Shown: one piece after another, positions 1 through 64,000 of the stretch
Position numbering within the stretch: position 1 is the first letter of the stretch
Layout: the number at the start of each line of letters is the position of its first letter
Source of the DNA: Dehalococcoidia bacterium
GTDB taxonomy: Bacteria; Chloroflexota; Dehalococcoidia; Lucifugimonadales; UBA3495
NCBI GenBank assembly: GCA_965203855.1
Contig: CBDBDN010000005.1
Location: forward strand, 463,806 to 527,805
Direction: 5' to 3'
Length of the DNA stretch: 64,000 nt
Made by a program: the position numbers and the translations under genes
Notes under the pieces: model-generated
What the model was told of the DNA's origin: nothing
The model's input: the letters and a program-made list of their open reading frames with translations, nothing else
Database searches by the model: none

Positions 1-425
1 ATCCGGTCGCCGACTACGATTTCGGCACGCGGTCGTATCAGGTGAACGGCAGCGGGATGTTCCTGGAGACGGGCAGTATGCAATGGTTCTGGGACCATTA
101 CCTGCCGGCGGGGGAGTTGGCCGGGTACAACATCTTTGCGTCCCCGCTGCGCGCCCGGCTGTCGGACGAACTGCCGCCGGCCTTGGTAATTACCGCCGAG
201 TTTGACCCGCTGCGGGACGAGGGCGAAGCCTACGCCGCCGCCCTGGACGAAGCCGGCGTGCCTACCGAACTCATCCGCTACGATGGCGTCATCCACGGCT
301 TTTTCGGAATGCCTCACGCCATCGACAAAGGCCGCCAGGCCGTGGACGCCGCCGGCGTTCATCTGTCCGACGCTTTCGGGGCCATCCTCGCGCCGGAGGA
401 AATGCTGGCGGCGGCGGGGGATTAG
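1..425 (+). CDS. alpha/beta hydrolase (Aes/HSL-like esterase), 5'-truncated by window edge
   Basis: C-terminal motifs LPPALVITAEFDPLRDEG and YDGVIHGF (catalytic Asp/His) typical of Abhydrolase_3. Confidence 0.9.
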   Translation, partial: PVADYDFGTRSYQVNGSGMFLETGSMQWFWDHYLPAGELAGYNIFASPLRARLSDELPPALVITAEFDPLRDEGEAYAAALDEAGVPTELIRYDGVIHGFFGMPHAIDKGRQAVDAAGVHLSDAFGAILAPEEMLAAAGD

Positions 426-582
426 GCGGGGGAGCATTTCGAGCCCATGGTGGAAATCATTCGCCCGCCCGGTATCAATCTGCGCCGCTGGCGTCCGATT
501 AGCGATGCCAGCGGCGCAGTCATCAGACCCGTCTATGGTACGATGTTGCTGAATGTCCTGGCCCAAGCGGACGATAAAATCG

Positions 583-1875
583 ATGCGTAACGGAGCGGCT
601 CGGATGACTGGCAAAGGCGTACTGCTGATCGGCGCTGCCGCTGATCGGCACCGTCGCTTTGGCCGGATGGGGATGGTCCCTAGCCGGAATTGGAACGGGC
701 GTCGGAACGGCGCAGGCGCAGTCCGGCCCGTTGGGGCAGCCGACCAACCTTGCCGCAACGCCCGGCATCGGCGAGGTTACGCTGGAATGGACGCCCGCCG
801 CCAACGCCGACCTGCATCCGGCGGTATGGCTGCCGGCCGGAACTGCCAACATCCGGTGGCGAGTTGTCGGCAACGACGGCCTTGCCGCCGCCACTATTGA
901 CGGATTGGAGCCGGGCCACAACTATTATTTTGTGGTAGTTGCCGCTCAGATTGGGGTAGCCTGGTCAAAAGCGAGCAACCTGGTTACCGCCATCGTCATG
1001 GCGGCGCCGTCCGCCGAATCCGGCGGCCAGTCCACCGCATCCGCAACCAACACTGACGCCGGGGATGACCGACTGCCCACCGCCCCCGGCTATTCCGCCG
1101 TCAGCGCGGGCGGCAAGCATACCTGCCGGCTGGACGCCGCCGGCATCGCTACCTGCTGGGGCGCCAACGGCGATGCCGACAAAGGCCAAGCCAACCCGCC
1201 CGACGGAACTTTCACCGTCATCTCCGCCGGCTACGAACACACCTGCGGACTGCGCCCGGACGGAACGGCAGTATGCTGGGCGATGGCCATTATGTCCAGT
1301 TGGATGCGCCTAAGGGACGCTATACCGCCATCAGCGCGGGCGAACTGCACACTTGCGCCATCAAGAGGACGGCGGGATTGCCTGCTGGGGTTCCAATGCC
1401 AGTAACCAGGCGCTGGCTACCGTAGATGGGCGATTTGCCAGCATCAGCGCGGGCGAACTGCATACCTGCGCCATCAAAACGGACGGCTATGCGTCGTGCT
1501 GGGGTAGCCGGGTGGAACTCCATGGTATCTGGGATCGCCGGGATGATCGCCCCGAATACCCCCGTAGCCAGCATTAGTGCCAGTGATACACATAACTGCT
1601 GGATGGATTCGGATGGACAAGTTGACTGCGGCGGCAGTAATCGCTACGGGGAAAGTACGCCGCTAAACCCCATCTCCGACACTTACCTATCCGTTAGCAT
1701 TGGCTATGACCATACTTGCGGGGTACGGACGGACAGTACTGTGGCCTGCTGGGGTTATGACGAATACGGGCAAGCAACAACGTCGCCAGGGGGTACTTTC
1801 AAGTCGGTTAGCGCAGGCATTTACCATACTTGTGGAATACGGACTGACGGGCGCGTGGTTTGCTGGCTGAGCTAA
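583..1875 (+). pseudogene. secreted FN3 + RCC1/BLIP-II-like repeat protein, broken by several frameshifts
   Basis: FN3-like PTNLAATPG..VTLEW..IDGLEPGHNYYFVV, then repeats SAGxxHTCxxxxDGxxxCWG spread over ORFs 659-1405, 1353-1577 and 1426-1875; frame changes near 640, 1280, 1365 and 1510. Confidence 0.75.
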
Positions 1876-1916
1876 CGGCGGGTAGGTTGCGACGCCGTAG
1901 GGCAAAAATTGGGGGC

Positions 1917-1945
1917 TTGCATCCCATCCGATTTTGCGCTATAGT
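1917..1945 (+). promoter_or_regulatory. sigma70-type promoter
   Basis: TTGCAT-17 bp-TATAGT upstream of AGGAAGG and ATG at 1975. Confidence 0.6.
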
Positions 1946-1974
1946 GGGTATCAAATTCAACAGGAAGGTGTGTT

Positions 1975-3078
1975 ATGAAACCTTTAGACGAAATGACAGT
2001 CGTCGCCATTAGCGATATACTCTGCAACCTGTATTGGCCTGATTACGATCCAAACGGGCTGATGGGGTTTTTTCGTAGGTCAGATGTCGAAGTCCCCGAA
2101 CAGTTCCGACCTTTTAGCGTAAGCGTGCTGCCTAGTGTATCATTCAGGTTTTTCTTGATGTCGCTCAATGGCAGTTGCAAATTTGAGAAAATTTTGACTC
2201 GTCTTGCATCTCCTAAGGAGCACGCAGGACACCGGAATCGTCATAGGTCGACTGTCCGAGATCTCAACGGAATTCTCGAGGCTGAAGGATTGCAAATCAT
2301 ATTGAGCAGTTCCGAACCCATTATCCGGGATTTGGGAACGAGCGAACAGGAGACGCAAATGACGCCGTCGCAAATCACCGACACCAAACGATGGCTGGAG
2401 AAAATCGCCGCCTACGAGCGTGGAGATGCCGAAGCGGTTGCTGAAGCCAATGACCGGGGACAGTTTGTCAGTATCTCTGACGAGGCTATGTTGGGCGGGG
2501 CAGAGCACAACGCTGCTGTACGTTTATATCGCAACGGGCTGATCGAGCCGCTCAACAAGAGCTGGATTCATAACCCGGAGAACTATTTTACGTCACTGGG
2601 CATTTATGCCTATCGATTAACAGAGGCCGGCCGGGAGTTCCTGTCCATCCGCAACGTCAACTCCGACACTAACCCCAAACGCCGGCTACGGGCTTTCATT
2701 ACCCATGGCAAGAAGCGTGATTACATCGAAGGTACGAAAGAGGTCTGCCGGCAACTGGGCATCGAACCTGTCGTCGCCATCGAATCGCCGAACCTCTCCC
2801 GGCCTGTAGAGGACAAGGTAGCGCAAGAAATGGCCTCCAGCGACATCTACATAGTCCTACTCACACAGGACGACGGCAACGCTGCCAGTCCTAATGCCAC
2901 TGGAGAATTGACCCACGCTGCGTTTAGCCATCCCGATAGGGTAATCATTTTCCGCGAACCGGGCGTAACTCTACCGCCCAATCTCGGCGGCAGAGCTACC
3001 GGATCTCTGGATGGGCAGTGGCAATTTGAACTTATGAAAGAGTTACAAATGCTCCTTTCCCAAATTACGCAAGAATAA
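1975..3078 (+). CDS. C-terminal TIR-like (CAP12/Pycsar-effector type) domain protein with unknown N-terminal domains
   Basis: RAFITHG..LGIEPVV..PN..VEDK..IVLLTQDD..NATGEL matches the TIR-like nucleotide-binding family pattern; visibly less GC-rich than neighbours. Confidence 0.65.
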   Translation: MKPLDEMTVVAISDILCNLYWPDYDPNGLMGFFRRSDVEVPEQFRPFSVSVLPSVSFRFFLMSLNGSCKFEKILTRLASPKEHAGHRNRHRSTVRDLNGILEAEGLQIILSSSEPIIRDLGTSEQETQMTPSQITDTKRWLEKIAAYERGDAEAVAEANDRGQFVSISDEAMLGGAEHNAAVRLYRNGLIEPLNKSWIHNPENYFTSLGIYAYRLTEAGREFLSIRNVNSDTNPKRRLRAFITHGKKRDYIEGTKEVCRQLGIEPVVAIESPNLSRPVEDKVAQEMASSDIYIVLLTQDDGNAASPNATGELTHAAFSHPDRVIIFREPGVTLPPNLGGRATGSLDGQWQFELMKELQMLLSQITQE

Positions 3079-3244
3079 TCTGCTCTGGCGCGCCAAACGG
3101 ACTTACGGCATTCGGCGTTATTCCCGCCCCTTGCCATCCCCCAAACCGCCCCATAAAGTGGTATGATGGCGGCGGTGGGGCTTTCGCTTTGCCCCGTCTT
3201 TCTGCCGCCCGCCGACGCTTGGTTTGATATAAGGAGCGATTATT

Positions 3245-3649
3245 ATGGCCGAAACGATCCAGGAACATTACACCCGAATGAACCCCCGCTCTCGCGCTTT
3301 GCAGCCCAACTTTCAGGCGCGCTTTCCCTCCGGCAGCCCTGGCCCTTACCCCGCCGCTACGCCCGAACTTGCCGCCGAATTTGCCGCTTGCGCGGAAGCG
3401 TGGGAAAACGCCGCCTTTCTGGATATGGAGGAAATGCTCAACGACCCGGATTATCTCCATATTATTGAGATGGGCCCGGCGGTAACGCCGCTCATCTTGC
3501 AGCGCTTACAAGCCCGCCCCGGCTGGTGGTTCCCGGCGCTGGCCATACTAACCGGGGTTGACCCCACCAACGGGAAAACCCGCGGCAAACTGATGGAGAC
3601 GACGGCAATATGGCTGAAGTGGGCCCAAGAGCAGAAAATCATAGCGTGA
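3245..3649 (+). CDS. chimeric hypothetical protein: aminotransferase N-terminus fused to a small helical domain (putative antitoxin/partner)
   Basis: First 33 aa match those of 4168 except residue 2; remainder DPDYLHIIEMGPAVTPLIL..WWFPALAILTGVDP..WLKW; stop overlaps next start (GTGA). Confidence 0.7.
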   Translation: MAETIQEHYTRMNPRSRALQPNFQARFPSGSPGPYPAATPELAAEFAACAEAWENAAFLDMEEMLNDPDYLHIIEMGPAVTPLILQRLQARPGWWFPALAILTGVDPTNGKTRGKLMETTAIWLKWAQEQKIIA

Positions 3650-4128
3650 GGATGCGCCCGCTGAACAAGCGCGCCATTGACCCTAACGATCTGCGTTTTG
3701 TGGCGGTAACCTCTGAACCAACTATGGTGTACAACTGCATTGCGTGGGCTTTGGGCCAAAGGAACGAATGGTGGGAACCGTATTCGCCGGGCAGTATCCC
3801 CGAAGCACGCGTGTACTGGCCGGCCGGCTTGCCCCACAACCGTGATCCCGAGACTTTGCGGCAACTTTTTCAACAAGAGGGATTTACCGATTGCGAAAAT
3901 GGCGACTTTGACCCCGCTGTCGTCAAAATCGCGCTGTACCGGATACCGGACGGAAATGGCGGTTACCGATGGACTCATGCCGCGCGCCAGCTCAAAACGG
4001 GCTTGTGGACCAGCAAACTCGGCAGCAGCTACGAAGTAACTCACCGCAAACCGGATGACCTTGACGGCGCATTGTACGGTACAGTCTATGCGTATATGTC
4101 AAAACCACGGATTGGCGACGACCCCTGA
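3646..4128 (+). CDS. hypothetical protein with papain-like Cys/His motifs (DUF7689-like)
   Basis: YNCIAWALG, WTHAARQ, WTSKLG motifs; family name is from memory and unverified. Confidence 0.6.
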   Translation: MRMRPLNKRAIDPNDLRFVAVTSEPTMVYNCIAWALGQRNEWWEPYSPGSIPEARVYWPAGLPHNRDPETLRQLFQQEGFTDCENGDFDPAVVKIALYRIPDGNGGYRWTHAARQLKTGLWTSKLGSSYEVTHRKPDDLDGALYGTVYAYMSKPRIGDDP

Positions 4129-4167
4129 CTTATCTATCCGACCTACCCACCACAAGGAGCGATTATT

Positions 4168-5508
4168 ATGTCTGAAACCATCCAGGAACATTACACCCGA
4201 ATGAACCCCCGCTCCCGCGCTTTGCAGCCCAACTTTCAGGCGCGCTTTCCCTCCGGCAGCCCCGGACACGACGGCTACACTTCCGACCCCTTTCCCATCG
4301 TTATCGCCAAAGGCAGCGGGCCGCGCAAGTGGGACATTGACGGCAACGAGTATGTGGACTACGGAATGGGTTCGGCCTCGCTGCTGCTCGGCCACGCCCA
4401 CCCGGAGGTTACCGCTGCCCTGTCCGCCGCCCTCAACGACGGCTCCCACTTCGGCGCCCCTACCGAGTCAATGCTGGAATGGGGCGAGCGGGTCTGCACG
4501 CTGATGCCCTGCGCCGACAAGGTGCGGTTCGTCGGCTCCGGCGCCGAGGCTACGATGCTGGCCATCCGCGTCGCGCGCGCCTACACCGGCAAGGAAAAAA
4601 TCATCCGCTGGGAGTCGCACTATCACGGCTGGCATGACTATGTAATGCCCGGCAACCTGCCGCCCTTTGATGTGCCGGCGTCCATCGGCATCCCGCAGGG
4701 CGTCATCGATTCCGTCATCGTCCTGCCGACCGACCTCACGGCGTTGGAGAACGCTCTGGCCGGCGACGACAACATTGCCGGCGTTATCACGGAAGCGTCC
4801 GGCGCATCCTATGGCACCGTGCCGCTGCCCGATGGTTTCCTGGACGGCGTCCGCAGCCTGACCCGGCAACATGGCGCCGTGATGATTCTGGACGAAGTGA
4901 TTACGGGATTCCGGTGGGCGCCCGGCGGCGCGCAGCAGCGGCTCGGCGTTGATCCCGACCTGTGCACAATGGCGAAAATCCTGACCGGCGGGCTGCCCGG
5001 CGGCGCCGTCGGCGGACGCGATGAAGTGATGGCCGTAATGCATCAGACCGGCGACAGCCATCACGACCGCTATCAGCGCGTGCTGCACGGCGGCACTTTC
5101 AACGCCAATCCCTACGCCGCCGCCGCCGGCAACGCCGCCCTGCGCCTGGTCGCAACCGGGCAGTACAACGAGCAGGCCGACCGGATGGCGGAGCGGCTGC
5201 GGGTCGGCCTGCGCGAAGTTGTGGAACGGCGCGAAGTCAACGCCGCCGTCTATGGCGAAGCGTCCACTTTCCACCTGTTCTTTGGCGCGCGCAGCATTGA
5301 CGGGCTGGACGCCGCGCGCCTCAAAGACCAGCCGATGCAGATTCAGCGCAGCCTGCGCCAGGCCCTGCAAGTGCGCGGCGTCGACCTGATGTCCCGCACC
5401 AGCGGCGTCCTCTCCGGCACTCACACCGAAGCCGACATTGACTTCACCATAGAAGCCTTTGACGGGGCCATAGCGGCGATGATGGACGAGGGGCTGGTGC
5501 AGCACTAG
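4168..5508 (+). CDS. class III PLP aminotransferase (glutamate-1-semialdehyde aminomutase-like)
   Basis: WDIDGNEYVDY, LLLGHAHP, YHGWHD, ILDEVITGFR, PDLCTMAKILTGGLPGGA, HGGTFNANP. Confidence 0.9.
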   Translation: MSETIQEHYTRMNPRSRALQPNFQARFPSGSPGHDGYTSDPFPIVIAKGSGPRKWDIDGNEYVDYGMGSASLLLGHAHPEVTAALSAALNDGSHFGAPTESMLEWGERVCTLMPCADKVRFVGSGAEATMLAIRVARAYTGKEKIIRWESHYHGWHDYVMPGNLPPFDVPASIGIPQGVIDSVIVLPTDLTALENALAGDDNIAGVITEASGASYGTVPLPDGFLDGVRSLTRQHGAVMILDEVITGFRWAPGGAQQRLGVDPDLCTMAKILTGGLPGGAVGGRDEVMAVMHQTGDSHHDRYQRVLHGGTFNANPYAAAAGNAALRLVATGQYNEQADRMAERLRVGLREVVERREVNAAVYGEASTFHLFFGARSIDGLDAARLKDQPMQIQRSLRQALQVRGVDLMSRTSGVLSGTHTEADIDFTIEAFDGAIAAMMDEGLVQH

Positions 5509-5543
5509 GCCGCGCCGACAAATCCCCCGCCACTTCATTCACA

Positions 5544-5569
5544 GTCATTCCGGCTTGCGTCGGAATCCA
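5544..5569. repeat. REP-like palindrome
   Basis: GTCATTCCGGCTTGCGTCGGAATCCA, family consensus GTCATTCCGGCnnnnGCCGGAATC. Confidence 0.75.
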
Positions 5570-6028
5570 GATCTAGTGTGCGCCGTCGTAGTTGCTGATG
5601 ATGGCGCACTTTTTGATTACTATGCCGTCGCGAGAGTATGATGGATCAGATGGCAGGTGTTTTTCCCCAATGTTCCCAGCCGCCGCTCTAACGCCGGCCT
5701 GCGACCGGGAAGATCAGCCGACTTCGCCAGCGTCGAGCAGAATCTGTAATTCCCATCGCAATAATAAATGAAATATAGCAACGAAAATTATAATTATGAT
5801 ATAGACTATTCAGCCCGCCAAGGGCAGGGTTTCCAACGCGAATGCTGCCACCATAGTTTTACCGGCTGCGGCGGTATCGGCAATTAGCAACGGTATTAGC
5901 AACTCTATTACGATGGAAAATTCTATGGCCGCAACGAAAGGCTCGCCGCCTCCGGTCAATGCATCGCTGCATTTTTATATTAATTTATCATAGGGTTTTC
6001 CGGTTATTAGGGTAGATTCGGCAGTATA

Positions 6029-6480
6029 TCATACTACCGGAACATTCAGTTCATCTACAACAGCTTCAAAATCGGCCAGCAGTATTGCATCGCTACGGTA
6101 TTCCGTTCCGGCCAGCGCATTGACGAACCGCGCGTCCGCCGTTACCAGAACGGCCCCGATGCGGCGGGCCAGCGCCAGATACATACAATCTGAGATGGGT
6201 TGATCCAATTCCAGCGCAATACAAAGCGCGTCGGCGGCGACGCTTTCATCGTCCGCCCAATTTATCGACCGTTCCATGACAGAGCTAATTAGCGAAGTTG
6301 CGTCGTTCCCGCCGATTACGCCTTGGCGTACCTTGCTCCACAAAGCGTTGGCGACTCGGCGGCCAACAAGCGCGGGGCGTGCAATTCGTTGGCGTCAGTG
6401 ATCAGCAAATCCGCTGTTGCCGAATCCGATTCCTCCGTTACCCATTTCACGGCCACGCTGGCGTCCGGCACTATTTTCAT
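6029..6480 (-). pseudogene. vapC: VapC/FitB PIN-domain toxin with a 1-bp frameshift near 6355
   Basis: ATG at 6480 gives MKIVPDASVAVKWV..HAPRLLAAE; shifted frame continues ANALWSK..ISDCMYLALA..LVTAD. Confidence 0.8.
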
Positions 6481-6803
6481 TGCCCCGGCTCCGGCGGTAG
6501 CGGCAGCCGCCCGTGGTCACTATCCCGATCTTGCCGTATCAGCACTTCGGACGGGATTTGCGGTTTGCCGGCGGTCAACTTCAGCAGCTCGCGCGACAAC
6601 TCCCGAAAGGCTTTGCGCTTGGCGGCCATCGCCTCGGCGTCGTTGGCAATCGCTTTTTCCAGGATGCCGCGCAGCTCGCTTTCCAGCGAGCGGTTATTTT
6701 GGGCCGCCAAGTTCTTGAGACGGCGCACCACATCCGCATCCACATCAGGCACGGTAATGGTAACGGTGTCGGTGATGGCAGCGGTATCGGCAGCGTTTTC
6801 CAT
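6477..6803 (-). CDS. FitA-like ribbon-helix-helix antitoxin
   Basis: ITVPDVDADVVRRLKNLAAQNNRSLESELRGILE; ATGA overlap with the PIN gene. Confidence 0.85.
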   Translation of the reverse strand: MENAADTAAITDTVTITVPDVDADVVRRLKNLAAQNNRSLESELRGILEKAIANDAEAMAAKRKAFRELSRELLKLTAGKPQIPSEVLIRQDRDSDHGRLPLPPEPGQ

Positions 6804-6900
6804 GAGTTCCCCTCCGCAGTCGCTTACCGGACAATAATAGCACGGCGACCCAATATCGCTAACTAGCGGCATCACCCGGAATGCAACGGCGACTGCGATG

Positions 6901-7662
6901 TCATACGCTTACTACATCCCCTACCCGCACCAGGCCCGGCTTTTCTACGATGCCGTACACCCCGAAATAGGCGGCTAGGGGATTGGGGCGGTAGCCCAGG
7001 ATGGCTTGCACCGCATCGGCATCGGTGGCGCCGGTGTTGGGATGCTGGTTGATGATGGCGCAGCGCGGGTCGGGGGCCAGGATACGGATTACGGCATCGC
7101 CAACGCGGATGGGGCGGGTGATCCAGCCGTCCTCCTGATGCGGTTCGCATCCGTCCAGTAGCAGCGTAGGCCGGAAACGGTCGGTATGCAGGCATTCGGC
7201 GCCGGGCATCCTTATCTCCGCCGACAGCCGCTCTACTGAGGCGCGGGACAATATGGACACCGGAAACTCGTCAAACGCCTGCCCCGGCAAGCCCGACATC
7301 AGCAGCGATACCGGCTGTCCGCAGAACTCGCTCAACGCCGCCGACCATTCGCCCCACAGCGGCCGGCCGCGTACCCGCCGGCCCCAGATAGTCGTCCATA
7401 CCGGGCTGCCCAGTTCCGGCTGTCCCTCTAGCGCAACTCCGTCGGGGAATGCAATCCGCAGCTGCTGCGCTGCATCGTCCCAGGATGCGGACAGCTGCGC
7501 CAGCCGGCCAATCTGCCGCCTGGTCAACAGCCGTCCTTGCCCGTTGACCAGGTAAAACCGGCGGTCGTCCCGGATGCCGCCCGACTCCATGCTGGCTTCG
7601 TTAAGCGACAGCAGCGCCATTGACTTGACCGGGGCAATGTTGATTGCGGCGACGGCAATCAT
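6901..7662 (-). CDS. MOSC domain protein (mARC/YcbX-like)
   Basis: APVKSM, DDRRFYLV, DRFRPTLLLDG..EDGW, PRC motif; ATG at 7662 overlaps the upstream stop. Confidence 0.9.
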   Translation of the reverse strand: MIAVAAINIAPVKSMALLSLNEASMESGGIRDDRRFYLVNGQGRLLTRRQIGRLAQLSASWDDAAQQLRIAFPDGVALEGQPELGSPVWTTIWGRRVRGRPLWGEWSAALSEFCGQPVSLLMSGLPGQAFDEFPVSILSRASVERLSAEIRMPGAECLHTDRFRPTLLLDGCEPHQEDGWITRPIRVGDAVIRILAPDPRCAIINQHPNTGATDADAVQAILGYRPNPLAAYFGVYGIVEKPGLVRVGDVVSV

Positions 7663-8765
7663 GTCGCATCGCTGCTTTCCGACGGCGCCACATCCGCCGC
7701 GACCGGCCGCATTCCATAGCAGCTGCGGCAGTAGTTCGGAATGTCGTCGTTGGCGATGCGCCGCCGCAAGGTACGGTATTTGTCGTTGTTCCAGATTTGA
7801 GAGAACGGTTCGGCAAAAACATTGCCCATTTTCACCACGCCGGAGTCTCCAATCATACAGCAAGGCACTACATCGCCGTTGGCGGCAATATAGGCGCTGT
7901 TCCAGGGCCAGCGGCAGCGGCGGGCGGACGAGTAACGCGGCCCGCGCGTAATAACCAGCGGCATACCGATGGCTGCGCCGGCGCTTTTCGCTTCATTCAG
8001 CAGTTGTTCAGCCCTCCGGCTGCCGCGCGAGATGTTGATGGGAACAATGGAGTCCTGCATCTCGTCCTTGCCGAAATCCGTTAGCCGGGATCTGATAGTC
8101 AGGCTGTCCGCCCCCAGTTTTTTGGCCAGCCGCACCAGGTCGGGGAGTTCGTGGATATTGCGGGCGGTGGCTACTGTGGTGATTTCAATGCGGGGCCAGG
8201 ACCTGCCGTCGCGGCGGCGCGTCAGGTCGGTGATATGCTCAATGACCGCCTGGAACTTGCCGTTGACGCGAATGGCTTCAAAAGTTGCGGCGGTGGCCCC
8301 GTCTATGGAGAATGTCAGCGTGACTCTACGCAACGCCAGCAGCCGCTTGGCGATGCTGTTGGTGTAGATTGAACCGTTGCTAGTAATCTGCGTTGCGATA
8401 CCCCGGCCGTCCGCCTCCGTCAGCATATCCAGCAGGCTTTTATTGAGCAGCGGCTCGCCCATGCCCTGCAACGTGATTTGCCGGATCCGGGGCACCTGCC
8501 GCAGAATGGCGCGGAACCGCTCCGGGTTCAGCCGTGTCGCCAGCTTTCTTTTCCAGTGCGTAACCTGGCAGTGGTCGCACGCAAAGTTGCAGATGTCAAT
8601 AGGCTCCACATCCAGACTGTGGGGCAGGTAAGGCACCCGTTCCAGTTTGAGAAGCTGAGCAATGCGGGAACGCAGCGCGTAGTACAGCGGCGGCAATACG
8701 CGGAACTTTCCCCGCCGGCCTACCTGCATACGGCTGATGTTGTTGACGAATTTTTGCCAAGTCAT
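7659..8765 (-). CDS. radical SAM protein with SPASM/twitch domain
   Basis: CNFACDHC, GMGEPLL, FSIDGAT, CRWPW..NGDVVPCC..MGNV..CRSC. Confidence 0.9.
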   Translation of the reverse strand: MTWQKFVNNISRMQVGRRGKFRVLPPLYYALRSRIAQLLKLERVPYLPHSLDVEPIDICNFACDHCQVTHWKRKLATRLNPERFRAILRQVPRIRQITLQGMGEPLLNKSLLDMLTEADGRGIATQITSNGSIYTNSIAKRLLALRRVTLTFSIDGATAATFEAIRVNGKFQAVIEHITDLTRRRDGRSWPRIEITTVATARNIHELPDLVRLAKKLGADSLTIRSRLTDFGKDEMQDSIVPINISRGSRRAEQLLNEAKSAGAAIGMPLVITRGPRYSSARRCRWPWNSAYIAANGDVVPCCMIGDSGVVKMGNVFAEPFSQIWNNDKYRTLRRRIANDDIPNYCRSCYGMRPVAADVAPSESSDAT

Positions 8766-8849
8766 AACTAATCTTGCCCTTATTGGAGCCTAATCGGATG
8801 TCCAAAAATGCGCTAGTTGGCGGCGTAGCATAGCATCGTCCGGGTACGC

Positions 8850-9500
8850 TGACTGCATTACCGCGGCGACCGCACGGATGCCGAATGGCGTCTTGGAACC
8901 CCTGCTGTTGCCGCCCCAACACGGGCGACGGCCCGTCAAGTGTCCTCGCCGCAAAACCGTCAACGCCATCCTCTATATCCGGCGCGGCGGCGGCGGCCTG
9001 GCGTATGCTGCCTCACGACTTGCCGTCCTGCCGCAACGTTTTTCACTGCTACCGCACCCGGCGTCTGCTGGAGGTTTGGCAGCAAGTCAACCCTGCCCTG
9101 CGCCAGCAAGCGCGGTAAATACAGGGCCGCCATCCTGAACCCGGCACCGCCATTAGCGACAAACAATCGGTGAAAGCTACCGAAAAATTGGGATTGCGCG
9201 GTTAACAATGCCGGTAAAAAGCGCTGGGGCGCAAGCGTTATATTGTGGTGGGTACGACGGGTCGGCTGCTGGCGGTAGCGGCGCATCCGGCGGATGTTCA
9301 AAACCGTGACGGCGCCCGGCTGGCATTGGCGGAATGGGTTCGGGGCCGCCTGGTGATTGTAGCGCGCCGGGCGCGGCAGCGGGGTTTGAGCAAAGATTAT
9401 GCGGCACTGCCATAGAGCAGCGCGATATGGATACGGATTGCAACGAGCCGTCTGATGCTGCGCCGCTTGGCGCAAAGACCGGCTTATTGGACGCCCCCTG
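8850..9500 (+). mobile_element. degraded IS5-family transposase
   Basis: Fragments LEPLL..GRRP..VNAILY / WRMLPHDLP / QSVKATE..AGKK..GRKR across frames with stops; boundaries approximate. Confidence 0.8.
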
Positions 9501-9523
9501 AAGGTTTTGGGGCAGCCAATATC

Positions 9524-9541
9524 GGGGGGGGGGGGGGGGGG
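9524..9541. repeat. G18 homopolymer
   Basis: 18 consecutive G just after the IS5 remnant. Confidence 0.9.
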
Positions 9542-9778
9542 CAGAATGGCAGTCATAATCGCACTCCGGGCTTCCCTCAATGCGGATGAATTTGTCATCG
9601 GGCAAGCCGCCGTGAAACTACCGAATCATAATAGCGGATATAGTAACCCATAATTGCCCAATAAGCAAGATGGCCGCTACACCTCTGACCGTTGTTTCAG
9701 ACTATCAGCCGTCATTGCGGCGCGAACCGGAAGCGATGGTCAGAAAGCCAATCGGCTGCCATACCTGGCGGGGTTGCC

Positions 9779-10195
9779 TTACACGATAAACTCGCTGCCG
9801 ATGGCGGCTATAGCCCCCTCCCGGTTGTCGGTTTTCAGCGCAATCATCGTGTGGCCGGCCTGCCGGTTCAGGATGTGCATACTTTCAATGTTGACGCCGG
9901 CCCGTTTCAGGCGGTCGGCAACGCCGGCCAGCGCGCCGGGCGCATCGGGCAAATGCAGCACCAGCGCGTCATCGCTGACCGCCTTGAACCCAGCCTGGTT
10001 TAGGACATACAGGGCATGGTCATAGCGGTCAGTGGTCAGGATAATCGTGCCTTGCTCGCCGATGACCTGGGCGTTGATGGATTCTACATTGATGCTTTCA
10101 TCAGCCAGGGCTTTGGTGATGTCGGCGATGACGCCTACTTCGTTGTCCGCCATTACGATGATGCGTTGCACCGGGTTGATTGCGGCTGTGGACAT
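9779..10195 (-). CDS. tandem ACT domain protein
   Basis: DNEVGVIADITKALADESINVESI and LPDAPGALAGVADRLKRAGVNIESM. Confidence 0.9.
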   Translation of the reverse strand: MSTAAINPVQRIIVMADNEVGVIADITKALADESINVESINAQVIGEQGTIILTTDRYDHALYVLNQAGFKAVSDDALVLHLPDAPGALAGVADRLKRAGVNIESMHILNRQAGHTMIALKTDNREGAIAAIGSEFIV

Positions 10196-10304
10196 TCGGA
10201 TGCTCCTTTGGATTGCCCTTGCGAATTACCCTTATGGATTGCACTTGCTTGCCCGGCCATCTCTCCGGCCTTTTGCCGGGATGCCTTTTGCCGGGATAGC
10301 GGAT

Positions 10305-11453
10305 TCAGGCGGTTGGCGGGCGGGCGCAGTCGTCCACCAGCTCGGCAACCATTTGGCGGGTTACATGGGGCATAGTGATGATGTGGGCGATGTCGCCTTC
10401 CGGGGCCATCTGCCACTTGCGGAACACGGACGGCGCCGGCTTGGGAAATACTACGGTAACCGAGTTTTGATGCCGCCAGGCGGGGATGCCGCGCTCATTA
10501 AACTGCCCGACGGCGTATTCGGCGGTATCCAGCATCCGGGCTACTATCTTGCGGAAACCGGCGTTGCCGTGCCGGGCGAAAGCGTACCACAGCATCAGCG
10601 GGGCGATGGCGCTGCGCGAGCCCGACAAGGTAGTATCCTCAACGCCGACATACTCAATGGCGCGGCCCACCCGTTCCACATAAGGTTTGCGAGTCAGCAC
10701 GACGCCGCACGGCAGGGGCGCGCCAATCAGCTTGTGGCCGCTGACGGATACGCTGTCAATGCCGGCGTCAAAGCCGTAGGGCTGCGGGGCGTCCACGAAA
10801 GGCAGTATCATACCGCTGAGAGCGGCGTCGGCGTGGATGTAAGAGTTAGTAACGGCCAGGTCGCTGAGGATGGCGCGTAGCCGGGGAATGTCGTCCACGG
10901 CGCCGCGCATCGTAGTGCCGACATTGGCCATAATGACGGCCGGCGCATCCCGATTGACCCGTATCATTTCGTACAGGTCATCGTAGTCAATCTCGCCGTT
11001 GTCCTGCCGGCGTATCATAATGTGGCGGGCGTTGAGGACGCGCACATTTTTGAGGACGCTGTAATGGGTTTCCTCAGAGAAATAGAACATAGCGTTGGGG
11101 AACAGCTCGCGGGCCAGATAGAGGCCGTACATATTGCCCTCGGTGCCGCCGGAGGTTACATAGCCCCAGGCGTCATTCGGCGCGATATGCAGCAAGTCGG
11201 CAAAGTGCGTAATCACCTCCCGTTCAATTTCGTGGGTGTTGCCCCAGAAATTGCTGGGATGGAACGGGTCGCCCACATTGTTGATAGAGTAGCCCATAAA
11301 GGGAAACAGGGGCGAATAGTCGAAGTCCTGGTTCACCGGATAGCCAATCTGCTGCCCGGTAAGCATTTTGATGCCGTGCAGCAGCCCATCCAGCCGTTCC
11401 TGAATTTCATGCTGCGGCAGGCCGCTGTCGGCCAGGGCGGGGGCAGTAGTCAT
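10305..11453 (-). CDS. hdc: PLP-dependent histidine decarboxylase-like protein (group II decarboxylase)
   Basis: GYPVNQDFDY, INNVGDPF, WGYVTSGGTEGNMYGLYLARE, THYSV, IHADAAL, SVSGHKLIG. Confidence 0.8.
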   Translation of the reverse strand: MTTAPALADSGLPQHEIQERLDGLLHGIKMLTGQQIGYPVNQDFDYSPLFPFMGYSINNVGDPFHPSNFWGNTHEIEREVITHFADLLHIAPNDAWGYVTSGGTEGNMYGLYLARELFPNAMFYFSEETHYSVLKNVRVLNARHIMIRRQDNGEIDYDDLYEMIRVNRDAPAVIMANVGTTMRGAVDDIPRLRAILSDLAVTNSYIHADAALSGMILPFVDAPQPYGFDAGIDSVSVSGHKLIGAPLPCGVVLTRKPYVERVGRAIEYVGVEDTTLSGSRSAIAPLMLWYAFARHGNAGFRKIVARMLDTAEYAVGQFNERGIPAWRHQNSVTVVFPKPAPSVFRKWQMAPEGDIAHIITMPHVTRQMVAELVDDCARPPTA

Positions 11454-11635
11454 AAGTCGGCGGCTCCTGTGGGGTAAGCGCTTACTGGCGGTTACCGGAT
11501 TAGCGGCGGTTGCGGACTGGTAAAGCAAGGGTATGCTAAACCGGGTAAAATCGCAATGCGCGGGCGGTCATTCGCATTCGTCGTTATTCGTCGGCCGCGG
11601 CCCGTCATTCATCCCGGTTTAGCGGCTCAACTATA

Positions 11636-12139
11636 ATGCCTGGCACCATCTCAACCATTAGTCGCCGAATGTGGCGGCGCGTTTGGCATCACCGGCTGCT
11701 GTATTTCCGCCACGGGCTGTTGCGCTGGCGTGGACGCAGCCCGCAGTCTCGCCGGCGGTGGATTTTGGCCTTTGCGGCGCTGTCCTTGGCGGCGTTTGAA
11801 ATTAGCACCGGTCAGATTATAGACGGCTTTACTGCGTTCCTGGTTCAAGGAAAGATCAACCGGATACCGTGCTACAAATGGCCGACAATCGCAGAGGTTG
11901 AGCGGATTTTGGCGGAGAATCCCGAAGCGGTTAAACGGATCGAAAATGCGCCGCCATCAGGTGCGTCCATAGCCATTGGCGCTTGGCAGAGTAGCCGGTC
12001 TAGCCTGATCTTTCGCTGCCGGGGCAAAGGCTTCCTGGATATATCCTACGGCGGCTACCGGGAAATGCGGGAGATCAAGTCCATAATTGGCGACCGCAAG
12101 TATTTTCTGGGCATTCCCTATAGGTTATGGAGCTATTAG
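11636..12139 (+). CDS. hypothetical membrane-anchored protein, paralog 1
   Basis: Arg/Trp-rich N-terminus, one hydrophobic segment; C-terminal half nearly identical to 12207-12704. Confidence 0.7.
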   Translation: MPGTISTISRRMWRRVWHHRLLYFRHGLLRWRGRSPQSRRRWILAFAALSLAAFEISTGQIIDGFTAFLVQGKINRIPCYKWPTIAEVERILAENPEAVKRIENAPPSGASIAIGAWQSSRSSLIFRCRGKGFLDISYGGYREMREIKSIIGDRKYFLGIPYRLWSY

Positions 12140-12206
12140 GACGTGTTGTCAAATTCACCGTCATTCCCTATTTCGCTGGAATGACGGTTTGACTGGTTGG
12201 CTTACA

Positions 12207-12704
12207 ATGCCTGGCAGCATCTCACCCATTAGCCGCCGAATGTGGCGGCGCATCTGGCGTCATCGCTGCCGATACCGGCTGCGGCTGTATTTCCGGTATC
12301 GCCGTCCGCAGTTCTACCGACGCTGGCTGCTGTTAGTAGCCGCGCTGATGCTAACGGGTGTTGAGGTTGGCACCGGGCAGATTTTAGACACCTGTACCGG
12401 ACTCACCGCACAGGCGAAAATCAACCGGGTGCCGTGCTACAAATGGCCTACAATCGCGGAGATTGAGCGGATTTTGGCGGAGCATCCCGAAGCGGTTAAA
12501 CGGATCGAAAATGCGCCGCCATCAGGTGCGTCCGTAGCCATTGGCACCGCGCGGAACAGCTGGTCCGGCCTGATCTTTCGCTGCCAGGGCAAAGGCTTCC
12601 TGGATATATCCTACGGCGGCTACTGGGAAATGCGGGAGATCAAGTCCATAATCGGCGACCGCAAGTATTTTCTGGGCATTCCCTATGAGTTGTGGAGCTA
12701 TTAG
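12207..12704 (+). CDS. hypothetical membrane-anchored protein, paralog 2
   Basis: Tandem duplicate (PCYKWPTIAE..KYFLGIPY..WSY). Confidence 0.7.
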   Translation: MPGSISPISRRMWRRIWRHRCRYRLRLYFRYRRPQFYRRWLLLVAALMLTGVEVGTGQILDTCTGLTAQAKINRVPCYKWPTIAEIERILAEHPEAVKRIENAPPSGASVAIGTARNSWSGLIFRCQGKGFLDISYGGYWEMREIKSIIGDRKYFLGIPYELWSY

Positions 12705-12785
12705 GATATACTGTCAAATTCACCGTCATTCCGGCATCGTAATCTACCACATCGGTAGTAGAACCGGCAGCCATAGATTCTCTAA

Positions 12786-13238
12786 ATTCACCAACGAAGT
12801 GCAACGCCAGGGTATAGGGTATGGCGTTGCCACGGGAACGCGCTATCAGCGACTCAGGATCGTTGGGCGCTGCGAAATTGCCCGATTATGGACTGCGGGC
12901 TGCTCCGTCCCCGAAATTGCGGCAGTTTTGGATCGCGCGTCGTCTGCCATCCCCCACGAAAGCATCTACCGCTTCATCTACGCTCAACAGGCCCGCGCCA
13001 AGGACTATTCCTGGCGGCTTTATCTGCCACGGGGCCAATCTAAACGAGGCTGGCGCGGCGGCAATGCCATCGTCCCCATTCCGGGCGGGACGCCGCCACT
13101 AATCCCAACACAGTCCGGGCGCAGTCCGGAGGCAGATGATCGCCGTACTATAAGCGTACAACAATACGACCCGGCGGCGCCTGGGCTACCGGACGCTGGC
13201 CGCAGTATTCGCCGCCGCGTTGCACTTGAAATGTGAAT
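12786..13238 (+). mobile_element. internally deleted IS30-family element (~450 bp)
   Basis: Imperfect terminal IRs ATTCACCAACGAAGTGCAACGC (12786) / GCGTTGCACTTGAAATGTGAAT (13217-13238); transposase pieces EIARL..IAAVLDRASS, HESIYRFIY, RRLGYRT, VALEM*. Confidence 0.8.
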
Positions 13239-13301
13239 CCACATTCCGGCTTGCGCCGGAATGACGGCGAATATGACTACACCCCCCTAGTGAGTGAAAG
13301 T

Positions 13302-14621
13302 TCAACTAGGGCGTGAAGCGGATACGGCGGTGGCAGCGGTTTCGTCAAGGTTGGCGATGGGGGCGTTGGGGCCGGCTACGGCGACGGGGAAGGAGAGGGC
13401 GCGGTTGATGTCGGCGTTGCGGCGCACCAGGTACAGCGGTATGTCGTGCTGGCCGAGATAATCGGCCGCGGCTCGGAAGGTAGTTCCCGGGGCGGCGTTT
13501 GCGCCCGGCGCATCAAAAGAAGCGCGGTCAACATAACATACGGCTACATTGACGCCCTGCCGGCGTATGCTGACCAGAGCAGGCGCCCATTCGGGCCGGT
13601 TGGAAGCGGTAATGACCATTAGGGTATTGAACCCGGACAGATGCGGACGCAGTTCGTAGATGAAACGCTCCAGGGGCAGGCTGCCGTCGGCGCGCAGCCC
13701 GGCGAGGGCTTCCATCAGGGCGCCCAGCTGGTCGGGGCGCCGGTCGGGGGGCAGCATCCAGAGGCTGGCGGCGTTGGCGGCCAAGCCTACCGGCACATCG
13801 TTTTCGTCCCACTGCCGGATCAGCGATGCGGCAATCGTAACGGCCAGTTCCTCAGTGTTGTCGGGCGGTTCGCCGAGGTGAGAGCGGCGTTCCAGATCCA
13901 GCAGCGTCCACGCCTGGGCCGACACTCCGATGTCAAACTCTTTGACCATCAGGCGGTTCATCCGTGCGGTGTAGGGCCAGTGGATGCGGCGCAGGCTGTC
14001 GCCGTGGGCGTAGTCGCGCACGGCAGAGGATTCGGGAGTGATGGCCGGGGTGCGGCGCGCAAAAGCGCTGTCGCTGGGCAAGTTGGCGAACCGGCGGTCC
14101 AGGTCGGGCAATGGCACCGGGGACGGCAGCACGGTGTAGGGTCGGTCGGCCAGAAAAGTGCGCTGGAGCCGGAACATTCCGAAAGGGTCGCGGGCGGTAA
14201 CGCGCACGCGTCCGGTGCGATAGATGCCGCGGCGGGTCAAGCGGGTGGCAATGCGAAAGGAACGCTGCTGTCCGCGCACCAGGGCGACTGTGCGTCCGCC
14301 GGGATTGGGCAGGTCGGTATCCTCAACCACTTCCAGCCAGGATTTGGGCATACGGGTGCGGTTGACCAGCCGGATTTGGCCTTCCAGGAAATCGCCGACT
14401 TGCCCGCGCGTGTCCAGCCGGGAGAGGTGGACATCCAGGCCGCGCAGGTTGAGCCAGGTCCAGATGTAGCCGATGCCGATAATCAGCGACAGCGTGAACA
14501 GCAGGCGGTAAAAGAAGGGGAACCCGGTGGCTACGGCGTAGAACAGCGTTGCCAGCAGCAGCGCGGCCAGCAGGAATTGGCGCCAATGCCGCCGGAATAC
14601 GAGCTGAATGTAGGCGGACAT
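13302..14621 (-). CDS. DUF58 domain protein
   Basis: N-terminal TM pair, RRGIY..DPFGMF, VRDYAHGDSLRRIHW..ARMNRLMVKEF. Confidence 0.92.
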   Translation of the reverse strand: MSAYIQLVFRRHWRQFLLAALLLATLFYAVATGFPFFYRLLFTLSLIIGIGYIWTWLNLRGLDVHLSRLDTRGQVGDFLEGQIRLVNRTRMPKSWLEVVEDTDLPNPGGRTVALVRGQQRSFRIATRLTRRGIYRTGRVRVTARDPFGMFRLQRTFLADRPYTVLPSPVPLPDLDRRFANLPSDSAFARRTPAITPESSAVRDYAHGDSLRRIHWPYTARMNRLMVKEFDIGVSAQAWTLLDLERRSHLGEPPDNTEELAVTIAASLIRQWDENDVPVGLAANAASLWMLPPDRRPDQLGALMEALAGLRADGSLPLERFIYELRPHLSGFNTLMVITASNRPEWAPALVSIRRQGVNVAVCYVDRASFDAPGANAAPGTTFRAAADYLGQHDIPLYLVRRNADINRALSFPVAVAGPNAPIANLDETAATAVSASRPS

Positions 14622-14624
14622 GGG

Positions 14625-14888
14625 TTAGTTCTCCCAGAGCCGGGGGTTAGTGAAACGCTCGGGGATGTCGCCGTCCGTTGCGGCGCGGAATTCGTCAACA
14701 GTCATACGCAATTGCCCGGTGATAATCCGGCCCATCAAATCCGCATCAACTTCGCCATTGCCAAAGGATACGAAAGTCCGAAAGCCTAATCCGGGATAGC
14801 GATAGCGCCAATAGTCGTTGCGGGCGGTTTCAACAAATCCCATCCGCAGCAGCAAGCCGGCGCAAGGCTCTGGGGCGTACATTGGCAT
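14625..14888 (-). CDS. HicA-like small protein (putative toxin)
   Basis: LLLRMGF..GEVDADLMGRII..QLRMTVDEF pattern; adjacent to a HicB-like gene; GSH histidine absent. Confidence 0.55.
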   Translation of the reverse strand: MPMYAPEPCAGLLLRMGFVETARNDYWRYRYPGLGFRTFVSFGNGEVDADLMGRIITGQLRMTVDEFRAATDGDIPERFTNPRLWEN

Positions 14889-14897
14889 AGCGCGGCA

Positions 14898-15203
14898 TTA
14901 CGCACGGGCCAGTTCGGGGATCGGAACAGATACCCGGCGCATCCGGTAAGGGATGCTGGCGTCGGCAAGGTCGCGCAACAGGTCGGACATTGCGGCGGCG
15001 GCGGTTTCGGCGTCAATTACGCTGACGCCATCGTCCCAGGGTTCGCTGATGATGTGGGCCATGGCAGCGGCAATATCGTCCAGCGCGGCCTTTGGAGTAT
15101 CGCCTTGCCCCCAAACTCCGGCAACGGCGGTACACCAGGCAGAATAGCGGGTTGAACCGTCGGAGATTTCATCTTGCCAGACGACAACATCAAAACTGGG
15201 CAT
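14898..15203 (-). CDS. HicB-like antitoxin
   Basis: FDVVVWQD..YSAWCTAVAGVWGQGDTPKAALDDIAAAM. Confidence 0.7.
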   Translation of the reverse strand: MPSFDVVVWQDEISDGSTRYSAWCTAVAGVWGQGDTPKAALDDIAAAMAHIISEPWDDGVSVIDAETAAAAMSDLLRDLADASIPYRMRRVSVPIPELARA

Positions 15204-15252
15204 AGCGGCCTCGGTGCTTTGGGGGGATAGCAGCGACGGTATCGGCAGCGGT

Positions 15253-16242
15253 TTAGCGGGCGCCGGGCACTGGGATGGTGTCCAGCAGTTCGGCTACCAG
15301 GTTTTCGGGGCGCACGCCGCGCATTCGCACGGCCGGAGTTACTACGATGCGATGGGCCAGCACCGCCGGGGCCAGCTCTTTGACGTCGTCGGGGAGCACA
15401 TAATCGCGGCCGCGTATCAGGGCGAGGGCGCGGCTGGCCCGGAACAGTCCGAGAGAGGCGCGGGGGGATGCGCCCAGGGCGGCGTCGTGGTGGCTGCGGG
15501 TCGCTTCCGACAGAGCTACTACATACTCGCGCACCAGGCGGTCGACATATACATCCTGCGCGGCTTGCTGCAACTCGCGCACCTGCTGGGGGGTAGCGAC
15601 GGCGGCCAGGTTCGCAATGGGGTGGGTATGTTCCTGCTGGGCGATGATGGAGATTTCCTCCTCAAACTGGGGATAGCCTACACTGATACGCAGCAGGAAA
15701 CGGTCCAGCTGGGCTTCGGGCAGGGGGAAAGTGCCTTCGTACTCAATGGAGTTCTGGGTAGCGATTACCAGGAACGGCAGCGGCAGGGGATGGGTAACGC
15801 CGTCCACGGTAACCTGGCGTTCCTCCATGGCTTCCAGGAGGGCGGACTGGGTTTTGGGGGTGGCGCGGTTGATTTCGTCGGCCAGCACCAGCTGCGCGGC
15901 AATGGGGCCGGGGCGATAGTTGAATTCGCCGCTGGCCTGGTGATAGACGGAAACGCCGGTTACGTCGCTGGGCAGGAGGTCGGGGGTGAACTGGATACGG
16001 GAGAAAGAGCCGCCGATGGAGAGGGCGAGAGAGCGGGCCAGCATAGTTTTGCCGACGCCGGGGACGTCCTCGACGAGGATATGGCCCTCGGCGACGAGCG
16101 CGGCCAGGGCCTGTTCAATGACGTTGTCCTTGCCGACGATGACGGAGGCGACATTGGCGGCGATGCGCCGGGCAATGTCGGCGGCGGCGGCAGTGGCCGG
16201 GGGTACGGCGGCGGACGCATCGGTTACGGCGGCATTCGGCAC
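15253..16242 (-). CDS. moxR: MoxR-family AAA+ ATPase
   Basis: [55 protein letters not shown]. Confidence 0.95.
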
Positions 16243-16473
16243 GGGCGGCGCTCCTGACGGTTGAGCAGTGGCATCGCCCGACAGTTTATCATACCGCCGC
16301 AGTTGGAATGACGGTAGGGGGCCGGCATTCCGGTTGTGAGGTCGGAATGCCGGGTGGGGGTATTGACACCGATGGACAGGATGGACGGGATTAGTTCCCG
16401 CCCGTCCCGCCTATCGGCGTTGGGTTGATTTTGCTGGGGTGGCGGTGCCTCCGTTGGTACAGGATGGGGGGTT

Positions 16474-16740
16474 GTCAGGCGGTGAACTTGCTAGCGGGGT
16501 TCGGGTTTCCGAGTTTTTGGTTTCCAGGTCGGTTTCAGCCCTACGGCCGGAGGTTTTGCGCGTTGCTTTTGACGAGGCTGGCTTTTCGTCCGGGGACGGG
16601 GCGCTCCGTCTGGCGCCTTGGCAAGACCCGACTCCTTCGGTTAGTTTGACCGTGGGCGAGTAGAGAACGCCGGTGCGACTTGATTGCTGAATGACCGTAA
16701 CGACCTGGAAATCGGTGGGCTCGGAGATTGGCTGCCTGAC
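16474..16740 (-). ncRNA. putative ~267-nt structured non-coding RNA, family unassigned
   Basis: Nested long-range pairings GUCAGGC/GCCUGAC, UCCGAG/CUCGGA, UUUCCAGGUCG/CGACCUGGAAA, UUCAGC/GCUGAA; begins at the expected start site of a strong promoter; no convincing ORF. Confidence 0.65.
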
Positions 16741-16747
16741 GAATCTG

Positions 16748-16775
16748 ATTATAGCACGGCTGTACGGCTTGGCAA
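16748..16775 (-). promoter_or_regulatory. sigma70 promoter with extended -10
   Basis: Minus strand TTGCCA-16 bp-TATAAT with TG at the extended -10 position (TGCTATAAT). Confidence 0.75.
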
Positions 16776-16857
16776 TGGGGTTGTGTCATTGGCGGGAGGG
16801 GAATTTTTTACACCGGTGGACAGGATTGGGCTGATGGAGGGGCGGCGGGGTTTTGGG

Positions 16858-17196
16858 TTAGGGCTGCCGTCCCATGTAGGCAATCAGTTTGTCCAGTTGG
16901 CTGGCATCGTCCGGGACGGCTTGCTCCGGGCCGATAAAACCGGCTTGCCGCCCCATATCGGCAAACCCGGATTGCAGCATCGGAGCGGTAGGGATGCCGG
17001 CGATGCCGGCGGCGGTGAACTCCAGGCCGTCAATCAGATGGTTGAGCAGGCCGTGCACATTCCATTGGGAGCAGGGCGTGGGGTCGTCCAGCTGCGACTG
17101 GCGGACGCCGGCGATTACGGCTTTGGTGCGGGCGGTAGTCTGTTCCAGCAGCGCTACGGGGTTGGGCGTTATGGCGTCAGCGGCGGCGGCGGTCAT
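16858..17196 (-). CDS. TIGR03086-like / maleylpyruvate isomerase N-terminal family protein, apparently internally deleted
   Basis: LDDPTPCSQWNVHGLLNHL at N-terminus and DASQLDKLIAYMGRQP at C-terminus, only 112 aa. Confidence 0.65.
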   Translation of the reverse strand: MTAAAADAITPNPVALLEQTTARTKAVIAGVRQSQLDDPTPCSQWNVHGLLNHLIDGLEFTAAGIAGIPTAPMLQSGFADMGRQAGFIGPEQAVPDDASQLDKLIAYMGRQP

Positions 17197-17264
17197 CGGG
17201 ATTAGGCCTCCGGGTGGTACGGGATTGGGATAGCGGCGGGGTATAACCGTCGTTCCGGTGCTCT

Positions 17265-17420
17265 AGTCATTCCGGCGAAAGGCAGAACCTTACGGTTGGC
17301 GTCTCTATTACCGTGATGGCTGATTACGCCGCCAGATTCCGGCGTAAGCCGGAATGACGGTTGGGGGGTTGGAATGACGGTTGGGGGGTTGGAATGACGG
17401 CTGGGGGGCGGAATGACGGT
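17265..17420. repeat. REP doublet plus tandem GGAATGACGG units
   Basis: GTCATTCCGGCGAAAGGCAGAA..linker..GATTCCGGCGTAAGCCGGAATGACGG then ~20 bp units. Confidence 0.85.
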
Positions 17421-17515
17421 TTACTGAGGGAGGCATATTGCGGATATACGGCGAGTCTATGATAATGGCGTCCAAGCTGGCCGGAATGACGGTTTACTGA
17501 GGGAGGCATATTGCG

Positions 17516-18487
17516 ATGCGCGCGGTATGGTATGAGGAGAATGGCGATGCGTCGGTTTTGCAGGTTGGGGAGATGCCCGACCCGGAACCGGGTCCCGGCG
17601 AGGTGCGCGTCCGCATTGCGGCTTCGGGGGTGAACCCGTCGGATTGGAAACGGCGGCAGACGGCCGGCCCTGGCACCAGTTTTCCGCGCGTCATCCCCAA
17701 TCAGGATGGGGCCGGCGTCATTGACCGGGTAGGCGATGGCGTGCCGGCGGCGCGGATTGGGCAGCGGGTCTGGCTGTATCAGGCGCAGTTTGGGCGGCCT
17801 TTTGGCACCGCTGCCGAATATACGGCGCAGCCGGCGAACCGGGCCGTGCCGCTGCCGGACAATGCCGACTTTGAGCTGGGCGCAGGGTTGGGGGTGCCGG
17901 CATTGACGGCGCATCGCTGCGTGTTCGCCGACGGGCCGGTAGAGGGCAAAACGGTGCTGGTGCCCGGCGGCGCCGGGGCGGTGGGCAATATGGCGATACA
18001 GATGGCGCGGCTGGGTGGGGCCGCGGTCATCATCAGTACCATCAGCGGGGATGCCAAGGCGGAGATTGCGCGGCGGGCCGGCGCCGACTATACGGTGAAC
18101 TACCGCACCGAGGATACTGCCGCGCGCATTTTGGAGATTACCGACGGCGCCGGCGTTGACCGGGTTGTGGAAGTGGATTATGCCGGCAATTTTGCGGCCA
18201 GCCGGCAGGTCATCCGGCGCGGCGGCAGCATCGCTATCTACGCGGCCGGCGATGGGCCGCCGCCGCCGTTTGGATTTCCGGTCAGTAATGTCAATGTGCG
18301 GCACGTGCTGGTGTACGATATGCCGGAGTCTGCCAAAACCGCCGCCGTCAACGACACCAACCGCTGGGTCGCTGCCGGGCAGCTGTTGGGTATGGACGGC
18401 CCGCATTTTCCGCTGGCCGCGACGGCCGACGCTCACGAAGCGGTGCGCGGCGGCGCGGTGGGCAAGGTGGTGATTGATGTTCGTTAG
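17516..18487 (+). CDS. NADPH:quinone reductase (zeta-crystallin/MDR)
   Basis: SGVNPSDWK, GTAAEY, GVPALTAH, GGAGAVG. Confidence 0.92.
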   Translation: MRAVWYEENGDASVLQVGEMPDPEPGPGEVRVRIAASGVNPSDWKRRQTAGPGTSFPRVIPNQDGAGVIDRVGDGVPAARIGQRVWLYQAQFGRPFGTAAEYTAQPANRAVPLPDNADFELGAGLGVPALTAHRCVFADGPVEGKTVLVPGGAGAVGNMAIQMARLGGAAVIISTISGDAKAEIARRAGADYTVNYRTEDTAARILEITDGAGVDRVVEVDYAGNFAASRQVIRRGGSIAIYAAGDGPPPPFGFPVSNVNVRHVLVYDMPESAKTAAVNDTNRWVAAGQLLGMDGPHFPLAATADAHEAVRGGAVGKVVIDVR

Positions 18488-19025
18488 ATGTTAGTTAGCG
18501 GGGCAGTGATAGGCCGGCGTGATGCAGGATTAAACGGCCCAGAGGGGATTGCGGCGCCGGTCCGGGGCAAGGCCAGCGCCGGCGCATGGAGTTCGGGGAG
18601 AGGGCGCGTCAAAAAAGGCAGCAACCCGTTCCGTCCCGGAATTGCCCGGCGGGATTTGGTTCAGCCAATAGCGGCAGATAGTGAGTAAGATGCCGATTTG
18701 ATGATTCGGCAGCCTCGGCGAATGCCATTGCGGGAATTGTTGCGGACAGGAGTCTTTACCGCCTTACTGCAATCGCCATTACCGCCTTGGATCTAGCTCC
18801 CAAATACCTCAAAATAAACGTTGCCAACTCCGTCGGCCATTCTTGCATATTAAGCCGATACCGGATAGACTATCATCCTGTTACTGCCAGCGGTCTTGCG
18901 GCAGCCCGCCCGCCCGCCGCCGGCATCCCGGTGCCGGCGAAGTAACCGACGATGCGCTATTGTGGGGGCGGACGGCAGGCCATCCCTACGATAGCGCGCT
19001 GCGCCCGGCGTGATAAAATGCCGGT

Positions 19026-19352
19026 ATGTACGAGGTTCTTGCTTACACTGACCAACGGGGACGCAGCCCGTTTGACTTATGGTTGGATCGACAGGCGCCG
19101 CCCGTGCAACGACGCATTCATCAGGTTTTAGCCCGTATGGTGGACGGGAATATGGGCGATGTACGGAGCATTGGCGGGGAAGTAATTGAGCGGCGGGTTC
19201 ATTTTGGACCAGGCTATCGGCTCTATTTCGCTTGGGACGGGCCGACGCTGATAATCATGCTGTGCGGCGGGGACAAGAGCAGCCAACGCAATGATATTAC
19301 CAGCGCTCGTGCGCGCTGGCAGGATTATAAAAACCGCTCAACAGGAGGTTAG
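19026..19352 (+). CDS. RelE/ParE-superfamily addiction module killer toxin
   Basis: GRSPFDLWL..GNMGDVRSIGG..VHFGPGYRLYF..LCGGDKSSQRND. Confidence 0.92.
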   Translation: MYEVLAYTDQRGRSPFDLWLDRQAPPVQRRIHQVLARMVDGNMGDVRSIGGEVIERRVHFGPGYRLYFAWDGPTLIIMLCGGDKSSQRNDITSARARWQDYKNRSTGG

Positions 19353-19354
19353 CT

Positions 19355-19576
19355 ATGCCGCACGCGGCGCGAGACTGGAAAATAGGGGCGCGCGACAGAA
19401 TAAAGCGCAGCCCCGAACTGCATCTGGAGACCGTGCAGGAAGTACGGGAACTGCTGGCATCCGGGAATGTCTCAGACGCAAGGACGGCGCGCCGGATCGC
19501 GCGCGATTTGCTGGAGCTGGATTTCGCTAACGACTCCGAACTGCTGGCGCAGCTGCGCCAGCCGGCCGTCGTCTGA
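19355..19576 (+). CDS. putative short antitoxin
   Basis: Starts 2 bp after the toxin stop with GGAGG RBS; resembles the N-terminal half of addiction antidote proteins. Confidence 0.55.
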   Translation: MPHAARDWKIGARDRIKRSPELHLETVQEVRELLASGNVSDARTARRIARDLLELDFANDSELLAQLRQPAVV

Positions 19577-19662
19577 TTCCTCTCCCGCTGCCCATTTCCG
19601 TTGCCCATTTCCCAGCAATTCTGAACACGAAAACAAACACGAACACCAAGGGAGGACCTACT

Positions 19663-20037
19663 ATGCGCGTAGTACGCATTGCCAATGTAGAACACGTACC
19701 GCTGGGGCCGGCCGAGCCGGTTCCGGGATGGACGGGCGGCGAAGTGCATCGCAGCCGCCAGCCTATCATCGGCGAGGGGCAGAGCGAGTTTTTCAATGCC
19801 AGCGTGGTCAATTTCCAGACCGGAGCGCAAACCGGCTGGCATCGCCACAGCAGCGACCAGATTCTGGTTATCACGCTGGGCAACGGCATCGTCGCCGACG
19901 AAACTCAGGAGATTGAAGTCGGCGTGGGCGATGTGGTGCATATCAAGGCGGGCGAAAACCACTGGCACGGTGCCACCGCCAACGGCTATATGGGCCACAT
20001 TACCATCACCACCAACGACAGCACGGCCAGCCGGTAA
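19663..20037 (+). CDS. cupin domain protein
   Basis: GAQTGWHRHSSDQIL..GDVVHIKAGENHWHGA. Confidence 0.92.
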   Translation: MRVVRIANVEHVPLGPAEPVPGWTGGEVHRSRQPIIGEGQSEFFNASVVNFQTGAQTGWHRHSSDQILVITLGNGIVADETQEIEVGVGDVVHIKAGENHWHGATANGYMGHITITTNDSTASR

Positions 20038-20140
20038 GTCGCTGCCCAATTATTGGCATGGATAAAGGGGATGAAAGGGATATAGTCTGATATATCCTGT
20101 TTGTCCGGTATATCCATGCCATACTATTCCAAAGGAGTAA

Positions 20141-20572
20141 ATGGAAATGGACTTGATTGATGAGATTTTGGACAGTGTGAAAACCATTGCCGTAGTGGGT
20201 TTGTCGGACAACCCGGCGCGGGACAGCAATGGCGTTTCGGCCTATATGCAGGCGCGGGGCTACCGCATTATTCCGGTGAACCCGGCACTCAACGGCGCCG
20301 TCGTGCTGGGCGAGCCGTCGTATGGCGATCTGGAAACGGCCGCGGCGGCGGCATCCGAGCAGGGCATCGCTATTGACCTGGTGGATGTGTTCCGGCGCAG
20401 CGAGTTCGCCGGGGCGGTGTCCGATGCCGCCGTAAGCATCGGAGCGCGCTACATCTGGATGCAGGACGGCGTAGTGGACGCAGCGGCGGCGGAACGGGCG
20501 CGCGCCGCCGGCGTCGGCGTGATTATGGACGACTGCATCCTGCGGCAGCACAAACGGCGGCGGGGCGGGTAA
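20141..20572 (+). CDS. CoA-binding protein (YccU-like)
   Basis: TIAVVGLSDNPARDS..GYRIIPVNP..VDVFRRSE..IWMQDG. Confidence 0.92.
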   Translation: MEMDLIDEILDSVKTIAVVGLSDNPARDSNGVSAYMQARGYRIIPVNPALNGAVVLGEPSYGDLETAAAAASEQGIAIDLVDVFRRSEFAGAVSDAAVSIGARYIWMQDGVVDAAAAERARAAGVGVIMDDCILRQHKRRRGG

Positions 20573-20593
20573 CGGCAGACCGCCGTATCCGGC

Positions 20594-20820
20594 GTGTCGG
20601 AAGCGCAATTATGCGGTACTGACAATCCGTTTCCGGGAATGAATCCGTATTTGGAACGCCGGGACATCCGGCCGAATTTTCATGAACGACTGCCAGCGGC
20701 AACAGCCAATGAACTGGGGCCGCAACTGCCCGACAATTGCCGCATTGCTATGCACCGGCGAGTTGAAGTTGCCAAGCAGGCCGGCCTGACGCCGTCAAAA
20801 TCAATGTCCAGCCCGGTTAT
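20594..20820 (+). pseudogene. DUF4058-family N-terminal fragment
   Basis: NPFPGMNPYLE..FHERL..LGPQLP; similarity fades after about 60 aa. Confidence 0.6.
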
Positions 20821-20858
20821 AATCAGACGGAAGTTCCCAACCGCCAGGGAGGCACGCC

Positions 20859-21404
20859 ATCAAACCATCGGACAACTCACCGCCGGACAATGCGCGCCAA
20901 CCGCTACGCATCAACCTGAAACGCAAGAGTTTCTGGGCACTGCCGGCTATCATCCTAGTTACCGCCGCCTATCAGATTTTCGGCTTTGAGCTGCGCCTGC
21001 CGGTTCCCCAGCACTGGCTACTAAACGCCATCGTTTCCGCAATCAACGACCAGTTCAACGACCGCCGTCTTACCGCCTACATCACGCTGGCCGCCGGGGC
21101 ATTCGCCTACTGGATGGCCAGAGAGAACTTCCCCTACATCCTCAAGGAGGCACTGCACATGGGCATCAAAACTTTCATTCGCAATATCCAACAGGAAGTT
21201 GAGGATGAAATCAAAGATGGGCTCAGGGCTGAAGGCCGGGTCGAGGGCCGGGCCGAAGGCCGGGTTGAAGGCCGGGTTGAAGGCCGGGCCGAAACTCTCG
21301 ATGAACTGCGGGCTATGCCGCCGCATGAAGCACTCGCCAGGCTGGGCCATCACAACGGCGACCCGGAGGAGCATTCCGACAACGGCAAGTCGTCGCAGGG
21401 CTAA
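20859..21404 (+). CDS. hypothetical membrane protein with (EGRx)n tail; start uncertain
   Basis: Frame of ORF 21114-21404 is open from 20823 with hydrophobic FWALPAIILVTAAYQIFGF and YITLAAGAFAYW; GGAGG precedes ATC at 20859; internal AAGGAGG before ATG 21159. Confidence 0.5.
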   Translation: MKPSDNSPPDNARQPLRINLKRKSFWALPAIILVTAAYQIFGFELRLPVPQHWLLNAIVSAINDQFNDRRLTAYITLAAGAFAYWMARENFPYILKEALHMGIKTFIRNIQQEVEDEIKDGLRAEGRVEGRAEGRVEGRVEGRAETLDELRAMPPHEALARLGHHNGDPEEHSDNGKSSQG

Positions 21405-21451
21405 ACCGGGACGCCGGCCAGCGACTGCTGCATCCACAAGGGGCGTTGCAC

Positions 21452-21745
21452 ATGGGCATCAGATCTTTCATTCGCAATATCCAACAGGAAGTTGAGGATG
21501 AAATGCGGGCAGAGCGCAAGGCGGAAGGCCGGGACGAGGGATTTGCCCAAGGCCGGGCGGAAGGGTTTGCCGAAGGCTGGGCCGAGGGGTTTGCCCAAGG
21601 CCAAGCCGAAGTTCTCCAAGAACTCCGGTCTATGCCGCTCCGCGAAGCGCTTACTATGTTGGGCCGCCACGATGCGATCGCCATGCTGGACCGCGACGAC
21701 GGCGAGCCGGAGCATTCCGACAACGGCAAGTCGCCGCAGGATTAA
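21452..21745 (+). CDS. stand-alone copy of the (EGRx)n C-terminal module
   Basis: MGIRSFIRNIQQEVEDE..EGRDEGFAQGRAEG..EHSDNGKS, paralogous to 21159-21404. Confidence 0.6.
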   Translation: MGIRSFIRNIQQEVEDEMRAERKAEGRDEGFAQGRAEGFAEGWAEGFAQGQAEVLQELRSMPLREALTMLGRHDAIAMLDRDDGEPEHSDNGKSPQD

Positions 21746-21832
21746 TCCGGGACGCATCCCGAACAGCAAGCCGGCCGGCGCTGCGACTCGGCAACGCCGG
21801 CATCTATTGCCACGCTAAGCAGGGGCGTAAGG

Positions 21833-23221
21833 ATGTACTTTTTAGCGACCTACACGCGTCAATTTGCCGCCGCAACCATAGCGGCTTTGCTGTGCGCCGT
21901 GTTGGCTTTAGCCGGGTGTGCGCCGAACCCGGCGGCCCGCGATGCGGATACGCAGGCGGCAATCGCCGATGCGGTGGCAGCAACCATCGCCGCGCAGCAG
22001 ACGGCAGCTACGCTCAGCCCGGCCGGCGCAGCGGATGCCGCCGCGCCGACACTGGCGCCGCCCCCGACGCCCATCTCCATAGCAACTCCGACGGTGGCGC
22101 CACCATATCGGCGCAGTTGACTTTAATCGCCCCTACCGCTACTCCGACTGCGGTTCCCACTGCTACACCGCGTCCCACCGCTACTCCGACGCCCCGCCCT
22201 ACTTTTACGCCGCTCCCGACGGCTACGCCGACGCGCCGGCCCACCCCAACCCCGGCTTATCGCCCGCCTGCCACTGGCGAACTGCTATTCCGCCCATTGG
22301 GATAAATGGGGTTTCAAGCCGCTGTACCGCTACGCTTTGACCGGGGGCGACCAGTACGCCGCCGAAAACATGAGCGGCATTGACTACTGTCCCAAGCAAT
22401 CCGACCGCTACCGGCTAAACACGCCGGCCCGCTGGGAATCCGAAGTGCGGGAAACGGTGCAGGGCTGGATTGGCAACTCCGTCCACCATCGCAATCTGAT
22501 TAACCCGGCGCACCGGGTGATGCACGCCGGCATCGCAATCGGCAAGTGGAGCACGGCGATGGCGCAAGTTTTCAGCGGCGACTATGTGCGCTGGACGCGT
22601 ACTCCGTCCATATCCGAAGGCCAGTTAAAGTTTGCCGGGGAGTTTATCAATGGCGCTTTCTATGACGATGATGATGATTATATTCTGGCTACACTGAACT
22701 ATCATCAGCCGACGCACACTCTTACTCAAGGACAATTGTCCGGCACCTATTGCTTGGCAAGCGACATTAGGGTAGCCCACTTTTATAGACCGCTACGGGA
22801 AGGGTGGCACTACATTGACGAGGAAACCGGGGCGGAATTCAAAGATCTTACTACTTATACCTATCAGAACAGCCGGTGCGTCAATCCTTACGAACTGCCG
22901 GCAGACCGTCCGTCGCCGGACTCGGGGGACGCTGCCAGCGCGCAGTACGCCGCAGCAAAAGAACTATCCCTCGCGATGCCGGATGTAGAAAGCACTAACT
23001 ACATAATCGTTGCCGATGAGTTGAGCATCAGCAGCGACGGGTTGCGGTTCACCGTCAAGGTCAATTTATCGCCCGCGCTGTCGCATTATGGCCCCGGCAT
23101 CTACACCGTCATTTTATGGGCTAATGTGCCGGATGGGGAAAAGCGCGGCGGCAGCAGCGACCGGGTTGCGGCATACCCCATCTGGTGGCATACCCAACCG
23201 ACGGCGGGGCATCCGTACTGA
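21833..23221 (+). pseudogene. lipoprotein with Pro/Thr-rich linker and CAP(SCP)-like domain, fragmented
   Basis: Lipobox LAGC, (PTAT)n linker, AEN..VQGWIGNSVHHRNLINPAH..GIA; split over ORFs 21833-22120, 21892-22305 and 22337-23221. Confidence 0.65.
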
Positions 23222-23388
23222 CTGATGACGGCGGCGGCGGTGCGGGCGCATCCCGCCATCTTTCTGGTATGATGCTGCCGACGACGCGCCCCGCCCCCGC
23301 CGGCCGGCTACGGACTCGGCCCGGCTCAATCCGGTACAATTCCAAAATCTGTTACTGCGGCGGCGCGCCGGCCTATGGAGGCTTGGCT

Positions 23389-24330
23389 ATGACCGTGATG
23401 GTAACCGGCGGCACCGGATTTATCGGCAACCGCATCATCCGCAAGCTGGCGGAACGGGGCGAAAATGTCCTCTGCTTTGACCTGGCGCCGCCCCGCGCCA
23501 GCCTGCAATCTCTGCTGGATCGCATCGCCGTCTATCGGGGCGATGTTACCCGTCTGGACCACCTGCTGGAGGCCGTCCATCAGCACGGAGTTGAGCGCAT
23601 CATTCATATGGCGGCGCTGCTGCCGCCCGACACCGAGGAGCGCCCCGCTACCGGAATGGCCGTCAACATTGACGGGACTAACAACATTTTTGAGGCGGCC
23701 CGCTGGGGCGGCGTCAAGCGCGTAGTCTATGCCAGCAGCATCGCCGTGTACGGCATCCAGGATACTTTCGGCGACCGTCCGCTTACTGAGGACGACCTGC
23801 CGGCGCCCGTCAATGTGTACGGGATGACCAAGGCGGTGAACGACTTCGCCGCCGCGCGTTATCGCGCGCTGCACGGGCTGGACCTGCGGGGCATCCGCAT
23901 CTGCACGGTGTTTGGACACGGGCGGGTTACCGGAATGACGGGGATGATTGGCGGCCTGATGATGTCGCTGCCAGCGATTGGGCAGCCGGTAAGTATGGAT
24001 TTTGACCCGCTGGAAGCGTCGCCGATGATCCATGCGGAGGACGCCGCCGAGATATTCGTCCGCGCCGCGCTGGCCGACCGGCTGAACCACAACATTTATA
24101 TCAGCGGCGGAGAGCTGGCGACTATCGCCGATGTGGCCGACATGGTGCGGGGCTACATTCCAGACGCCAGCATCACGACGGGCAACCGTCCCGTTCCCCA
24201 TGTGTATCTGGTGGACAACAGCCGGATGATGGCCGATTTAGGCTACGAGCTGCCGCCGCTGCGGATGCGGGTGCTGGATCATATTAACGACGCCCGCGCC
24301 GAGGCCGGGTTGGCGCCGATTGGCGGGTAG
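23389..24330 (+). CDS. NAD-dependent epimerase/dehydratase
   Basis: VTGGTGFIG, YASSIAVYG, YGMTK. Confidence 0.92.
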   Translation: MTVMVTGGTGFIGNRIIRKLAERGENVLCFDLAPPRASLQSLLDRIAVYRGDVTRLDHLLEAVHQHGVERIIHMAALLPPDTEERPATGMAVNIDGTNNIFEAARWGGVKRVVYASSIAVYGIQDTFGDRPLTEDDLPAPVNVYGMTKAVNDFAAARYRALHGLDLRGIRICTVFGHGRVTGMTGMIGGLMMSLPAIGQPVSMDFDPLEASPMIHAEDAAEIFVRAALADRLNHNIYISGGELATIADVADMVRGYIPDASITTGNRPVPHVYLVDNSRMMADLGYELPPLRMRVLDHINDARAEAGLAPIGG

Positions 24331-24371
24331 GGCGGCGGAATTTCCATATATCGGGCGCGTGGTCATATTCG

Positions 24372-24466
24372 CCGTCATTCCGGCGCAAACCGGAATCTAT
24401 GCTTGTCGGCTCTATTACCGCAGCAGAGGATTACGACGCCGGATTCCGGCTTGCTCCGGAATGACG
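24372..24466. repeat. REP doublet (REPIN-like)
   Basis: Two inverted palindromic units around the linker TATG..TCTATTACCGCAG..GATTACGACGCC. Confidence 0.85.
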
Positions 24467-24535
24467 AAAAGTTAGACCGCCTAGTTTGCTACAATGATGG
24501 CAAAAGAGCCGGATGCAAGGCGAGGTGATTTTCTG

Positions 24536-25144
24536 ATGAGCAAGAGCATAGAACTCCGCGCCGCGCCGGATGCCATCGGCCAATTTTGTCAGCGGCGCCG
24601 GATCCGGCGGCTGACCCGGCTGGACAAACCGGTGCGCCCTGGCAGCGCGGCGGCGTTTCTGGTGGAGTTTCTGCCGGCCGACATACCGCCGCTGGCCGAG
24701 CTGGCGGCGATGGAGAACGAAATCGCCGGCATCCTGGAACAGCCCGTCGACCTGCATCTGCACATCCGGGGGTTTTGCACCGGCGATATTTCGCCGCACG
24801 GCAAAATCGCCTACGACCGGGCGCACTACATGAAGTTTGACATCCCCAAAGACAAAATCGCCAGGCTCTGTGAGCGGTACGGCGTCAAGCGGCTGGCTAC
24901 GATCCAGCATCCGCGGCGCGGTGCCATCATCAACGACAGCGATCTGGACTTTATCGCCGAGTCGGATCCCTATACCGGCGCCGGGAGCGGGGTGGACTGG
25001 TTTCGTCTATCGGGCGAACTGAACCGGTTACTGAGCTATCCTGTTGACATCCGGCAGGTGGACAACATCGCAGCATGGGAACAGGAAACTGTCAGCAGAG
25101 GCCGGGCCAACAAAGCGGCGGTGTTGTATGAACGACCGCACTGA
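24536..25144 (+). CDS. tandem duplicated MNT (minimal nucleotidyltransferase)-like antitoxin
   Basis: Two units: IGQFCQRRRIRRL..LVEF..ILEQPVDL and IARLCERYGVKRL..DSDLDF..LLSYPVDI. Confidence 0.7.
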   Translation: MSKSIELRAAPDAIGQFCQRRRIRRLTRLDKPVRPGSAAAFLVEFLPADIPPLAELAAMENEIAGILEQPVDLHLHIRGFCTGDISPHGKIAYDRAHYMKFDIPKDKIARLCERYGVKRLATIQHPRRGAIINDSDLDFIAESDPYTGAGSGVDWFRLSGELNRLLSYPVDIRQVDNIAAWEQETVSRGRANKAAVLYERPH

Positions 25145-25463
25145 CGCCGAACTGCGGGACGACATTTTTCAGTACGCCGGGGATGCGCTTGAAATGCTCG
25201 GCAACTCTACCTACGCGGATTTTCTAAATGACCTCACCCTGCGCTCCGCCATTTTCTATATGGTGGGCGTAATTGGCGAAGCTGCCAGCAAAACATCCGC
25301 ATCCGGACGCCAGCAGTATCCAGGCGAACATTGGCTACGCTTTCGGAGCCTACGGAATATACTGGTTCACGAGTACTACTCGGTGAAACCGGACGAAATC
25401 TACGAAGCGACGACCGCGCATTTGCCGGCGTTCATCGCCGCATTGCAACCCCAAGTCATTTAG
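25128..25463 (+). CDS. HepT/DUF86 HEPN ribonuclease toxin
   Basis: VIGEAA..W..LRNILVHEYY (RX4HXY motif). Confidence 0.88.
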   Translation: MNDRTDAELRDDIFQYAGDALEMLGNSTYADFLNDLTLRSAIFYMVGVIGEAASKTSASGRQQYPGEHWLRFRSLRNILVHEYYSVKPDEIYEATTAHLPAFIAALQPQVI

Positions 25464-25488
25464 GATAAGAATAAGGAGGCCAACTATT

Positions 25489-26430
25489 ATGAGCGTTGCC
25501 ATCGGGTATGTCCCCGGCGCATTCGGGCAAGGGGGCGACGACCCCAATTTTCTCCGCACCCTGGTGGAGCTGGGCGACCAGTACGAGTACGATTCCATCT
25601 GGCTCAGCGACCGCATTTGCAGCGAAAAGTTCAGCCTGGAGCCGATGGTGGCTCTGTCGCTGGTCGCCGGCTACTCCGACCGCCTCAAGTTTGGCACCAG
25701 CGTGCTGGCGCTGCCGCTCCGCAACCCCGTAGTGCTGGCCAAGCAGGTGGCTACGCTGGACTGGCTGTCGCAAGGCCGCTTTTTCCCGGCCGTCGGCCTG
25801 GGGCAGGAAGATCCGGACGAGTACGAAGCCTGCGGCGTTCCCAAGGCGGACCGCGCCCGCCGCACGGACGAAGCTATAACGCTGATGCGCCGTCTGTGGG
25901 AAGAGGAATATGTTACCCACGAGGGCGACTTTTTCAGCACGCATAATGTGTCGGTAACGCCGCGCACTTTCCTGAAGCCCTCACCGCCGGTATGGATTGG
26001 CGGACGCAGCCCGGCGGCGGCCCGGCGCGTCGGCCGCGTCGGCGACGGCTGGCTGGTATCCAGCGCCACGCCCGCCGAAGTGCGCGCCGGCCGGGAAATC
26101 GTCTTTGAAACGGCGCAGCAGTACGACCGGGAGATTGAGGAGGACCATGTTGGCGTCCTTATCGGCTACTACATCAGCGACGACCGGACGGCGGGAGAGG
26201 CCAAATCCGAGCAGTTCGTAACCCGGCACCGGCCCGACGCGCACTTTACCGAGTACTCGGCCATCGGCACCAGTGAGCAGATCGGCGACTTCATCCAGCA
26301 GTACATTGACGCCGGCGGGTTCAAGTTCGTCATCCGGCCCCTGTGCGCCGGCGCCGAGTCTATGGAGCAGCTGGAACAAGCCGGCGCGGAAATACTGCCC
26401 CGGTTCCACGGCCCGCGCGCCGTCGCATAG
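25489..26430 (+). CDS. LLM-class flavin/F420-dependent oxidoreductase
   Basis: SIWLSD, FGTSVLALPLRNPVVLAKQVATLD..GR, PPVWIGG. Confidence 0.92.
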   Translation: MSVAIGYVPGAFGQGGDDPNFLRTLVELGDQYEYDSIWLSDRICSEKFSLEPMVALSLVAGYSDRLKFGTSVLALPLRNPVVLAKQVATLDWLSQGRFFPAVGLGQEDPDEYEACGVPKADRARRTDEAITLMRRLWEEEYVTHEGDFFSTHNVSVTPRTFLKPSPPVWIGGRSPAAARRVGRVGDGWLVSSATPAEVRAGREIVFETAQQYDREIEEDHVGVLIGYYISDDRTAGEAKSEQFVTRHRPDAHFTEYSAIGTSEQIGDFIQQYIDAGGFKFVIRPLCAGAESMEQLEQAGAEILPRFHGPRAVA

Positions 26431-26446
26431 CCGGCAGGAGGCCAAG

Positions 26447-27094
26447 ATGACTACCGCAACCGTTGCCCCTACGGCGGCCCCTGCCGCCGTCAAACCCAAG
26501 CTACGCGCCGGCATCCGGATGTCGCTGGACGAGTTCCTCGCCCTCGGCGAAACCGACGGCTGCCAGGAACTGGACGACGGAGTGCTTCACATAATGCCAT
26601 CAGCCAGCCCGGATCACCAGTTTTTACAGACCGAATTGATTTGGCATCTGGTGAGCTATTTCAGGGGTTTTCAGGAACCGCCGGCATTGCTGTTCCCGGA
26701 TACGACGGTCGTACTGTCCCGGGAGCAGCAGCGCGTACCGGAGCCGGATCTGGCAATTATCCTCAACGAGCGGGCCGGCATAATTGGACGGAGCCGGATT
26801 GAAGGAGCGCCGGACATCGTGGTGGAAATCCTTTCATCCGATCGGATTCGGGATCTAGTGTACAAGCGGCGCATCTACGCCGAGGCCGGCGTCAAAGAGT
26901 ACTGGATTGTTGACCCGCGCCACGATACGGTTCTGCCGTTAGCTTTGCAGGACGGGGCCTATGCGGAACGGCAGCCGCTTGGCCCCGGCGACACGCTGTC
27001 CACGCCGCTGCTCCCCGGCCTGGCCATACCGCTGGCCGATCTGTTCCAGCATCGCCGCCGTCCGCACCGGGACGACGCCGCGGACAACGAATGA
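26447..27094 (+). CDS. Uma2-family PD-(D/E)XK-like endonuclease, copy 1
   Basis: EL..G, HQ, EPDL, APDIVVEILS, YAEAGVKEYWIVDP. Confidence 0.92.
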   Translation: MTTATVAPTAAPAAVKPKLRAGIRMSLDEFLALGETDGCQELDDGVLHIMPSASPDHQFLQTELIWHLVSYFRGFQEPPALLFPDTTVVLSREQQRVPEPDLAIILNERAGIIGRSRIEGAPDIVVEILSSDRIRDLVYKRRIYAEAGVKEYWIVDPRHDTVLPLALQDGAYAERQPLGPGDTLSTPLLPGLAIPLADLFQHRRRPHRDDAADNE

Positions 27095-27143
27095 CCACAG
27101 CAATGACGCCGGACTATCCCAACTGCGCCGGCAGGAGGCCAAG

Positions 27144-27791
27144 ATGACTACCGCAACCGTTGCCCCTACGGCGGCCCCTGCCGCCGTCAAACCCAAGCTA
27201 CGCACCGGCATCCGGATGTCGCTGGACGAGTTCCTCGCCCTCGGCGAAACCGACGAGCGCCTGGAACTTTTCGGCGGAGTGCTTTACCTGATGTCCACAC
27301 CCACCAAAGACCACCAATTCCTGATGGGGCAGCTGTCATTTCACTTTGAATTGTATCTTGACAGGTTCGAGCAGCCCCCGGCGGAAGTGTACATGGACAT
27401 AACCACCATCCTGTCGGTATCGCTGCAAAATGCAGTTGAGCCGGATCTAGTTGTCATCCTCAGCGGGCGCAGCGACATTGGAGGGCGCATCCATGTTGAG
27501 GGCGTGCCGGATATTGCCGTGGAAATCTTGTCATCAGACCGCAGCCATGACCTGGTGTACAAGCGGCGCATCTACGCCGAAGCCGGCGTCAAAGAGTACT
27601 GGATTGTTGACCCGCGCCACGATACGGTTCTGCCGTTAGCCTTGCAGGACGGGGCCTATGCGGAACGGCAGCCGCTTGGCCCCGGCGACACGCTGTCCAC
27701 GCCGCTGCTGCCCGGACTCGCCATACCGCTGTCGGAGCTGTTCCAGCACCGCCGCCGTCCGCACCGGGACGACGCCGGGGATAACGAATGA
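27144..27791 (+). CDS. Uma2-family endonuclease, copy 2
   Basis: Same motifs; GGAGG RBS. Confidence 0.92.
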   Translation: MTTATVAPTAAPAAVKPKLRTGIRMSLDEFLALGETDERLELFGGVLYLMSTPTKDHQFLMGQLSFHFELYLDRFEQPPAEVYMDITTILSVSLQNAVEPDLVVILSGRSDIGGRIHVEGVPDIAVEILSSDRSHDLVYKRRIYAEAGVKEYWIVDPRHDTVLPLALQDGAYAERQPLGPGDTLSTPLLPGLAIPLSELFQHRRRPHRDDAGDNE

Positions 27792-27861
27792 CTGCGCGGA
27801 ATGAACGAACAAACGCAGCAATGACGCCCGCTTGCCCCAAGTGCGCCGGCCGGAGGCCAAT

Positions 27862-28509
27862 ATGACTACCGCAACCGTTACCCCTACGGCGGCCCCTGCC
27901 GCCGTCAAACCCATGCTACGCACCGGCGCCCGGATGTCGCTGGACGAGTTCCTCGCCCTCGGCGAGACCGACGAGCGCCTGGAACTTTTCGGCGGAGCGC
28001 TTTATCTGATGTCCACACCTACCAAAGACCACCAATTCCTGATGGGGGAATTGTACCTTTATCTTGCGCTGTACCTGAACGGCTTCGCATTGCCCCCGGC
28101 GGAAGTGTATCAGGACATAACCACCATCCTGTCGGTATCGCTGCAAAATGCCGTTGAGCCGGATCTGGTCGTCATCCTCAGCGGGCGCAGCGACATTGGA
28201 GGGCGCATCCATGTTGAGGGCGTGCCGGATATTGCTGTGGAAATCCTGTCCTCCGACCGCAGCCATGACCTGGTGTACAAGCGGCGCATCTACGCCGAAG
28301 CCGGCGTCAAAGAGTACTGGATTGTTGACCCGCGCCACGATACGGTTCTGCCGTTAGCCTTGCAGGACGGAGCCTATGCGGAACGGCAGCCGCTTGGCCC
28401 CGGCGACACGCTGTCCACGCCGCTGCTGCCCGGACTCGCCATACCGCTGGCTGATCTGTTCCAGCACCGCAGGCGTCCAACCCGGGATGACGCCGGGGCC
28501 AATGAATGA
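27862..28509 (+). CDS. Uma2-family endonuclease, copy 3
   Basis: Same motifs; 718 bp after copy 2. Confidence 0.92.
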   Translation: MTTATVTPTAAPAAVKPMLRTGARMSLDEFLALGETDERLELFGGALYLMSTPTKDHQFLMGELYLYLALYLNGFALPPAEVYQDITTILSVSLQNAVEPDLVVILSGRSDIGGRIHVEGVPDIAVEILSSDRSHDLVYKRRIYAEAGVKEYWIVDPRHDTVLPLALQDGAYAERQPLGPGDTLSTPLLPGLAIPLADLFQHRRRPTRDDAGANE

Positions 28510-28579
28510 CTGCGCGGAATGAACGAACAAACGCAGCAATGACGCCCGCTTGCCCGAACTGCGCCGGCCGGAGGCCAAT

Positions 28580-29227
28580 ATGACTACCGCAACCGTTACC
28601 CCTACGGCGGCCCCTGCCGCCGTCAAACCCATGCTACGCACCGGCGCCCGGATGTCGCTGGACGAGTTCCTCGCCCTCGGCGAGACCGACGAGCGCCTGG
28701 AACTTTTCGGCGGAGCGCTTTATCTGATGTCCACACCTACCAAAGACCACCAATTCCTGATGGGGGAATTGTACCTTTATCTTGCGCTGTACCTGAACGG
28801 CTTCGCATTGCCCCCGGCGGAAGTGTATCAGGACATAACCACCATCCTGTCGGTATCGCTGCAAAATGCGGTTGAGCCGGATCTGGTCGTCATCCTCAGC
28901 GGACGCAGCGACATTGGAGGCCGCATCCATGTTGAGGGCGTGCCGGATATTGCTGTGGAAATCCTGTCCTCCGACCGCAGCCATGACCTGGTGTACAAGC
29001 GGCGCGTTTATGCCGAAGCCGGCGTCAAAGAGTACTGGATTGTTGACCCGCGCCACGATACGGTTTTGCCGTTAGCTTTGCAGGACGGGGCCTATGCGGA
29101 ACGCCCGCCGCTTGGCATCGGCGACACGCTGTCCACGCCGCTGCTGCCCGGACTCGCCATACCGCTGTCGGAGCTGTTCCAGCACCGCCGCCGTCCGCAC
29201 CGGGACGACGCCGGGGATAACGAATGA
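28580..29227 (+). CDS. Uma2-family endonuclease, copy 4
   Basis: Same motifs; 718 bp after copy 3. Confidence 0.92.
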   Translation: MTTATVTPTAAPAAVKPMLRTGARMSLDEFLALGETDERLELFGGALYLMSTPTKDHQFLMGELYLYLALYLNGFALPPAEVYQDITTILSVSLQNAVEPDLVVILSGRSDIGGRIHVEGVPDIAVEILSSDRSHDLVYKRRVYAEAGVKEYWIVDPRHDTVLPLALQDGAYAERPPLGIGDTLSTPLLPGLAIPLSELFQHRRRPHRDDAGDNE

Positions 29228-29430
29228 CTGCGCGGAATGAACGAACAAACGCCGTAATGACGCCCGCTTGCCCGAACTGCGCCGGCATACTATGATTGTG
29301 CCGTCAACTACCCGTACCCGGCGCGGCATCACCTAGTTACGCCGGGAGCATCTCAATCAACCGGGAACCCCTTCTATCAACCGGGAACCCTTCTATCACA
29401 AGGAGCACTTCCACAAGGAGCATTTCTACT

Positions 29431-30402
29431 ATGAAAGCAGCTCAGCTCGTTGCCCCCAAGCGTTGGGAGTTCACCGACATTGACACGCCTGCGCCCGCCG
29501 ACGGCCAAGTTCTCGTCAAAATGGAGCGCGTCAGCGTTTGCGGCTCCGACATTCGCCACACTTACGGCCCGGTGCTGGAGGAGGAACGCTACCCGCTGCC
29601 GCCCTGCCGGGGCGCCCACGAACTGGCCGGCGTCATCGTGGACAGCAAGACGGACGAGTTTCACGAAGGCCAGCGCGTCATCGTCATTCCCTACTCCGGC
29701 ACCGGCGGCCTCTGCGAATACATTGTCTCCGAACCGGGGCGCATCGCCGTGCTGCCCGAATACGGCGGCCTGGACGAATGGGTTATGTGCCAGCCCCCCG
29801 GCACCGTGCTGTATTCCTGCCGGCAGCTGGGCAGCCCCTTGCAGCAGAACATTCTGATTTTCGGGCAGGGCAGCATCGGCCTCAGCTTTACGATGATCCT
29901 TTCCCGGATGGGCGCCCGCAGCGTCATCGTGGTGGACCCGCTGGACTACCGCCTGGAGAAGTCCAAGGAAATGGGCTCCACGCACCGCATCAACCCCGAC
30001 CGGCAGGATGTGGGCGAGGCGGTAATGGAAATCACCAAAGGGCGCGGCCCCGACATCTGCATTGAGGCGGCCGGCTATCCCGACACGCTGAACGACTGCT
30101 TCCGGCACATTCGGCAGTTCGGGCAGGTTATCGTGTTCGGCGTGCAGAGCGACCATATGGTGCCGATTGAGCATAACCTGTGGATGGACAAGCAGCCGCG
30201 CATCATTCCGACTACCGGCGCCCGCAGCGGCGACCCCATCAGCCAGATCCAGGATATGGTTGACCTGCGCGACCGCGGCTGGGCCGACCCTGCCGAGATG
30301 ATTACCCACCGCGTCGGCTTTTCCGAAATCCAGCAGGCTTACGATATGTACGAGCAGCGGCTGGACAATGTCATCAAAGTGGTGATGGACGTGAACGGCT
30401 GA
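29431..30402 (+). CDS. zinc-dependent alcohol/threonine dehydrogenase-like MDR
   Basis: VCGSD, AHELAG, GQGSIG, IEAAG. Confidence 0.9.
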   Translation: MKAAQLVAPKRWEFTDIDTPAPADGQVLVKMERVSVCGSDIRHTYGPVLEEERYPLPPCRGAHELAGVIVDSKTDEFHEGQRVIVIPYSGTGGLCEYIVSEPGRIAVLPEYGGLDEWVMCQPPGTVLYSCRQLGSPLQQNILIFGQGSIGLSFTMILSRMGARSVIVVDPLDYRLEKSKEMGSTHRINPDRQDVGEAVMEITKGRGPDICIEAAGYPDTLNDCFRHIRQFGQVIVFGVQSDHMVPIEHNLWMDKQPRIIPTTGARSGDPISQIQDMVDLRDRGWADPAEMITHRVGFSEIQQAYDMYEQRLDNVIKVVMDVNG

Positions 30403-30445
30403 ACGCTGCCGTGCCCGCGCCCATTACTTTCCCGCATCCGGCCCG

Positions 30446-31534
30446 ATGACACCGGAAAATGGCAGCGGCGCGCGCCGCGCGGCGGCTCCCCCGGATTTTA
30501 CTCCGGGGGAGCGCATTCGCCTGGCGCGAGAGAACCTGTGCCTGGCGATGTCGCTTTTTGCGGCATCGCACCAGGGGCTGATTACCACCTCTTTTGTGCA
30601 TCCCGCCGTTGCGCTGCGCCGGCCCACCGGGGAGGTTATAGACTCCTACGCCCGGCTGGAACTGCCCGACGACCCGGCACTGGTGCGCTGCGCCGGCAAT
30701 CAGGTGCGCGGCGCTTTCGTCCTGTCCGTGCTGCAAACCGAGCGTGAGCTGGCCGGCCGGTTTGGCGAACCGTCGGAATCATCCGACCGGCCCGCTGCTG
30801 ACGCCGACTTGCACGCCGCCCGCTGCGCCGTTTATCTGCTGGCCCGCAGCGTAGAGCGTAGCCTGATTGCCCCCGTATGGGATGTTCCCGCCGCCTATGC
30901 CCGCCGCTACGCCGTACCCAACCCGGACTTTACCCTGGACGCCGCCGGTTTGGACGGACGGGAAGTGCGCTGGGAACATTTCGGCGGCCTCCCCCGCTAT
31001 CTGGATTTGACGCTCTACCTGTCCCGGCGGCTGGACGGATACGGATACGCCGCCGGCAGTTCCGACAGCTATGGCTATGGCGCGGTAGAACGGCTGGCCG
31101 CCCGTCCGGCAACAGAGGCGGCCGCATCCGGGCCGGCCGGCGTCCGTCCCGGCTATGGCGCCGGCGCCGGACGCCGGCACCAGCAACAGCGCGCCGGCGC
31201 CAACCCGTCCGGCCCTGGATTCAGCTCCGGCAATGATGCCGCTGCCGGCTGGATTCCCCCCGACGGCAGCGATGCGCCGCCCATCGTCATTGCCGCATCG
31301 GCGGCGGCGCCCGGCCCGGTGGCCGACTTCGTATCCGACGCCTGCGCTACCGGCGGCAAGGCGATGACTTTGGCCGGCGAACTTTATACCTGCTACGCCC
31401 GCTGGTGCCTGGACAACGGGTATCTGGCCGTCAGCCAGCGCAAATTCGGCCTGGAGCTGGCCGCCGGCGGCTACGAGCGCAAGCGACGCGGCAAAGGCAA
31501 ACACTGGTGGATGGGCCTGCAACCGCGCGACTAG
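30446..31534 (+). CDS. hypothetical protein with C-terminal primase(D5)-like winged-helix domain
   Basis: PVADFVSDAC..ELYTCYARWC..G..SQRKFGLEL..G..W.GL after a low-complexity linker. Confidence 0.7.
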   Translation: MTPENGSGARRAAAPPDFTPGERIRLARENLCLAMSLFAASHQGLITTSFVHPAVALRRPTGEVIDSYARLELPDDPALVRCAGNQVRGAFVLSVLQTERELAGRFGEPSESSDRPAADADLHAARCAVYLLARSVERSLIAPVWDVPAAYARRYAVPNPDFTLDAAGLDGREVRWEHFGGLPRYLDLTLYLSRRLDGYGYAAGSSDSYGYGAVERLAARPATEAAASGPAGVRPGYGAGAGRRHQQQRAGANPSGPGFSSGNDAAAGWIPPDGSDAPPIVIAASAAAPGPVADFVSDACATGGKAMTLAGELYTCYARWCLDNGYLAVSQRKFGLELAAGGYERKRRGKGKHWWMGLQPRD

Positions 31535-31793
31535 AAAATATCAATGTGCGTCATTCCGGCGCAAGCCGGAATCCCTCCGACTAATGGCCGTATGACGGGA
31601 TTTGGCAATGATGCCGACGGGCAGGATGGGGATGTTTGGAATTATGGAATGGATGCAGGCGCTGAGGCGGATTTCAGGGGCATTCGTTACATAAGCGTTA
31701 CATTGGCGCAAAACCGGCGAAACATTGCGGCGGCATACTGGCACTATCACCAATCGGGGCTGTCCCCCATCCTGCCTGCTGGAGAACGCTGAA

Positions 31794-31955
31794 ATGATTG
31801 CCATTGCCGCCGCCGCCGCTTTTGTCGGACTGTTTGCTCTCTGGGTTATCCTGCCCCGGTTTATCCTGCGCCGCCATGACAACAGCGTGCGCCGCGTCTC
31901 TGCCAACCCCATCCCGCAGGCGCAGGACGATTTTGCGCCGCAAGCCGCCGACTAG
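31794..31955 (+). CDS. small single-TM protein
   Basis: GGAG RBS; MIAIAAAAAFVGLFALWVILPRFILRRH. Confidence 0.45.
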   Translation: MIAIAAAAAFVGLFALWVILPRFILRRHDNSVRRVSANPIPQAQDDFAPQAAD

Positions 31956-32151
31956 CCGGCCGCTGTCGCGTTTCCATTCGCACCCCGTCTATTGCAACCC
32001 TCCCCTGTACGGGGGAGGGTTTTTAGTTATCTCAGACGGCTAGCAAGATCCCGTCTATTCCATCCCATATCCGCGCTCCGGCAAGCAAGTGGCGCATTTC
32101 GCAAGTTGGTGCGATAATGCGGGCGATGCCAACTGACCAGGAGCAACCGGA

Positions 32152-32499
32152 ATGACTACGCCCCTGCCGCTATTGTCCGGCGGCGCTGATACTGCTGCCG
32201 ATAGCGCACCCGAACCCGCCACGGCGGGCATTACCGTCAAAACCGGCCCGGAGTTGGCCCGGGTGCAGGTATCTTGCCAGCATCAGAGCGGCCTCATTTA
32301 CGTCGTACCCGGCGACCGCAGCTGGGTGTGCAGCGACGAGCTGCGTCCGGCACACGCGCTGGCCGGATTTTTCCGGGAACTGATTGCGTTGGACGACCCG
32401 CGCGTGGCCGGACTGATGCAGCAGTGGGGCCTCTACTACCGCAGCCTGCCTCTGGATGCGGACGTTGCTGAAAACGCTGCCGACGCTGCGGACGGCTAG
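32152..32499 (+). CDS. hypothetical protein
   Basis: AGGAG RBS, GC3-rich codons. Confidence 0.7.
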   Translation: MTTPLPLLSGGADTAADSAPEPATAGITVKTGPELARVQVSCQHQSGLIYVVPGDRSWVCSDELRPAHALAGFFRELIALDDPRVAGLMQQWGLYYRSLPLDADVAENAADAADG

Positions 32500-32583
32500 G
32501 CTTGGCGGCAGAGCTTGCCCGTCTGTTCCGATGCCGAGCAAAGGAGCCGGTCGGCGAAGGGTTCGGCTTTCCTCTGAGCCATA

Positions 32584-32650
32584 GATTCCGGCTTGCGCCG
32601 GAATGACGGGATACACGCCGGAATGACGGGATACGCGCCGGAATGGCGGA
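32584..32650. repeat. REP unit plus 19-bp tandem repeats
   Basis: GATTCCGGCTTGCGCCGGAATGACGG then (GATACRCGCCGGAATGRCGG)-like units. Confidence 0.85.
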
Positions 32651-32824
32651 TACACGCCCGAACCGCCTGGATCCAAACGCAGCGGGCCGGGCGGCGATGG
32701 CGATATTGGCAATATCGCGCACAATTGCCCCGTTCTAGTTATGTAATCGCAAATTGAACTGCGAAAAGCGGTAAAACGAGGCGGTTTTCGTAATCAAGGG
32801 GCGTTTTTGGACGCTTTTTAGTAT

Positions 32825-32853
32825 TTGACACCCCCGATAAGGCGGGCTACACT
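32825..32853 (+). promoter_or_regulatory. sigma70 promoter
   Basis: TTGACA-17 bp-TACACT. Confidence 0.75.
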
Positions 32854-32911
32854 GCCTCTAATCAAAGCAGGTCTGCACGACCATCAACCTGCCCTTAATC
32901 AAGGAGGCCAT

Positions 32912-33082
32912 ATGAGTGCAGCCGCGCCGCGAGCGCACATCGACTTACCGGAGCCGTACTCGGTACGGTTCCATCAAACCGGGAAGCCCAACGCGGGCTT
33001 TCCGCTCTGCGGCACCGTGGAGCGCGTCCAGATGCGCCGGTTCCGCGCCCGTCCCAAGCACCGGCTCCCCTGCGAGCCCTAG
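32912..33082 (+). CDS. 56-aa small ORF / possible leader peptide
   Basis: Perfect AAGGAGG RBS before ATG; lies between the promoter and a terminator-like hairpin. Confidence 0.5.
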   Translation: MSAAAPRAHIDLPEPYSVRFHQTGKPNAGFPLCGTVERVQMRRFRARPKHRLPCEP

Positions 33083-33097
33083 CTGCTTGCGCTGACT

Positions 33098-33140
33098 GCG
33101 AGCGGCGGGAACAGCATCCCGCCCAAAGCTCGCCTCTTTT
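33098..33140 (+). terminator. terminator/attenuator-like hairpin
   Basis: GCGAGC-GGCGGGA..TCCCGCC-GCTCGC followed by CTCTTTT. Confidence 0.55.
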
Positions 33141-33325
33141 CTCCCTCCGTGATTTGCCGCCGGCGTGTCATGCGCCGGGGTAGGGGCTCGCTTTAACTGC
33201 GGCCTCTGCGAATGGGCATTGCACGGAGGAGCATCGCCTACCATACCGGCAATGACGCTTGTTGCCGGCTGCGGGCGCAGCATACCGCATCGTCTGCCGC
33301 GCCGCCAATCACAAAGGAGCTCAAT

Positions 33326-33706
33326 ATGCGCGAGATCTTACGATCCAAGATTCACCGCTGCTGGGTAACCGGGTCCAACCTGGAGTACGTCGGCAGCATC
33401 ATCATTGACCGGGAGTTGATGGAAAAGGCCGACATCTGGGAGTTTGAGAAAGTGGTGGTCTGCAACGCCAGCAACGGGCAGCGCTGGGAGACCTACGCCC
33501 TGCCCGGCGAGCGCGGCAGCGGCACCATATCCGTCCAGGGGCCGGGCGCCCGCCTCTGCCACAAGGGCGACTGCCTGGTCATCCTGTCCTACGAAGTTAC
33601 CGACCACCCGGTGGAACAGAAAATGATTCTCACCGACGAGAACAACCACTTCCTGGAATACATCGAAGGGGCAATGTATGCCGAACCTATCCTCGCGCTT
33701 TTCTGA
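33326..33706 (+). CDS. panD: pyruvoyl-dependent aspartate 1-decarboxylase family protein (divergent)
   Basis: SKIHR, YVG|S self-cleavage site, NGQRWETY, GERGSG; usual NGAAA reads QGPGA. Confidence 0.85.
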   Translation: MREILRSKIHRCWVTGSNLEYVGSIIIDRELMEKADIWEFEKVVVCNASNGQRWETYALPGERGSGTISVQGPGARLCHKGDCLVILSYEVTDHPVEQKMILTDENNHFLEYIEGAMYAEPILALF

Positions 33707-34559
33707 GCGCGACACCGAACAGTACTACGACGCCGAGGATGATCTTTACCGGTCTTTCTGGGACGCCGAGGGCAGCCTGCACTGGGGGGTCTTTGACGGG
33801 CGGGGCAGCAATGCGGCGGTCGGATCCGACGGATCCGGAGCCGGCGATGGCGCGGAGGTGCGGAGCCGCTTTATGGCGGCCTGCTCCCGCCTCAACGAGA
33901 TAATGCTGGCCAACGCCGGCATTGACGGCGCGGCGCGGGTGCTGGACCTGGGCTGCGGCAACGGCAATACCGCAACCTGGCTTTGCCGCACTACCGGCGC
34001 CAGCGTTACCGGCATTGACCTCAGCGGCGTCCGCATTGACAACGCTGTCGCCGCTCTGGCCAATGTCCCGGAACTGGCAGAACGGCTGGCCTTTGAGAAA
34101 GCGTCGGCTACCGACCTGCCTTTCGCCGACGGGTCGTTCACCCATATTTGGAGCCAGGCCACCATCTACCATATCCCCGACAAAGCGCGGACGCTGCAAG
34201 AGGCGTACCGGGTGCTGCAACCCGGCGGCATTATGGTGTTTGACGACCTGACCAAGCCGAAGCCAGACATCAGCGCCGAGGCGCGGGCATTCGTGTACGA
34301 CCGGCTGCTGTTTGACACCGATTACAGCTTTTATTCGTACCAGGACGCGCTGCGGCAGGCCGGGTTCCGGGTGCTGGAGGCGCGGGATTTGTCGGCGCAT
34401 CTGGCGCGCAGCTACGGCTGCCTGTCGGAGATGGCGGCGTCGGGAACTGACCCGGAACGGCGGGAACGGTTCGCCGCCTTGGCCGACGCCTACCGCAAAA
34501 TGGTGAACGCCGTCCGCAACGATGAACTGGGCTGGGCGCAGTATCTCTGCGTTAAATAG
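33678..34559 (+). CDS. class I SAM methyltransferase (sarcosine/dimethylglycine or tocopherol MT-like), paralog 1
   Basis: YYD..YRSFW..SLHWG, VLDLGCGNG, LPFADGSF, VLQPGG; overlaps the panD 3' end. Confidence 0.88.
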   Translation: MPNLSSRFSERDTEQYYDAEDDLYRSFWDAEGSLHWGVFDGRGSNAAVGSDGSGAGDGAEVRSRFMAACSRLNEIMLANAGIDGAARVLDLGCGNGNTATWLCRTTGASVTGIDLSGVRIDNAVAALANVPELAERLAFEKASATDLPFADGSFTHIWSQATIYHIPDKARTLQEAYRVLQPGGIMVFDDLTKPKPDISAEARAFVYDRLLFDTDYSFYSYQDALRQAGFRVLEARDLSAHLARSYGCLSEMAASGTDPERRERFAALADAYRKMVNAVRNDELGWAQYLCVK

Positions 34560-34641
34560 ACGGCCCGGCCAGGCCGCCCGGCTAAACCGCCCGGCGCGGC
34601 GCGGATGCGGCGAACACGGAGCAAATCACAGGAGTTATCTG

Positions 34642-35493
34642 ATGCAAGCGCAAGGGAACCATCACTTTACGGAACAGGAAACCGAGCAGTACTACGATGC
34701 CGAGGATGTCATCTATCGGTCGGTGTGGGATGCGGACGGCAGCGTGCATTGGGGGGTGTTTGACGCGCCGCCCGGCAGCAACGGCAGCATCCGCGACGAG
34801 TTTCTTGCGGCCGGAGTCCGCCTCAACGAGCTGATGGTGGAATACGCCGGCATTGACGCGGCGGCGCGCGTGCTGGATGTGGGCTGCGGCAACGGCACTA
34901 CGGCCGCTTGGCTCTGCCGGGCTACCGGCGCGCAGGTAACCGGCGTGGATCTCAGCGGCGTCCGCATTGAGAACGCCGTTGCCGCGCTGGAAAAAGTTCC
35001 TGAGCTGTCCGACCGGCTGGCCTTTGAGAAAGCGTCCGCGGCGGAACTGCCCTTTGCCGACAGTTCGTTCACCCATGTCTGGAGCCAGGCCACCATCTAC
35101 CATGTCCCCGAAAAGGACCGGGCGTTGCAAGAGGCGTACCGGGTGCTGGAACCGGGCGGCGCGCTGATTTTTGACGACCTGACCAAGCCCAAGCCGGACA
35201 TCAGCGACGCGGCGCGGGAGTTTGTGTATGACCGGCTGCTGTTTGACACCGACTTCAGCTTTTACTCGTACATTGAGACGCTGCGGGAAATCGGCTTTCG
35301 GGTGTTGCAGGCGCGGGATTTGTCGGAGCATCTGGCGCAGAGCTACACCTGCCTGTCCCGGCTGGCGTCCACTGCCGAAGGGCCGGACGGCTACCAGGAA
35401 CGGTTTGAATATCTGTCCGACGCCTATCTGAAAACCGTGGCGGCCATCAACAACGAGGAGCTGGGCTGGGCGCAATTCCTCTGCGTGAAGTAG
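34642..35493 (+). CDS. class I SAM methyltransferase, paralog 2
   Basis: Close paralog of 33678-34559; VLDVGCGNG; AGGAG RBS. Confidence 0.88.
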   Translation: MQAQGNHHFTEQETEQYYDAEDVIYRSVWDADGSVHWGVFDAPPGSNGSIRDEFLAAGVRLNELMVEYAGIDAAARVLDVGCGNGTTAAWLCRATGAQVTGVDLSGVRIENAVAALEKVPELSDRLAFEKASAAELPFADSSFTHVWSQATIYHVPEKDRALQEAYRVLEPGGALIFDDLTKPKPDISDAAREFVYDRLLFDTDFSFYSYIETLREIGFRVLQARDLSEHLAQSYTCLSRLASTAEGPDGYQERFEYLSDAYLKTVAAINNEELGWAQFLCVK

Positions 35494-35550
35494 CCGCCGG
35501 CGTGAAGTAGCCGCCGGCGTGAAACAGCCGCCGGCGTGAAACAGCCGCCA
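35483..35550. repeat. 17-bp tandem repeat x4 starting over the stop codon
   Basis: GCGTGAARYAGCCGCCG units. Confidence 0.85.
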
Positions 35551-35743
35551 ACCAAGCGGCCGGCCGACGGCCGCCGCAACTAACCCAATGGCAGAGTTTT
35601 CAGGCGATTCGGCCGGCAGTTCACCTCTCCGGCGCAAGCCGGAGTCCAGAAAACACACCTGGATTCCGGCGCAAGCCGGAATGACGAAAGGTTGGATCGC
35701 CTAATCGGAAACGCTGCCCCAACCTGAAACGGAGCTTTACCTA

Positions 35744-36388
35744 ATGCCCGAACTGGAAAACATTGACTCGCAAGAGCGCGTGCAGTGGATTTATTCCTCC
35801 GCCAACAATGACGAACTGGCGGCGCGCTATGATGTGTGGGCGCAGGAATATGACGCCGACCTGAATGACACTTTCGTGTGGCTGGCGCCCCGGATAGCGT
35901 CGGAAACGCTGGCGGAATATGTACCCGCCGGCGCGCGCATTCTGGACGCCGGCGCCGGCACCGGGCTGGTGGGCGTAGAGCTGCAACGGCTGGGCTATAC
36001 CGACATCTGCGCGATGGATCTGTCGGAAGGGATGCTGGACGAAGCGCGCGCCAAAGGGTGCTACAACGATTTCCGGCAGATGGCGCTGGGGGGGACGCTG
36101 GATTTCGCCAGCGACGCCTACGACGCCGTCATCAGCGTCGGCGTGTTCACTCCCGGCCATGCGCCGCCCAATTCGTTTGACGAGCTGGCGCGCATTACTA
36201 GGCCGGGCGGCCACATCGTATTCAGCCTGCGCCCGGATACCCGGCTGGAAATGGGGTTCAAGGAACAGATGGAACGGATGGAAGCGGCGGGCGTCTGGAC
36301 GCTGGCAACGGCTACGGAACCGTTCCAGCCGCTGCCCAAAGGCGAGCCGGAAGTGATGCACCAGATCTGGGTGTATCGGGTGAACTAA
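35744..36388 (+). CDS. class I SAM methyltransferase (METTL27-like)
   Basis: YDVWAQEYDADL, ILDAGAGTGLVG, DLSEGML, TRPGG. Confidence 0.88.
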   Translation: MPELENIDSQERVQWIYSSANNDELAARYDVWAQEYDADLNDTFVWLAPRIASETLAEYVPAGARILDAGAGTGLVGVELQRLGYTDICAMDLSEGMLDEARAKGCYNDFRQMALGGTLDFASDAYDAVISVGVFTPGHAPPNSFDELARITRPGGHIVFSLRPDTRLEMGFKEQMERMEAAGVWTLATATEPFQPLPKGEPEVMHQIWVYRVN

Positions 36389-36484
36389 CCCGTTCTGTTA
36401 TTGCAATCCCGCTGCGGGGATTGGGCTGCATTCGCGCGCCGGCCGGCTTGCCGCGTTTCCGGTTGGGCCGGCGGGCGTTGCCGC

Positions 36485-36895
36485 TTATTCCCGCGTTTCC
36501 ATCGGCATACCCTGCGCCATTGCCTCCAGGATGCATTCCTGGCAGCGGTCGCCCGGCTGGTGGCCGGTAGCAGGCCAGATGTCGTTGCCCTTGACGCCGC
36601 AGAGAAAGATGGGTTCCACTTCCTCGATGCCCAGGCTTTCCAGATAGTGGACGAAGCCGCGGCGGTTGGGGTTGTCGTACCACCAGGGCGTCAGCGTGCG
36701 GGCGAGGGCGTGGATGTCCTCTTTGAAGTCGTCGGCGTATTCTGCGGCGTTGTCGGGGATGTCCACCATCCAGCGGGAGCCGGACGGTCCGCCTTCCCGG
36801 GAGGCCGACAGTTTGCCCTCGCGGACATTGCGGCGTATCACGTCCTGGGAAACGTTCAGAATACGGGAGGCTTCCTGAATGGTAACGCGGGGCAT
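36485..36895 (-). CDS. excisionase/MerR-type HTH protein
   Basis: TIQEASRILNVSQDVIRRNVREGKLSA; C-terminal H..C..CxxC. Confidence 0.75.
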   Translation of the reverse strand: MPRVTIQEASRILNVSQDVIRRNVREGKLSASREGGPSGSRWMVDIPDNAAEYADDFKEDIHALARTLTPWWYDNPNRRGFVHYLESLGIEEVEPIFLCGVKGNDIWPATGHQPGDRCQECILEAMAQGMPMETRE

Positions 36896-37127
36896 AATTT
36901 ACCTCGAGGACAGAGCAATGGCGCCGGATTGATTCCGGCGTAGCGATTCCGGCAGGATAATTTCGGCAGAGCGATTCCGGCAGGATAATTTCGGGTTGGG
37001 CAACGGCCTATTTCTACCACTATCCGGGCGGGGTAGCAAGCCGGCCGTCCGGATTAGCAGCGTTTCCAAGCCGGCGGTCTAGCATTGCGCCGCTTCGGGC
37101 TGATTTGCGTCGTTCCGGTTATTTTTC

Positions 37128-37320
37128 GTCATTCCGGCGAAAGCCGGAATCCAGCGCCGTAATCTGCCACTACGATAATGGAACCAGCAGTCATAGATTC
37201 CGGCTTTCGCCGGAATGACGATGAGTTGACGGAATGACGATGAGTTGACGGAATGACGGCGCATTGATGGAATGACGGCGCATTGATGGAATGACAGCGC
37301 ATTGATGGAATGACGGCGCA
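37128..37320. repeat. REP doublet plus six 19-bp tandem units
   Basis: CGTCATTCCGGCGAAAGCCGGAATCC..GATTCCGGCTTTCGCCGGAATGACG, then YGGAATGACR-TGAG/GCGCA-TTGA units. Confidence 0.9.
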
Positions 37321-37321
37321 T

Positions 37322-39049
37322 CTAGCCGACGGCGGCCGGCGTCGGGGCTGGCATTGTGCGGGGATCCTCCATGGTGTCAGCCAGGGAACCGCCGGGGGGA
37401 ACCATGGGGTACACATTGGTTTCCGGCTCAACCACGAACTCAATCAGGAACGGGCCGGCGTAGGCTTGGGCTTCTTGCAAAGCGGCGGCTACATCCTCCT
37501 GGTGTTTCACGCGCAAGCCGGGGATGCCGTAGGCGTTAGCCAGTTTGACGAAATCCGGGCCGGGCATCGGCACCTCTTTAATGTGTCCGTCAAAGAACAT
37601 TTCCTGCCACTGGCGCACCATACCGAGGTAGCCGTTGTTGAAAATGGCGAACTTGACGGGCAGTTTTTCCTGCACGGCGGTAACCAGTTCCTGCAAAGTC
37701 ATCTGAAAGCCGCCGTCGCCGGCTATTGACCAGACCGTGGCGCCGGGGCGTCCCAGCTGGGCGCCCAATGCGGCCGGCACCTCAAAGCCCATTGCGCCGA
37801 GGCCGCCGGAGGTTACGAAGGAATTGGGCTGATTGAGGAACAGATACTGCGCCGCCCACATTTGATGCTGGCCGACGCCGGTAACGACGACGGAGTCAGC
37901 GTCGTGCTGGATGACGGAGTTCAGCTCGGCCAACACCTGCTGGGGCAGCAGGGCGTCGCTGCGGGGGATGTCCAGCGACGGATGCTCGGCGGTGAGGCGG
38001 GCAATGGCGGCCATCCATTCCGGGCGTTCCCGCCATTCGGTAAGCGGGATCAGGGCTTGCAGGACGGGTTTGGCGTCGCCCACCAGAGGGACTTCCGCGG
38101 GAACGATGCGTCCGACCTGGGTCGGCTCAATGTCCAGATGGATGATGCGGGCGTGGGGCGCAAACCCGGAGACGCGTCCGGTAACCCGGTCGTCAAAGCG
38201 CATTCCCAGCCCGATGAGGACATCGGCCTGGTCAACTACCATATTGCACCAGTACATCCCGTGCATCCCCAGCATCCCCAGGCTTTGGGGATGATTGCGC
38301 GGGAAACCGCTCAACCCCAGCAGGGTGTTGATGACGGGGATGCCGGTGCGCTCGGCCAGTTCGCGCAGTTCGTCAAAGGCGCGGGAGTTGACGATGCCAT
38401 GCCCGGCGATTATGACGGGACGCTCGGCGTCGTTAATCAGGCGGGCGGCGCGGCGCACATTCTCCAGAGTTTCGGCGTCAAGAGACGACTCCGGGCGGGA
38501 CGGTGCGGCCGGCGCGGTGAGTTGCGGGTACTCAAATTCGGCCAGCTCCAGCTGCACATCGCGGGGAACATCAATCAGCACCGGGCCGGGGCGTCCTTCC
38601 TGGGCGACGCGGAAAGCTTCGCTGACGGTACGGGCCAGGTCGTTGGCGGACAGCACCAGATAAGTGCGCTTGGTGCAGACGGCGGCGATGCTGCAAATGT
38701 CGCATTCCTGGAAGGCTTCGGTGCCCAGGGCGGGCCGCGCTACCTGGCCGGTGATGGCAACCAGCGGCACGCTGTCGGCTTTGGCGCCCATAATGCCGGT
38801 AATCAGGTTAGTGGCGCCGGGGCCGGAGGTTGCCACGCAGACGCCGGGTTTGCCGGTGATGCGGGCGTAGCCGTCGGCTGCGTGGGCGGCGGACTGCTCA
38901 TGCCGCACCAGGATATGACGCAGCTGCGGGTAGGCCCAGAGCGCGTCGTAGAAGGGGAGGATGGCGCCGCCGGGATGGCCGAACAGCACATCCACGCCCT
39001 CGCGCAGCAGGCTTTCGCAGATGATTTCGGAACCTTTCAGTTTTACCAC
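37322..39049 (-). CDS. ilvB: acetolactate synthase large subunit
   Basis: FGHPGGAILP, VRHEQ, TSGPGATN, GMLGMHG, GDGGFQMT..NNGYLGMVRQWQ. Confidence 0.96.
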   Translation of the reverse strand: MVKLKGSEIICESLLREGVDVLFGHPGGAILPFYDALWAYPQLRHILVRHEQSAAHAADGYARITGKPGVCVATSGPGATNLITGIMGAKADSVPLVAITGQVARPALGTEAFQECDICSIAAVCTKRTYLVLSANDLARTVSEAFRVAQEGRPGPVLIDVPRDVQLELAEFEYPQLTAPAAPSRPESSLDAETLENVRRAARLINDAERPVIIAGHGIVNSRAFDELRELAERTGIPVINTLLGLSGFPRNHPQSLGMLGMHGMYWCNMVVDQADVLIGLGMRFDDRVTGRVSGFAPHARIIHLDIEPTQVGRIVPAEVPLVGDAKPVLQALIPLTEWRERPEWMAAIARLTAEHPSLDIPRSDALLPQQVLAELNSVIQHDADSVVVTGVGQHQMWAAQYLFLNQPNSFVTSGGLGAMGFEVPAALGAQLGRPGATVWSIAGDGGFQMTLQELVTAVQEKLPVKFAIFNNGYLGMVRQWQEMFFDGHIKEVPMPGPDFVKLANAYGIPGLRVKHQEDVAAALQEAQAYAGPFLIEFVVEPETNVYPMVPPGGSLADTMEDPRTMPAPTPAAVG

Positions 39050-39122
39050 GGTAGAACTCCGTATGTGTCGGTTGTGCCATTGCCTGCCGGACAGGGGGCG
39101 GATGCGGCGCAGCGGGCTGGAA

Positions 39123-39510
39123 TAAAAAAGCCCGCCCCTATATCGGTATAGGGACGGACGAAATCCGCGGTACCACCCTATTTGCCGGCGGTGCGCCGTG
39201 GTTGATTGAATTGTCCGGTTCAGCTAACCGAACTATCGGGTCAATCAACCGAACTGGCCGGTCAATTGATGCGATGCAATTCAATCCGGTGGGGCGGCAC
39301 AGCCAACCTCTCTAGCAGGACACTATCATGCCCCGTCGTGGCTAACGGGCGACGAACCCGGCCGGGACTTACTAACCGCCGGCGTAACGGAAGGCGGCGT
39401 TCTGTCGGCAGCTCCGGAGTGATTTTCGGCGGGGCCGTTGGGCCTGCTTGCACCGGGCCAGGCTCGCTATGCCGCCGGCGTCCCGCGTACTCGTCTCCAT
39501 CACAGCTTTT
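39123..39510 (-). promoter_or_regulatory. T-box riboswitch, Ile (AUC) specifier, with terminator
   Basis: AGGGUGGUACCGCG at 39179-39166; terminator hairpin with U-run 39157-39123; stem I GA motif, AGUA, AG bulge and GAAAAUCAC with AUC at 39423-39421. Confidence 0.92.
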
Positions 39511-39720
39511 CGGGAAAGACTTTATCACAGGGCGGCGGCAAGCGTCAACGGGGGCGTGTGGTGCCGGGTAGGAATCTCCGGTTGCCCGGCGCGCGCCGGA
39601 CATCGCCCGACGCTATAATCCGACCCCAGCAAAACTACGGTATCTTGTACCGCCAAATACCCCGCCGCTGCGGCAGCCGCATCCCCCGGCGCCGGATGCC
39701 GGGCAACCCGGGAGCAAACT

Positions 39721-40668
39721 ATGCAGTACGGCCTGATCCTACCCAACGTCGGCCCGCTGGCCGACATCACCCACTTGGCCCAATTCGCCCATCACGCTGA
39801 ATCGTCCGGCTGGTACGGCATCTTTCTCAGCGACCATATCGCCGTTCCCGCCGCGCTGCATTCCCGCTACCCCTACCGCACCGACGGCCGTTTCCCGCTA
39901 GACTCCGCCGACCCTATCCTGGAGCCGGTAGTTACGCTGTCTTACCTGGCCGCCGTAACCCGCCGCATCCGGCTCGGCTTCAGCGTACTCGTGCTGCCCT
40001 ACCGACATCCCGTCCTCAACGCCAAAATGCTGTCCACCCTGGACGCCATCTCCGGCGGTCGCCTCATCCTCGGCGCCGGCGTCGGCTGGATGGCCGAGGA
40101 ATTTGAGCTGCTGGACGCCAATTATGCCGAGAGGGGAACCATTACCGACGAGCATATCCGCATCCTGCGCGCATTATGGACGGATGACGCCCCCAACATT
40201 GCCGGCGAACACTACCGCGTTTCCGGGTTTCAACTTTCGCCCCCGCCGGCCCGGCGGCCCCATCCCCCTATCTGGACCGGCGGCGTTAGCCCGCCGGCCT
40301 TGCGCCGGGCCGCCCGGTTGGGCGACGGCTGGCACGGCGTCCGGCAGACCCCGGACGACATCCGCCGGGTGGTTGCCCACATTGCCGAACTGCGCGCCAA
40401 CGCCGGGCTGCCGATGGACGGCTACCAGTTTTCGCTGCGCGCTGGCCTGGACATCACCGCCGCCCCGCTGGATGGCGCCGGGCGCACTCCCCTGCGCGGC
40501 GCCCCCGCCCAAATCGCCGCCGACCTGGACGAATACGCCCGCGCCGGCCTGACCTGCATCGTCCTGGAACCCCGCGCCGCCACACCGGAGCAGTTCATCG
40601 CCCAACTGGACGCTTTCCAACCCCTGCTCTCTAATGCCAATGCCGGGCCGGATACGCCGTCCGTTTAA
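39721..40668 (+). CDS. LLM-class F420-dependent oxidoreductase (TIGR03619-like)
   Basis: SDHIAVP..YPY, LGFSVLVLPYRHP..TLDAISGGRLILGAGVGW..EF. Confidence 0.92.
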   Translation: MQYGLILPNVGPLADITHLAQFAHHAESSGWYGIFLSDHIAVPAALHSRYPYRTDGRFPLDSADPILEPVVTLSYLAAVTRRIRLGFSVLVLPYRHPVLNAKMLSTLDAISGGRLILGAGVGWMAEEFELLDANYAERGTITDEHIRILRALWTDDAPNIAGEHYRVSGFQLSPPPARRPHPPIWTGGVSPPALRRAARLGDGWHGVRQTPDDIRRVVAHIAELRANAGLPMDGYQFSLRAGLDITAAPLDGAGRTPLRGAPAQIAADLDEYARAGLTCIVLEPRAATPEQFIAQLDAFQPLLSNANAGPDTPSV

Positions 40669-40689
40669 TTAGGATGCGTAGCCAGATTC

Positions 40690-40925
40690 ACCGTCATCCC
40701 GGCGCCCCCGCAACCATCATTCCGGCGCCCCTGCAACCATCATCCCAGCCTCCCCGCAACCGTCACCCCGGCCCCCTACAACCGTCATTCCGGCGAAAGC
40801 CGGAATCTATGGCTGCCGGTTTTATTACCGCAGTAGGGGATTACAACGCCGGATTCCGGCTTTCGCCGGAATGACGGTTGGGGGCATTGGAATGGCGGGC
40901 GGGGGGCATCACAATGACGGATGGG
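40690..40925. repeat. REP doublet flanked by degenerate ~21-bp tandem units
   Basis: Core 40782-40877; CAACCRTCATYCC units to the left and AATGRCGG units to the right. Confidence 0.85.
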
Positions 40926-40945
40926 GGCATCGCAATGGCGGCGGC

Positions 40946-41917
40946 TTACCGCCCCAACCGGCACGGCGATTTTCGCAGCTCCCCGGCAATCCAGTCGTAG
41001 GTAACCTTGATACCGTCCGCCAAACTGGTTGCCGGCTCCCAGCCGATAACCTCTTTCAGCGCCGAGTTGTCGCTGTTGCGCCCGCGCACTCCCTGCGGCT
41101 TGCTCAAATCGTGCTGGCGGGTCAGCCGCTTGTCGGCGGCGGCGCAGACAGCGTCCACCAGTTGGTTGACGGTTACCAGTTCGTCGGTGCCCAGGTTCAC
41201 CGGGCGGTTGTAGCCCGATTCCATAATACGGCGCAGCCCTTCAATGCAGTCGTCAATGTAGCAGAAACTGCGCGTCTGTTCGCCGTCGCCCCACACTTCA
41301 ATGGCCGCCCCGTCCTTGGCCAATGCCACCTTGCGGCAGATGGCCGCCGGCGCCTTTTCCCGCCCGCCTTCGTAAGTCCCCAGGGGGCCGTAGATGTTGT
41401 GAAACCGGACGATGCGCGCGTCCAGCCCGCATTCCTCCTGGTAGTAGGCGGTGAGCTGCTCGGCGAACAGCTTTTCCCAGCCGTAGCCCTTTTCCGGGTC
41501 GGCGGGGATGGCTGCCGACTCTTTCAGCGGCGTAACATCCTCGTCGTCCTGCAAAAAGCTGGGATAGACGCAGGCGGAGCTGGTGTACAGATAGCGGGCA
41601 ACTCGCGCGATGCGCGCCGCTTCCAGCATATGCGCGTTGATCAACGTATTGTTGCGCGTCAGAAAGGCATGATTCGCCGTGATATACCCGATGCCGCCCA
41701 TGTCGGCGGCCAGCTGGTACACATCATCCATGCCGTCGGTCGTCTGCAAGCAGCTCTCAAAATTACGCAGGTCGGCAATCAGAAACTCGTCGGCGGCGGT
41801 CGGGGCGAATTCCGGGTTTTTGACATCCACGCCGCGCACCCAATGGCCCTCCGCTTTCAGTCGGTTCACCAGATGATGCCCAATGAAGCCCCCGGCCCCG
41901 GCAACTGCGATTTTCAT
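40946..41917 (-). CDS. GDP-mannose 3,5-epimerase-like NAD-dependent epimerase
   Basis: GAGGFIG, LAADMGGIG, SSACVYP, YGWEK, RFHNIYGP, GGREKAPAAICRK, GVRGRNSDN. Confidence 0.9.
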   Translation of the reverse strand: MKIAVAGAGGFIGHHLVNRLKAEGHWVRGVDVKNPEFAPTAADEFLIADLRNFESCLQTTDGMDDVYQLAADMGGIGYITANHAFLTRNNTLINAHMLEAARIARVARYLYTSSACVYPSFLQDDEDVTPLKESAAIPADPEKGYGWEKLFAEQLTAYYQEECGLDARIVRFHNIYGPLGTYEGGREKAPAAICRKVALAKDGAAIEVWGDGEQTRSFCYIDDCIEGLRRIMESGYNRPVNLGTDELVTVNQLVDAVCAAADKRLTRQHDLSKPQGVRGRNSDNSALKEVIGWEPATSLADGIKVTYDWIAGELRKSPCRLGR

Positions 41918-42717
41918 TCATCCCCCTTAATGCCGTTAGGCGGCGGCCCGTTTGGACTGCGGACTGCGGACTGCGGCAAGTTCACCAGCTGGAACACCTT
42001 CCGGGCCGGCTTCAGCGCCGGCACCAGAAAGCCCCCCCGCATACCGTTGTTGCGGCAGATGCGGGCCACTTCCCAATTCGCTTTCAGTATCGCCAACGCC
42101 GATTTCCCCGACGCCCCCCCCGGCGCCATCTTGACCAGCACTCGATCCAGGTAGCGCATACGGATGTCGTACTTGAAAAGCAGCCGCAGCATAAAATCGT
42201 AGTCCGCCGATATTTTATACCGCATATCAAACAGCCCGCATCGTTCATAGACGCTTTTTCGGACGAAAAACGCCTGGTGCGGCGGCATCCAGCCATAGTA
42301 CAGCCGCCGCCGGCGATACGGCCCCGCCTTCCAGTAGCGAACTACCTTGCCCGCTTCATTGGGATACACCATATCGCCATAGCAGGCGTCTATATCGCCG
42401 CCCGCAAAAGCGTCCATCACATCCCGCAGCACCAGCGCGTCATTATACTGGTCGTCCGCGCCCAGTATATGCACCACATCGCCGCTGCTCAACAGCACGC
42501 CCTTGTTGAACCCGTCATAGATGCCCTCGTCCGGCTCGCTCACCAGCGCCGACAGCCGATCCCGATAGGTTTCCAGTATTTCCAGCGTGCCGTCCGTGGA
42601 ACCGGCGTCAACCACTATCAGCTCCAGTTCGTGGCCGTGCTGCTGCGCCAGTATCGACTCCAGCGCGCGCCCGACCCGTTTCTCGTTAAAAACCGGCACG
42701 ATTACGCTAACTTTCAC
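41914..42717 (-). CDS. glycosyltransferase family 2 (WcaE-like)
   Basis: VSVIVPVFN, VDAGSTDGT, SEPDEGIYD, GADD, PPHQAFF, SADYD. Confidence 0.9.
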   Translation of the reverse strand: MKVSVIVPVFNEKRVGRALESILAQQHGHELELIVVDAGSTDGTLEILETYRDRLSALVSEPDEGIYDGFNKGVLLSSGDVVHILGADDQYNDALVLRDVMDAFAGGDIDACYGDMVYPNEAGKVVRYWKAGPYRRRRLYYGWMPPHQAFFVRKSVYERCGLFDMRYKISADYDFMLRLLFKYDIRMRYLDRVLVKMAPGGASGKSALAILKANWEVARICRNNGMRGGFLVPALKPARKVFQLVNLPQSAVRSPNGPPPNGIKGDE

Positions 42718-42771
42718 TGCGGCCCATCCTCTGCTCAACTGCGCCGGCAAGATAACGCCCGGAGGAAATTA

Positions 42772-42787
42772 CCCCCCCCCCCCCCCC
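42772..42787. repeat. C16 homopolymer
   Basis: 16 consecutive C, about 55 bp upstream of the GT2 start. Confidence 0.9.
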
Positions 42788-42870
42788 GAGGTTGGCTGCC
42801 TGAAAGTTGGCTGCCTGAAAAGTGAACCCGGTTCGGCGGACCAGCAACGGAGCGGCGCGCCGTACAGTAG

Positions 42871-42942
42871 TGGGCCCGACAGGGTTCGAACCTGTGACCA
42901 CCCGATTATGAGTCGGACGCTCTACCACTGAGCTACGGGCCC
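42871..42942 (-). tRNA. tRNA with CAU anticodon, most likely tRNA-Ile2 (lysidine); CCA not encoded
   Basis: GGGCCCGTAGCTCAGTGGTAGAGCGTCCGACT-CAT-AATCGGGTGGTCACAGGTTCGAACCCTGTCGGGCCCA; lacks initiator features (C1 mismatch, three GC pairs in anticodon stem). Confidence 0.9.
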
Positions 42943-43029
42943 GCGTTGCGCCGGTCATCGCACTGCCGTACAGCATGGGCATTTCAGATTATCCCCCCTA
43001 CGCAGATTAGTCAACTTTTGCCGCAATTC

Positions 43030-43150
43030 CAACCCCCCAACCATCATTCCGGCATCCTCAGCTGTCATTCCAAACCCTCAGCTGTCATTCCAAACCCTCA
43101 ACCGTCGTTCCAAACCTCTAAACCGTCATTCCGGCGAAAGCCGGAATCCA
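43030..43150. repeat. ~20-bp tandem TCATTCC units ending in a REP palindrome
   Basis: (TCATTCCAAACCCTCAGCTG)-like units then GTCATTCCGGCGAAAGCCGGAATCCA. Confidence 0.85.
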
Positions 43151-43329
43151 GTCTCGCAATCCGCCGCTACGCCAACCTAACTGGCAATCATAGCCCTCCA
43201 TCCTTCACCGCAATGACGGTTAGTATGCCGCAATCCAAGCGAATTTCCCGACCTTGGCTTGCGTCATAAAGATGGGCTTAACTTATAGATAAGCCCCCCG
43301 AAAAGCAACGCTACCCGCACTGTGGCCGG

Positions 43330-44691
43330 TCATCCCGCCGTCAAGCCCAGCCGCTGCCGATAATCCGCATCCCATTCCGCCAGCTGTCCCCGTTCCACCA
43401 GCTCCAACGGATCCAGCGTCGGCGACGGCTCGCCGCTGGTTGGCACGGCAGCAATCAGGCCGTCTTGCAACCAGGCGTCCACCTGCCCATCGCCTTTGCC
43501 CAGCAGCCCGGCCAGCAGCGCCGCGTTGTCCTGCCCAAAAGCCGGCGCCGGCCCGCGGATTTGCAGCGGCGTCTTGGACATCTGATAAGGCCGCCCCATC
43601 AAAAACCGCGCGCCAATGCCCCGTTCCGGCGGATACTCTACCCTTTCCAGAAAATTGCGGCTCCGATAGTGCGGGTCAAAATGCACTTCCCGCCCGCTCA
43701 ACACCGGCCCGGATGCGATGCCGACCGCCTGCAAAGCGTGCATCAGTTCATACTTGTACTGCGTTGTCGTCCATTCGGAGATAGCGGCGTCGATTTCGTC
43801 GTGCCGTTCCTGCCGCCCGGCCAGCGTCCGCAAGCCGGCGTCCTGCGCCAAATCCGGGCGTTCCAGCAGAGCGCACAACGCCGCCCATTCCCGGACGTCG
43901 CCAACCGACAGCGTAATCCACTGGTCAACGCCGGCCGCCGGGTACGCCCCCTGCGGCGCCCGATAGGGATGCCGGTTGCCGATGCGTTCCCCCTCGCGGC
44001 CATTGGCGATTGCGTCCATCAGGTATTCCGACAGAAACATTACGCCCGCCTGGTACATACCGATGTCCACCCACTGCCCCAAGCCGGTGCGGTTGCGATA
44101 GCGCAGGGCGGCGCCGATGGCAAAAACGGCGCTCCAGGTTGACAGGAAATCCACGAAGGAACGCCCCGCTTTGGACGGCTCGCCGCCCGGATAGCCGGTA
44201 ACCCAGCAATGCCCGTGCGTTCCCTCTTGCGTAGTAGCCTGCGCCGGGTATGCGGAATAAGGCCCGTCGCCATGCCCGTAGCCGGTGTTGGACACCATGA
44301 TTATATCCGGGCGCAGCCGCCGCAGGTTGGGGTAATCCAGTCCCCAGCGGCGCATGACGCGCGGCGTAAAGTTCTCCATTACCACATCGCTGACGGCTAC
44401 CAGCTCCCGGAAGATCTCCCGCCCCTCCGCGCGCGACATATCCAGCGCCAGCGACCGCTTGCCCCGGTTCAGCAATTGATAGGTAGAGGGACGGTTCCAC
44501 CAGTCCTCCCCCGGTTCGTTGTCGGGAAAAGTGCCGTACAGCCCGCCACCCCGCGTAATATCAGGACGGCCCGGCCCCTCAATTTTGATGACCTCCGCCC
44601 CCAGATCGGCCAGCTGCCCGCCGGTGTACGGCAGCGCAAACACATAAGTGGAATCCAGCACCCGTATCCCGTCCAACGGCAGCCCGGACAT
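43330..44691 (-). CDS. CaiB/BaiF family III CoA-transferase
   Basis: PLDGIRVLD, LADLGAEVIKIE, NRGKRS, DVVMENF. Confidence 0.92.
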   Translation of the reverse strand: MSGLPLDGIRVLDSTYVFALPYTGGQLADLGAEVIKIEGPGRPDITRGGGLYGTFPDNEPGEDWWNRPSTYQLLNRGKRSLALDMSRAEGREIFRELVAVSDVVMENFTPRVMRRWGLDYPNLRRLRPDIIMVSNTGYGHGDGPYSAYPAQATTQEGTHGHCWVTGYPGGEPSKAGRSFVDFLSTWSAVFAIGAALRYRNRTGLGQWVDIGMYQAGVMFLSEYLMDAIANGREGERIGNRHPYRAPQGAYPAAGVDQWITLSVGDVREWAALCALLERPDLAQDAGLRTLAGRQERHDEIDAAISEWTTTQYKYELMHALQAVGIASGPVLSGREVHFDPHYRSRNFLERVEYPPERGIGARFLMGRPYQMSKTPLQIRGPAPAFGQDNAALLAGLLGKGDGQVDAWLQDGLIAAVPTSGEPSPTLDPLELVERGQLAEWDADYRQRLGLTAG

Positions 44692-44754
44692 AGTTCACAA
44701 CTCCGCAATGAATGCAATGAAATGGTAGCGTTTCCAATCAGGCGGTTTATTTTC

Positions 44755-45005
44755 CCGTCATTCCGTCGCCTTTACAACCGTTATTACGGCGCCCTACAAC
44801 CGTCATCCCGCCGCCTTTACAACCGTCATTCCGCATCCTTACCGTCATTCCGGCGAAAGCCGGAATCTATGACTGCCGTCTCTATTGCCATATGAACATA
44901 TTAGGCCGCTGGATTCCGGCTTTCGCCGGAATGACGGTAAAGATGCGGAATGACGGTAAAGATGCGGAATGACGGTAAGGATGCGGAATGACGGTAAAGA
45001 TGCGG
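44755..45005. repeat. REP doublet with tandem arrays on both sides
   Basis: Core 44842-44937; (GGAATGACGGTAARGATGC) x4 on the right. Confidence 0.9.
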
Positions 45006-45021
45006 CCGGTTTTCGCGGAGG

Positions 45022-45837
45022 TCAAGACTGCTGCCGCCGCAGCCGTTCCTCCAGTTCCCGGATCCGCGCCTCGGCAGCGGCGCCAGCCCGCTGTGACCGT
45101 TCCAATTCCGCTTGCGCCGCGACCCGTTCCCTCTGCTCGTAGGCCAGCTGCGACTCCGCAATGTGCAGCGATGCCTGCGACACCGCCAGCCGATTCTCTA
45201 CCAGCGTCATATCGCACAGGTAGCGCTCCGTCCGGCGGTTGTAGAACCGCAGGTTGGTGTCATCGTCAACATCCCAATCCCACGCAGGATGCCAGCACAG
45301 GCACAAATCCAGCATCGCGCTGTAGCCCCAGATCATCCCGTCGTCCTCATGTACCAGCGGAATGTCCGCATACGCCCCGTCCACCAGCCGATCGCCCGCC
45401 AATGGCCGCCCGTAATGCTCGCCCCCGGACGGGTCAACCCGCCAGTACTCGGCGACCCCCAGCTCGGCGTACAGCCGCCGCTTGAACCCGGTATCCCGGA
45501 TATGCGTGGATGACGATGCGACTTCCATCAGAAAATCCGGCGGCTTGCCCACTTCCCAGATGATATACCCGTTGCGCCGCTTGATAGACGCCACATTCAC
45601 GCCGTAGGCCACGCACAGGTCGGCTTCCACCCGCACATTCATATTGGCCGGTTCGTAGTTCACCGGAATATCCCCGCTGGCCAGCGTATCCGGCTGCCCG
45701 GCGAAATGACGGGCTACGAAATACGCGCTCTTGGCGATGGTCGGCAGCTGCTGCATATCCTTCGGCTCCGGATCCGGGCAGACATAGTCATCCGGCAGCG
45801 CCGGATAGACGGCGGCAATTGGCGGTTGCGTAGTCAT
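45022..45837 (-). CDS. Uma2-family endonuclease with coiled-coil tail
   Basis: EADL, GKPPDFLMEVASSST..D..KRRLYAELGVAEYWRVDP; AEARIRELEERLRR. Confidence 0.9.
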   Translation of the reverse strand: MTTQPPIAAVYPALPDDYVCPDPEPKDMQQLPTIAKSAYFVARHFAGQPDTLASGDIPVNYEPANMNVRVEADLCVAYGVNVASIKRRNGYIIWEVGKPPDFLMEVASSSTHIRDTGFKRRLYAELGVAEYWRVDPSGGEHYGRPLAGDRLVDGAYADIPLVHEDDGMIWGYSAMLDLCLCWHPAWDWDVDDDTNLRFYNRRTERYLCDMTLVENRLAVSQASLHIAESQLAYEQRERVAAQAELERSQRAGAAAEARIRELEERLRRQQS

Positions 45838-46029
45838 ACCGATTGAACCTCAACTTGATTAAACCTCAGCTTGATTGAACCCCGGATTAATCGCACCCCG
45901 GATTGCTCTAACCTCAAAGGCCGGAGCGCCGGATAATGCCCGCCGGGGCATCATACCATAACGCCGCCGGCCATACGCCGCCCCGAATCTGCGCTTACAG
46001 GTAACGATGGCGACGGCGACGGCTGCTTG

Positions 46030-47235
46030 TTAAACTATATTCAGCTGCCGCATCACCGACCGGGCGGCGGCGTCAAAGCCCAGCCCGTCGCCAAAGATTT
46101 CCGCATTGTGCTGCCCCAGGGTTGGAGCGGGCATACGCAGTTGGTACGGCGTAGCGGACAACCGGAACAGTTCCGCCGGCACTTTGATGCGCCCAATCAC
46201 CGGATGCTCAGTTTCCCGGTAGAACGCGCGGGATTCCAGCTGCGGGCATTCGGCCAGTTCCGTAGGCGTCTGCACCAACCCGAACAGCATCCGCTTTTCC
46301 GCCGCCTTGGGGAACAGCTCCCATTTTTCCCGATCTTTGATAGCCTCCAGCACTACGGCGTCCATTGCGGCGCCGTTGCGGACGCGCTGGGCGCGGTCGG
46401 CAAAGCGTGGTTCCAGCAGTTCCGGCGTCTCAAAAAAGTCGGCAATGTCCTCCCACGAAGCGCCGCCGCCCGCCTGTACGATAATCCAGCCGTCTTTGCA
46501 CGGCATCGGATTCTCCCACATCGTCCCCGGCGCGCGGCGTATCTGCGACGCCCCCATAAACGGGTATATCGTCTGCGTCGCCATCATCGTGGACGCTACG
46601 CACTCGGTAACGGAGACATCAACGTGCTGGCCGGCGCCCTCCCGGTCTTGTGCGAACAGCGCCATTGCGGCGGCGCCGGCGCCGAACAGCCCGCCTTGAT
46701 ACTGCGCCTGAAAACCGCCGTGTTTCAGCGGAGGCATCCCCTGCACGCCGCTGATGCCCATTACCATCCCCATCGCGTAGGACACGATTTCCGCGCCGGC
46801 GTACCGGCTATAAGGGCCGGTCTGCCCAAACGGGGTTATGGAAGTCATTACCAGACGCGGGTTGACTGCCGACAACGCCGTATAGCCGATGCCCAGGTCG
46901 TCCAGATAGCCGGGACGATAGCTCTCCACCACCAGGTCAACATAGGGAACCAGTTTTTTGAGCAGGCTGCGTCCGGCTTCGGTATCCAGGTTCAGTGTAA
47001 CGCCTTTCTTGTTCAGGTTGAGTATCAGAAAGAACAGGCTTTGCTCCGGGTGCGGTTCGTCGCGATAGAACGGGCCGATACGGCGCATCGCCGAACCGCC
47101 GGGCGGTTCCACTTTCAGCACATCGGCGCCGTAGTCGGCCAGCAGGCGCGCGCAAAACGACCCGGCGATGTCCTCGCTCAAGTCCAGAACTTTCAGCCCG
47201 TCAAATACCCCGCCGTCCATTACCCCGCCGTCCAT
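46030..47235 (-). CDS. CaiB/BaiF family III CoA-transferase (partner subunit)
   Basis: DGLKVLDLS, LLADYGADVLKVEPPGG, NLNKKGVTL, SITPFGQTGPY. Confidence 0.92.
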   Translation of the reverse strand: MDGGVMDGGVFDGLKVLDLSEDIAGSFCARLLADYGADVLKVEPPGGSAMRRIGPFYRDEPHPEQSLFFLILNLNKKGVTLNLDTEAGRSLLKKLVPYVDLVVESYRPGYLDDLGIGYTALSAVNPRLVMTSITPFGQTGPYSRYAGAEIVSYAMGMVMGISGVQGMPPLKHGGFQAQYQGGLFGAGAAAMALFAQDREGAGQHVDVSVTECVASTMMATQTIYPFMGASQIRRAPGTMWENPMPCKDGWIIVQAGGGASWEDIADFFETPELLEPRFADRAQRVRNGAAMDAVVLEAIKDREKWELFPKAAEKRMLFGLVQTPTELAECPQLESRAFYRETEHPVIGRIKVPAELFRLSATPYQLRMPAPTLGQHNAEIFGDGLGFDAAARSVMRQLNIV

Positions 47236-47354
47236 AAGCCAAACCCTCTCCTTTGCCGGATTGCCGGGATTTACCCGGATTGCCGGGCAAGCCGCCCGGC
47301 AAATCCTGTCCACAAATCCGGTGCGCCCCAATTCTACACCATTCCAACATCTCA

Positions 47355-47492
47355 ACCGTCATCCCCAAGTTAATCGTCATTCCGGCACCCCAACCGTCAT
47401 TCCGGCTTTCGCCGGAATGACGGTTGGGGTAATCCGCCACTGCGGTAATGAAACCGTCAGCTACAGATTCTAGCGCAACTCGGAATGACGGC
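47355..47492. repeat. degenerate REP cluster
   Basis: CCGTCATTCCGGCTTTCGCCGGAATGACGG plus flanking half-units and linker remnant. Confidence 0.8.
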
Positions 47493-47662
47493 GGATTTAA
47501 GCATAACGGCAGAATTGGCGATACCCCCCTCCCCAAATGAAATGCGCCGCTAATCAATGCCGCATTTTACCGCCCGCAGTGCCCACAAAATGCGCTATGA
47601 TTACAGCCATCCATACCGCACTACCCCACATCAAGCATCATGCCAAGGAGAGAGCCGCCCCG

Positions 47663-48328
47663 ATGATTATTGACCCCAAGACCTTTGACCGTTTCAACCT
47701 GATCCTCACCGGCGTGGTAGTCCCCCGCCCCATCGCTTTCGTGTCCACCATTTCTACCGACGGCGTCGTCAACCTCGCCCCGTACAGCTTTTTCAACGCC
47801 GTGGCTTACAACCCGCCGACGCTGGTCTTTTCGTCATCCCGGCGCGCGCCCGGCTGGACGGAAAAGCGCAAGGACACGCTGACCAACATCGAGGAAACCG
47901 GCGAGTTCGTAGTCAATGTGGTAGTGGACGACATTGCCGCCGCAATGAACGCTACCGCCGCCGAGTACCCGTCGGATACCTCCGAGTTCGTCATCGCCGG
48001 CCTTACCGAAGCCGACAGCGCAGTCGTCAAAGCCCCGCGCGTCGCCGAGTCGCCCGTCAATATGGAGTGCCGCCTCGTGCAAATCGTCAACATCGGCGAA
48101 CCGCCTCACCAGCACGGCCTGGTCATCGGCGAAATCGTCCGTATGCACCTGCGCGACGACATCCTTTACCAGGGGCCTAACGGCTATCGCGTCAACCACC
48201 AGGCGCTGCAACCCACCGGGCGGCTGGCCGGCAATTCCTACTGCCGCACCGACGAGGTGTACGAGTTAGTCCGCCCGCAGTATGTACCCCAAGAGGCGCA
48301 GCCGGCAGCGGCGTCGGCCGCCGACTAA
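47663..48328 (+). CDS. flavin reductase (DIM6/NTAB) family protein
   Basis: VVPRPIAFVST..NLAPYSFFN..KDTLTNIEETGEFVVN..GRLAGNSY. Confidence 0.93.
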   Translation: MIIDPKTFDRFNLILTGVVVPRPIAFVSTISTDGVVNLAPYSFFNAVAYNPPTLVFSSSRRAPGWTEKRKDTLTNIEETGEFVVNVVVDDIAAAMNATAAEYPSDTSEFVIAGLTEADSAVVKAPRVAESPVNMECRLVQIVNIGEPPHQHGLVIGEIVRMHLRDDILYQGPNGYRVNHQALQPTGRLAGNSYCRTDEVYELVRPQYVPQEAQPAAASAAD

Positions 48329-48401
48329 ACTGCCGATAGGCGGGCGGGCGGGCGGCCGACTACCCGCCGATACCCTCTCCGGTATCTGATTGCGCCGGAG
48401 C

Positions 48402-48773
48402 CTACTGCGCCGGCGGCAGTTGGAGCAGTTGCAGCGTGTTGCCGTCCGGGTCGCGCAGCGTAGCAATCCAGCCGCCCCAATGCTCCGGTTCGGGGGGGCG
48501 TATGAACTCAACGCCGAGCGCCGCCAGCCGGCGATGCTCGGCGCGAATGTCGGCAACGCCCAGATGCGGCATTATCCGCAGCGGTTCCCGCGATTGCCCC
48601 TGCACGGCGCGATGCAATCCCACATTGAAGCGCACTTCGCCCAGCTGAAACGCCGCAAAGCCCTCATCGTCATGCACCGAATGCAGCGGCAGCCGCAGCA
48701 CATCGCGATAGAACCGCAGCATCGGCTCCAGGTTGTCCGTCCACAGCGTGATGCCGACTACTGCATTAATCAT
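48402..48773 (-). CDS. VOC/glyoxalase family protein
   Basis: FYRDVL, GVEFIRPP..WGG..RDPDGNTLQL. Confidence 0.9.
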   Translation of the reverse strand: MINAVVGITLWTDNLEPMLRFYRDVLRLPLHSVHDDEGFAAFQLGEVRFNVGLHRAVQGQSREPLRIMPHLGVADIRAEHRRLAALGVEFIRPPEPEHWGGWIATLRDPDGNTLQLLQLPPAQ

Positions 48774-48847
48774 CGGTTACCGTTGCCGTTGCCATTGCTT
48801 GGGGAAATGCCGCATCGGGTCGGCAGAATAGCGTTGCGATGGCGGCG

Positions 48848-49276
48848 TCAGGCGTCCGCCGGGCGGCACGCTTTGCACCAGCCGTGGAAGTCAATCCGCT
48901 GCCACATTACCTGAAAGCTGGCGTCCTGGGACACTTCGTCCCGCAGCCGCATAATGACATCGCCGCCGTCATCGGCATCGGCGATATTGCCGCAGCCGAT
49001 GCAGACCAGGTTGACATGGGGCAGCACATTGCTTTCGTAGCGGGATTGCCGGGCGAAAGGCAGCTCCTGTATCAGCCCGCTTTTGGACAGCACGCCCAGC
49101 GTAGAATAGACCGTGGCCAGCGTCATTGACGGGAAATGCTGCTGCACCCGCTCGTGGATTTGCTGCACGGTGGGGTGGTCGCTGGAGTTAAGCACCGCCT
49201 CGGCCACCGCCAGACGCTGCGGAGTTACGCGCACGCCTCCTTGGCGCAGCTGCTGCACTACCGCATTCTGAATCAT
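48848..49276 (-). CDS. Fur/PerR-family transcriptional regulator
   Basis: RVTPQRLAV, HPT, LATVYSTL, CIGCG, CKAC. Confidence 0.92.
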   Translation of the reverse strand: MIQNAVVQQLRQGGVRVTPQRLAVAEAVLNSSDHPTVQQIHERVQQHFPSMTLATVYSTLGVLSKSGLIQELPFARQSRYESNVLPHVNLVCIGCGNIADADDGGDVIMRLRDEVSQDASFQVMWQRIDFHGWCKACRPADA

Positions 49277-49413
49277 CGGCGCCTCCTCCGGCAATCGCCG
49301 GCCCGATCAATCCGCCCCATCCCAGTCAAGATAGCTCAGTATATCATCAGACGCCCTCCCCCGAAAACCAAAACCGCCGCCCGTTTGCCGACAGCATTTC
49401 CAGGCCGGCGGCA

Positions 49414-49464
49414 GGTTTTCCGAGTTGCCGGTTTCCAGGTCGGTTTCAGTCCTACGGACGGAGG
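49414..49464 (-). repeat. partial copy of the 3' arm of the 16474-16740 putative ncRNA
   Basis: 45 of 51 positions identical to 16503-16553 by manual alignment. Confidence 0.85.
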
Positions 49465-49777
49465 GGATGCGCTGGGCTTTATCCCTATTTCCATGCCGGA
49501 GCAAGGGGGTTGGCATCGTCTTGGAAATTGGAATTATGGCATGGATGGAGGGGATGAATGGGGATTTTGGATTCCGGCTTGCGCCGGGATGACGGTCAGG
49601 GGGCGGGATGGCGGAAGTTTAGAGCATTTGATTGGAAACGGTGTTGGGCGCGCGGTGCGGCTTGACAAAGCGCATATGGGTTCGCTAGATTCGGTGGGCG
49701 TTGGAATATACTGCCTTTCCGGTTACTTGGCGCGCCGCGTTATATCGCTTATTCCTGTGTTCAGCAGGCCGCACATT

Positions 49778-50893
49778 ATGGGCACATCACCAACCGCAGC
49801 TGCGGCGGGGCAGCAATCCGCCGGCCATTCCGTTGCGCCGGGGCCGGCTGTTGCGGCGGCGCCCGCTTTGCCGGGCATCTTTGAACGCTACCGCTGTTAT
49901 GTGGAACAGGCGCTTTCGGAGCGGGTGCCGGCAGTTGCCGAACATCCGGTTAATACTCCGCTGCGTTATCATCTGGGCTGGGCGGACCGTAGGGGAACGC
50001 CGTCGCCGACGCCGGCGTCTCAGGGCAAGGCGCTGCGTCCGACGCTGTGCATTTTTGCGTGCGATGCCTTTCAGGGGCAGCCGGAACGGGCCGCTCCCGC
50101 CGCCGCCGCGCTGGAACTGATTCATAACTTTTCGCTGGTGCATGACGACATTCAGGACGAGGGGGCGGAGCGACGGCATCAGCCCACGGTGTGGGCGTTA
50201 TGGGGAACGGCGCAGGCGCTGGCGGCCGGCGATGCGATGCAGTCGCTGGGCGACTTGGCTGTCCTTAATGACTGCGGCCGCATCCCGGCGAATACCGCGA
50301 TCCGCGTTTCCGGCCTGCTTACCAACAGCTGCCTGGAGATGATCGAGGGGCAATGCCGAGATTTGCAGTTTGAGCAGCGCAGCGCGATTGCGACCGACGA
50401 ATATCTGGATATGATTGCGCTGAAAACCGGCGCCCTGATCCGTTGCAGCCTGGAAATCGGCGCCGCCATCGCTACCGACGACGCTGATACTATCCGGGAT
50501 GTGGCCCGATTCGGACGCTCGGTAGGCCGCCTTTTTCAGATACGCGACGACTATCTGGGCATCTGGGGCGACGAGGCCGTTACCGGCAAGTCCGCCGACA
50601 GCGACATCGTGCAGCGCAAAAAGAGTTATCCGATCGTCTATGCGTTTCAGGAGGCGGCCGGGGCGGCGCGCGCCGAGCTGCTGCGCCTGTACGCCCTGGA
50701 AACGATGGACGAGACGGATGTATGCCGGGTGCTGGAAGTGCTGGAGGACATCGGAGCGGCTCGGCAGACCGACTATCTTACCGAACTTACCGCCGACGAG
50801 GCGCGGGCGGCGCTGGCAATGTTGGAACTGCCGGCCTGGGCCGCCGCGGACGCCGAAAATCTGGTGGATTTTCTGGCCCGGCGTCTTTTCTGA
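49778..50893 (+). CDS. polyprenyl diphosphate (FPP/GGPP) synthase
   Basis: GKALRP, HNFSLVHDDIQD..RR, GQ..D, KTGAL, FQIRDDYL. Confidence 0.93.
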   Translation: MGTSPTAAAAGQQSAGHSVAPGPAVAAAPALPGIFERYRCYVEQALSERVPAVAEHPVNTPLRYHLGWADRRGTPSPTPASQGKALRPTLCIFACDAFQGQPERAAPAAAALELIHNFSLVHDDIQDEGAERRHQPTVWALWGTAQALAAGDAMQSLGDLAVLNDCGRIPANTAIRVSGLLTNSCLEMIEGQCRDLQFEQRSAIATDEYLDMIALKTGALIRCSLEIGAAIATDDADTIRDVARFGRSVGRLFQIRDDYLGIWGDEAVTGKSADSDIVQRKKSYPIVYAFQEAAGAARAELLRLYALETMDETDVCRVLEVLEDIGAARQTDYLTELTADEARAALAMLELPAWAAADAENLVDFLARRLF

Positions 50894-51032
50894 ACCGCCG
50901 CGCCGCATCTATAATTCACTGCCGCCGGGAGCCACGTATCCCGCCGCGCACTGCCTGCAAGATGCGGCCCCGTTTCAATAATATAATCTCGCTCAAACCT
51001 TGCCAATCTTGCCGCACTGCCGGAGCTGCCAA

Positions 51033-52109
51033 ATGGTGCAAACATTGAAAGACCGCCCTACTGCGCTTAAGCCGGCCAAACGGCCGATGGAGCTGGGCCT
51101 GCGGATGGGCTGGTACATCCTGAAAAACCGGATGCGCGGCCGCAAGCGGTTTCCGCTGGTAACGATGCTGGAGCCGCTGGAAATGTGCAACCTGGCCTGC
51201 GTGGGCTGCGGGCGCATCCGCGAGTATCGCGGCGTGCTGGACCAGATGATGCCGGTGGACGAAGCCCTGGACGCCGTGCACAAGTCCGGCGCTCCCATCG
51301 TGTCCATTGCCGGCGGCGAACCGACGATTCATCCGCGCATTGATGAAATCATCAACACGCTGGTGGCCGAAAAGTACTTTGTGTACTGCTGCACCAACGC
51401 GCTGCTGCTGCCGCGGATGCTGGACAAAATCCCGCCGTCCAAGTATTTCTGCTGGGTCATCCATATGGACGGTATGGAGGAAAAGCATGATGAGTCGGTA
51501 GCGCGCGCCGGGGTGTTCAAGCGGGCCGTGGAGGGCATACGGCTGGCGGTGTCGCAGGGCTATCGGGTGTGCACGAACACGACCGTTTTCCGCAACAGCG
51601 ATGTGGCGGATTTGCGGGAAATGTTCCGGTATGTCGGCAGTTTGGGCGTAGAGGGTTCGATGATTTCGCCGGGCTATGACTTTGAGGATGCGCCCGACCA
51701 GGATTTGTTCCTGACGCGGCAGGAATCGCGCAGCATATTCCGCAGCCTGCTGGATCCGGCGCAGCTGGACGGGATGCGGCTGTACAACAACCCGCTGTAT
51801 CTGAACTTTCTGCGCGGGGAACGGGAATACCAGTGCACGGCCTGGTCTAACCCGACTTACACGGTGATGGGCTGGCGCAAGCCGTGCTACCCGCTGGCGG
51901 ACGAACATACCGACAATATGGCGGACTTGTACCAGCCGCAGCTGTGGGAGGAGCAGTACGGCGTGGGCCGCGACCCGCGCTGCAACAACTGTATGATGCA
52001 CTGCGGCTTTGAGTCGGCGACGATTTTTAATGCCATCGGCAAGCCCCGGGAATGGGTTACTTTCGTCAAGTCGGGGGCCGCGCACAAGGGCGGCATCAGC
52101 GTCGGCTGA
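51033..52109 (+). CDS. hpnH: adenosyl-hopene transferase (radical SAM)
   Basis: RFPLVTMLEPL..CNLACVGCG, SIAGGEP, CTNALL, CTAWSNPT..GW.KPCY, YGVGRDPRC..CMMHCGFE. Confidence 0.92.
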   Translation: MVQTLKDRPTALKPAKRPMELGLRMGWYILKNRMRGRKRFPLVTMLEPLEMCNLACVGCGRIREYRGVLDQMMPVDEALDAVHKSGAPIVSIAGGEPTIHPRIDEIINTLVAEKYFVYCCTNALLLPRMLDKIPPSKYFCWVIHMDGMEEKHDESVARAGVFKRAVEGIRLAVSQGYRVCTNTTVFRNSDVADLREMFRYVGSLGVEGSMISPGYDFEDAPDQDLFLTRQESRSIFRSLLDPAQLDGMRLYNNPLYLNFLRGEREYQCTAWSNPTYTVMGWRKPCYPLADEHTDNMADLYQPQLWEEQYGVGRDPRCNNCMMHCGFESATIFNAIGKPREWVTFVKSGAAHKGGISVG

Positions 52110-52147
52110 CTTGGATTAAGCAGGGCGACGCTTGCGCCGGAAAGCCT

Positions 52148-52873
52148 ATGCTTGCCATCGTAGCGCCAATGGCGATTGAAGCGACTGAAATCCGGCGCGC
52201 CTTGCGCCGTGTTCCAGCGCCCGGGGTGATGTTGCACATCAGCGGCGTCGGGCGGGAACGGGTTACCGCCGCCATTGCCCGGATTGCCGATTCGCCGCGT
52301 CCCGATGCCATAATACTGGCGGGCTTTTGCGGGGCTTTGGAGCCGGCCCTCAACGCGGGGGATATTCATATAGCGCAGTCGTTTTACTGCGCCGGGCAGC
52401 CCGAACCTATTGCGGCGGATGCGCGGCTGGCGGCTGTCGTGATGGATGCCGCTGCGACAAGCGGCGGCGGCATGGCGGCGGCGCAAGCCCCATCCGTAAC
52501 CGTATCCGCCATTGCCCAGCCTGAGGCGAAAGCGGATTTGCGCCGGCAAGGGGCTACCGTCAATATGGAGGATTACTGGGCGGCGCGGGCGGCGGCGTCT
52601 GCGGGCATCCCGTTTGCGTCGGTGCGCGCCGTGCTGGACACCGCCGGGCAGTCGCTGCCGGAGTATGCCGGCGATGCCGTGGACCGACCGGCGCGTATCG
52701 CTGCCGATATTGCCCGGCATCCGGGGCGTCTGCCGGAGCTGCTGCGACTGCGCCGGCAGATGCGGCAAGCGCGGCGCAGCCTGACCCGCAGCGTGGTGGC
52801 TGCGGCCAGCGCGCTGCAATCAGCAACGCCGCCGGTTGCCGAAACGCCGGCTGCGGCAGAGGCGATGCGATGA
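52148..52873 (+). CDS. hpnG: hopanoid-associated nucleoside phosphorylase/nucleosidase
   Basis: PNP/MTAN motifs SGVG, AGFCGAL, VNME, VRAVLD; position after hpnH. Confidence 0.8.
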   Translation: MLAIVAPMAIEATEIRRALRRVPAPGVMLHISGVGRERVTAAIARIADSPRPDAIILAGFCGALEPALNAGDIHIAQSFYCAGQPEPIAADARLAAVVMDAAATSGGGMAAAQAPSVTVSAIAQPEAKADLRRQGATVNMEDYWAARAAASAGIPFASVRAVLDTAGQSLPEYAGDAVDRPARIAADIARHPGRLPELLRLRRQMRQARRSLTRSVVAAASALQSATPPVAETPAAAEAMR

Positions 52874-53907
52874 CGGCACTGGTAACCGGCGCTACCGGAT
52901 TTATCGGCGGCAATGTGGCGCGGCAGCTGCGGAAGCGCGGCGATGCGGTGCGCGTCCTGGTGCGGCCCGGCGCCAATGACTTGGCCATCCGCGATACCGG
53001 AGTCATTCCGATGGCCGGCGATTTGCTGGAGCCGGATTCGCTGCGGCGCGCGCTGGAGGGCTGCGATGCGGTGTATCACTGCGCCGCCGTGTACGCATTC
53101 TGGGCGCGGCGGCCGGCGGACATCTACCGCGCCAATGTGGACGGAACGCGCAATGTCATCGCCGCCGCCCGGCAAGCCGGCGTGCGCCGGATGGTATTCA
53201 CCAGCTCGGTGTCAACTATCGGGCTGCCGTCCGCTAAAACTGCTAAAAACGATAACGCCAACGCCGCAACGGGCGCCGGCGCAAAACGGCTGGGGGATGA
53301 AACGATGCCGCCGCCGCCCGGCCAGCTTATCGGCCATTACAAGCAGTCCAAGTATCAGGCGGAGCGGCTGGCGTTGGCGGCTAATGACGGCAATCTGGAA
53401 GTGGTAGTGGTCAACCCCTGCGCTCCGGTGGGCAAATGGGATGTCAAGCCTACTCCGACGGGGCGCATTCCGCTGGACTTTGCGCGGGGCCGTATGCCGG
53501 GCTACTTGGACACGGGGATGAACCTGGTGGATGTGGCGGATGTCGCCCGGGGGCATCTGCTGGCGATGGAACGGGGGCGGCCCAGCGAGCGTTACATTTT
53601 GGGAAACCGCAACCTTACCTTGCGGGAGGTTTTGCTGATGCTGGCCGACATTACCGGGCGGCGGGCGCCGCGGCTGCGGTTTCCGTACTGGCTGGCCGGC
53701 GCCGCCGCCGTGTGCGACCAGTGGCTGGAGGGCGGCCTGCTGCGCCGCGCGCCGGCCATTCCGCTGGAAGGCATCAAAATCGCCCGTCATCCGATGTATG
53801 TCAGCAGCCGGAAAGCGGTCAACGAGCTGGGGATGCCGCAGAGTCCGGTTGAAAATGCGCTGGAAAAGGCCGTCCGCTGGTTCACTGATCACGGCTATTT
53901 GCGCTAG
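52870..53907 (+). CDS. hpnA: hopanoid-associated sugar epimerase
   Basis: VTGATGFIG, GHYKQSK, VVVNP.APVG.WDVKPTPTGRI, DTGMNLVDV.DVA.GH. Confidence 0.9.
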   Translation: MTALVTGATGFIGGNVARQLRKRGDAVRVLVRPGANDLAIRDTGVIPMAGDLLEPDSLRRALEGCDAVYHCAAVYAFWARRPADIYRANVDGTRNVIAAARQAGVRRMVFTSSVSTIGLPSAKTAKNDNANAATGAGAKRLGDETMPPPPGQLIGHYKQSKYQAERLALAANDGNLEVVVVNPCAPVGKWDVKPTPTGRIPLDFARGRMPGYLDTGMNLVDVADVARGHLLAMERGRPSERYILGNRNLTLREVLLMLADITGRRAPRLRFPYWLAGAAAVCDQWLEGGLLRRAPAIPLEGIKIARHPMYVSSRKAVNELGMPQSPVENALEKAVRWFTDHGYLR

Positions 53908-53966
53908 AATCGCTATTCGTTCTATTCTCGCAATTCATTACCGCATTGTTATCCGATACGGACGCT

Positions 53967-56057
53967 ATGTATCAACGGCAGCAATTACTGGCGGAACGGG
54001 AGATTGAGCCGGGGCCGCCGCTTACTTTGAGGGGCGCGCTGGATACTGCCATCGCCCGCACGCAGGGGTTTTTCCGCCGCAGCCAGTACGGGGCCGGCTA
54101 CTGGTGGGGGGAGCTGGAATCCAACAATACGATGGAAGCGGAGTACATTATGTTATGTCGCTTCCTGGGGCGGCATAACCCGGAACGGGAGCGGCACATC
54201 GTAAATTACCTGCGGAGCAAGCAGAGCGCCGACGGGTCGTGGGCGATTTACTACGGCGCGCCCGGCGACCTTTCGACGACTGTGGAATGCTATTTCGCGC
54301 TGAAACTCTGCGGGGAAGCCCCGGATGCGGAGTATATGCGGCGGGCCCGGCAGTTTATTATGTCCAAGGGCGGGCTGCCCGGCGTCCGGGTGTTCACGCG
54401 CATCTGGCTGGCGCTGCTGGGGCAGTGGCAATGGGACGGGACGCCGCGCCTGCTGCCGGAGATGATGCTGGTGCCGAACTGGGCGCCGTTCAGCATCTAT
54501 CGGTTTGCCAGCTGGGCGCGCGGTTGCATTGTGCCGCTGTCTATTGTATCGGCGCGCAGCCCGGTGCGACGCATCCCGCCGAAGCATAGGATTGACGAAC
54601 TGCTGCCGGACGGGCCGGAAAATACCGACTACTCAATGCCGACGCCGCCGGGCATCAGCCTGGCCAAAGCGCTTTCGCTGCTGGAAAAGAGCGTTGTATC
54701 GCTGTATAACCGCATCCCGGCCAACCCGGTCCGCAAGTGGGCCGAAAAGAAGGCGATTCGCTGGATACTGGAACACCAGGAGCAGGATGGCAGCTGGGGG
54801 GGTATCCAGCCGCCGTGGGTGTACAGCCTGATTGCGCTCAGCGCCGCCGGGTTTCCCGACAGCCATCCGGCCATAGCGCGGGGATTTGAGGGGCTGGAAA
54901 CTTTCGGCATACAGAAAGGCGACTGCTGGACGATTCAGGGTTGCATTTCGCCGGTTTGGGATACTTGCCTGGTGGTGCAGGCATTGGCGGAAAGCGGCGT
55001 TCCGGTTGAGGATCCGATGCTCGGCGCGGCTACGGAATGGCTGCTGGATCAGCAGATACTATCCGGGGGCGACTGGCAGGTTCAGGCCAACCGGCTACCG
55101 CCCGGCGGCTGGGCTTTTGAGTTCCACAATGACTGGTATCCCGATGTGGACGACACCGCTGAGGTAGCGCTGGCCTTGCGCCTTACCCGGCTGCCGGGGG
55201 ATGAGGACCGGAGGCGTCAGGCGGCCATCCGGCGCGCGGTTACCTGGATTTCGGGGATGCAGAACAAGGACGGCGGCTGGGCGTCTTTTGACAAGAACAA
55301 CAACCATAACTATCTTACGGCGCTGGCGTTCAGCGATTTCGGGGAAGTGCTGGATCCGTCCAGCGCGGATGTTACGGCGCACGTTTTGGAGATGTACGGG
55401 AAGCTGGGGTATCGGGCCGACCATCGCAGTTTGCAGTCGGCCTATCGCTACCTGCGCGCGGAACAGGAGCCCAACGGCAGCTGGTTCGGGCGGTGGGGCG
55501 TCAATTACATATACGGGCTGGGCGCCGCGCTACCGGCTCTGGAGGCGATTGGAGAGGATATGTCGCAGCCCTTTGTGCAGCGGGCGGTAGAATGGCTGGC
55601 GGCGCATCAGAACGCGGACGGCGGGTGGGGCGAAACCTGCGCTTCTTATGTTGACCAGGAGCAGCATGGAGTTGGGCCGAGCACGGCGTCGCAAACGGCA
55701 TGGGCGCTGATTGCCCTGATTGCTGCCGGTCGCGCCGAGCATCCCGCCGCGCTGCGGGGGGCGCAGTATCTGCTGGACACGCAGCGCCCGGACGGGCAAT
55801 GGGACGAACCTTATTTCACCGGAACCGGCTTTCCGGGCTATCTGAAAGGGGCGCGGGTGGACCGAATACCGCAGCCGGGCGAGCGCGGGTTCCAGGGGCC
55901 GGAGCTGTCGGCCGGCTTTATGATAAACTACCATCTGTACCGGAACACTTGGCCGCTGCTGGCTTTATCCCGTTTCCGCGCGCGTCTGGCCGCTCATTCC
56001 GATCGTTATGAATTACGCCGCAACGGACATTTTTCAGACGGAAATTCGCCAGGCTGA
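53967..56057 (+). CDS. shc: squalene-hopene cyclase
   Basis: QW repeats (QSADGSW, QEQDGSW, QNKDGGW, QNADGGW), SPVWDT, catalytic YPDVDDT, GRWGVNYIYG. Confidence 0.97.
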   Translation: MYQRQQLLAEREIEPGPPLTLRGALDTAIARTQGFFRRSQYGAGYWWGELESNNTMEAEYIMLCRFLGRHNPERERHIVNYLRSKQSADGSWAIYYGAPGDLSTTVECYFALKLCGEAPDAEYMRRARQFIMSKGGLPGVRVFTRIWLALLGQWQWDGTPRLLPEMMLVPNWAPFSIYRFASWARGCIVPLSIVSARSPVRRIPPKHRIDELLPDGPENTDYSMPTPPGISLAKALSLLEKSVVSLYNRIPANPVRKWAEKKAIRWILEHQEQDGSWGGIQPPWVYSLIALSAAGFPDSHPAIARGFEGLETFGIQKGDCWTIQGCISPVWDTCLVVQALAESGVPVEDPMLGAATEWLLDQQILSGGDWQVQANRLPPGGWAFEFHNDWYPDVDDTAEVALALRLTRLPGDEDRRRQAAIRRAVTWISGMQNKDGGWASFDKNNNHNYLTALAFSDFGEVLDPSSADVTAHVLEMYGKLGYRADHRSLQSAYRYLRAEQEPNGSWFGRWGVNYIYGLGAALPALEAIGEDMSQPFVQRAVEWLAAHQNADGGWGETCASYVDQEQHGVGPSTASQTAWALIALIAAGRAEHPAALRGAQYLLDTQRPDGQWDEPYFTGTGFPGYLKGARVDRIPQPGERGFQGPELSAGFMINYHLYRNTWPLLALSRFRARLAAHSDRYELRRNGHFSDGNSPG

Positions 56058-56130
56058 ACTGCGAGGCCCGGCCGCTGCCGCCGGTCTGTCATCTACTGCA
56101 ATCCATTCCCTCACTACCCTTTTGCAGATT

Positions 56131-56574
56131 ATGAAAACGAAAAACTTTACGCTGAAAGTCAATACGCGGGAGGCGCCGCAGTTTATTGACATCACCGATT
56201 GGGTCAAGGAGTGCGTCGGCAAGTCGCAGATCGGCAACGGCTTGGTGGTGGTGTATTCGCGGCATACTACGGCGGCGGTATGCATCAACGAGAACGAACC
56301 GCTGCTGCTGGAGGATCTGGCCGGATTTCTGGAACGGATTTGCCCGCGTGATGCCGATTATCGGCACAATGACTTCAGCGTGCGGACCGCCAATATGACG
56401 CCGGACGAATCGCCCAACGCGCACGCTCATTTGCAGCATCTGATGCTGGGCAGCAGCGAAACGATTCCGCTGATTGACAGCGCAATGCCTTTCGGCAAGT
56501 GGCAAAGCATATTTTTCATTGAGCTGGACCATCCGCGCGCCCGGGAAGTAATGGTTCAGATTGTCGGCGACTGA
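56131..56574 (+). CDS. yjbQ: YjbQ/UPF0047 family protein
   Basis: HTTAAVCINENE, YRHND, NAHAHL, GKWQSIFFIELD. Confidence 0.9.
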   Translation: MKTKNFTLKVNTREAPQFIDITDWVKECVGKSQIGNGLVVVYSRHTTAAVCINENEPLLLEDLAGFLERICPRDADYRHNDFSVRTANMTPDESPNAHAHLQHLMLGSSETIPLIDSAMPFGKWQSIFFIELDHPRAREVMVQIVGD

Positions 56575-56611
56575 CCGGCGACCGGACGGTACGCAGCGCG
56601 CCAGGGGGCTT

Positions 56612-57634
56612 ATGATGTCCAACCGGCCTTACGCCTCAACTGCCTACGCTATGCCGGACGCCGGCGGCGGAGCGTCTAGGACGCCGCCGACTCTGGAGGC
56701 GGCGCAAGAGTACTGCGCCCGGTTGGCGCGCCGTCATTATGAAAACTTTAATGTGGGCGGCCGGATTACGCCCAAAGACAAACGACCCGATGTTTATGCC
56801 ATCTATGCCTGGTGCCGCACCGTGGACGATTTAGGCGACGAAACATTTTCCGATGACCCGGCGGGCGGGGCGGCCAAGGCCGGGCGGTTGCGCTCTGATA
56901 TAGCCCGGCGCCGGCTGGCGCGGCTGGACTGGTGGGAATCGGAACTGGAGTCGGCTTATAATGGACAGCCGACGCATCCCGTCGCCGTGGCCTTGCAGCA
57001 TACGGTGGCTCGGTTCGACATTCCTGCGGAGCCGTTTCGGCGACTGATTGAGGCCAACCGCATTGACCAGGGCGTAGGGCGGTTTGCGACGATGGATGAA
57101 GTTCTGCATTACTGCCGGCATTCCGCCAATCCGGTCGGGCATTTGTATTTGTATCTTTTCGGGTATGCGGATGCGGAACGGCAGCGGCTGGCCGATTACA
57201 CCTGCACGGCATTGCAGCTGGCTAATTTCTGGCAGGATGTGGCGCGCGATTACCGCGACCGGGGCCGCATCTACCTGCCGCAAGATGATATGGCGCGTTA
57301 CGGCGTGTCGGAGGAGGATATTGCCAACGGGGTTTGCCGCGACGAGTTCCGGCGGCTGCTGCGCCGGGAATGCGACTTTGCGATGGATTTGTTCCGGCAA
57401 GGCGCGCCGCTGGTCGGCACGCTGGAACGACGCGCCCGTCTGCCCGTAGCCCTGTTCACACGCGGCGGCGCAGCCGTGCTGGAGGCCATCCGCAAACAGG
57501 ATTACGATGTGCTGGCGCATCGTCCGCGCATCTCCGGGCGGCGGAAAGGCTGGCTGCTGGCGTCGGCATGGTTGAGCAGCCGGCTGGGTATGGGCTATGG
57601 AATGCCGGCGGCGTCAAGGGCAGCGGAACTATGA
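56612..57634 (+). CDS. hpnC: hydroxysqualene synthase
   Basis: HYENF, IYAWCRTVDDLGDE, YCRHSANPVG, CTALQLANFWQDV. Confidence 0.92.
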   Translation: MMSNRPYASTAYAMPDAGGGASRTPPTLEAAQEYCARLARRHYENFNVGGRITPKDKRPDVYAIYAWCRTVDDLGDETFSDDPAGGAAKAGRLRSDIARRRLARLDWWESELESAYNGQPTHPVAVALQHTVARFDIPAEPFRRLIEANRIDQGVGRFATMDEVLHYCRHSANPVGHLYLYLFGYADAERQRLADYTCTALQLANFWQDVARDYRDRGRIYLPQDDMARYGVSEEDIANGVCRDEFRRLLRRECDFAMDLFRQGAPLVGTLERRARLPVALFTRGGAAVLEAIRKQDYDVLAHRPRISGRRKGWLLASAWLSSRLGMGYGMPAASRAAEL

Positions 57635-58530
57635 ATACGCCGCCCGTATCTGCCGCCGCTGCGCCGTCGCCGGCGGTCCTGGCCGCCGCCTATGCGGAAT
57701 GCCGGCAGATTACCCGCCGGGAGGCGCGCAATTTTTACTTCGCTTTCCTGACTTTGCCGGCGCGGCGGCGGCGGGCTATTTATGTAGCCTACGCTTTCTG
57801 CCGCTATTGCGATGACGCCGTGGACGCCGCCGGAACTGCGGACGCCAAGATGGCGCGGGTCAATCAACTGCGCGCACAGCTGGACGCCGCCTATGCCGGG
57901 TATGCCGACACCCCGCTGTTCATCGGGCTGGCCGATGTGGCCGCCGCCTATGCGATACCGCAGCAGTATTTCAGCGCAGTGCTGGACGGGGTAGAAAGCG
58001 ACTTGGTGAAAACCCGCTACGCCGATTTTGCCGAACTGCGCCGCTACTGCTATCAGGTGGCATCTGCCGTCGGCCTGGTCTGCATTCACATTTTCGGATG
58101 CCGGATTAATGACGAATCCCGGCAGCGCGCTATTGACCTGGGGCTGGCAATGCAGCTCACCAACATTTGCCGGGATGTGAGAGAGGATTGGGATTTGGGG
58201 CGGGTTTATCTGCCGCAGGATGAGCGGGACAGTTTCGGCGTCAGCGAGGATGACCTGGCGGCGGGAGTTGTAACGCCGCAGTTCGCCGGATTGATGCAGT
58301 ATCAGATTGAACGGGCGCGCTATTATTTTGCCAGCGGACGCCGGCTGCTGCCCTACCTGCCGCGCCGCTCCCGGGCTTGTCCGGCCGCTTTGGGGCTGAT
58401 TTACGGCCGCGTCCTGGATCGTATTGAGATGCGGGGCGGCGATGTTTTCAGCGAGCGCATCAGCCCGGGAAAGGGCGAAAAGGTGCGGCTGATGGCCCGC
58501 GCCTGGCTTACCGCCCCGCTGCTGAATTGA
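57631..58530 (+). CDS. hpnD: presqualene diphosphate synthase
   Basis: NFYFAF, YAFCRYCDDAVD, YCYQVASAVG, LGLAMQLTNICRDVRED..GRVYLP. Confidence 0.9.
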   Translation: MNTPPVSAAAAPSPAVLAAAYAECRQITRREARNFYFAFLTLPARRRRAIYVAYAFCRYCDDAVDAAGTADAKMARVNQLRAQLDAAYAGYADTPLFIGLADVAAAYAIPQQYFSAVLDGVESDLVKTRYADFAELRRYCYQVASAVGLVCIHIFGCRINDESRQRAIDLGLAMQLTNICRDVREDWDLGRVYLPQDERDSFGVSEDDLAAGVVTPQFAGLMQYQIERARYYFASGRRLLPYLPRRSRACPAALGLIYGRVLDRIEMRGGDVFSERISPGKGEKVRLMARAWLTAPLLN

Positions 58531-59984
58531 CTGCGACTGCGCCGCCGGCCCCCGGTTCCGCCGCCCGTTCTGTCGTGATAATCGGCGGCGGTTTGGCGGG
58601 CATCGCCGCCGCGGTGCGCCTGGCCGAGGCCGGCTGGCGGGTTACGCTGCTGGAAGCGCGGCGCACGCTGGGGGGGCGCGTCTTTTCCTTTGACGATCCC
58701 GCCGGAAACGAGAGCGCGCTGGACAATGGACAGCACGTAATCGTGGGGGCGTGCGGCGCTTTTATTGATTTCCTGCAACACATCGGAGCGTGGCAGTACT
58801 GGCATCTGCAACCGCAGCTGGACGCTCCGATTTATGACCGCAGCGGCCGGCGGGGACGGCTGTACGGCGTCAACCTGCCGGCGCCGGCGCATTTGCTGCC
58901 GTCTTTCGTGGCATATCCCCATCTGAATGGACGGGAAAAGCTGCGCGCCGTGCGGGGACTGCTGGCGGCGATGCGGGCCCGGCGCAGCGATCCGGCTCTG
59001 GAGCAAACCTCTTTCTGCCAGTGGCTGCGGGCTAACGGGCAGTCGGAACGCGCCATCCGCAACCTGTGGAATGTGCTGATTGAAGGGACGCTGAACGACA
59101 AAGTGGGCGAGGTCAGCGCGGCGATGGGCTTGATGATTATCCAAGATGGGCTGCTGCAATCGCGCCGGGCCGCCAACATTGGCTACCCGACGGTTCCCTT
59201 GCAGGATGCGGTGGGACGGCCGGCGTGCCGGTTTCTGCAAGCGCGCGGCGTCCAGGTGCGGCCCGGCGGCCCGGCGCGCCGCATTGATATTGCCGCCGAC
59301 GGCGCAGTGTGCGGCGTCAGCGCCGGCGATGGAATGACGGTATCCGCCGACGCTTATATCAGCGCCGTTCCGTTCTGGACGCTGCCGGGGCTGCTGCCGG
59401 CGGCGTTGGCATCCCGTGAACCTTTCGCCGGCATCGCCCGGTTGGAAAGCGCGCCTATCGTCAACATTCATTTGCGCTACGACCGTCCGATAATGTCCGA
59501 GCATTTCTGCTATTTTGTGGACAGCCCTTTGCAGTGGGTTTTCAATCGTTCCGCCATACACGGATATGACGGCGGCGGCGGCAGCCAGGAGCTTACGGTG
59601 TCCATCAGCGCGGCGTGGGAGTATATTGACGGCGACCGGGCGGAGCTGGCGGCGGGCACTGATGCCGAAGTGCGGCGGGTGTTTCCGGCGGCGGCTTCTG
59701 CGGTTCTCGGCGGCGTCAGCGTGGTCAAGCAGCGCAACGCTACATTGCGCTGCCGGCCTGGGGCCGCCGGCTGGCGCCCAGGGCCGGTTACGCCGGTTCC
59801 GAACCTGTTCCTGGCCGGCGAATGGACGGCTACGGGATGGCCGTCAACTATGGAGAGTGCGATAATCAGCGGCTATAATGCGGCGGCGGCGGTGATGGCG
59901 GCAGATTTACCCGTCAACCCGAATCGCAATAGTCCGAACCTCGATAATCCGAATCGCAACGCCGGGGGCGCAGCAAGTGACTGA
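58527..59984 (+). CDS. hpnE: hydroxysqualene dehydroxylase
   Basis: IIGGGLAG, LGGR..S, LDNGQHV, LAGEWTATGWPSTMESA. Confidence 0.92.
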   Translation: MTATAPPAPGSAARSVVIIGGGLAGIAAAVRLAEAGWRVTLLEARRTLGGRVFSFDDPAGNESALDNGQHVIVGACGAFIDFLQHIGAWQYWHLQPQLDAPIYDRSGRRGRLYGVNLPAPAHLLPSFVAYPHLNGREKLRAVRGLLAAMRARRSDPALEQTSFCQWLRANGQSERAIRNLWNVLIEGTLNDKVGEVSAAMGLMIIQDGLLQSRRAANIGYPTVPLQDAVGRPACRFLQARGVQVRPGGPARRIDIAADGAVCGVSAGDGMTVSADAYISAVPFWTLPGLLPAALASREPFAGIARLESAPIVNIHLRYDRPIMSEHFCYFVDSPLQWVFNRSAIHGYDGGGGSQELTVSISAAWEYIDGDRAELAAGTDAEVRRVFPAAASAVLGGVSVVKQRNATLRCRPGAAGWRPGPVTPVPNLFLAGEWTATGWPSTMESAIISGYNAAAAVMAADLPVNPNRNSPNLDNPNRNAGGAASD

Positions 59985-60639
59985 CCAGTGGCAGCAGCAG
60001 CGGCAGGAATTGACCGAGGCCACCCGTGAAATGTACCGGCGCGGGCTGGTAGGGGCCTACTCCGGCAACACGAGCCGGCGCCTCACCGGAACCGGGGCCG
60101 ACGGCTTGCTGCTGGTCACGCCAACGCACCATCCCTATTATCGCTTGCAGCCTGATGAGCTGGTGGTGGTTGACCTGGAGGGCCGGCCGGTTGCGGAGAG
60201 AGGCCTTAAGCCGTCATCGGAAACGCGGCTGCACCTGGAAATCTACCGCCAGCGTCCCGATGTGCAGGCGGTGGCGCATACGCATTCCATATATGCGTCG
60301 GTGGCGGCGGTGATTGGCCGGGACATACCGCCGTTGATTGACGAAATGCTACTGACGATTGGCGGGCCGGTGAAAGTCAGCCGGTACGCGTTTCCTGGCA
60401 CGCAGGAGCTGGCGGACGCGGCCTACGCCGCCCTTGGCGACCGCAACGCGGCCCTGCTGCGGAACCATGGCGCCGTTGGGGTCGGGCCAGACATTTGGGA
60501 GGCGTTGGAAGTGTGCGATCTGGTGGAACGGCTGGCGCAAATTTTTGTGCTGGCGCGCAACTTCGGCCCGCGCGCCGCAATTCCGCTGCCCGATGACGCT
60601 ATTGAAACGGAGCTGGCAATGTTCCGGGAGCAGCGCTGA
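59977..60639 (+). CDS. class II aldolase/adducin family protein (FucA-like)
   Basis: SGNTS, VTPT, KPSSE..LH, AHTHS, LLRNHG. Confidence 0.9.
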   Translation: MTDQWQQQRQELTEATREMYRRGLVGAYSGNTSRRLTGTGADGLLLVTPTHHPYYRLQPDELVVVDLEGRPVAERGLKPSSETRLHLEIYRQRPDVQAVAHTHSIYASVAAVIGRDIPPLIDEMLLTIGGPVKVSRYAFPGTQELADAAYAALGDRNAALLRNHGAVGVGPDIWEALEVCDLVERLAQIFVLARNFGPRAAIPLPDDAIETELAMFREQR

Positions 60640-60642
60640 CCG

Positions 60643-61617
60643 ATGGCGACACAGCGTCCAACCGCGCCGGATCCGGCCGCCGTTATTGCGGTGGTCGGCA
60701 CATCGTCCTACGTCGGCTCGGCCATCATGCTGCACCTGGAAGCCGAAATGTCGCAAGACGCAGCGGATGGACGCCGCCTGGTGTCGCTGGACAACAACCC
60801 GCTGCGCTGGCCGGTGAGTCGGCTTTCGGCGCATCGCATGGGGATGGCTTACGGCGGCGAGGAAATCACGCTGGAAGCGATTCCCGATCTGCTGCGGCTG
60901 GAAACGGTGGATACGGTGGTCTATGTCGGCAGCAATTATGACGGCGCCGATGCGGCGGAACGGCTGTCGGAAACGCCGCGATGGGTAGAGGCCAGCCGCG
61001 CCGCCGGCGTGCGGCAGTTCGTGTGCCTCTCCGATTATCGGGTGTATGGCATCAAACCGGGTCATACCATACCGATTACGGAGCGGGCCGAACTCGACCG
61101 GGACGGGATACACGGCCACATCGCCGCCGCTGAACCCGACTGCGGGCCGCCGGATGATGCGACAACGCCGGACGCGATGCGAATAGCAGTACTGCGTACA
61201 GCGATGACATTAGGCCCCGGCGGCGCCAGTCCGGCGGCGGATGAATTTTTGGCCCGCCGTGTCCGCGCCGGCGGCAAACACAACCCGCCGCTGCAATTTC
61301 TGCACGAATACGACTTGGCCTGCGCCGTGAGCGCAACGATCAAGGGGCGTCTGGCCGGCGTCTATAATCTGGCCGGCGACGGCACGATTTGCGTGCGGGA
61401 TACCGCGCTTGCCGGCAAGGAATTGTCGTCCCGCTCCGGGAATCGGGCAGTCTTGCGAAGTCGCTGGGGCGGAAAATCCGGCGACCCGACGCGATTTCCG
61501 GTAGTAATCAGCGCCGCCAAGTTCAAGCAGGCCGCCGGTTTCAAGTACAAGTATTCATCGCAGCGGGCATTGCTCTCTTATTGCAGTTCCGTTCTGCTGG
61601 AACCGGGAGTGCGCTGA
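60643..61617 (+). CDS. atypical NAD-dependent epimerase/SDR-fold protein
   Basis: Degenerate VVGTSSYVG nucleotide-binding motif, S..VYG..PITE, LQFLHEYD..GVYNLAG; no clear YxxxK. Confidence 0.65.
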   Translation: MATQRPTAPDPAAVIAVVGTSSYVGSAIMLHLEAEMSQDAADGRRLVSLDNNPLRWPVSRLSAHRMGMAYGGEEITLEAIPDLLRLETVDTVVYVGSNYDGADAAERLSETPRWVEASRAAGVRQFVCLSDYRVYGIKPGHTIPITERAELDRDGIHGHIAAAEPDCGPPDDATTPDAMRIAVLRTAMTLGPGGASPAADEFLARRVRAGGKHNPPLQFLHEYDLACAVSATIKGRLAGVYNLAGDGTICVRDTALAGKELSSRSGNRAVLRSRWGGKSGDPTRFPVVISAAKFKQAAGFKYKYSSQRALLSYCSSVLLEPGVR

Positions 61618-62564
61618 TGCCGGCGCCATCCGACGCTGCGCCCATCCCCGTCATCATTGACACGGATCCCGGCGTTGACGATGCCATCGCCCTGCTGATG
61701 GCGCTGGCCTGCCCGATGCTGGACATTATCGGGGTTACCGCGGTGGGCGGGAATGTACCGCTGGCGCGCGCTACTCGCAATGCGCTGGCGCTGCTGGAAT
61801 ACGCCGGCCGGGCCGACATTCCGGTGTTTCGGGGGGCATCCCGTCCGTTGCGGGGAGCATTTCCCTACGCCCAAGAGGTGCATTCGCCGGCCGGGTTGAC
61901 GCGCCGGCTGCCCAACCCGACGGTTAAGTCGGCAAAGATTAATGCGGTGCAGTTTCTGGCCGACGCGCTGGCCGCAGCGCCGGGCGCAATAACGATTATC
62001 GCCTTGGGGCCGCTTACCAACTTGGCGCGGCTACTGCGCCGGCATCCGGCGGCGTTCCGGGGCGTCCGCAGCATCGTGGTGATGGGCGGCGGCATCGACG
62101 TCCCCGGCAATGTTACGCCCTTTGCCGAGTTCAACTTTTACAGCGACCCGACCGCCGCGCGTTTGGTGATGGAGTCGGGCGTACCGATAACGCTGGTTGA
62201 CCTGGCGGCGTGCCGGCAAGTCTATCTGACGAAAACGGAGCTGGCCGGCATCACCGCCGACAGCAGGGAAGGGCAACTGGCCGCGGAACTGCTGGACGGC
62301 TGGTTCCGCAACGACCCCAAACGGGAGCGTTTCAACCTGTATGACCCGCTGGCGGTTGCCGCATCTATTGACGCCGGCGTGATGCACACGCGCCGCTTGG
62401 CGCTAACCGTGGCCGACGCGGATACTGCCGATGACGCATCTCTATGGGGGCAATGCCGCATCGTGGATGATGCGCCCGGCACGGTCGCGGTTGCGGATGG
62501 GGATGGCGGCGTTGACTGTGAACGGGCGCGAGCTATCATTCGCAATCTGCTAGGCTGGCGGTAA
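61617..62564 (+). CDS. inosine-uridine nucleoside hydrolase family protein
   Basis: IIDTDPGVDDA, GNV, LGPLTN, MGG..GNVTPFAEFNFYSDP, LYDP. Confidence 0.92.
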   Translation: MPAPSDAAPIPVIIDTDPGVDDAIALLMALACPMLDIIGVTAVGGNVPLARATRNALALLEYAGRADIPVFRGASRPLRGAFPYAQEVHSPAGLTRRLPNPTVKSAKINAVQFLADALAAAPGAITIIALGPLTNLARLLRRHPAAFRGVRSIVVMGGGIDVPGNVTPFAEFNFYSDPTAARLVMESGVPITLVDLAACRQVYLTKTELAGITADSREGQLAAELLDGWFRNDPKRERFNLYDPLAVAASIDAGVMHTRRLALTVADADTADDASLWGQCRIVDDAPGTVAVADGDGGVDCERARAIIRNLLGWR

Positions 62565-62608
62565 CGCTACCGCCAGTGTCCGAGATTGTCAACAAGGAGA
62601 CGCCGCCA

Positions 62609-64000
62609 ATGCCGCATCCCGTTTCTATCATCATAGTAGTTTTTGACGGATTGCAGCCGGCTCAGATTACGCCGGAGCTGATGCCGAACCTGGCCCGTTT
62701 CGCCAGCGGGGGCGTGGCATTCAGTAGCCACCATCCGGCCTATCCTACCGTTACCCGCGTCAACGCCGCTACCATAGTTACCGGATGCGCTCCCGGACGG
62801 CATGGGTTATCCGGCAACACTTTTCTGGCTCGCGATTTTGCCCCTCACCGGGTCATTGGCGCATTGGAACCGACGCTCCAGGCGATTGCCGACGCCGGGC
62901 GGCCCGTGCTGCTGGCGGACACGCTGGCGGATATTCTGGGGCGGAACGGGATGGAGTACATCGCCATCGGCACTGGCACCAGCGGCAACGCCTACCTGCA
63001 TAACCCCAACGCCGCCGTGTCGGGCGGAGCGACGATTCATCCCGATTTTACGCTGCCGCGCCCGCTGAACGCTGAGCTGGCGGCGCGGTTCGGCGACTGG
63101 CCGGAAGCGGATTTGCCCAACACGCCGCGTCTGTCGCACGCGCGCCGCATTTTGACGGAATACATTCTGCCGGAGCGACAGCCCGCCGTTGCGCTGCTCT
63201 GGTCGTCCGAACCGGACAAATCGCAGCACGAGTTCGGCGTCGGGCTTGGGGAGGTTTCCGATGCTTTGGCGGAAGCCGATGCCGAGTTCGGCATCCTGCT
63301 GGATTATCTGGAAGCGTCTGGCCGCTCTGATACTACCGATATACTGGTATTGTCCGATCATGGCTATTCCACTATCAGCGAGACTATCCCGCTGGAAACG
63401 CTGCTGCACGCGGTCGGATTTCCCGACATTGAGCAGCCCGGCGGCGTAGCAGTGGCGAATAACGGCGGCTCGGCGTTGCTGTATCTCAACGAACCGGACG
63501 CCGGCAGCGCGGGCCGGCTGGCCGGGTGGCTGATGGAGCAGCCGTTTGCGGGAGCGATTTGCGCCGCTGCAAGACTGGGGCCGGTTGCCGGCGCACTGCC
63601 GGCGGCCCTGATTGGATGCGACGGCCTGCGTTCTCCCGACATAATGCTGTCTTTCGGCTGGAACAGCGAACCTAATGCGGCCGGCTATCCGGGTCATGCC
63701 CCATCAACCGGGGGACGGGCCGGGCAAGGGCAGCATGGCAGTATGAGCCGGCATGAGCTGAAAAATGTCGGCTTGGCGCGCGGCCCGTCGTTCCGCAACG
63801 GTACGACGCTGGAAACGCCCACCGGCAACTGCGATGTTGCGCCTACCGTGCTGCATCTGCTGGACATCCCCATCCGGCCCGGCGCTATGGACGGGCGGAT
63901 ACTAACTGAAGCATTGGCCGGGGTAACGGACGTTATGCCGCAAGCCGTCGTAACCACTCACTGCGCCGAACTGGGGCAGTACCGGCAGGAAATCCAGATT
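62609..64000 (+). CDS. alkaline phosphatase superfamily phosphodiesterase, 3'-truncated by window edge
   Basis: AAGGAG RBS; MPHPVSIIIVVFDGLQP..YPTVTRVNAATIVTG..HG, PDKSQH, LSDHG, GQHG; absent from the ORF track, apparently because no stop occurs in the window. Confidence 0.88.
   Translation, partial: MPHPVSIIIVVFDGLQPAQITPELMPNLARFASGGVAFSSHHPAYPTVTRVNAATIVTGCAPGRHGLSGNTFLARDFAPHRVIGALEPTLQAIADAGRPVLLADTLADILGRNGMEYIAIGTGTSGNAYLHNPNAAVSGGATIHPDFTLPRPLNAELAARFGDWPEADLPNTPRLSHARRILTEYILPERQPAVALLWSSEPDKSQHEFGVGLGEVSDALAEADAEFGILLDYLEASGRSDTTDILVLSDHGYSTISETIPLETLLHAVGFPDIEQPGGVAVANNGGSALLYLNEPDAGSAGRLAGWLMEQPFAGAICAAARLGPVAGALPAALIGCDGLRSPDIMLSFGWNSEPNAAGYPGHAPSTGGRAGQGQHGSMSRHELKNVGLARGPSFRNGTTLETPTGNCDVAPTVLHLLDIPIRPGAMDGRILTEALAGVTDVMPQAVVTTHCAELGQYRQEIQI

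Follow-up and report, generated by a model that had tools for sequence, protein, structure and literature searches.

A conserved panD-methyltransferase cassette and its upstream mini-gene in marine and sponge-associated Dehalococcoidia: a candidate route from aspartate to β-alanine betaine

Introduction

Glycine betaine synthesis in Aphanothece halophytica and further halophiles relies on a pair of different SAM-dependent methyltransferases with neighboring genes, GSMT and SDMT/DMT, which convert a small amino acid stepwise to its trimethyl betaine; the Aphanothece pair is described in excerpts of PMC9699165. This glycine route needs no decarboxylase to make its substrate. In the plant Limonium latifolium, β-alanine betaine is made from β-alanine by three N-methylations, according to excerpts of PMC9699165 and PMC13577585, the former attributing all three to one trifunctional enzyme. 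Among open-access papers and bioRxiv preprints, the only genes described for the synthesis of β-alanine betaine come from a plant, and no bacterial route was found; subscription journals may hold more. Phosphoethanolamine N-methyltransferases (PEAMT) add up to three methyl groups to a substrate that, like β-alanine, has the form H3N-CH2-CH2-anion. At the level of regulation, TnaC of the tryptophanase operon and SpeFL of the ornithine decarboxylase operon are leader or arrest peptides that sense metabolites and have Pro as their last residue before the stop codon.

Here we analyzed a gene cassette from a Dehalococcoidia bacterium (GCA_965203855.1, contig CBDBDN010000005.1, positions 463,806-527,805 of the forward strand). 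The host is an uncultured Chloroflexi bacterium, marine or sponge-associated, and the DNA records that carry the cassette are labeled as "sponge" and "marine" metagenomes. All coordinates below are positions within the window, which is this whole stretch of 64,000 nt.

Results and Discussion

Organization of the cassette

The cassette consists of four ORFs, all on the + strand. The first (33326..33706), with AAAGGAG before its ATG, encodes a PanD-like protein of 126 aa. It is followed by MT1 (33678..34559, 293 aa), a class I SAM methyltransferase of the RebM/SDMT/PEAMT type. An earlier sequence-only reading had reported that these two genes overlap by 29 bp, and the ATG of MT1 at 33678 indeed lies inside the panD-like gene, an arrangement by which MT1 is predicted to be translationally coupled to PanD. 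MT2 (34642..35493, 283 aa) is the second copy of the same methyltransferase, here called MT-A; its ORF is open from 34522 to 35493 and the alignment of relatives places the start at 34642. The last gene encodes MT3, or MT-B (35744..36388, 214 aa), and a terminator-like stem-loop with a T-rich tail, a consensus match only, is found at its end (36377..36392, + strand). Neither panB nor panC is present in the window, as had been noted, and both were located on other contigs (C6 and C1, respectively).

The cassette PanD

The PanD-like protein matches PF02261 (Asp_decarbox, Pfam) with 126.2 bits against a gathering cut-off of 25. Its score of 100.8 bits against the panD equivalog TIGR00223 (NCBIfam) is under the cut-off of 106 and, two outliers of ~48 bits aside, its PF02261 score is the lowest full-length one in the phylum sample. 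In the PanD tree, the cassette PanDs fall on one side of a branch with an SH-aLRT of 96, a length of 0.56 and 43 rows, and the stand-alone PanDs of the same order are sister to them. The earlier description of this PanD as divergent is supported both by the missed TIGR00223 cut-off and by its own branch. Four genomes (G454, G501, G519 and G552) each contain a canonical stand-alone PanD, with the motif MNGASAHL and no C-terminal tail, together with a cassette PanD, with VQGAGARL and an EYLEG tail. The cassette PanD is a paralogue of canonical PanD, with which it shares the PF02261 fold family, the G-S self-cleavage site and the catalytic residues, but its genomic partners are methyltransferases and not panB/panC; these features suggest that it is dedicated to the methyltransferase cassette. 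The cassette gene is the sole PF02261 match in its own genome, which does have panB and panC, and it probably contributes to CoA synthesis there as well. Housekeeping and dedicated roles are inseparable in this genome, where there is a sole PanD.

Alignment to the PanD proteins of M. tuberculosis and E. coli (2c45, 3oug and 1ppy) showed that K8, H10, Y21, G23-S24, R53, T56 and Y57 are kept (K9, H11, Y22, G24-S25, R54, T57 and Y58 in E. coli numbering), and none of them varies among 21 cassette PanDs. This agrees with the initial view that the G|S cleavage site, KIH and RxETY are kept. The same reading had pointed to a change of the pocket motif NGAAA to QGPGA. That change is found in this window, but only its Gln is general in the clade: at least 90% of cassette PanDs have Gln at position 72, followed by P/A at 73 and G/A at 74, and N72 is retained in a single lineage (L030/L008). 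Position 13 is aromatic and position 54 is W/F in cassette PanDs, which also carry a conserved C-terminal tail missing from canonical PanDs. In the excerpt of PMC3975893, Asn72 of E. coli ADC is described as hydrogen-bonding Ser25 in the zymogen, so this contact does not mark it as a substrate-specificity residue. As an observation apart, a change of substrate would be compatible with N72Q, the aromatic position 13 and the conserved tail.

Substrate changes have precedents among PanD homologues, one example being CrpG with 3-methylaspartate. The cassette PanD could likewise have come to act on a different alpha-amino acid whose distal group is anionic. Examples would be cysteate and cysteine sulfinate, which would yield taurine and hypotaurine, glutamate, which would yield GABA, and 3-methylaspartate. 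The methyltransferases would then turn the decarboxylated product into its betaine, e.g., gamma-butyrobetaine or taurobetaine, the latter originally reported from a sponge. Such a shift would be in line with a separate paralogue that has a C-terminal tail and is altered near the pyruvoyl site (N72Q, aromatic 13 and W/F 54); a canonical PanD coexists with it in four genomes, as expected after a change of function, and the kept Arg53 would suit a sulfonate too. Nevertheless, we consider this unlikely. All residues with which the E. coli and M. tuberculosis enzymes bind and decarboxylate aspartate are invariant, N72 is retained in one cassette lineage, and the scanned loci show no linked genes for cysteate formation or sulfur metabolism. 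Moreover, as the sole PanD in a genus with panB and panC, the protein very likely still makes β-alanine.

The sequence-only reading had also proposed a sulfonium route, in which the pyruvoyl enzyme decarboxylates S-methylmethionine or another methylated amino acid toward DMSP-like products. The co-occurrence of a decarboxylase with methyltransferases is the one point in its favor. According to a substrate model cited in the excerpt of PMC3975893, the equivalent of Arg53 is placed to bind the distal anionic group of the substrate. Since the invariant Arg53 and Lys8 both face this group in the model, a cationic sulfonium would be repelled. In addition, no aminotransferase, oxidase or aldehyde dehydrogenase that could complete DMSP synthesis is conserved in the cassette, and no characterised methionine S-methyltransferase was among the profile or NCBIfam matches of MT-A. 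The sulfonium route is extremely improbable on these grounds.

The methyltransferases

MT1, MT2 and MT3 all contain class I methyltransferase domains (Pfam). MT2 had been called a near-duplicate of MT1; with 68% identity over 290 columns, the two are better described as paralogues. MT2 is a genus-specific duplicate whose rows are monophyletic (24 rows, support 100/100, stem length 0.54). Nor are MT1 and MT2 an obligatory pair, as many genomes have lost one of them and other families carry a single MT-A. The constant set of the cassette is PanD-like, one MT-A and MT3.

No curated family cut-off among the NCBIfam equivalogs was reached by MT-A. SDMT is its second-best NCBIfam match, and MT1 and MT2 scored 81.7 and 85.9 bits against the SDMT model NF041675 with its cut-off of 550; MT-A is hence not SDMT. 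Against the DVU_1556 family (NF045667, cut-off 155), the scores were 98 bits for MT1, 106.3 for MT2 and 42.5 for MT3, which are all below the cut-off. The MT-A profile aligns with PEAMTs through the C-terminal substrate-lid region (E 1e-24 to 1e-17), and it matches a putative SDMT of Galdieria (E 4e-24). The folds of MT-A match those of PEAMT and PfPMT, a relationship of similarity only, with sequence identity to PEAMTs as low as 18-22% and no phosphate-related context at the cassette. By sequence, the closest solved relatives of MT-A are MitM, AtmM and RebM, which are natural-product methyltransferases and not betaine enzymes. The named relatives of its profile are small-molecule N-, O- and C-methyltransferases, and MT-A appears to resemble the N-methyltransferases PEAMT and SDMT among these. 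The plant β-alanine N-methyltransferase is presumably COMT-like; PF00891 was absent from the Pfam matches of MT1, MT2 and MT3 at E<=0.01. The cassette thus differs from the plant system in having two class I methyltransferases of other families and a linked PanD.

MT3 had been described as unrelated to MT1 and MT2, and it belongs to a different class I family, with METTL27 as its best solved relative (structure 7qcb, E 2.2e-25; profile A3, E 1.1e-31). The similarity covers most of the domain, which places MT3 among METTL27 (WBSCR27)-like proteins and not with GSMT. The substrate of METTL27 is given as unknown in the excerpt of PMC9240639.

Conservation of the linkage

A synteny survey had been suggested as a check of the linkage between PanD and the methyltransferases, and it was carried out here. 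PanD-like lies next to MT-A in each of the 36 genomes searched within the genus and in 34 of the 42 MT-A-holding genomes among 220 order-level genomes, with the adjacency seen across 12 of 61 families; of the remaining order-level MT-A genomes, six lack a PF02261 match and two have a non-adjacent PanD. The sequence-only reading had counted a linkage that is not conserved among the signs that it was wrong; the linkage is strongly conserved and that sign is therefore absent. In a set of 39 loci, 35 have PanD-like and MT-A, and in 33 of these 35 MT3 is beside MT-A. The stop and start codons within the cassette overlap or abut in every family. Among 300 other genomes sampled across the phylum, none had MT-A at E<=1e-40, and 88 had PF02261. 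Since PanC was found in 21 but any PanD in only 5 of 24 genomes from other families, PanD tracks the methyltransferases and not PanC.

We explored the possibility that PanD serves CoA synthesis alone, and that MT-A and MT3 have an unrelated target, be it a lipid, cofactor, natural product or protein, and are tied to PanD by nothing more than regulation or genomic history. Such an arrangement would be consistent with a sole PanD in the genome with panB and panC elsewhere, and with natural-product methyltransferases as the best solved relatives of MT-A. Furthermore, MT-A and MT3 occur without any PanD in three genomes (G376, G512 and G526), in one of which (G376) they adjoin two further methyltransferases, and in another genome (G494) the cassette is split with PanD and the methyltransferases apart (L100 and L101). 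MT3 is also present in the PanD-less MT-A loci L101-L104. Of five PanD-less genomes checked, four have PanC and must therefore get β-alanine some other way. However, the adjacency and the codon overlaps reported above, the rarity of PanD in an order where PanC is common and the second, canonical PanD retained in four cassette genomes all argue against unrelated functions. So does the split cassette itself, where one type of leader peptide precedes both the separated PanD and the separated methyltransferases. Beyond the three genes, no other biosynthetic genes are conserved around the cassette across families in the loci scanned. A purely housekeeping PanD beside unrelated methyltransferases is quite unlikely in our estimation.

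A proposed pathway to β-alanine betaine

We propose that the operon converts aspartate to β-alanine and then, by stepwise N-methylation, most likely to the salt protectant β-alanine betaine, a route so far undescribed in bacteria; as a complete assignment judged from gene content and similarity, this has about an even chance of being right. In the first step, L-aspartate would be decarboxylated to β-alanine by the cassette-type PanD, a pyruvoyl enzyme. In the second, MT-A, in one or two copies, and MT3 would methylate the amino group stepwise with S-adenosylmethionine, up to the trimethylated betaine; the division of methylation steps between MT-A and MT3 is left unassigned in the model. The β-alanine betaine branch of the earlier proposal fits the anatomy of the cassette in that the carboxylate-binding Arg is kept, MT-A is PEAMT/SDMT-like and two methyltransferase families lie side by side, although the product itself stays a prediction. 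The scheme would resemble the GSMT/SDMT system in the pairing of two different methyltransferases, and would differ from it in that the decarboxylase making the substrate is built into the operon.

The pathway could also end at a different product of β-alanine, such as its N-methyl or N,N-dimethyl derivative, a methyl ester or a precursor that is built into a larger molecule, instead of an accumulated betaine osmolyte. Two unrelated methyltransferase families need not sum to three N-methylations, the MT3 family is without known chemistry, the cassette has no conserved betaine exporter or transporter, and the elaborate leader described below may be more typical of tight metabolic control than of bulk osmolyte synthesis. 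We regard such an end product as very unlikely, since PEAMT-type relatives, to which MT-A was computed to be similar, repeatedly N-methylate a two-carbon amine whose other end is anionic, there are no linked NRPS/PKS or ligase genes, and the sponge and marine metagenome labels fit an osmolyte. If β-alanine betaine is the product, marine and sponge microbiomes would have an added source of betaine in a bacterial route that starts from aspartate, takes three genes and needs no oxygen, and the compact cassette could be used to engineer osmoprotection. Two methyltransferase families that are so far uncharacterised would also gain a first link to function, among them the relatives of human METTL27, an orphan family for which MT3 would give the first substrate clue.

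The leader ORF and hairpin

A conserved mini-gene upstream of the cassette (32912..33082, + strand) is new in this analysis. This uORF has AAGGAGG 5 nt before its ATG and encodes 56 aa, ending in KHRLPCEP followed by TAG. On its 5' side, a sigma-70-like promoter match (32825..32853, + strand; TTGACA-17-TACACT, 10/12, a consensus match only) sits at the 5' edge of a DNA block (32845-32938) that is 84-90% identical across most genus loci. All 31 genus rows keep the uORF frame open, and their 165 aligned columns are free of indels; a shifted frame stays open in only 12 of the 31. The consensus of its end is (K/R)(H/Y)x(L/Y)-P-C-(E/D)-P-stop, with uORF lengths of 32-56 codons and TAG or TAA as the stop codon. 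In 44 distinct sequences, the last four codons and the stop (P-C-(E/D)-P-stop) vary at third positions only, and the summed variabilities at the three codon positions are 0, 0 and 0.86. The end of the uORF is hence under constraint at the level of translation. The motif occurs in 45 of 53 non-redundant loci and once in its own genome. A translated uORF with a conserved C-terminal segment that ends in Pro-stop, as expected of a leader peptide, is found here.

The hairpin at 33100..33131 (+ strand) begins 17 nt past the uORF stop and is followed by the T-rich CCTCTTTTCT. A simple terminator scan did not list it, and it would be a terminator by its attenuator-like appearance. The leader hairpins covary: helices 5 and 6 are paired in 98.4% and 97.3%, and 6 of their 10 pairs changed on both sides (e.g., GC in 23 and AU in 8, or AU in 18 and GC in 13). 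Searches with Rfam 15 gave no credible match for 32800-33330 at E<=10, for 31500-37500 at E<=1 or for the leaders of six other loci (L038, L101, L093, L011, L103 and L104). Together, the uORF and hairpin look like a leader or arrest-peptide attenuator. As with TnaC and SpeFL, there is a short uORF before an operon, with about ten conserved C-terminal residues, an invariant Pro before the stop, a variable body and an RNA element just downstream that a stalled ribosome could mask. The likeness to TnaC and SpeFL is one of gene layout and conservation.

In our model, the ribosome is probably held at the uORF stop by some signal and would so control the folding of the hairpin 17 nt downstream. Put in its fullest form, the proposal is that a previously unknown, metabolite-sensing arrest peptide switches a lineage-restricted betaine pathway of SAR202-type Dehalococcoidia by stalling the ribosome over the start of the attenuator hairpin, that the PanD paralogue feeds two new N-methyltransferase families, and that the product, whether β-alanine betaine or a relative of it such as taurobetaine, is a symbiont-made part of the betaine pools of sponges and the sea. 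We advance this combined proposal only tentatively, as it is possible but rather doubtful in its entirety. If the leader does stall ribosomes on a small molecule, it would be a new entry in the very short list of metabolite-sensing nascent peptides, from a phylum where gene regulation is almost unexplored. The same uORF is found before the cassette, before a solitary MT-A (L015) and before both halves of the split cassette (L100 and L101).

Gene organization and conservation of the cassette

Pfam searches and ORF positions place four co-directional genes at this locus. The PanD-like gene (33326-33706), with AAAGGAG before its start, encodes 126 amino acids and matches PF02261 at 126.2 bits. 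It ends within the first methyltransferase gene, MT1, whose ATG lies at 33678, giving a 29-bp overlap. The ORF of MT2 runs from 34522, with the start that aligns with relatives at 34642, and MT3 occupies 35744-36388. All three methyltransferases carry a class I methyltransferase domain, and MT1 and MT2 are 68% identical. The sequence-only reading was right in all parts as to gene order, overlap and coordinates. It was also right that panB and panC are missing from the window, as both were found on contigs other than that of the PanD-like gene, which is the only PF02261 match in this genome (rated 98% complete).

A synteny survey had been suggested, and in it the adjacency held. The PanD-like gene lies directly beside MT-A, the methyltransferase type represented here by MT1 and MT2, in 36/36 genomes of the same genus. 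Among 220 further genomes of the order, 42 from 12 of 61 families contain MT-A (E<=1e-50); PanD is adjacent in 34 of these and non-adjacent in two, being 1.24 Mb away in genome G494 and on another contig in G534, while the remaining 6/42 gave no match to PF02261. Thirteen genomes of the order sample have PanD without MT-A. Across the phylum, PF02261 was detected in 88 of 300 other genomes sampled, including the unpublished genome G332, and MT-A (E<=1e-40) in none of the 300 among up to 8 candidates scored per genome. A scan of species-representative genomes yielded 39 loci, in records labelled as Dehalococcoidia, SAR202-cluster or Chloroflexota MAGs; 35 of them have PanD-like and MT-A, and 33 of these 35 also MT3, the METTL27-like methyltransferase. 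Near-identical DNA was present in four sponge metagenome runs from one study (0.45-0.53 of sampled words) and in a marine metagenome (0.30 of sampled words). The linkage of PanD to the methyltransferases is conserved and lineage-restricted. Beyond the three cassette genes, no neighbours are conserved across families outside the genus.

The cassette PanD is a distinct paralogue

Compared with solved PanDs, the window's protein has lost neither the G-S cleavage site nor any of K9, H11, Y22, R54, T57 and Y58 (E. coli numbering), and it scores 100.8 bits against the NCBIfam panD equivalog, just below the cut-off of 106. A sulfonium route, in which the enzyme would decarboxylate a methylated amino acid such as S-methylmethionine, had been offered as one reading of the locus. 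It is unlikely, since the enzyme retains the invariant Arg responsible for binding the distal carboxylate.

The sequence-only reading had taken the replacement of the canonical NGAAA by QGPGA as a change in the substrate pocket. QGPGA is indeed present in the window. In the alignment of cassette PanDs, however, N-to-Q is the only general change of the motif, one lineage retaining N, with P/A at position 73 and G/A at position 74. In the E. coli enzyme, Asn72 hydrogen-bonds Ser25 in the zymogen (PMC3975893), and therefore the N-to-Q change touches the processing/pyruvoyl site rather than a demonstrated specificity pocket. Also clade-wide, position 13 is aromatic, position 54 is W/F, and the C-terminus bears a conserved tail (F-L/V-E-Y/W-I/L-E-G...) not found in canonical PanDs. 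We propose that the cassette PanD would decarboxylate Asp to β-alanine. The main rival is a specialised PanD whose substrate has shifted, for instance to a sulfonate or a longer acid, and which would lead to another betaine.

In a tree of 79 PanDs, built by a quick method from few columns, a branch (SH-aLRT 96, length 0.56, 43 rows) sets off the cassette PanDs, which are sister to the stand-alone PanDs of the order (9 rows, 98); the remaining 27 PanDs lie away from both types. The two types occur together in four genomes, all of one family (G454, G501, G519 and G552). Their stand-alone PanD has KIHKATVT, RLETY and MNGASAHL without the tail, whereas their cassette PanD has KIHRAWIT, RWETY and VQGAGARL with it. 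In other families of the order PanC is common (21/24 genomes) and any PanD is rare (5/24), and therefore PanD in this order tracks the methyltransferases rather than pantothenate synthesis. Since the genus of the window has no PanD besides the cassette copy, this copy very probably also serves PanC there.

Exceptional copies were also seen. Locus L050 (4001-4342), in a record labelled 'candidatus Porisulfidus', encodes a cassette-type PanD (64% identical, VQGPCA) with no C-terminal tail and no methyltransferase nearby; it nests on a long branch in the sub-clade of the window's PanD, a placement that could reflect gene transfer or a binning error. Cassette PanDs that are broken, either by a split over two frames or by an in-frame TGA, sit beside intact MT-A at G543:C1:2187544-2188700 and G542:C1:253377-254547. 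In G006 it is the MT-A adjoining PanD that is interrupted.

A single MT-A and MT3 form the constant methyltransferase set

Families outside the genus carry one MT-A. Inside it, the duplicate MT2 forms a monophyletic group (24 rows, support 100/100, stem 0.54) that branches from within the MT1 sequences. Of the 35 loci with PanD-like and MT-A, 10 have both copies intact; MT1 alone remains in 7, MT2 alone in 12, most of which still show remnants of MT1 or stop codons, and a single ancestral-type MT-A is found in 6. MT1 and MT2 had been likened to the paired GSMT/SDMT enzymes. Since either copy is lost in many loci and a single MT-A is found elsewhere, they are not an obligatory pair of that kind, and the pair drawn from different families is MT-A with MT3. 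What stays constant is PanD-like together with one MT-A and MT3.

Genomes G376, G512 and G526 have MT-A and MT3 pairs without PanD. PanC was present in four of five PanD-less genomes checked, and in these four β-alanine must therefore come by another route. The PanD-less pairs fit β-alanine as the methyl acceptor but do not prove it. PLP-dependent decarboxylases, a possible alternative source of β-alanine in PanD-less relatives, are patchy in occurrence (7/24 other families). The window does encode a PLP-dependent enzyme (10305-11528, minus strand), but it is a histidine decarboxylase (NF002748; 472 bits, cut-off 305) rather than an aspartate decarboxylase, and is the genome's only PF00282 match.

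Several arrangements depart from the usual one. In PanD-less G376, four consecutive genes of locus L102 (G376:C1:2577500-2584500) encode methyltransferases: MT3, MT-A, another class I enzyme of 263 aa, and a protein of O-methyltransferase family 2 that carries PF00891 and PF08100 (dimerisation domain). A second MT-A, elsewhere than the one beside PanD, was found in 6/42 genomes (G049, G405, G440, G467, G492 and G527), and G543 has two MT-A genes that each adjoin a PanD, one of them broken. The solitary paralogue of G049 (L015, G049:C1:397000-408000) adjoins IS21-type transposase genes (IstB, integrase). In the MT-A alignment, residues 27 and 34 of the N-terminal cap (MT1 numbering) switch together: MT1 and some of the single-copy enzymes have F27/L34, and MT2 and others of the single-copy enzymes (L009, L010, L015) have V27/V34. 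This could reflect a pocket sized for an unmethylated versus a methylated amine.

Methyltransferase relationships and the proposed pathway

MT-A scored below all curated family cut-offs among NCBIfam models; its two copies scored 98 and 106 bits against the DVU_1556 family (cut-off 155) and 82 and 86 bits against SDMT (cut-off 550). The best matches of an MT-A profile were MitM (1e-32), then AtmM and RebM. The profile also matched phosphoethanolamine N-methyltransferases (PEAMTs) at 1e-24, with the match reaching the C-terminus, and a putative SDMT of Galdieria at 4e-24. Fold matches of an AlphaFold model (mean pLDDT 86.9) gave the same list. These matches thus place MT-A in the RebM/SDMT/PEAMT group of small-molecule methyltransferases. 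PEAMTs put up to three methyl groups on H3N-CH2-CH2-OPO3, a close shape analogue of β-alanine. A predicted complex of the PanD tetramer with MT-A gave a score of 0.03 (mark 0.32), which carries no weight either way on binding.

For MT3, human METTL27 is the sole strong solved relative (E 2e-25; profile 1e-31), and the METTL27 substrate is described as still elusive (PMC9240639). The ESM Atlas returned only generic class I methyltransferase clusters for MT3. Neither MT-A nor MT3 had a Pfam match to PF00891, which we take to be the family of the plant β-alanine N-methyltransferase.

We propose that MT-A and MT3 would N-methylate the β-alanine made by PanD, ending in β-alanine betaine. With an Asp-decarboxylase paralogue and two small-molecule methyltransferase families in one unit, this is the most economical chemistry, and we hold it with middling confidence. 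Plants build β-alanine betaine from β-alanine through N-methylation (PMC9699165, PMC13577585). After the shifted-substrate PanD, the next rivals are that the methyltransferases act on something unrelated or that the product stops short of the betaine. A search of the window's genome found no match for BCCT and one good match for an OpuAC-type binding protein. In the search for ectoine synthase, control genomes gave no match.

A translated leader peptide precedes the cassette

Of 53 non-redundant loci, 45 share a 16-base motif, CCCTGCGAnCCyTAGC, at a distance of 140-360 nt upstream of their first gene; the window's genome has one copy of it. The motif is found ahead of whole cassettes and of the solitary MT-A of G049. 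In G494, where the cassette is split, it stands ahead of the PanD (L100) and also ahead of the MT-A with MT3 (L101). Read as codons, it is CC[N] TG[C/T] GA[N] CC[C/T] TA[G/A], or P-C-(E/D)-P-stop, the end of a uORF at 32912-33082. Over 44 distinct sequences the five end codons have a summed variability of 0, 0 and 0.86 at positions 1, 2 and 3, with TAG or TAA as the stop. We considered the motif as an RNA motif or riboswitch core and rejected this, since it varies precisely where the third bases of the codons fall. Two helices were likewise discarded: a small RNAalifold hairpin within the motif has non-standard pairs in other families and so is not conserved there, and in a CAGCT/AGCTG helix around it alignment column 28 varies by eye without compensation.

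The uORF frame is open in 31/31 genus sequences with no indel over 165 columns, whereas a shifted frame is open in 12/31. An ATG with AAGGAGG opens 56 codons in 30 of the 31, and uORFs of other families have 32-52 codons. Conserved residues upstream of P-C-(E/D)-P are R(-12), R(-10), K/R(-8), H/Y(-7) and L/Y(-5). The middle varies freely, with flat variability over the codon positions (0.238, 0.255 and 0.262). A folded protein does not show such flatness, whereas it would be expected of a nascent peptide that acts in regulation through its C-terminal end.

The leader RNA of the genus, roughly 460 nt, can be drawn as six helices in which 92.3% of cells in the 31-sequence alignment pair, the structure having been derived from the same, related sequences. 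Pairing falls to 33-45% with the partners slid; twelve pairs show changes on both sides, and 0/500 shuffles reach the observed values. The best-supported hairpin (33100-33131) begins 17 nt beyond the stop codon of the uORF, with a T-rich stretch behind it. Its compensatory pairs include one that is GC in 23 sequences and AU in 8, and another that is AU in 18 and GC in 13. By analogy with TnaC and SpeFL, a ribosome stalled at the PCEP-stop might mask the 5' arm of the hairpin and so alter termination or translation downstream. Rfam had no family match in the leaders of the window and the other loci. A covariance model of the genus leader (R1) recovers only the 5' half, where the uORF ends, in other families; the downstream hairpin is either genus-specific or too diverged for the model to recover elsewhere.

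Our searches of open-access papers and bioRxiv found no description of a bacterial PanD-methyltransferase route to β-alanine betaine or of a leader peptide of the PCEP-stop kind. The present analysis contributes the order-wide counts, the two-paralogue genomes, the history of MT-A duplication and loss, the PanD-less MT-A/MT3 pairs, and the translated leader peptide along with the attenuator-like hairpin that follows it.

Neighbouring features

The solitary MT-A of L015 has its own PCEP-stop uORF. In L038, a member of the genus, a TPP riboswitch (RF00059, 6569-6681, plus strand; 60.3 bits, gathering score 54.3) is found some 330 nt past MT3, unlike the window, where the Rfam search of the cassette region reported no TPP riboswitch match. 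Convergent to the window's cassette is a homologue of the acetolactate synthase large subunit (37322-39049, minus strand; TIGR00118, 685.6 bits), a downstream gene that is syntenic within the genus only, and beyond it lies a TIGR03619-family F420-dependent LLM oxidoreductase (39721-40668, plus strand). Just upstream of the cassette region, an ORF at 30446-31534 (plus strand) with a weak P4-type primase C-terminal/Pox_D5 match may be a mobile-element remnant. Four tandem, closely related Uma2-family genes (PF05685, putative restriction endonuclease) at 26273-29227 (plus strand) have near-identical C-terminal halves.
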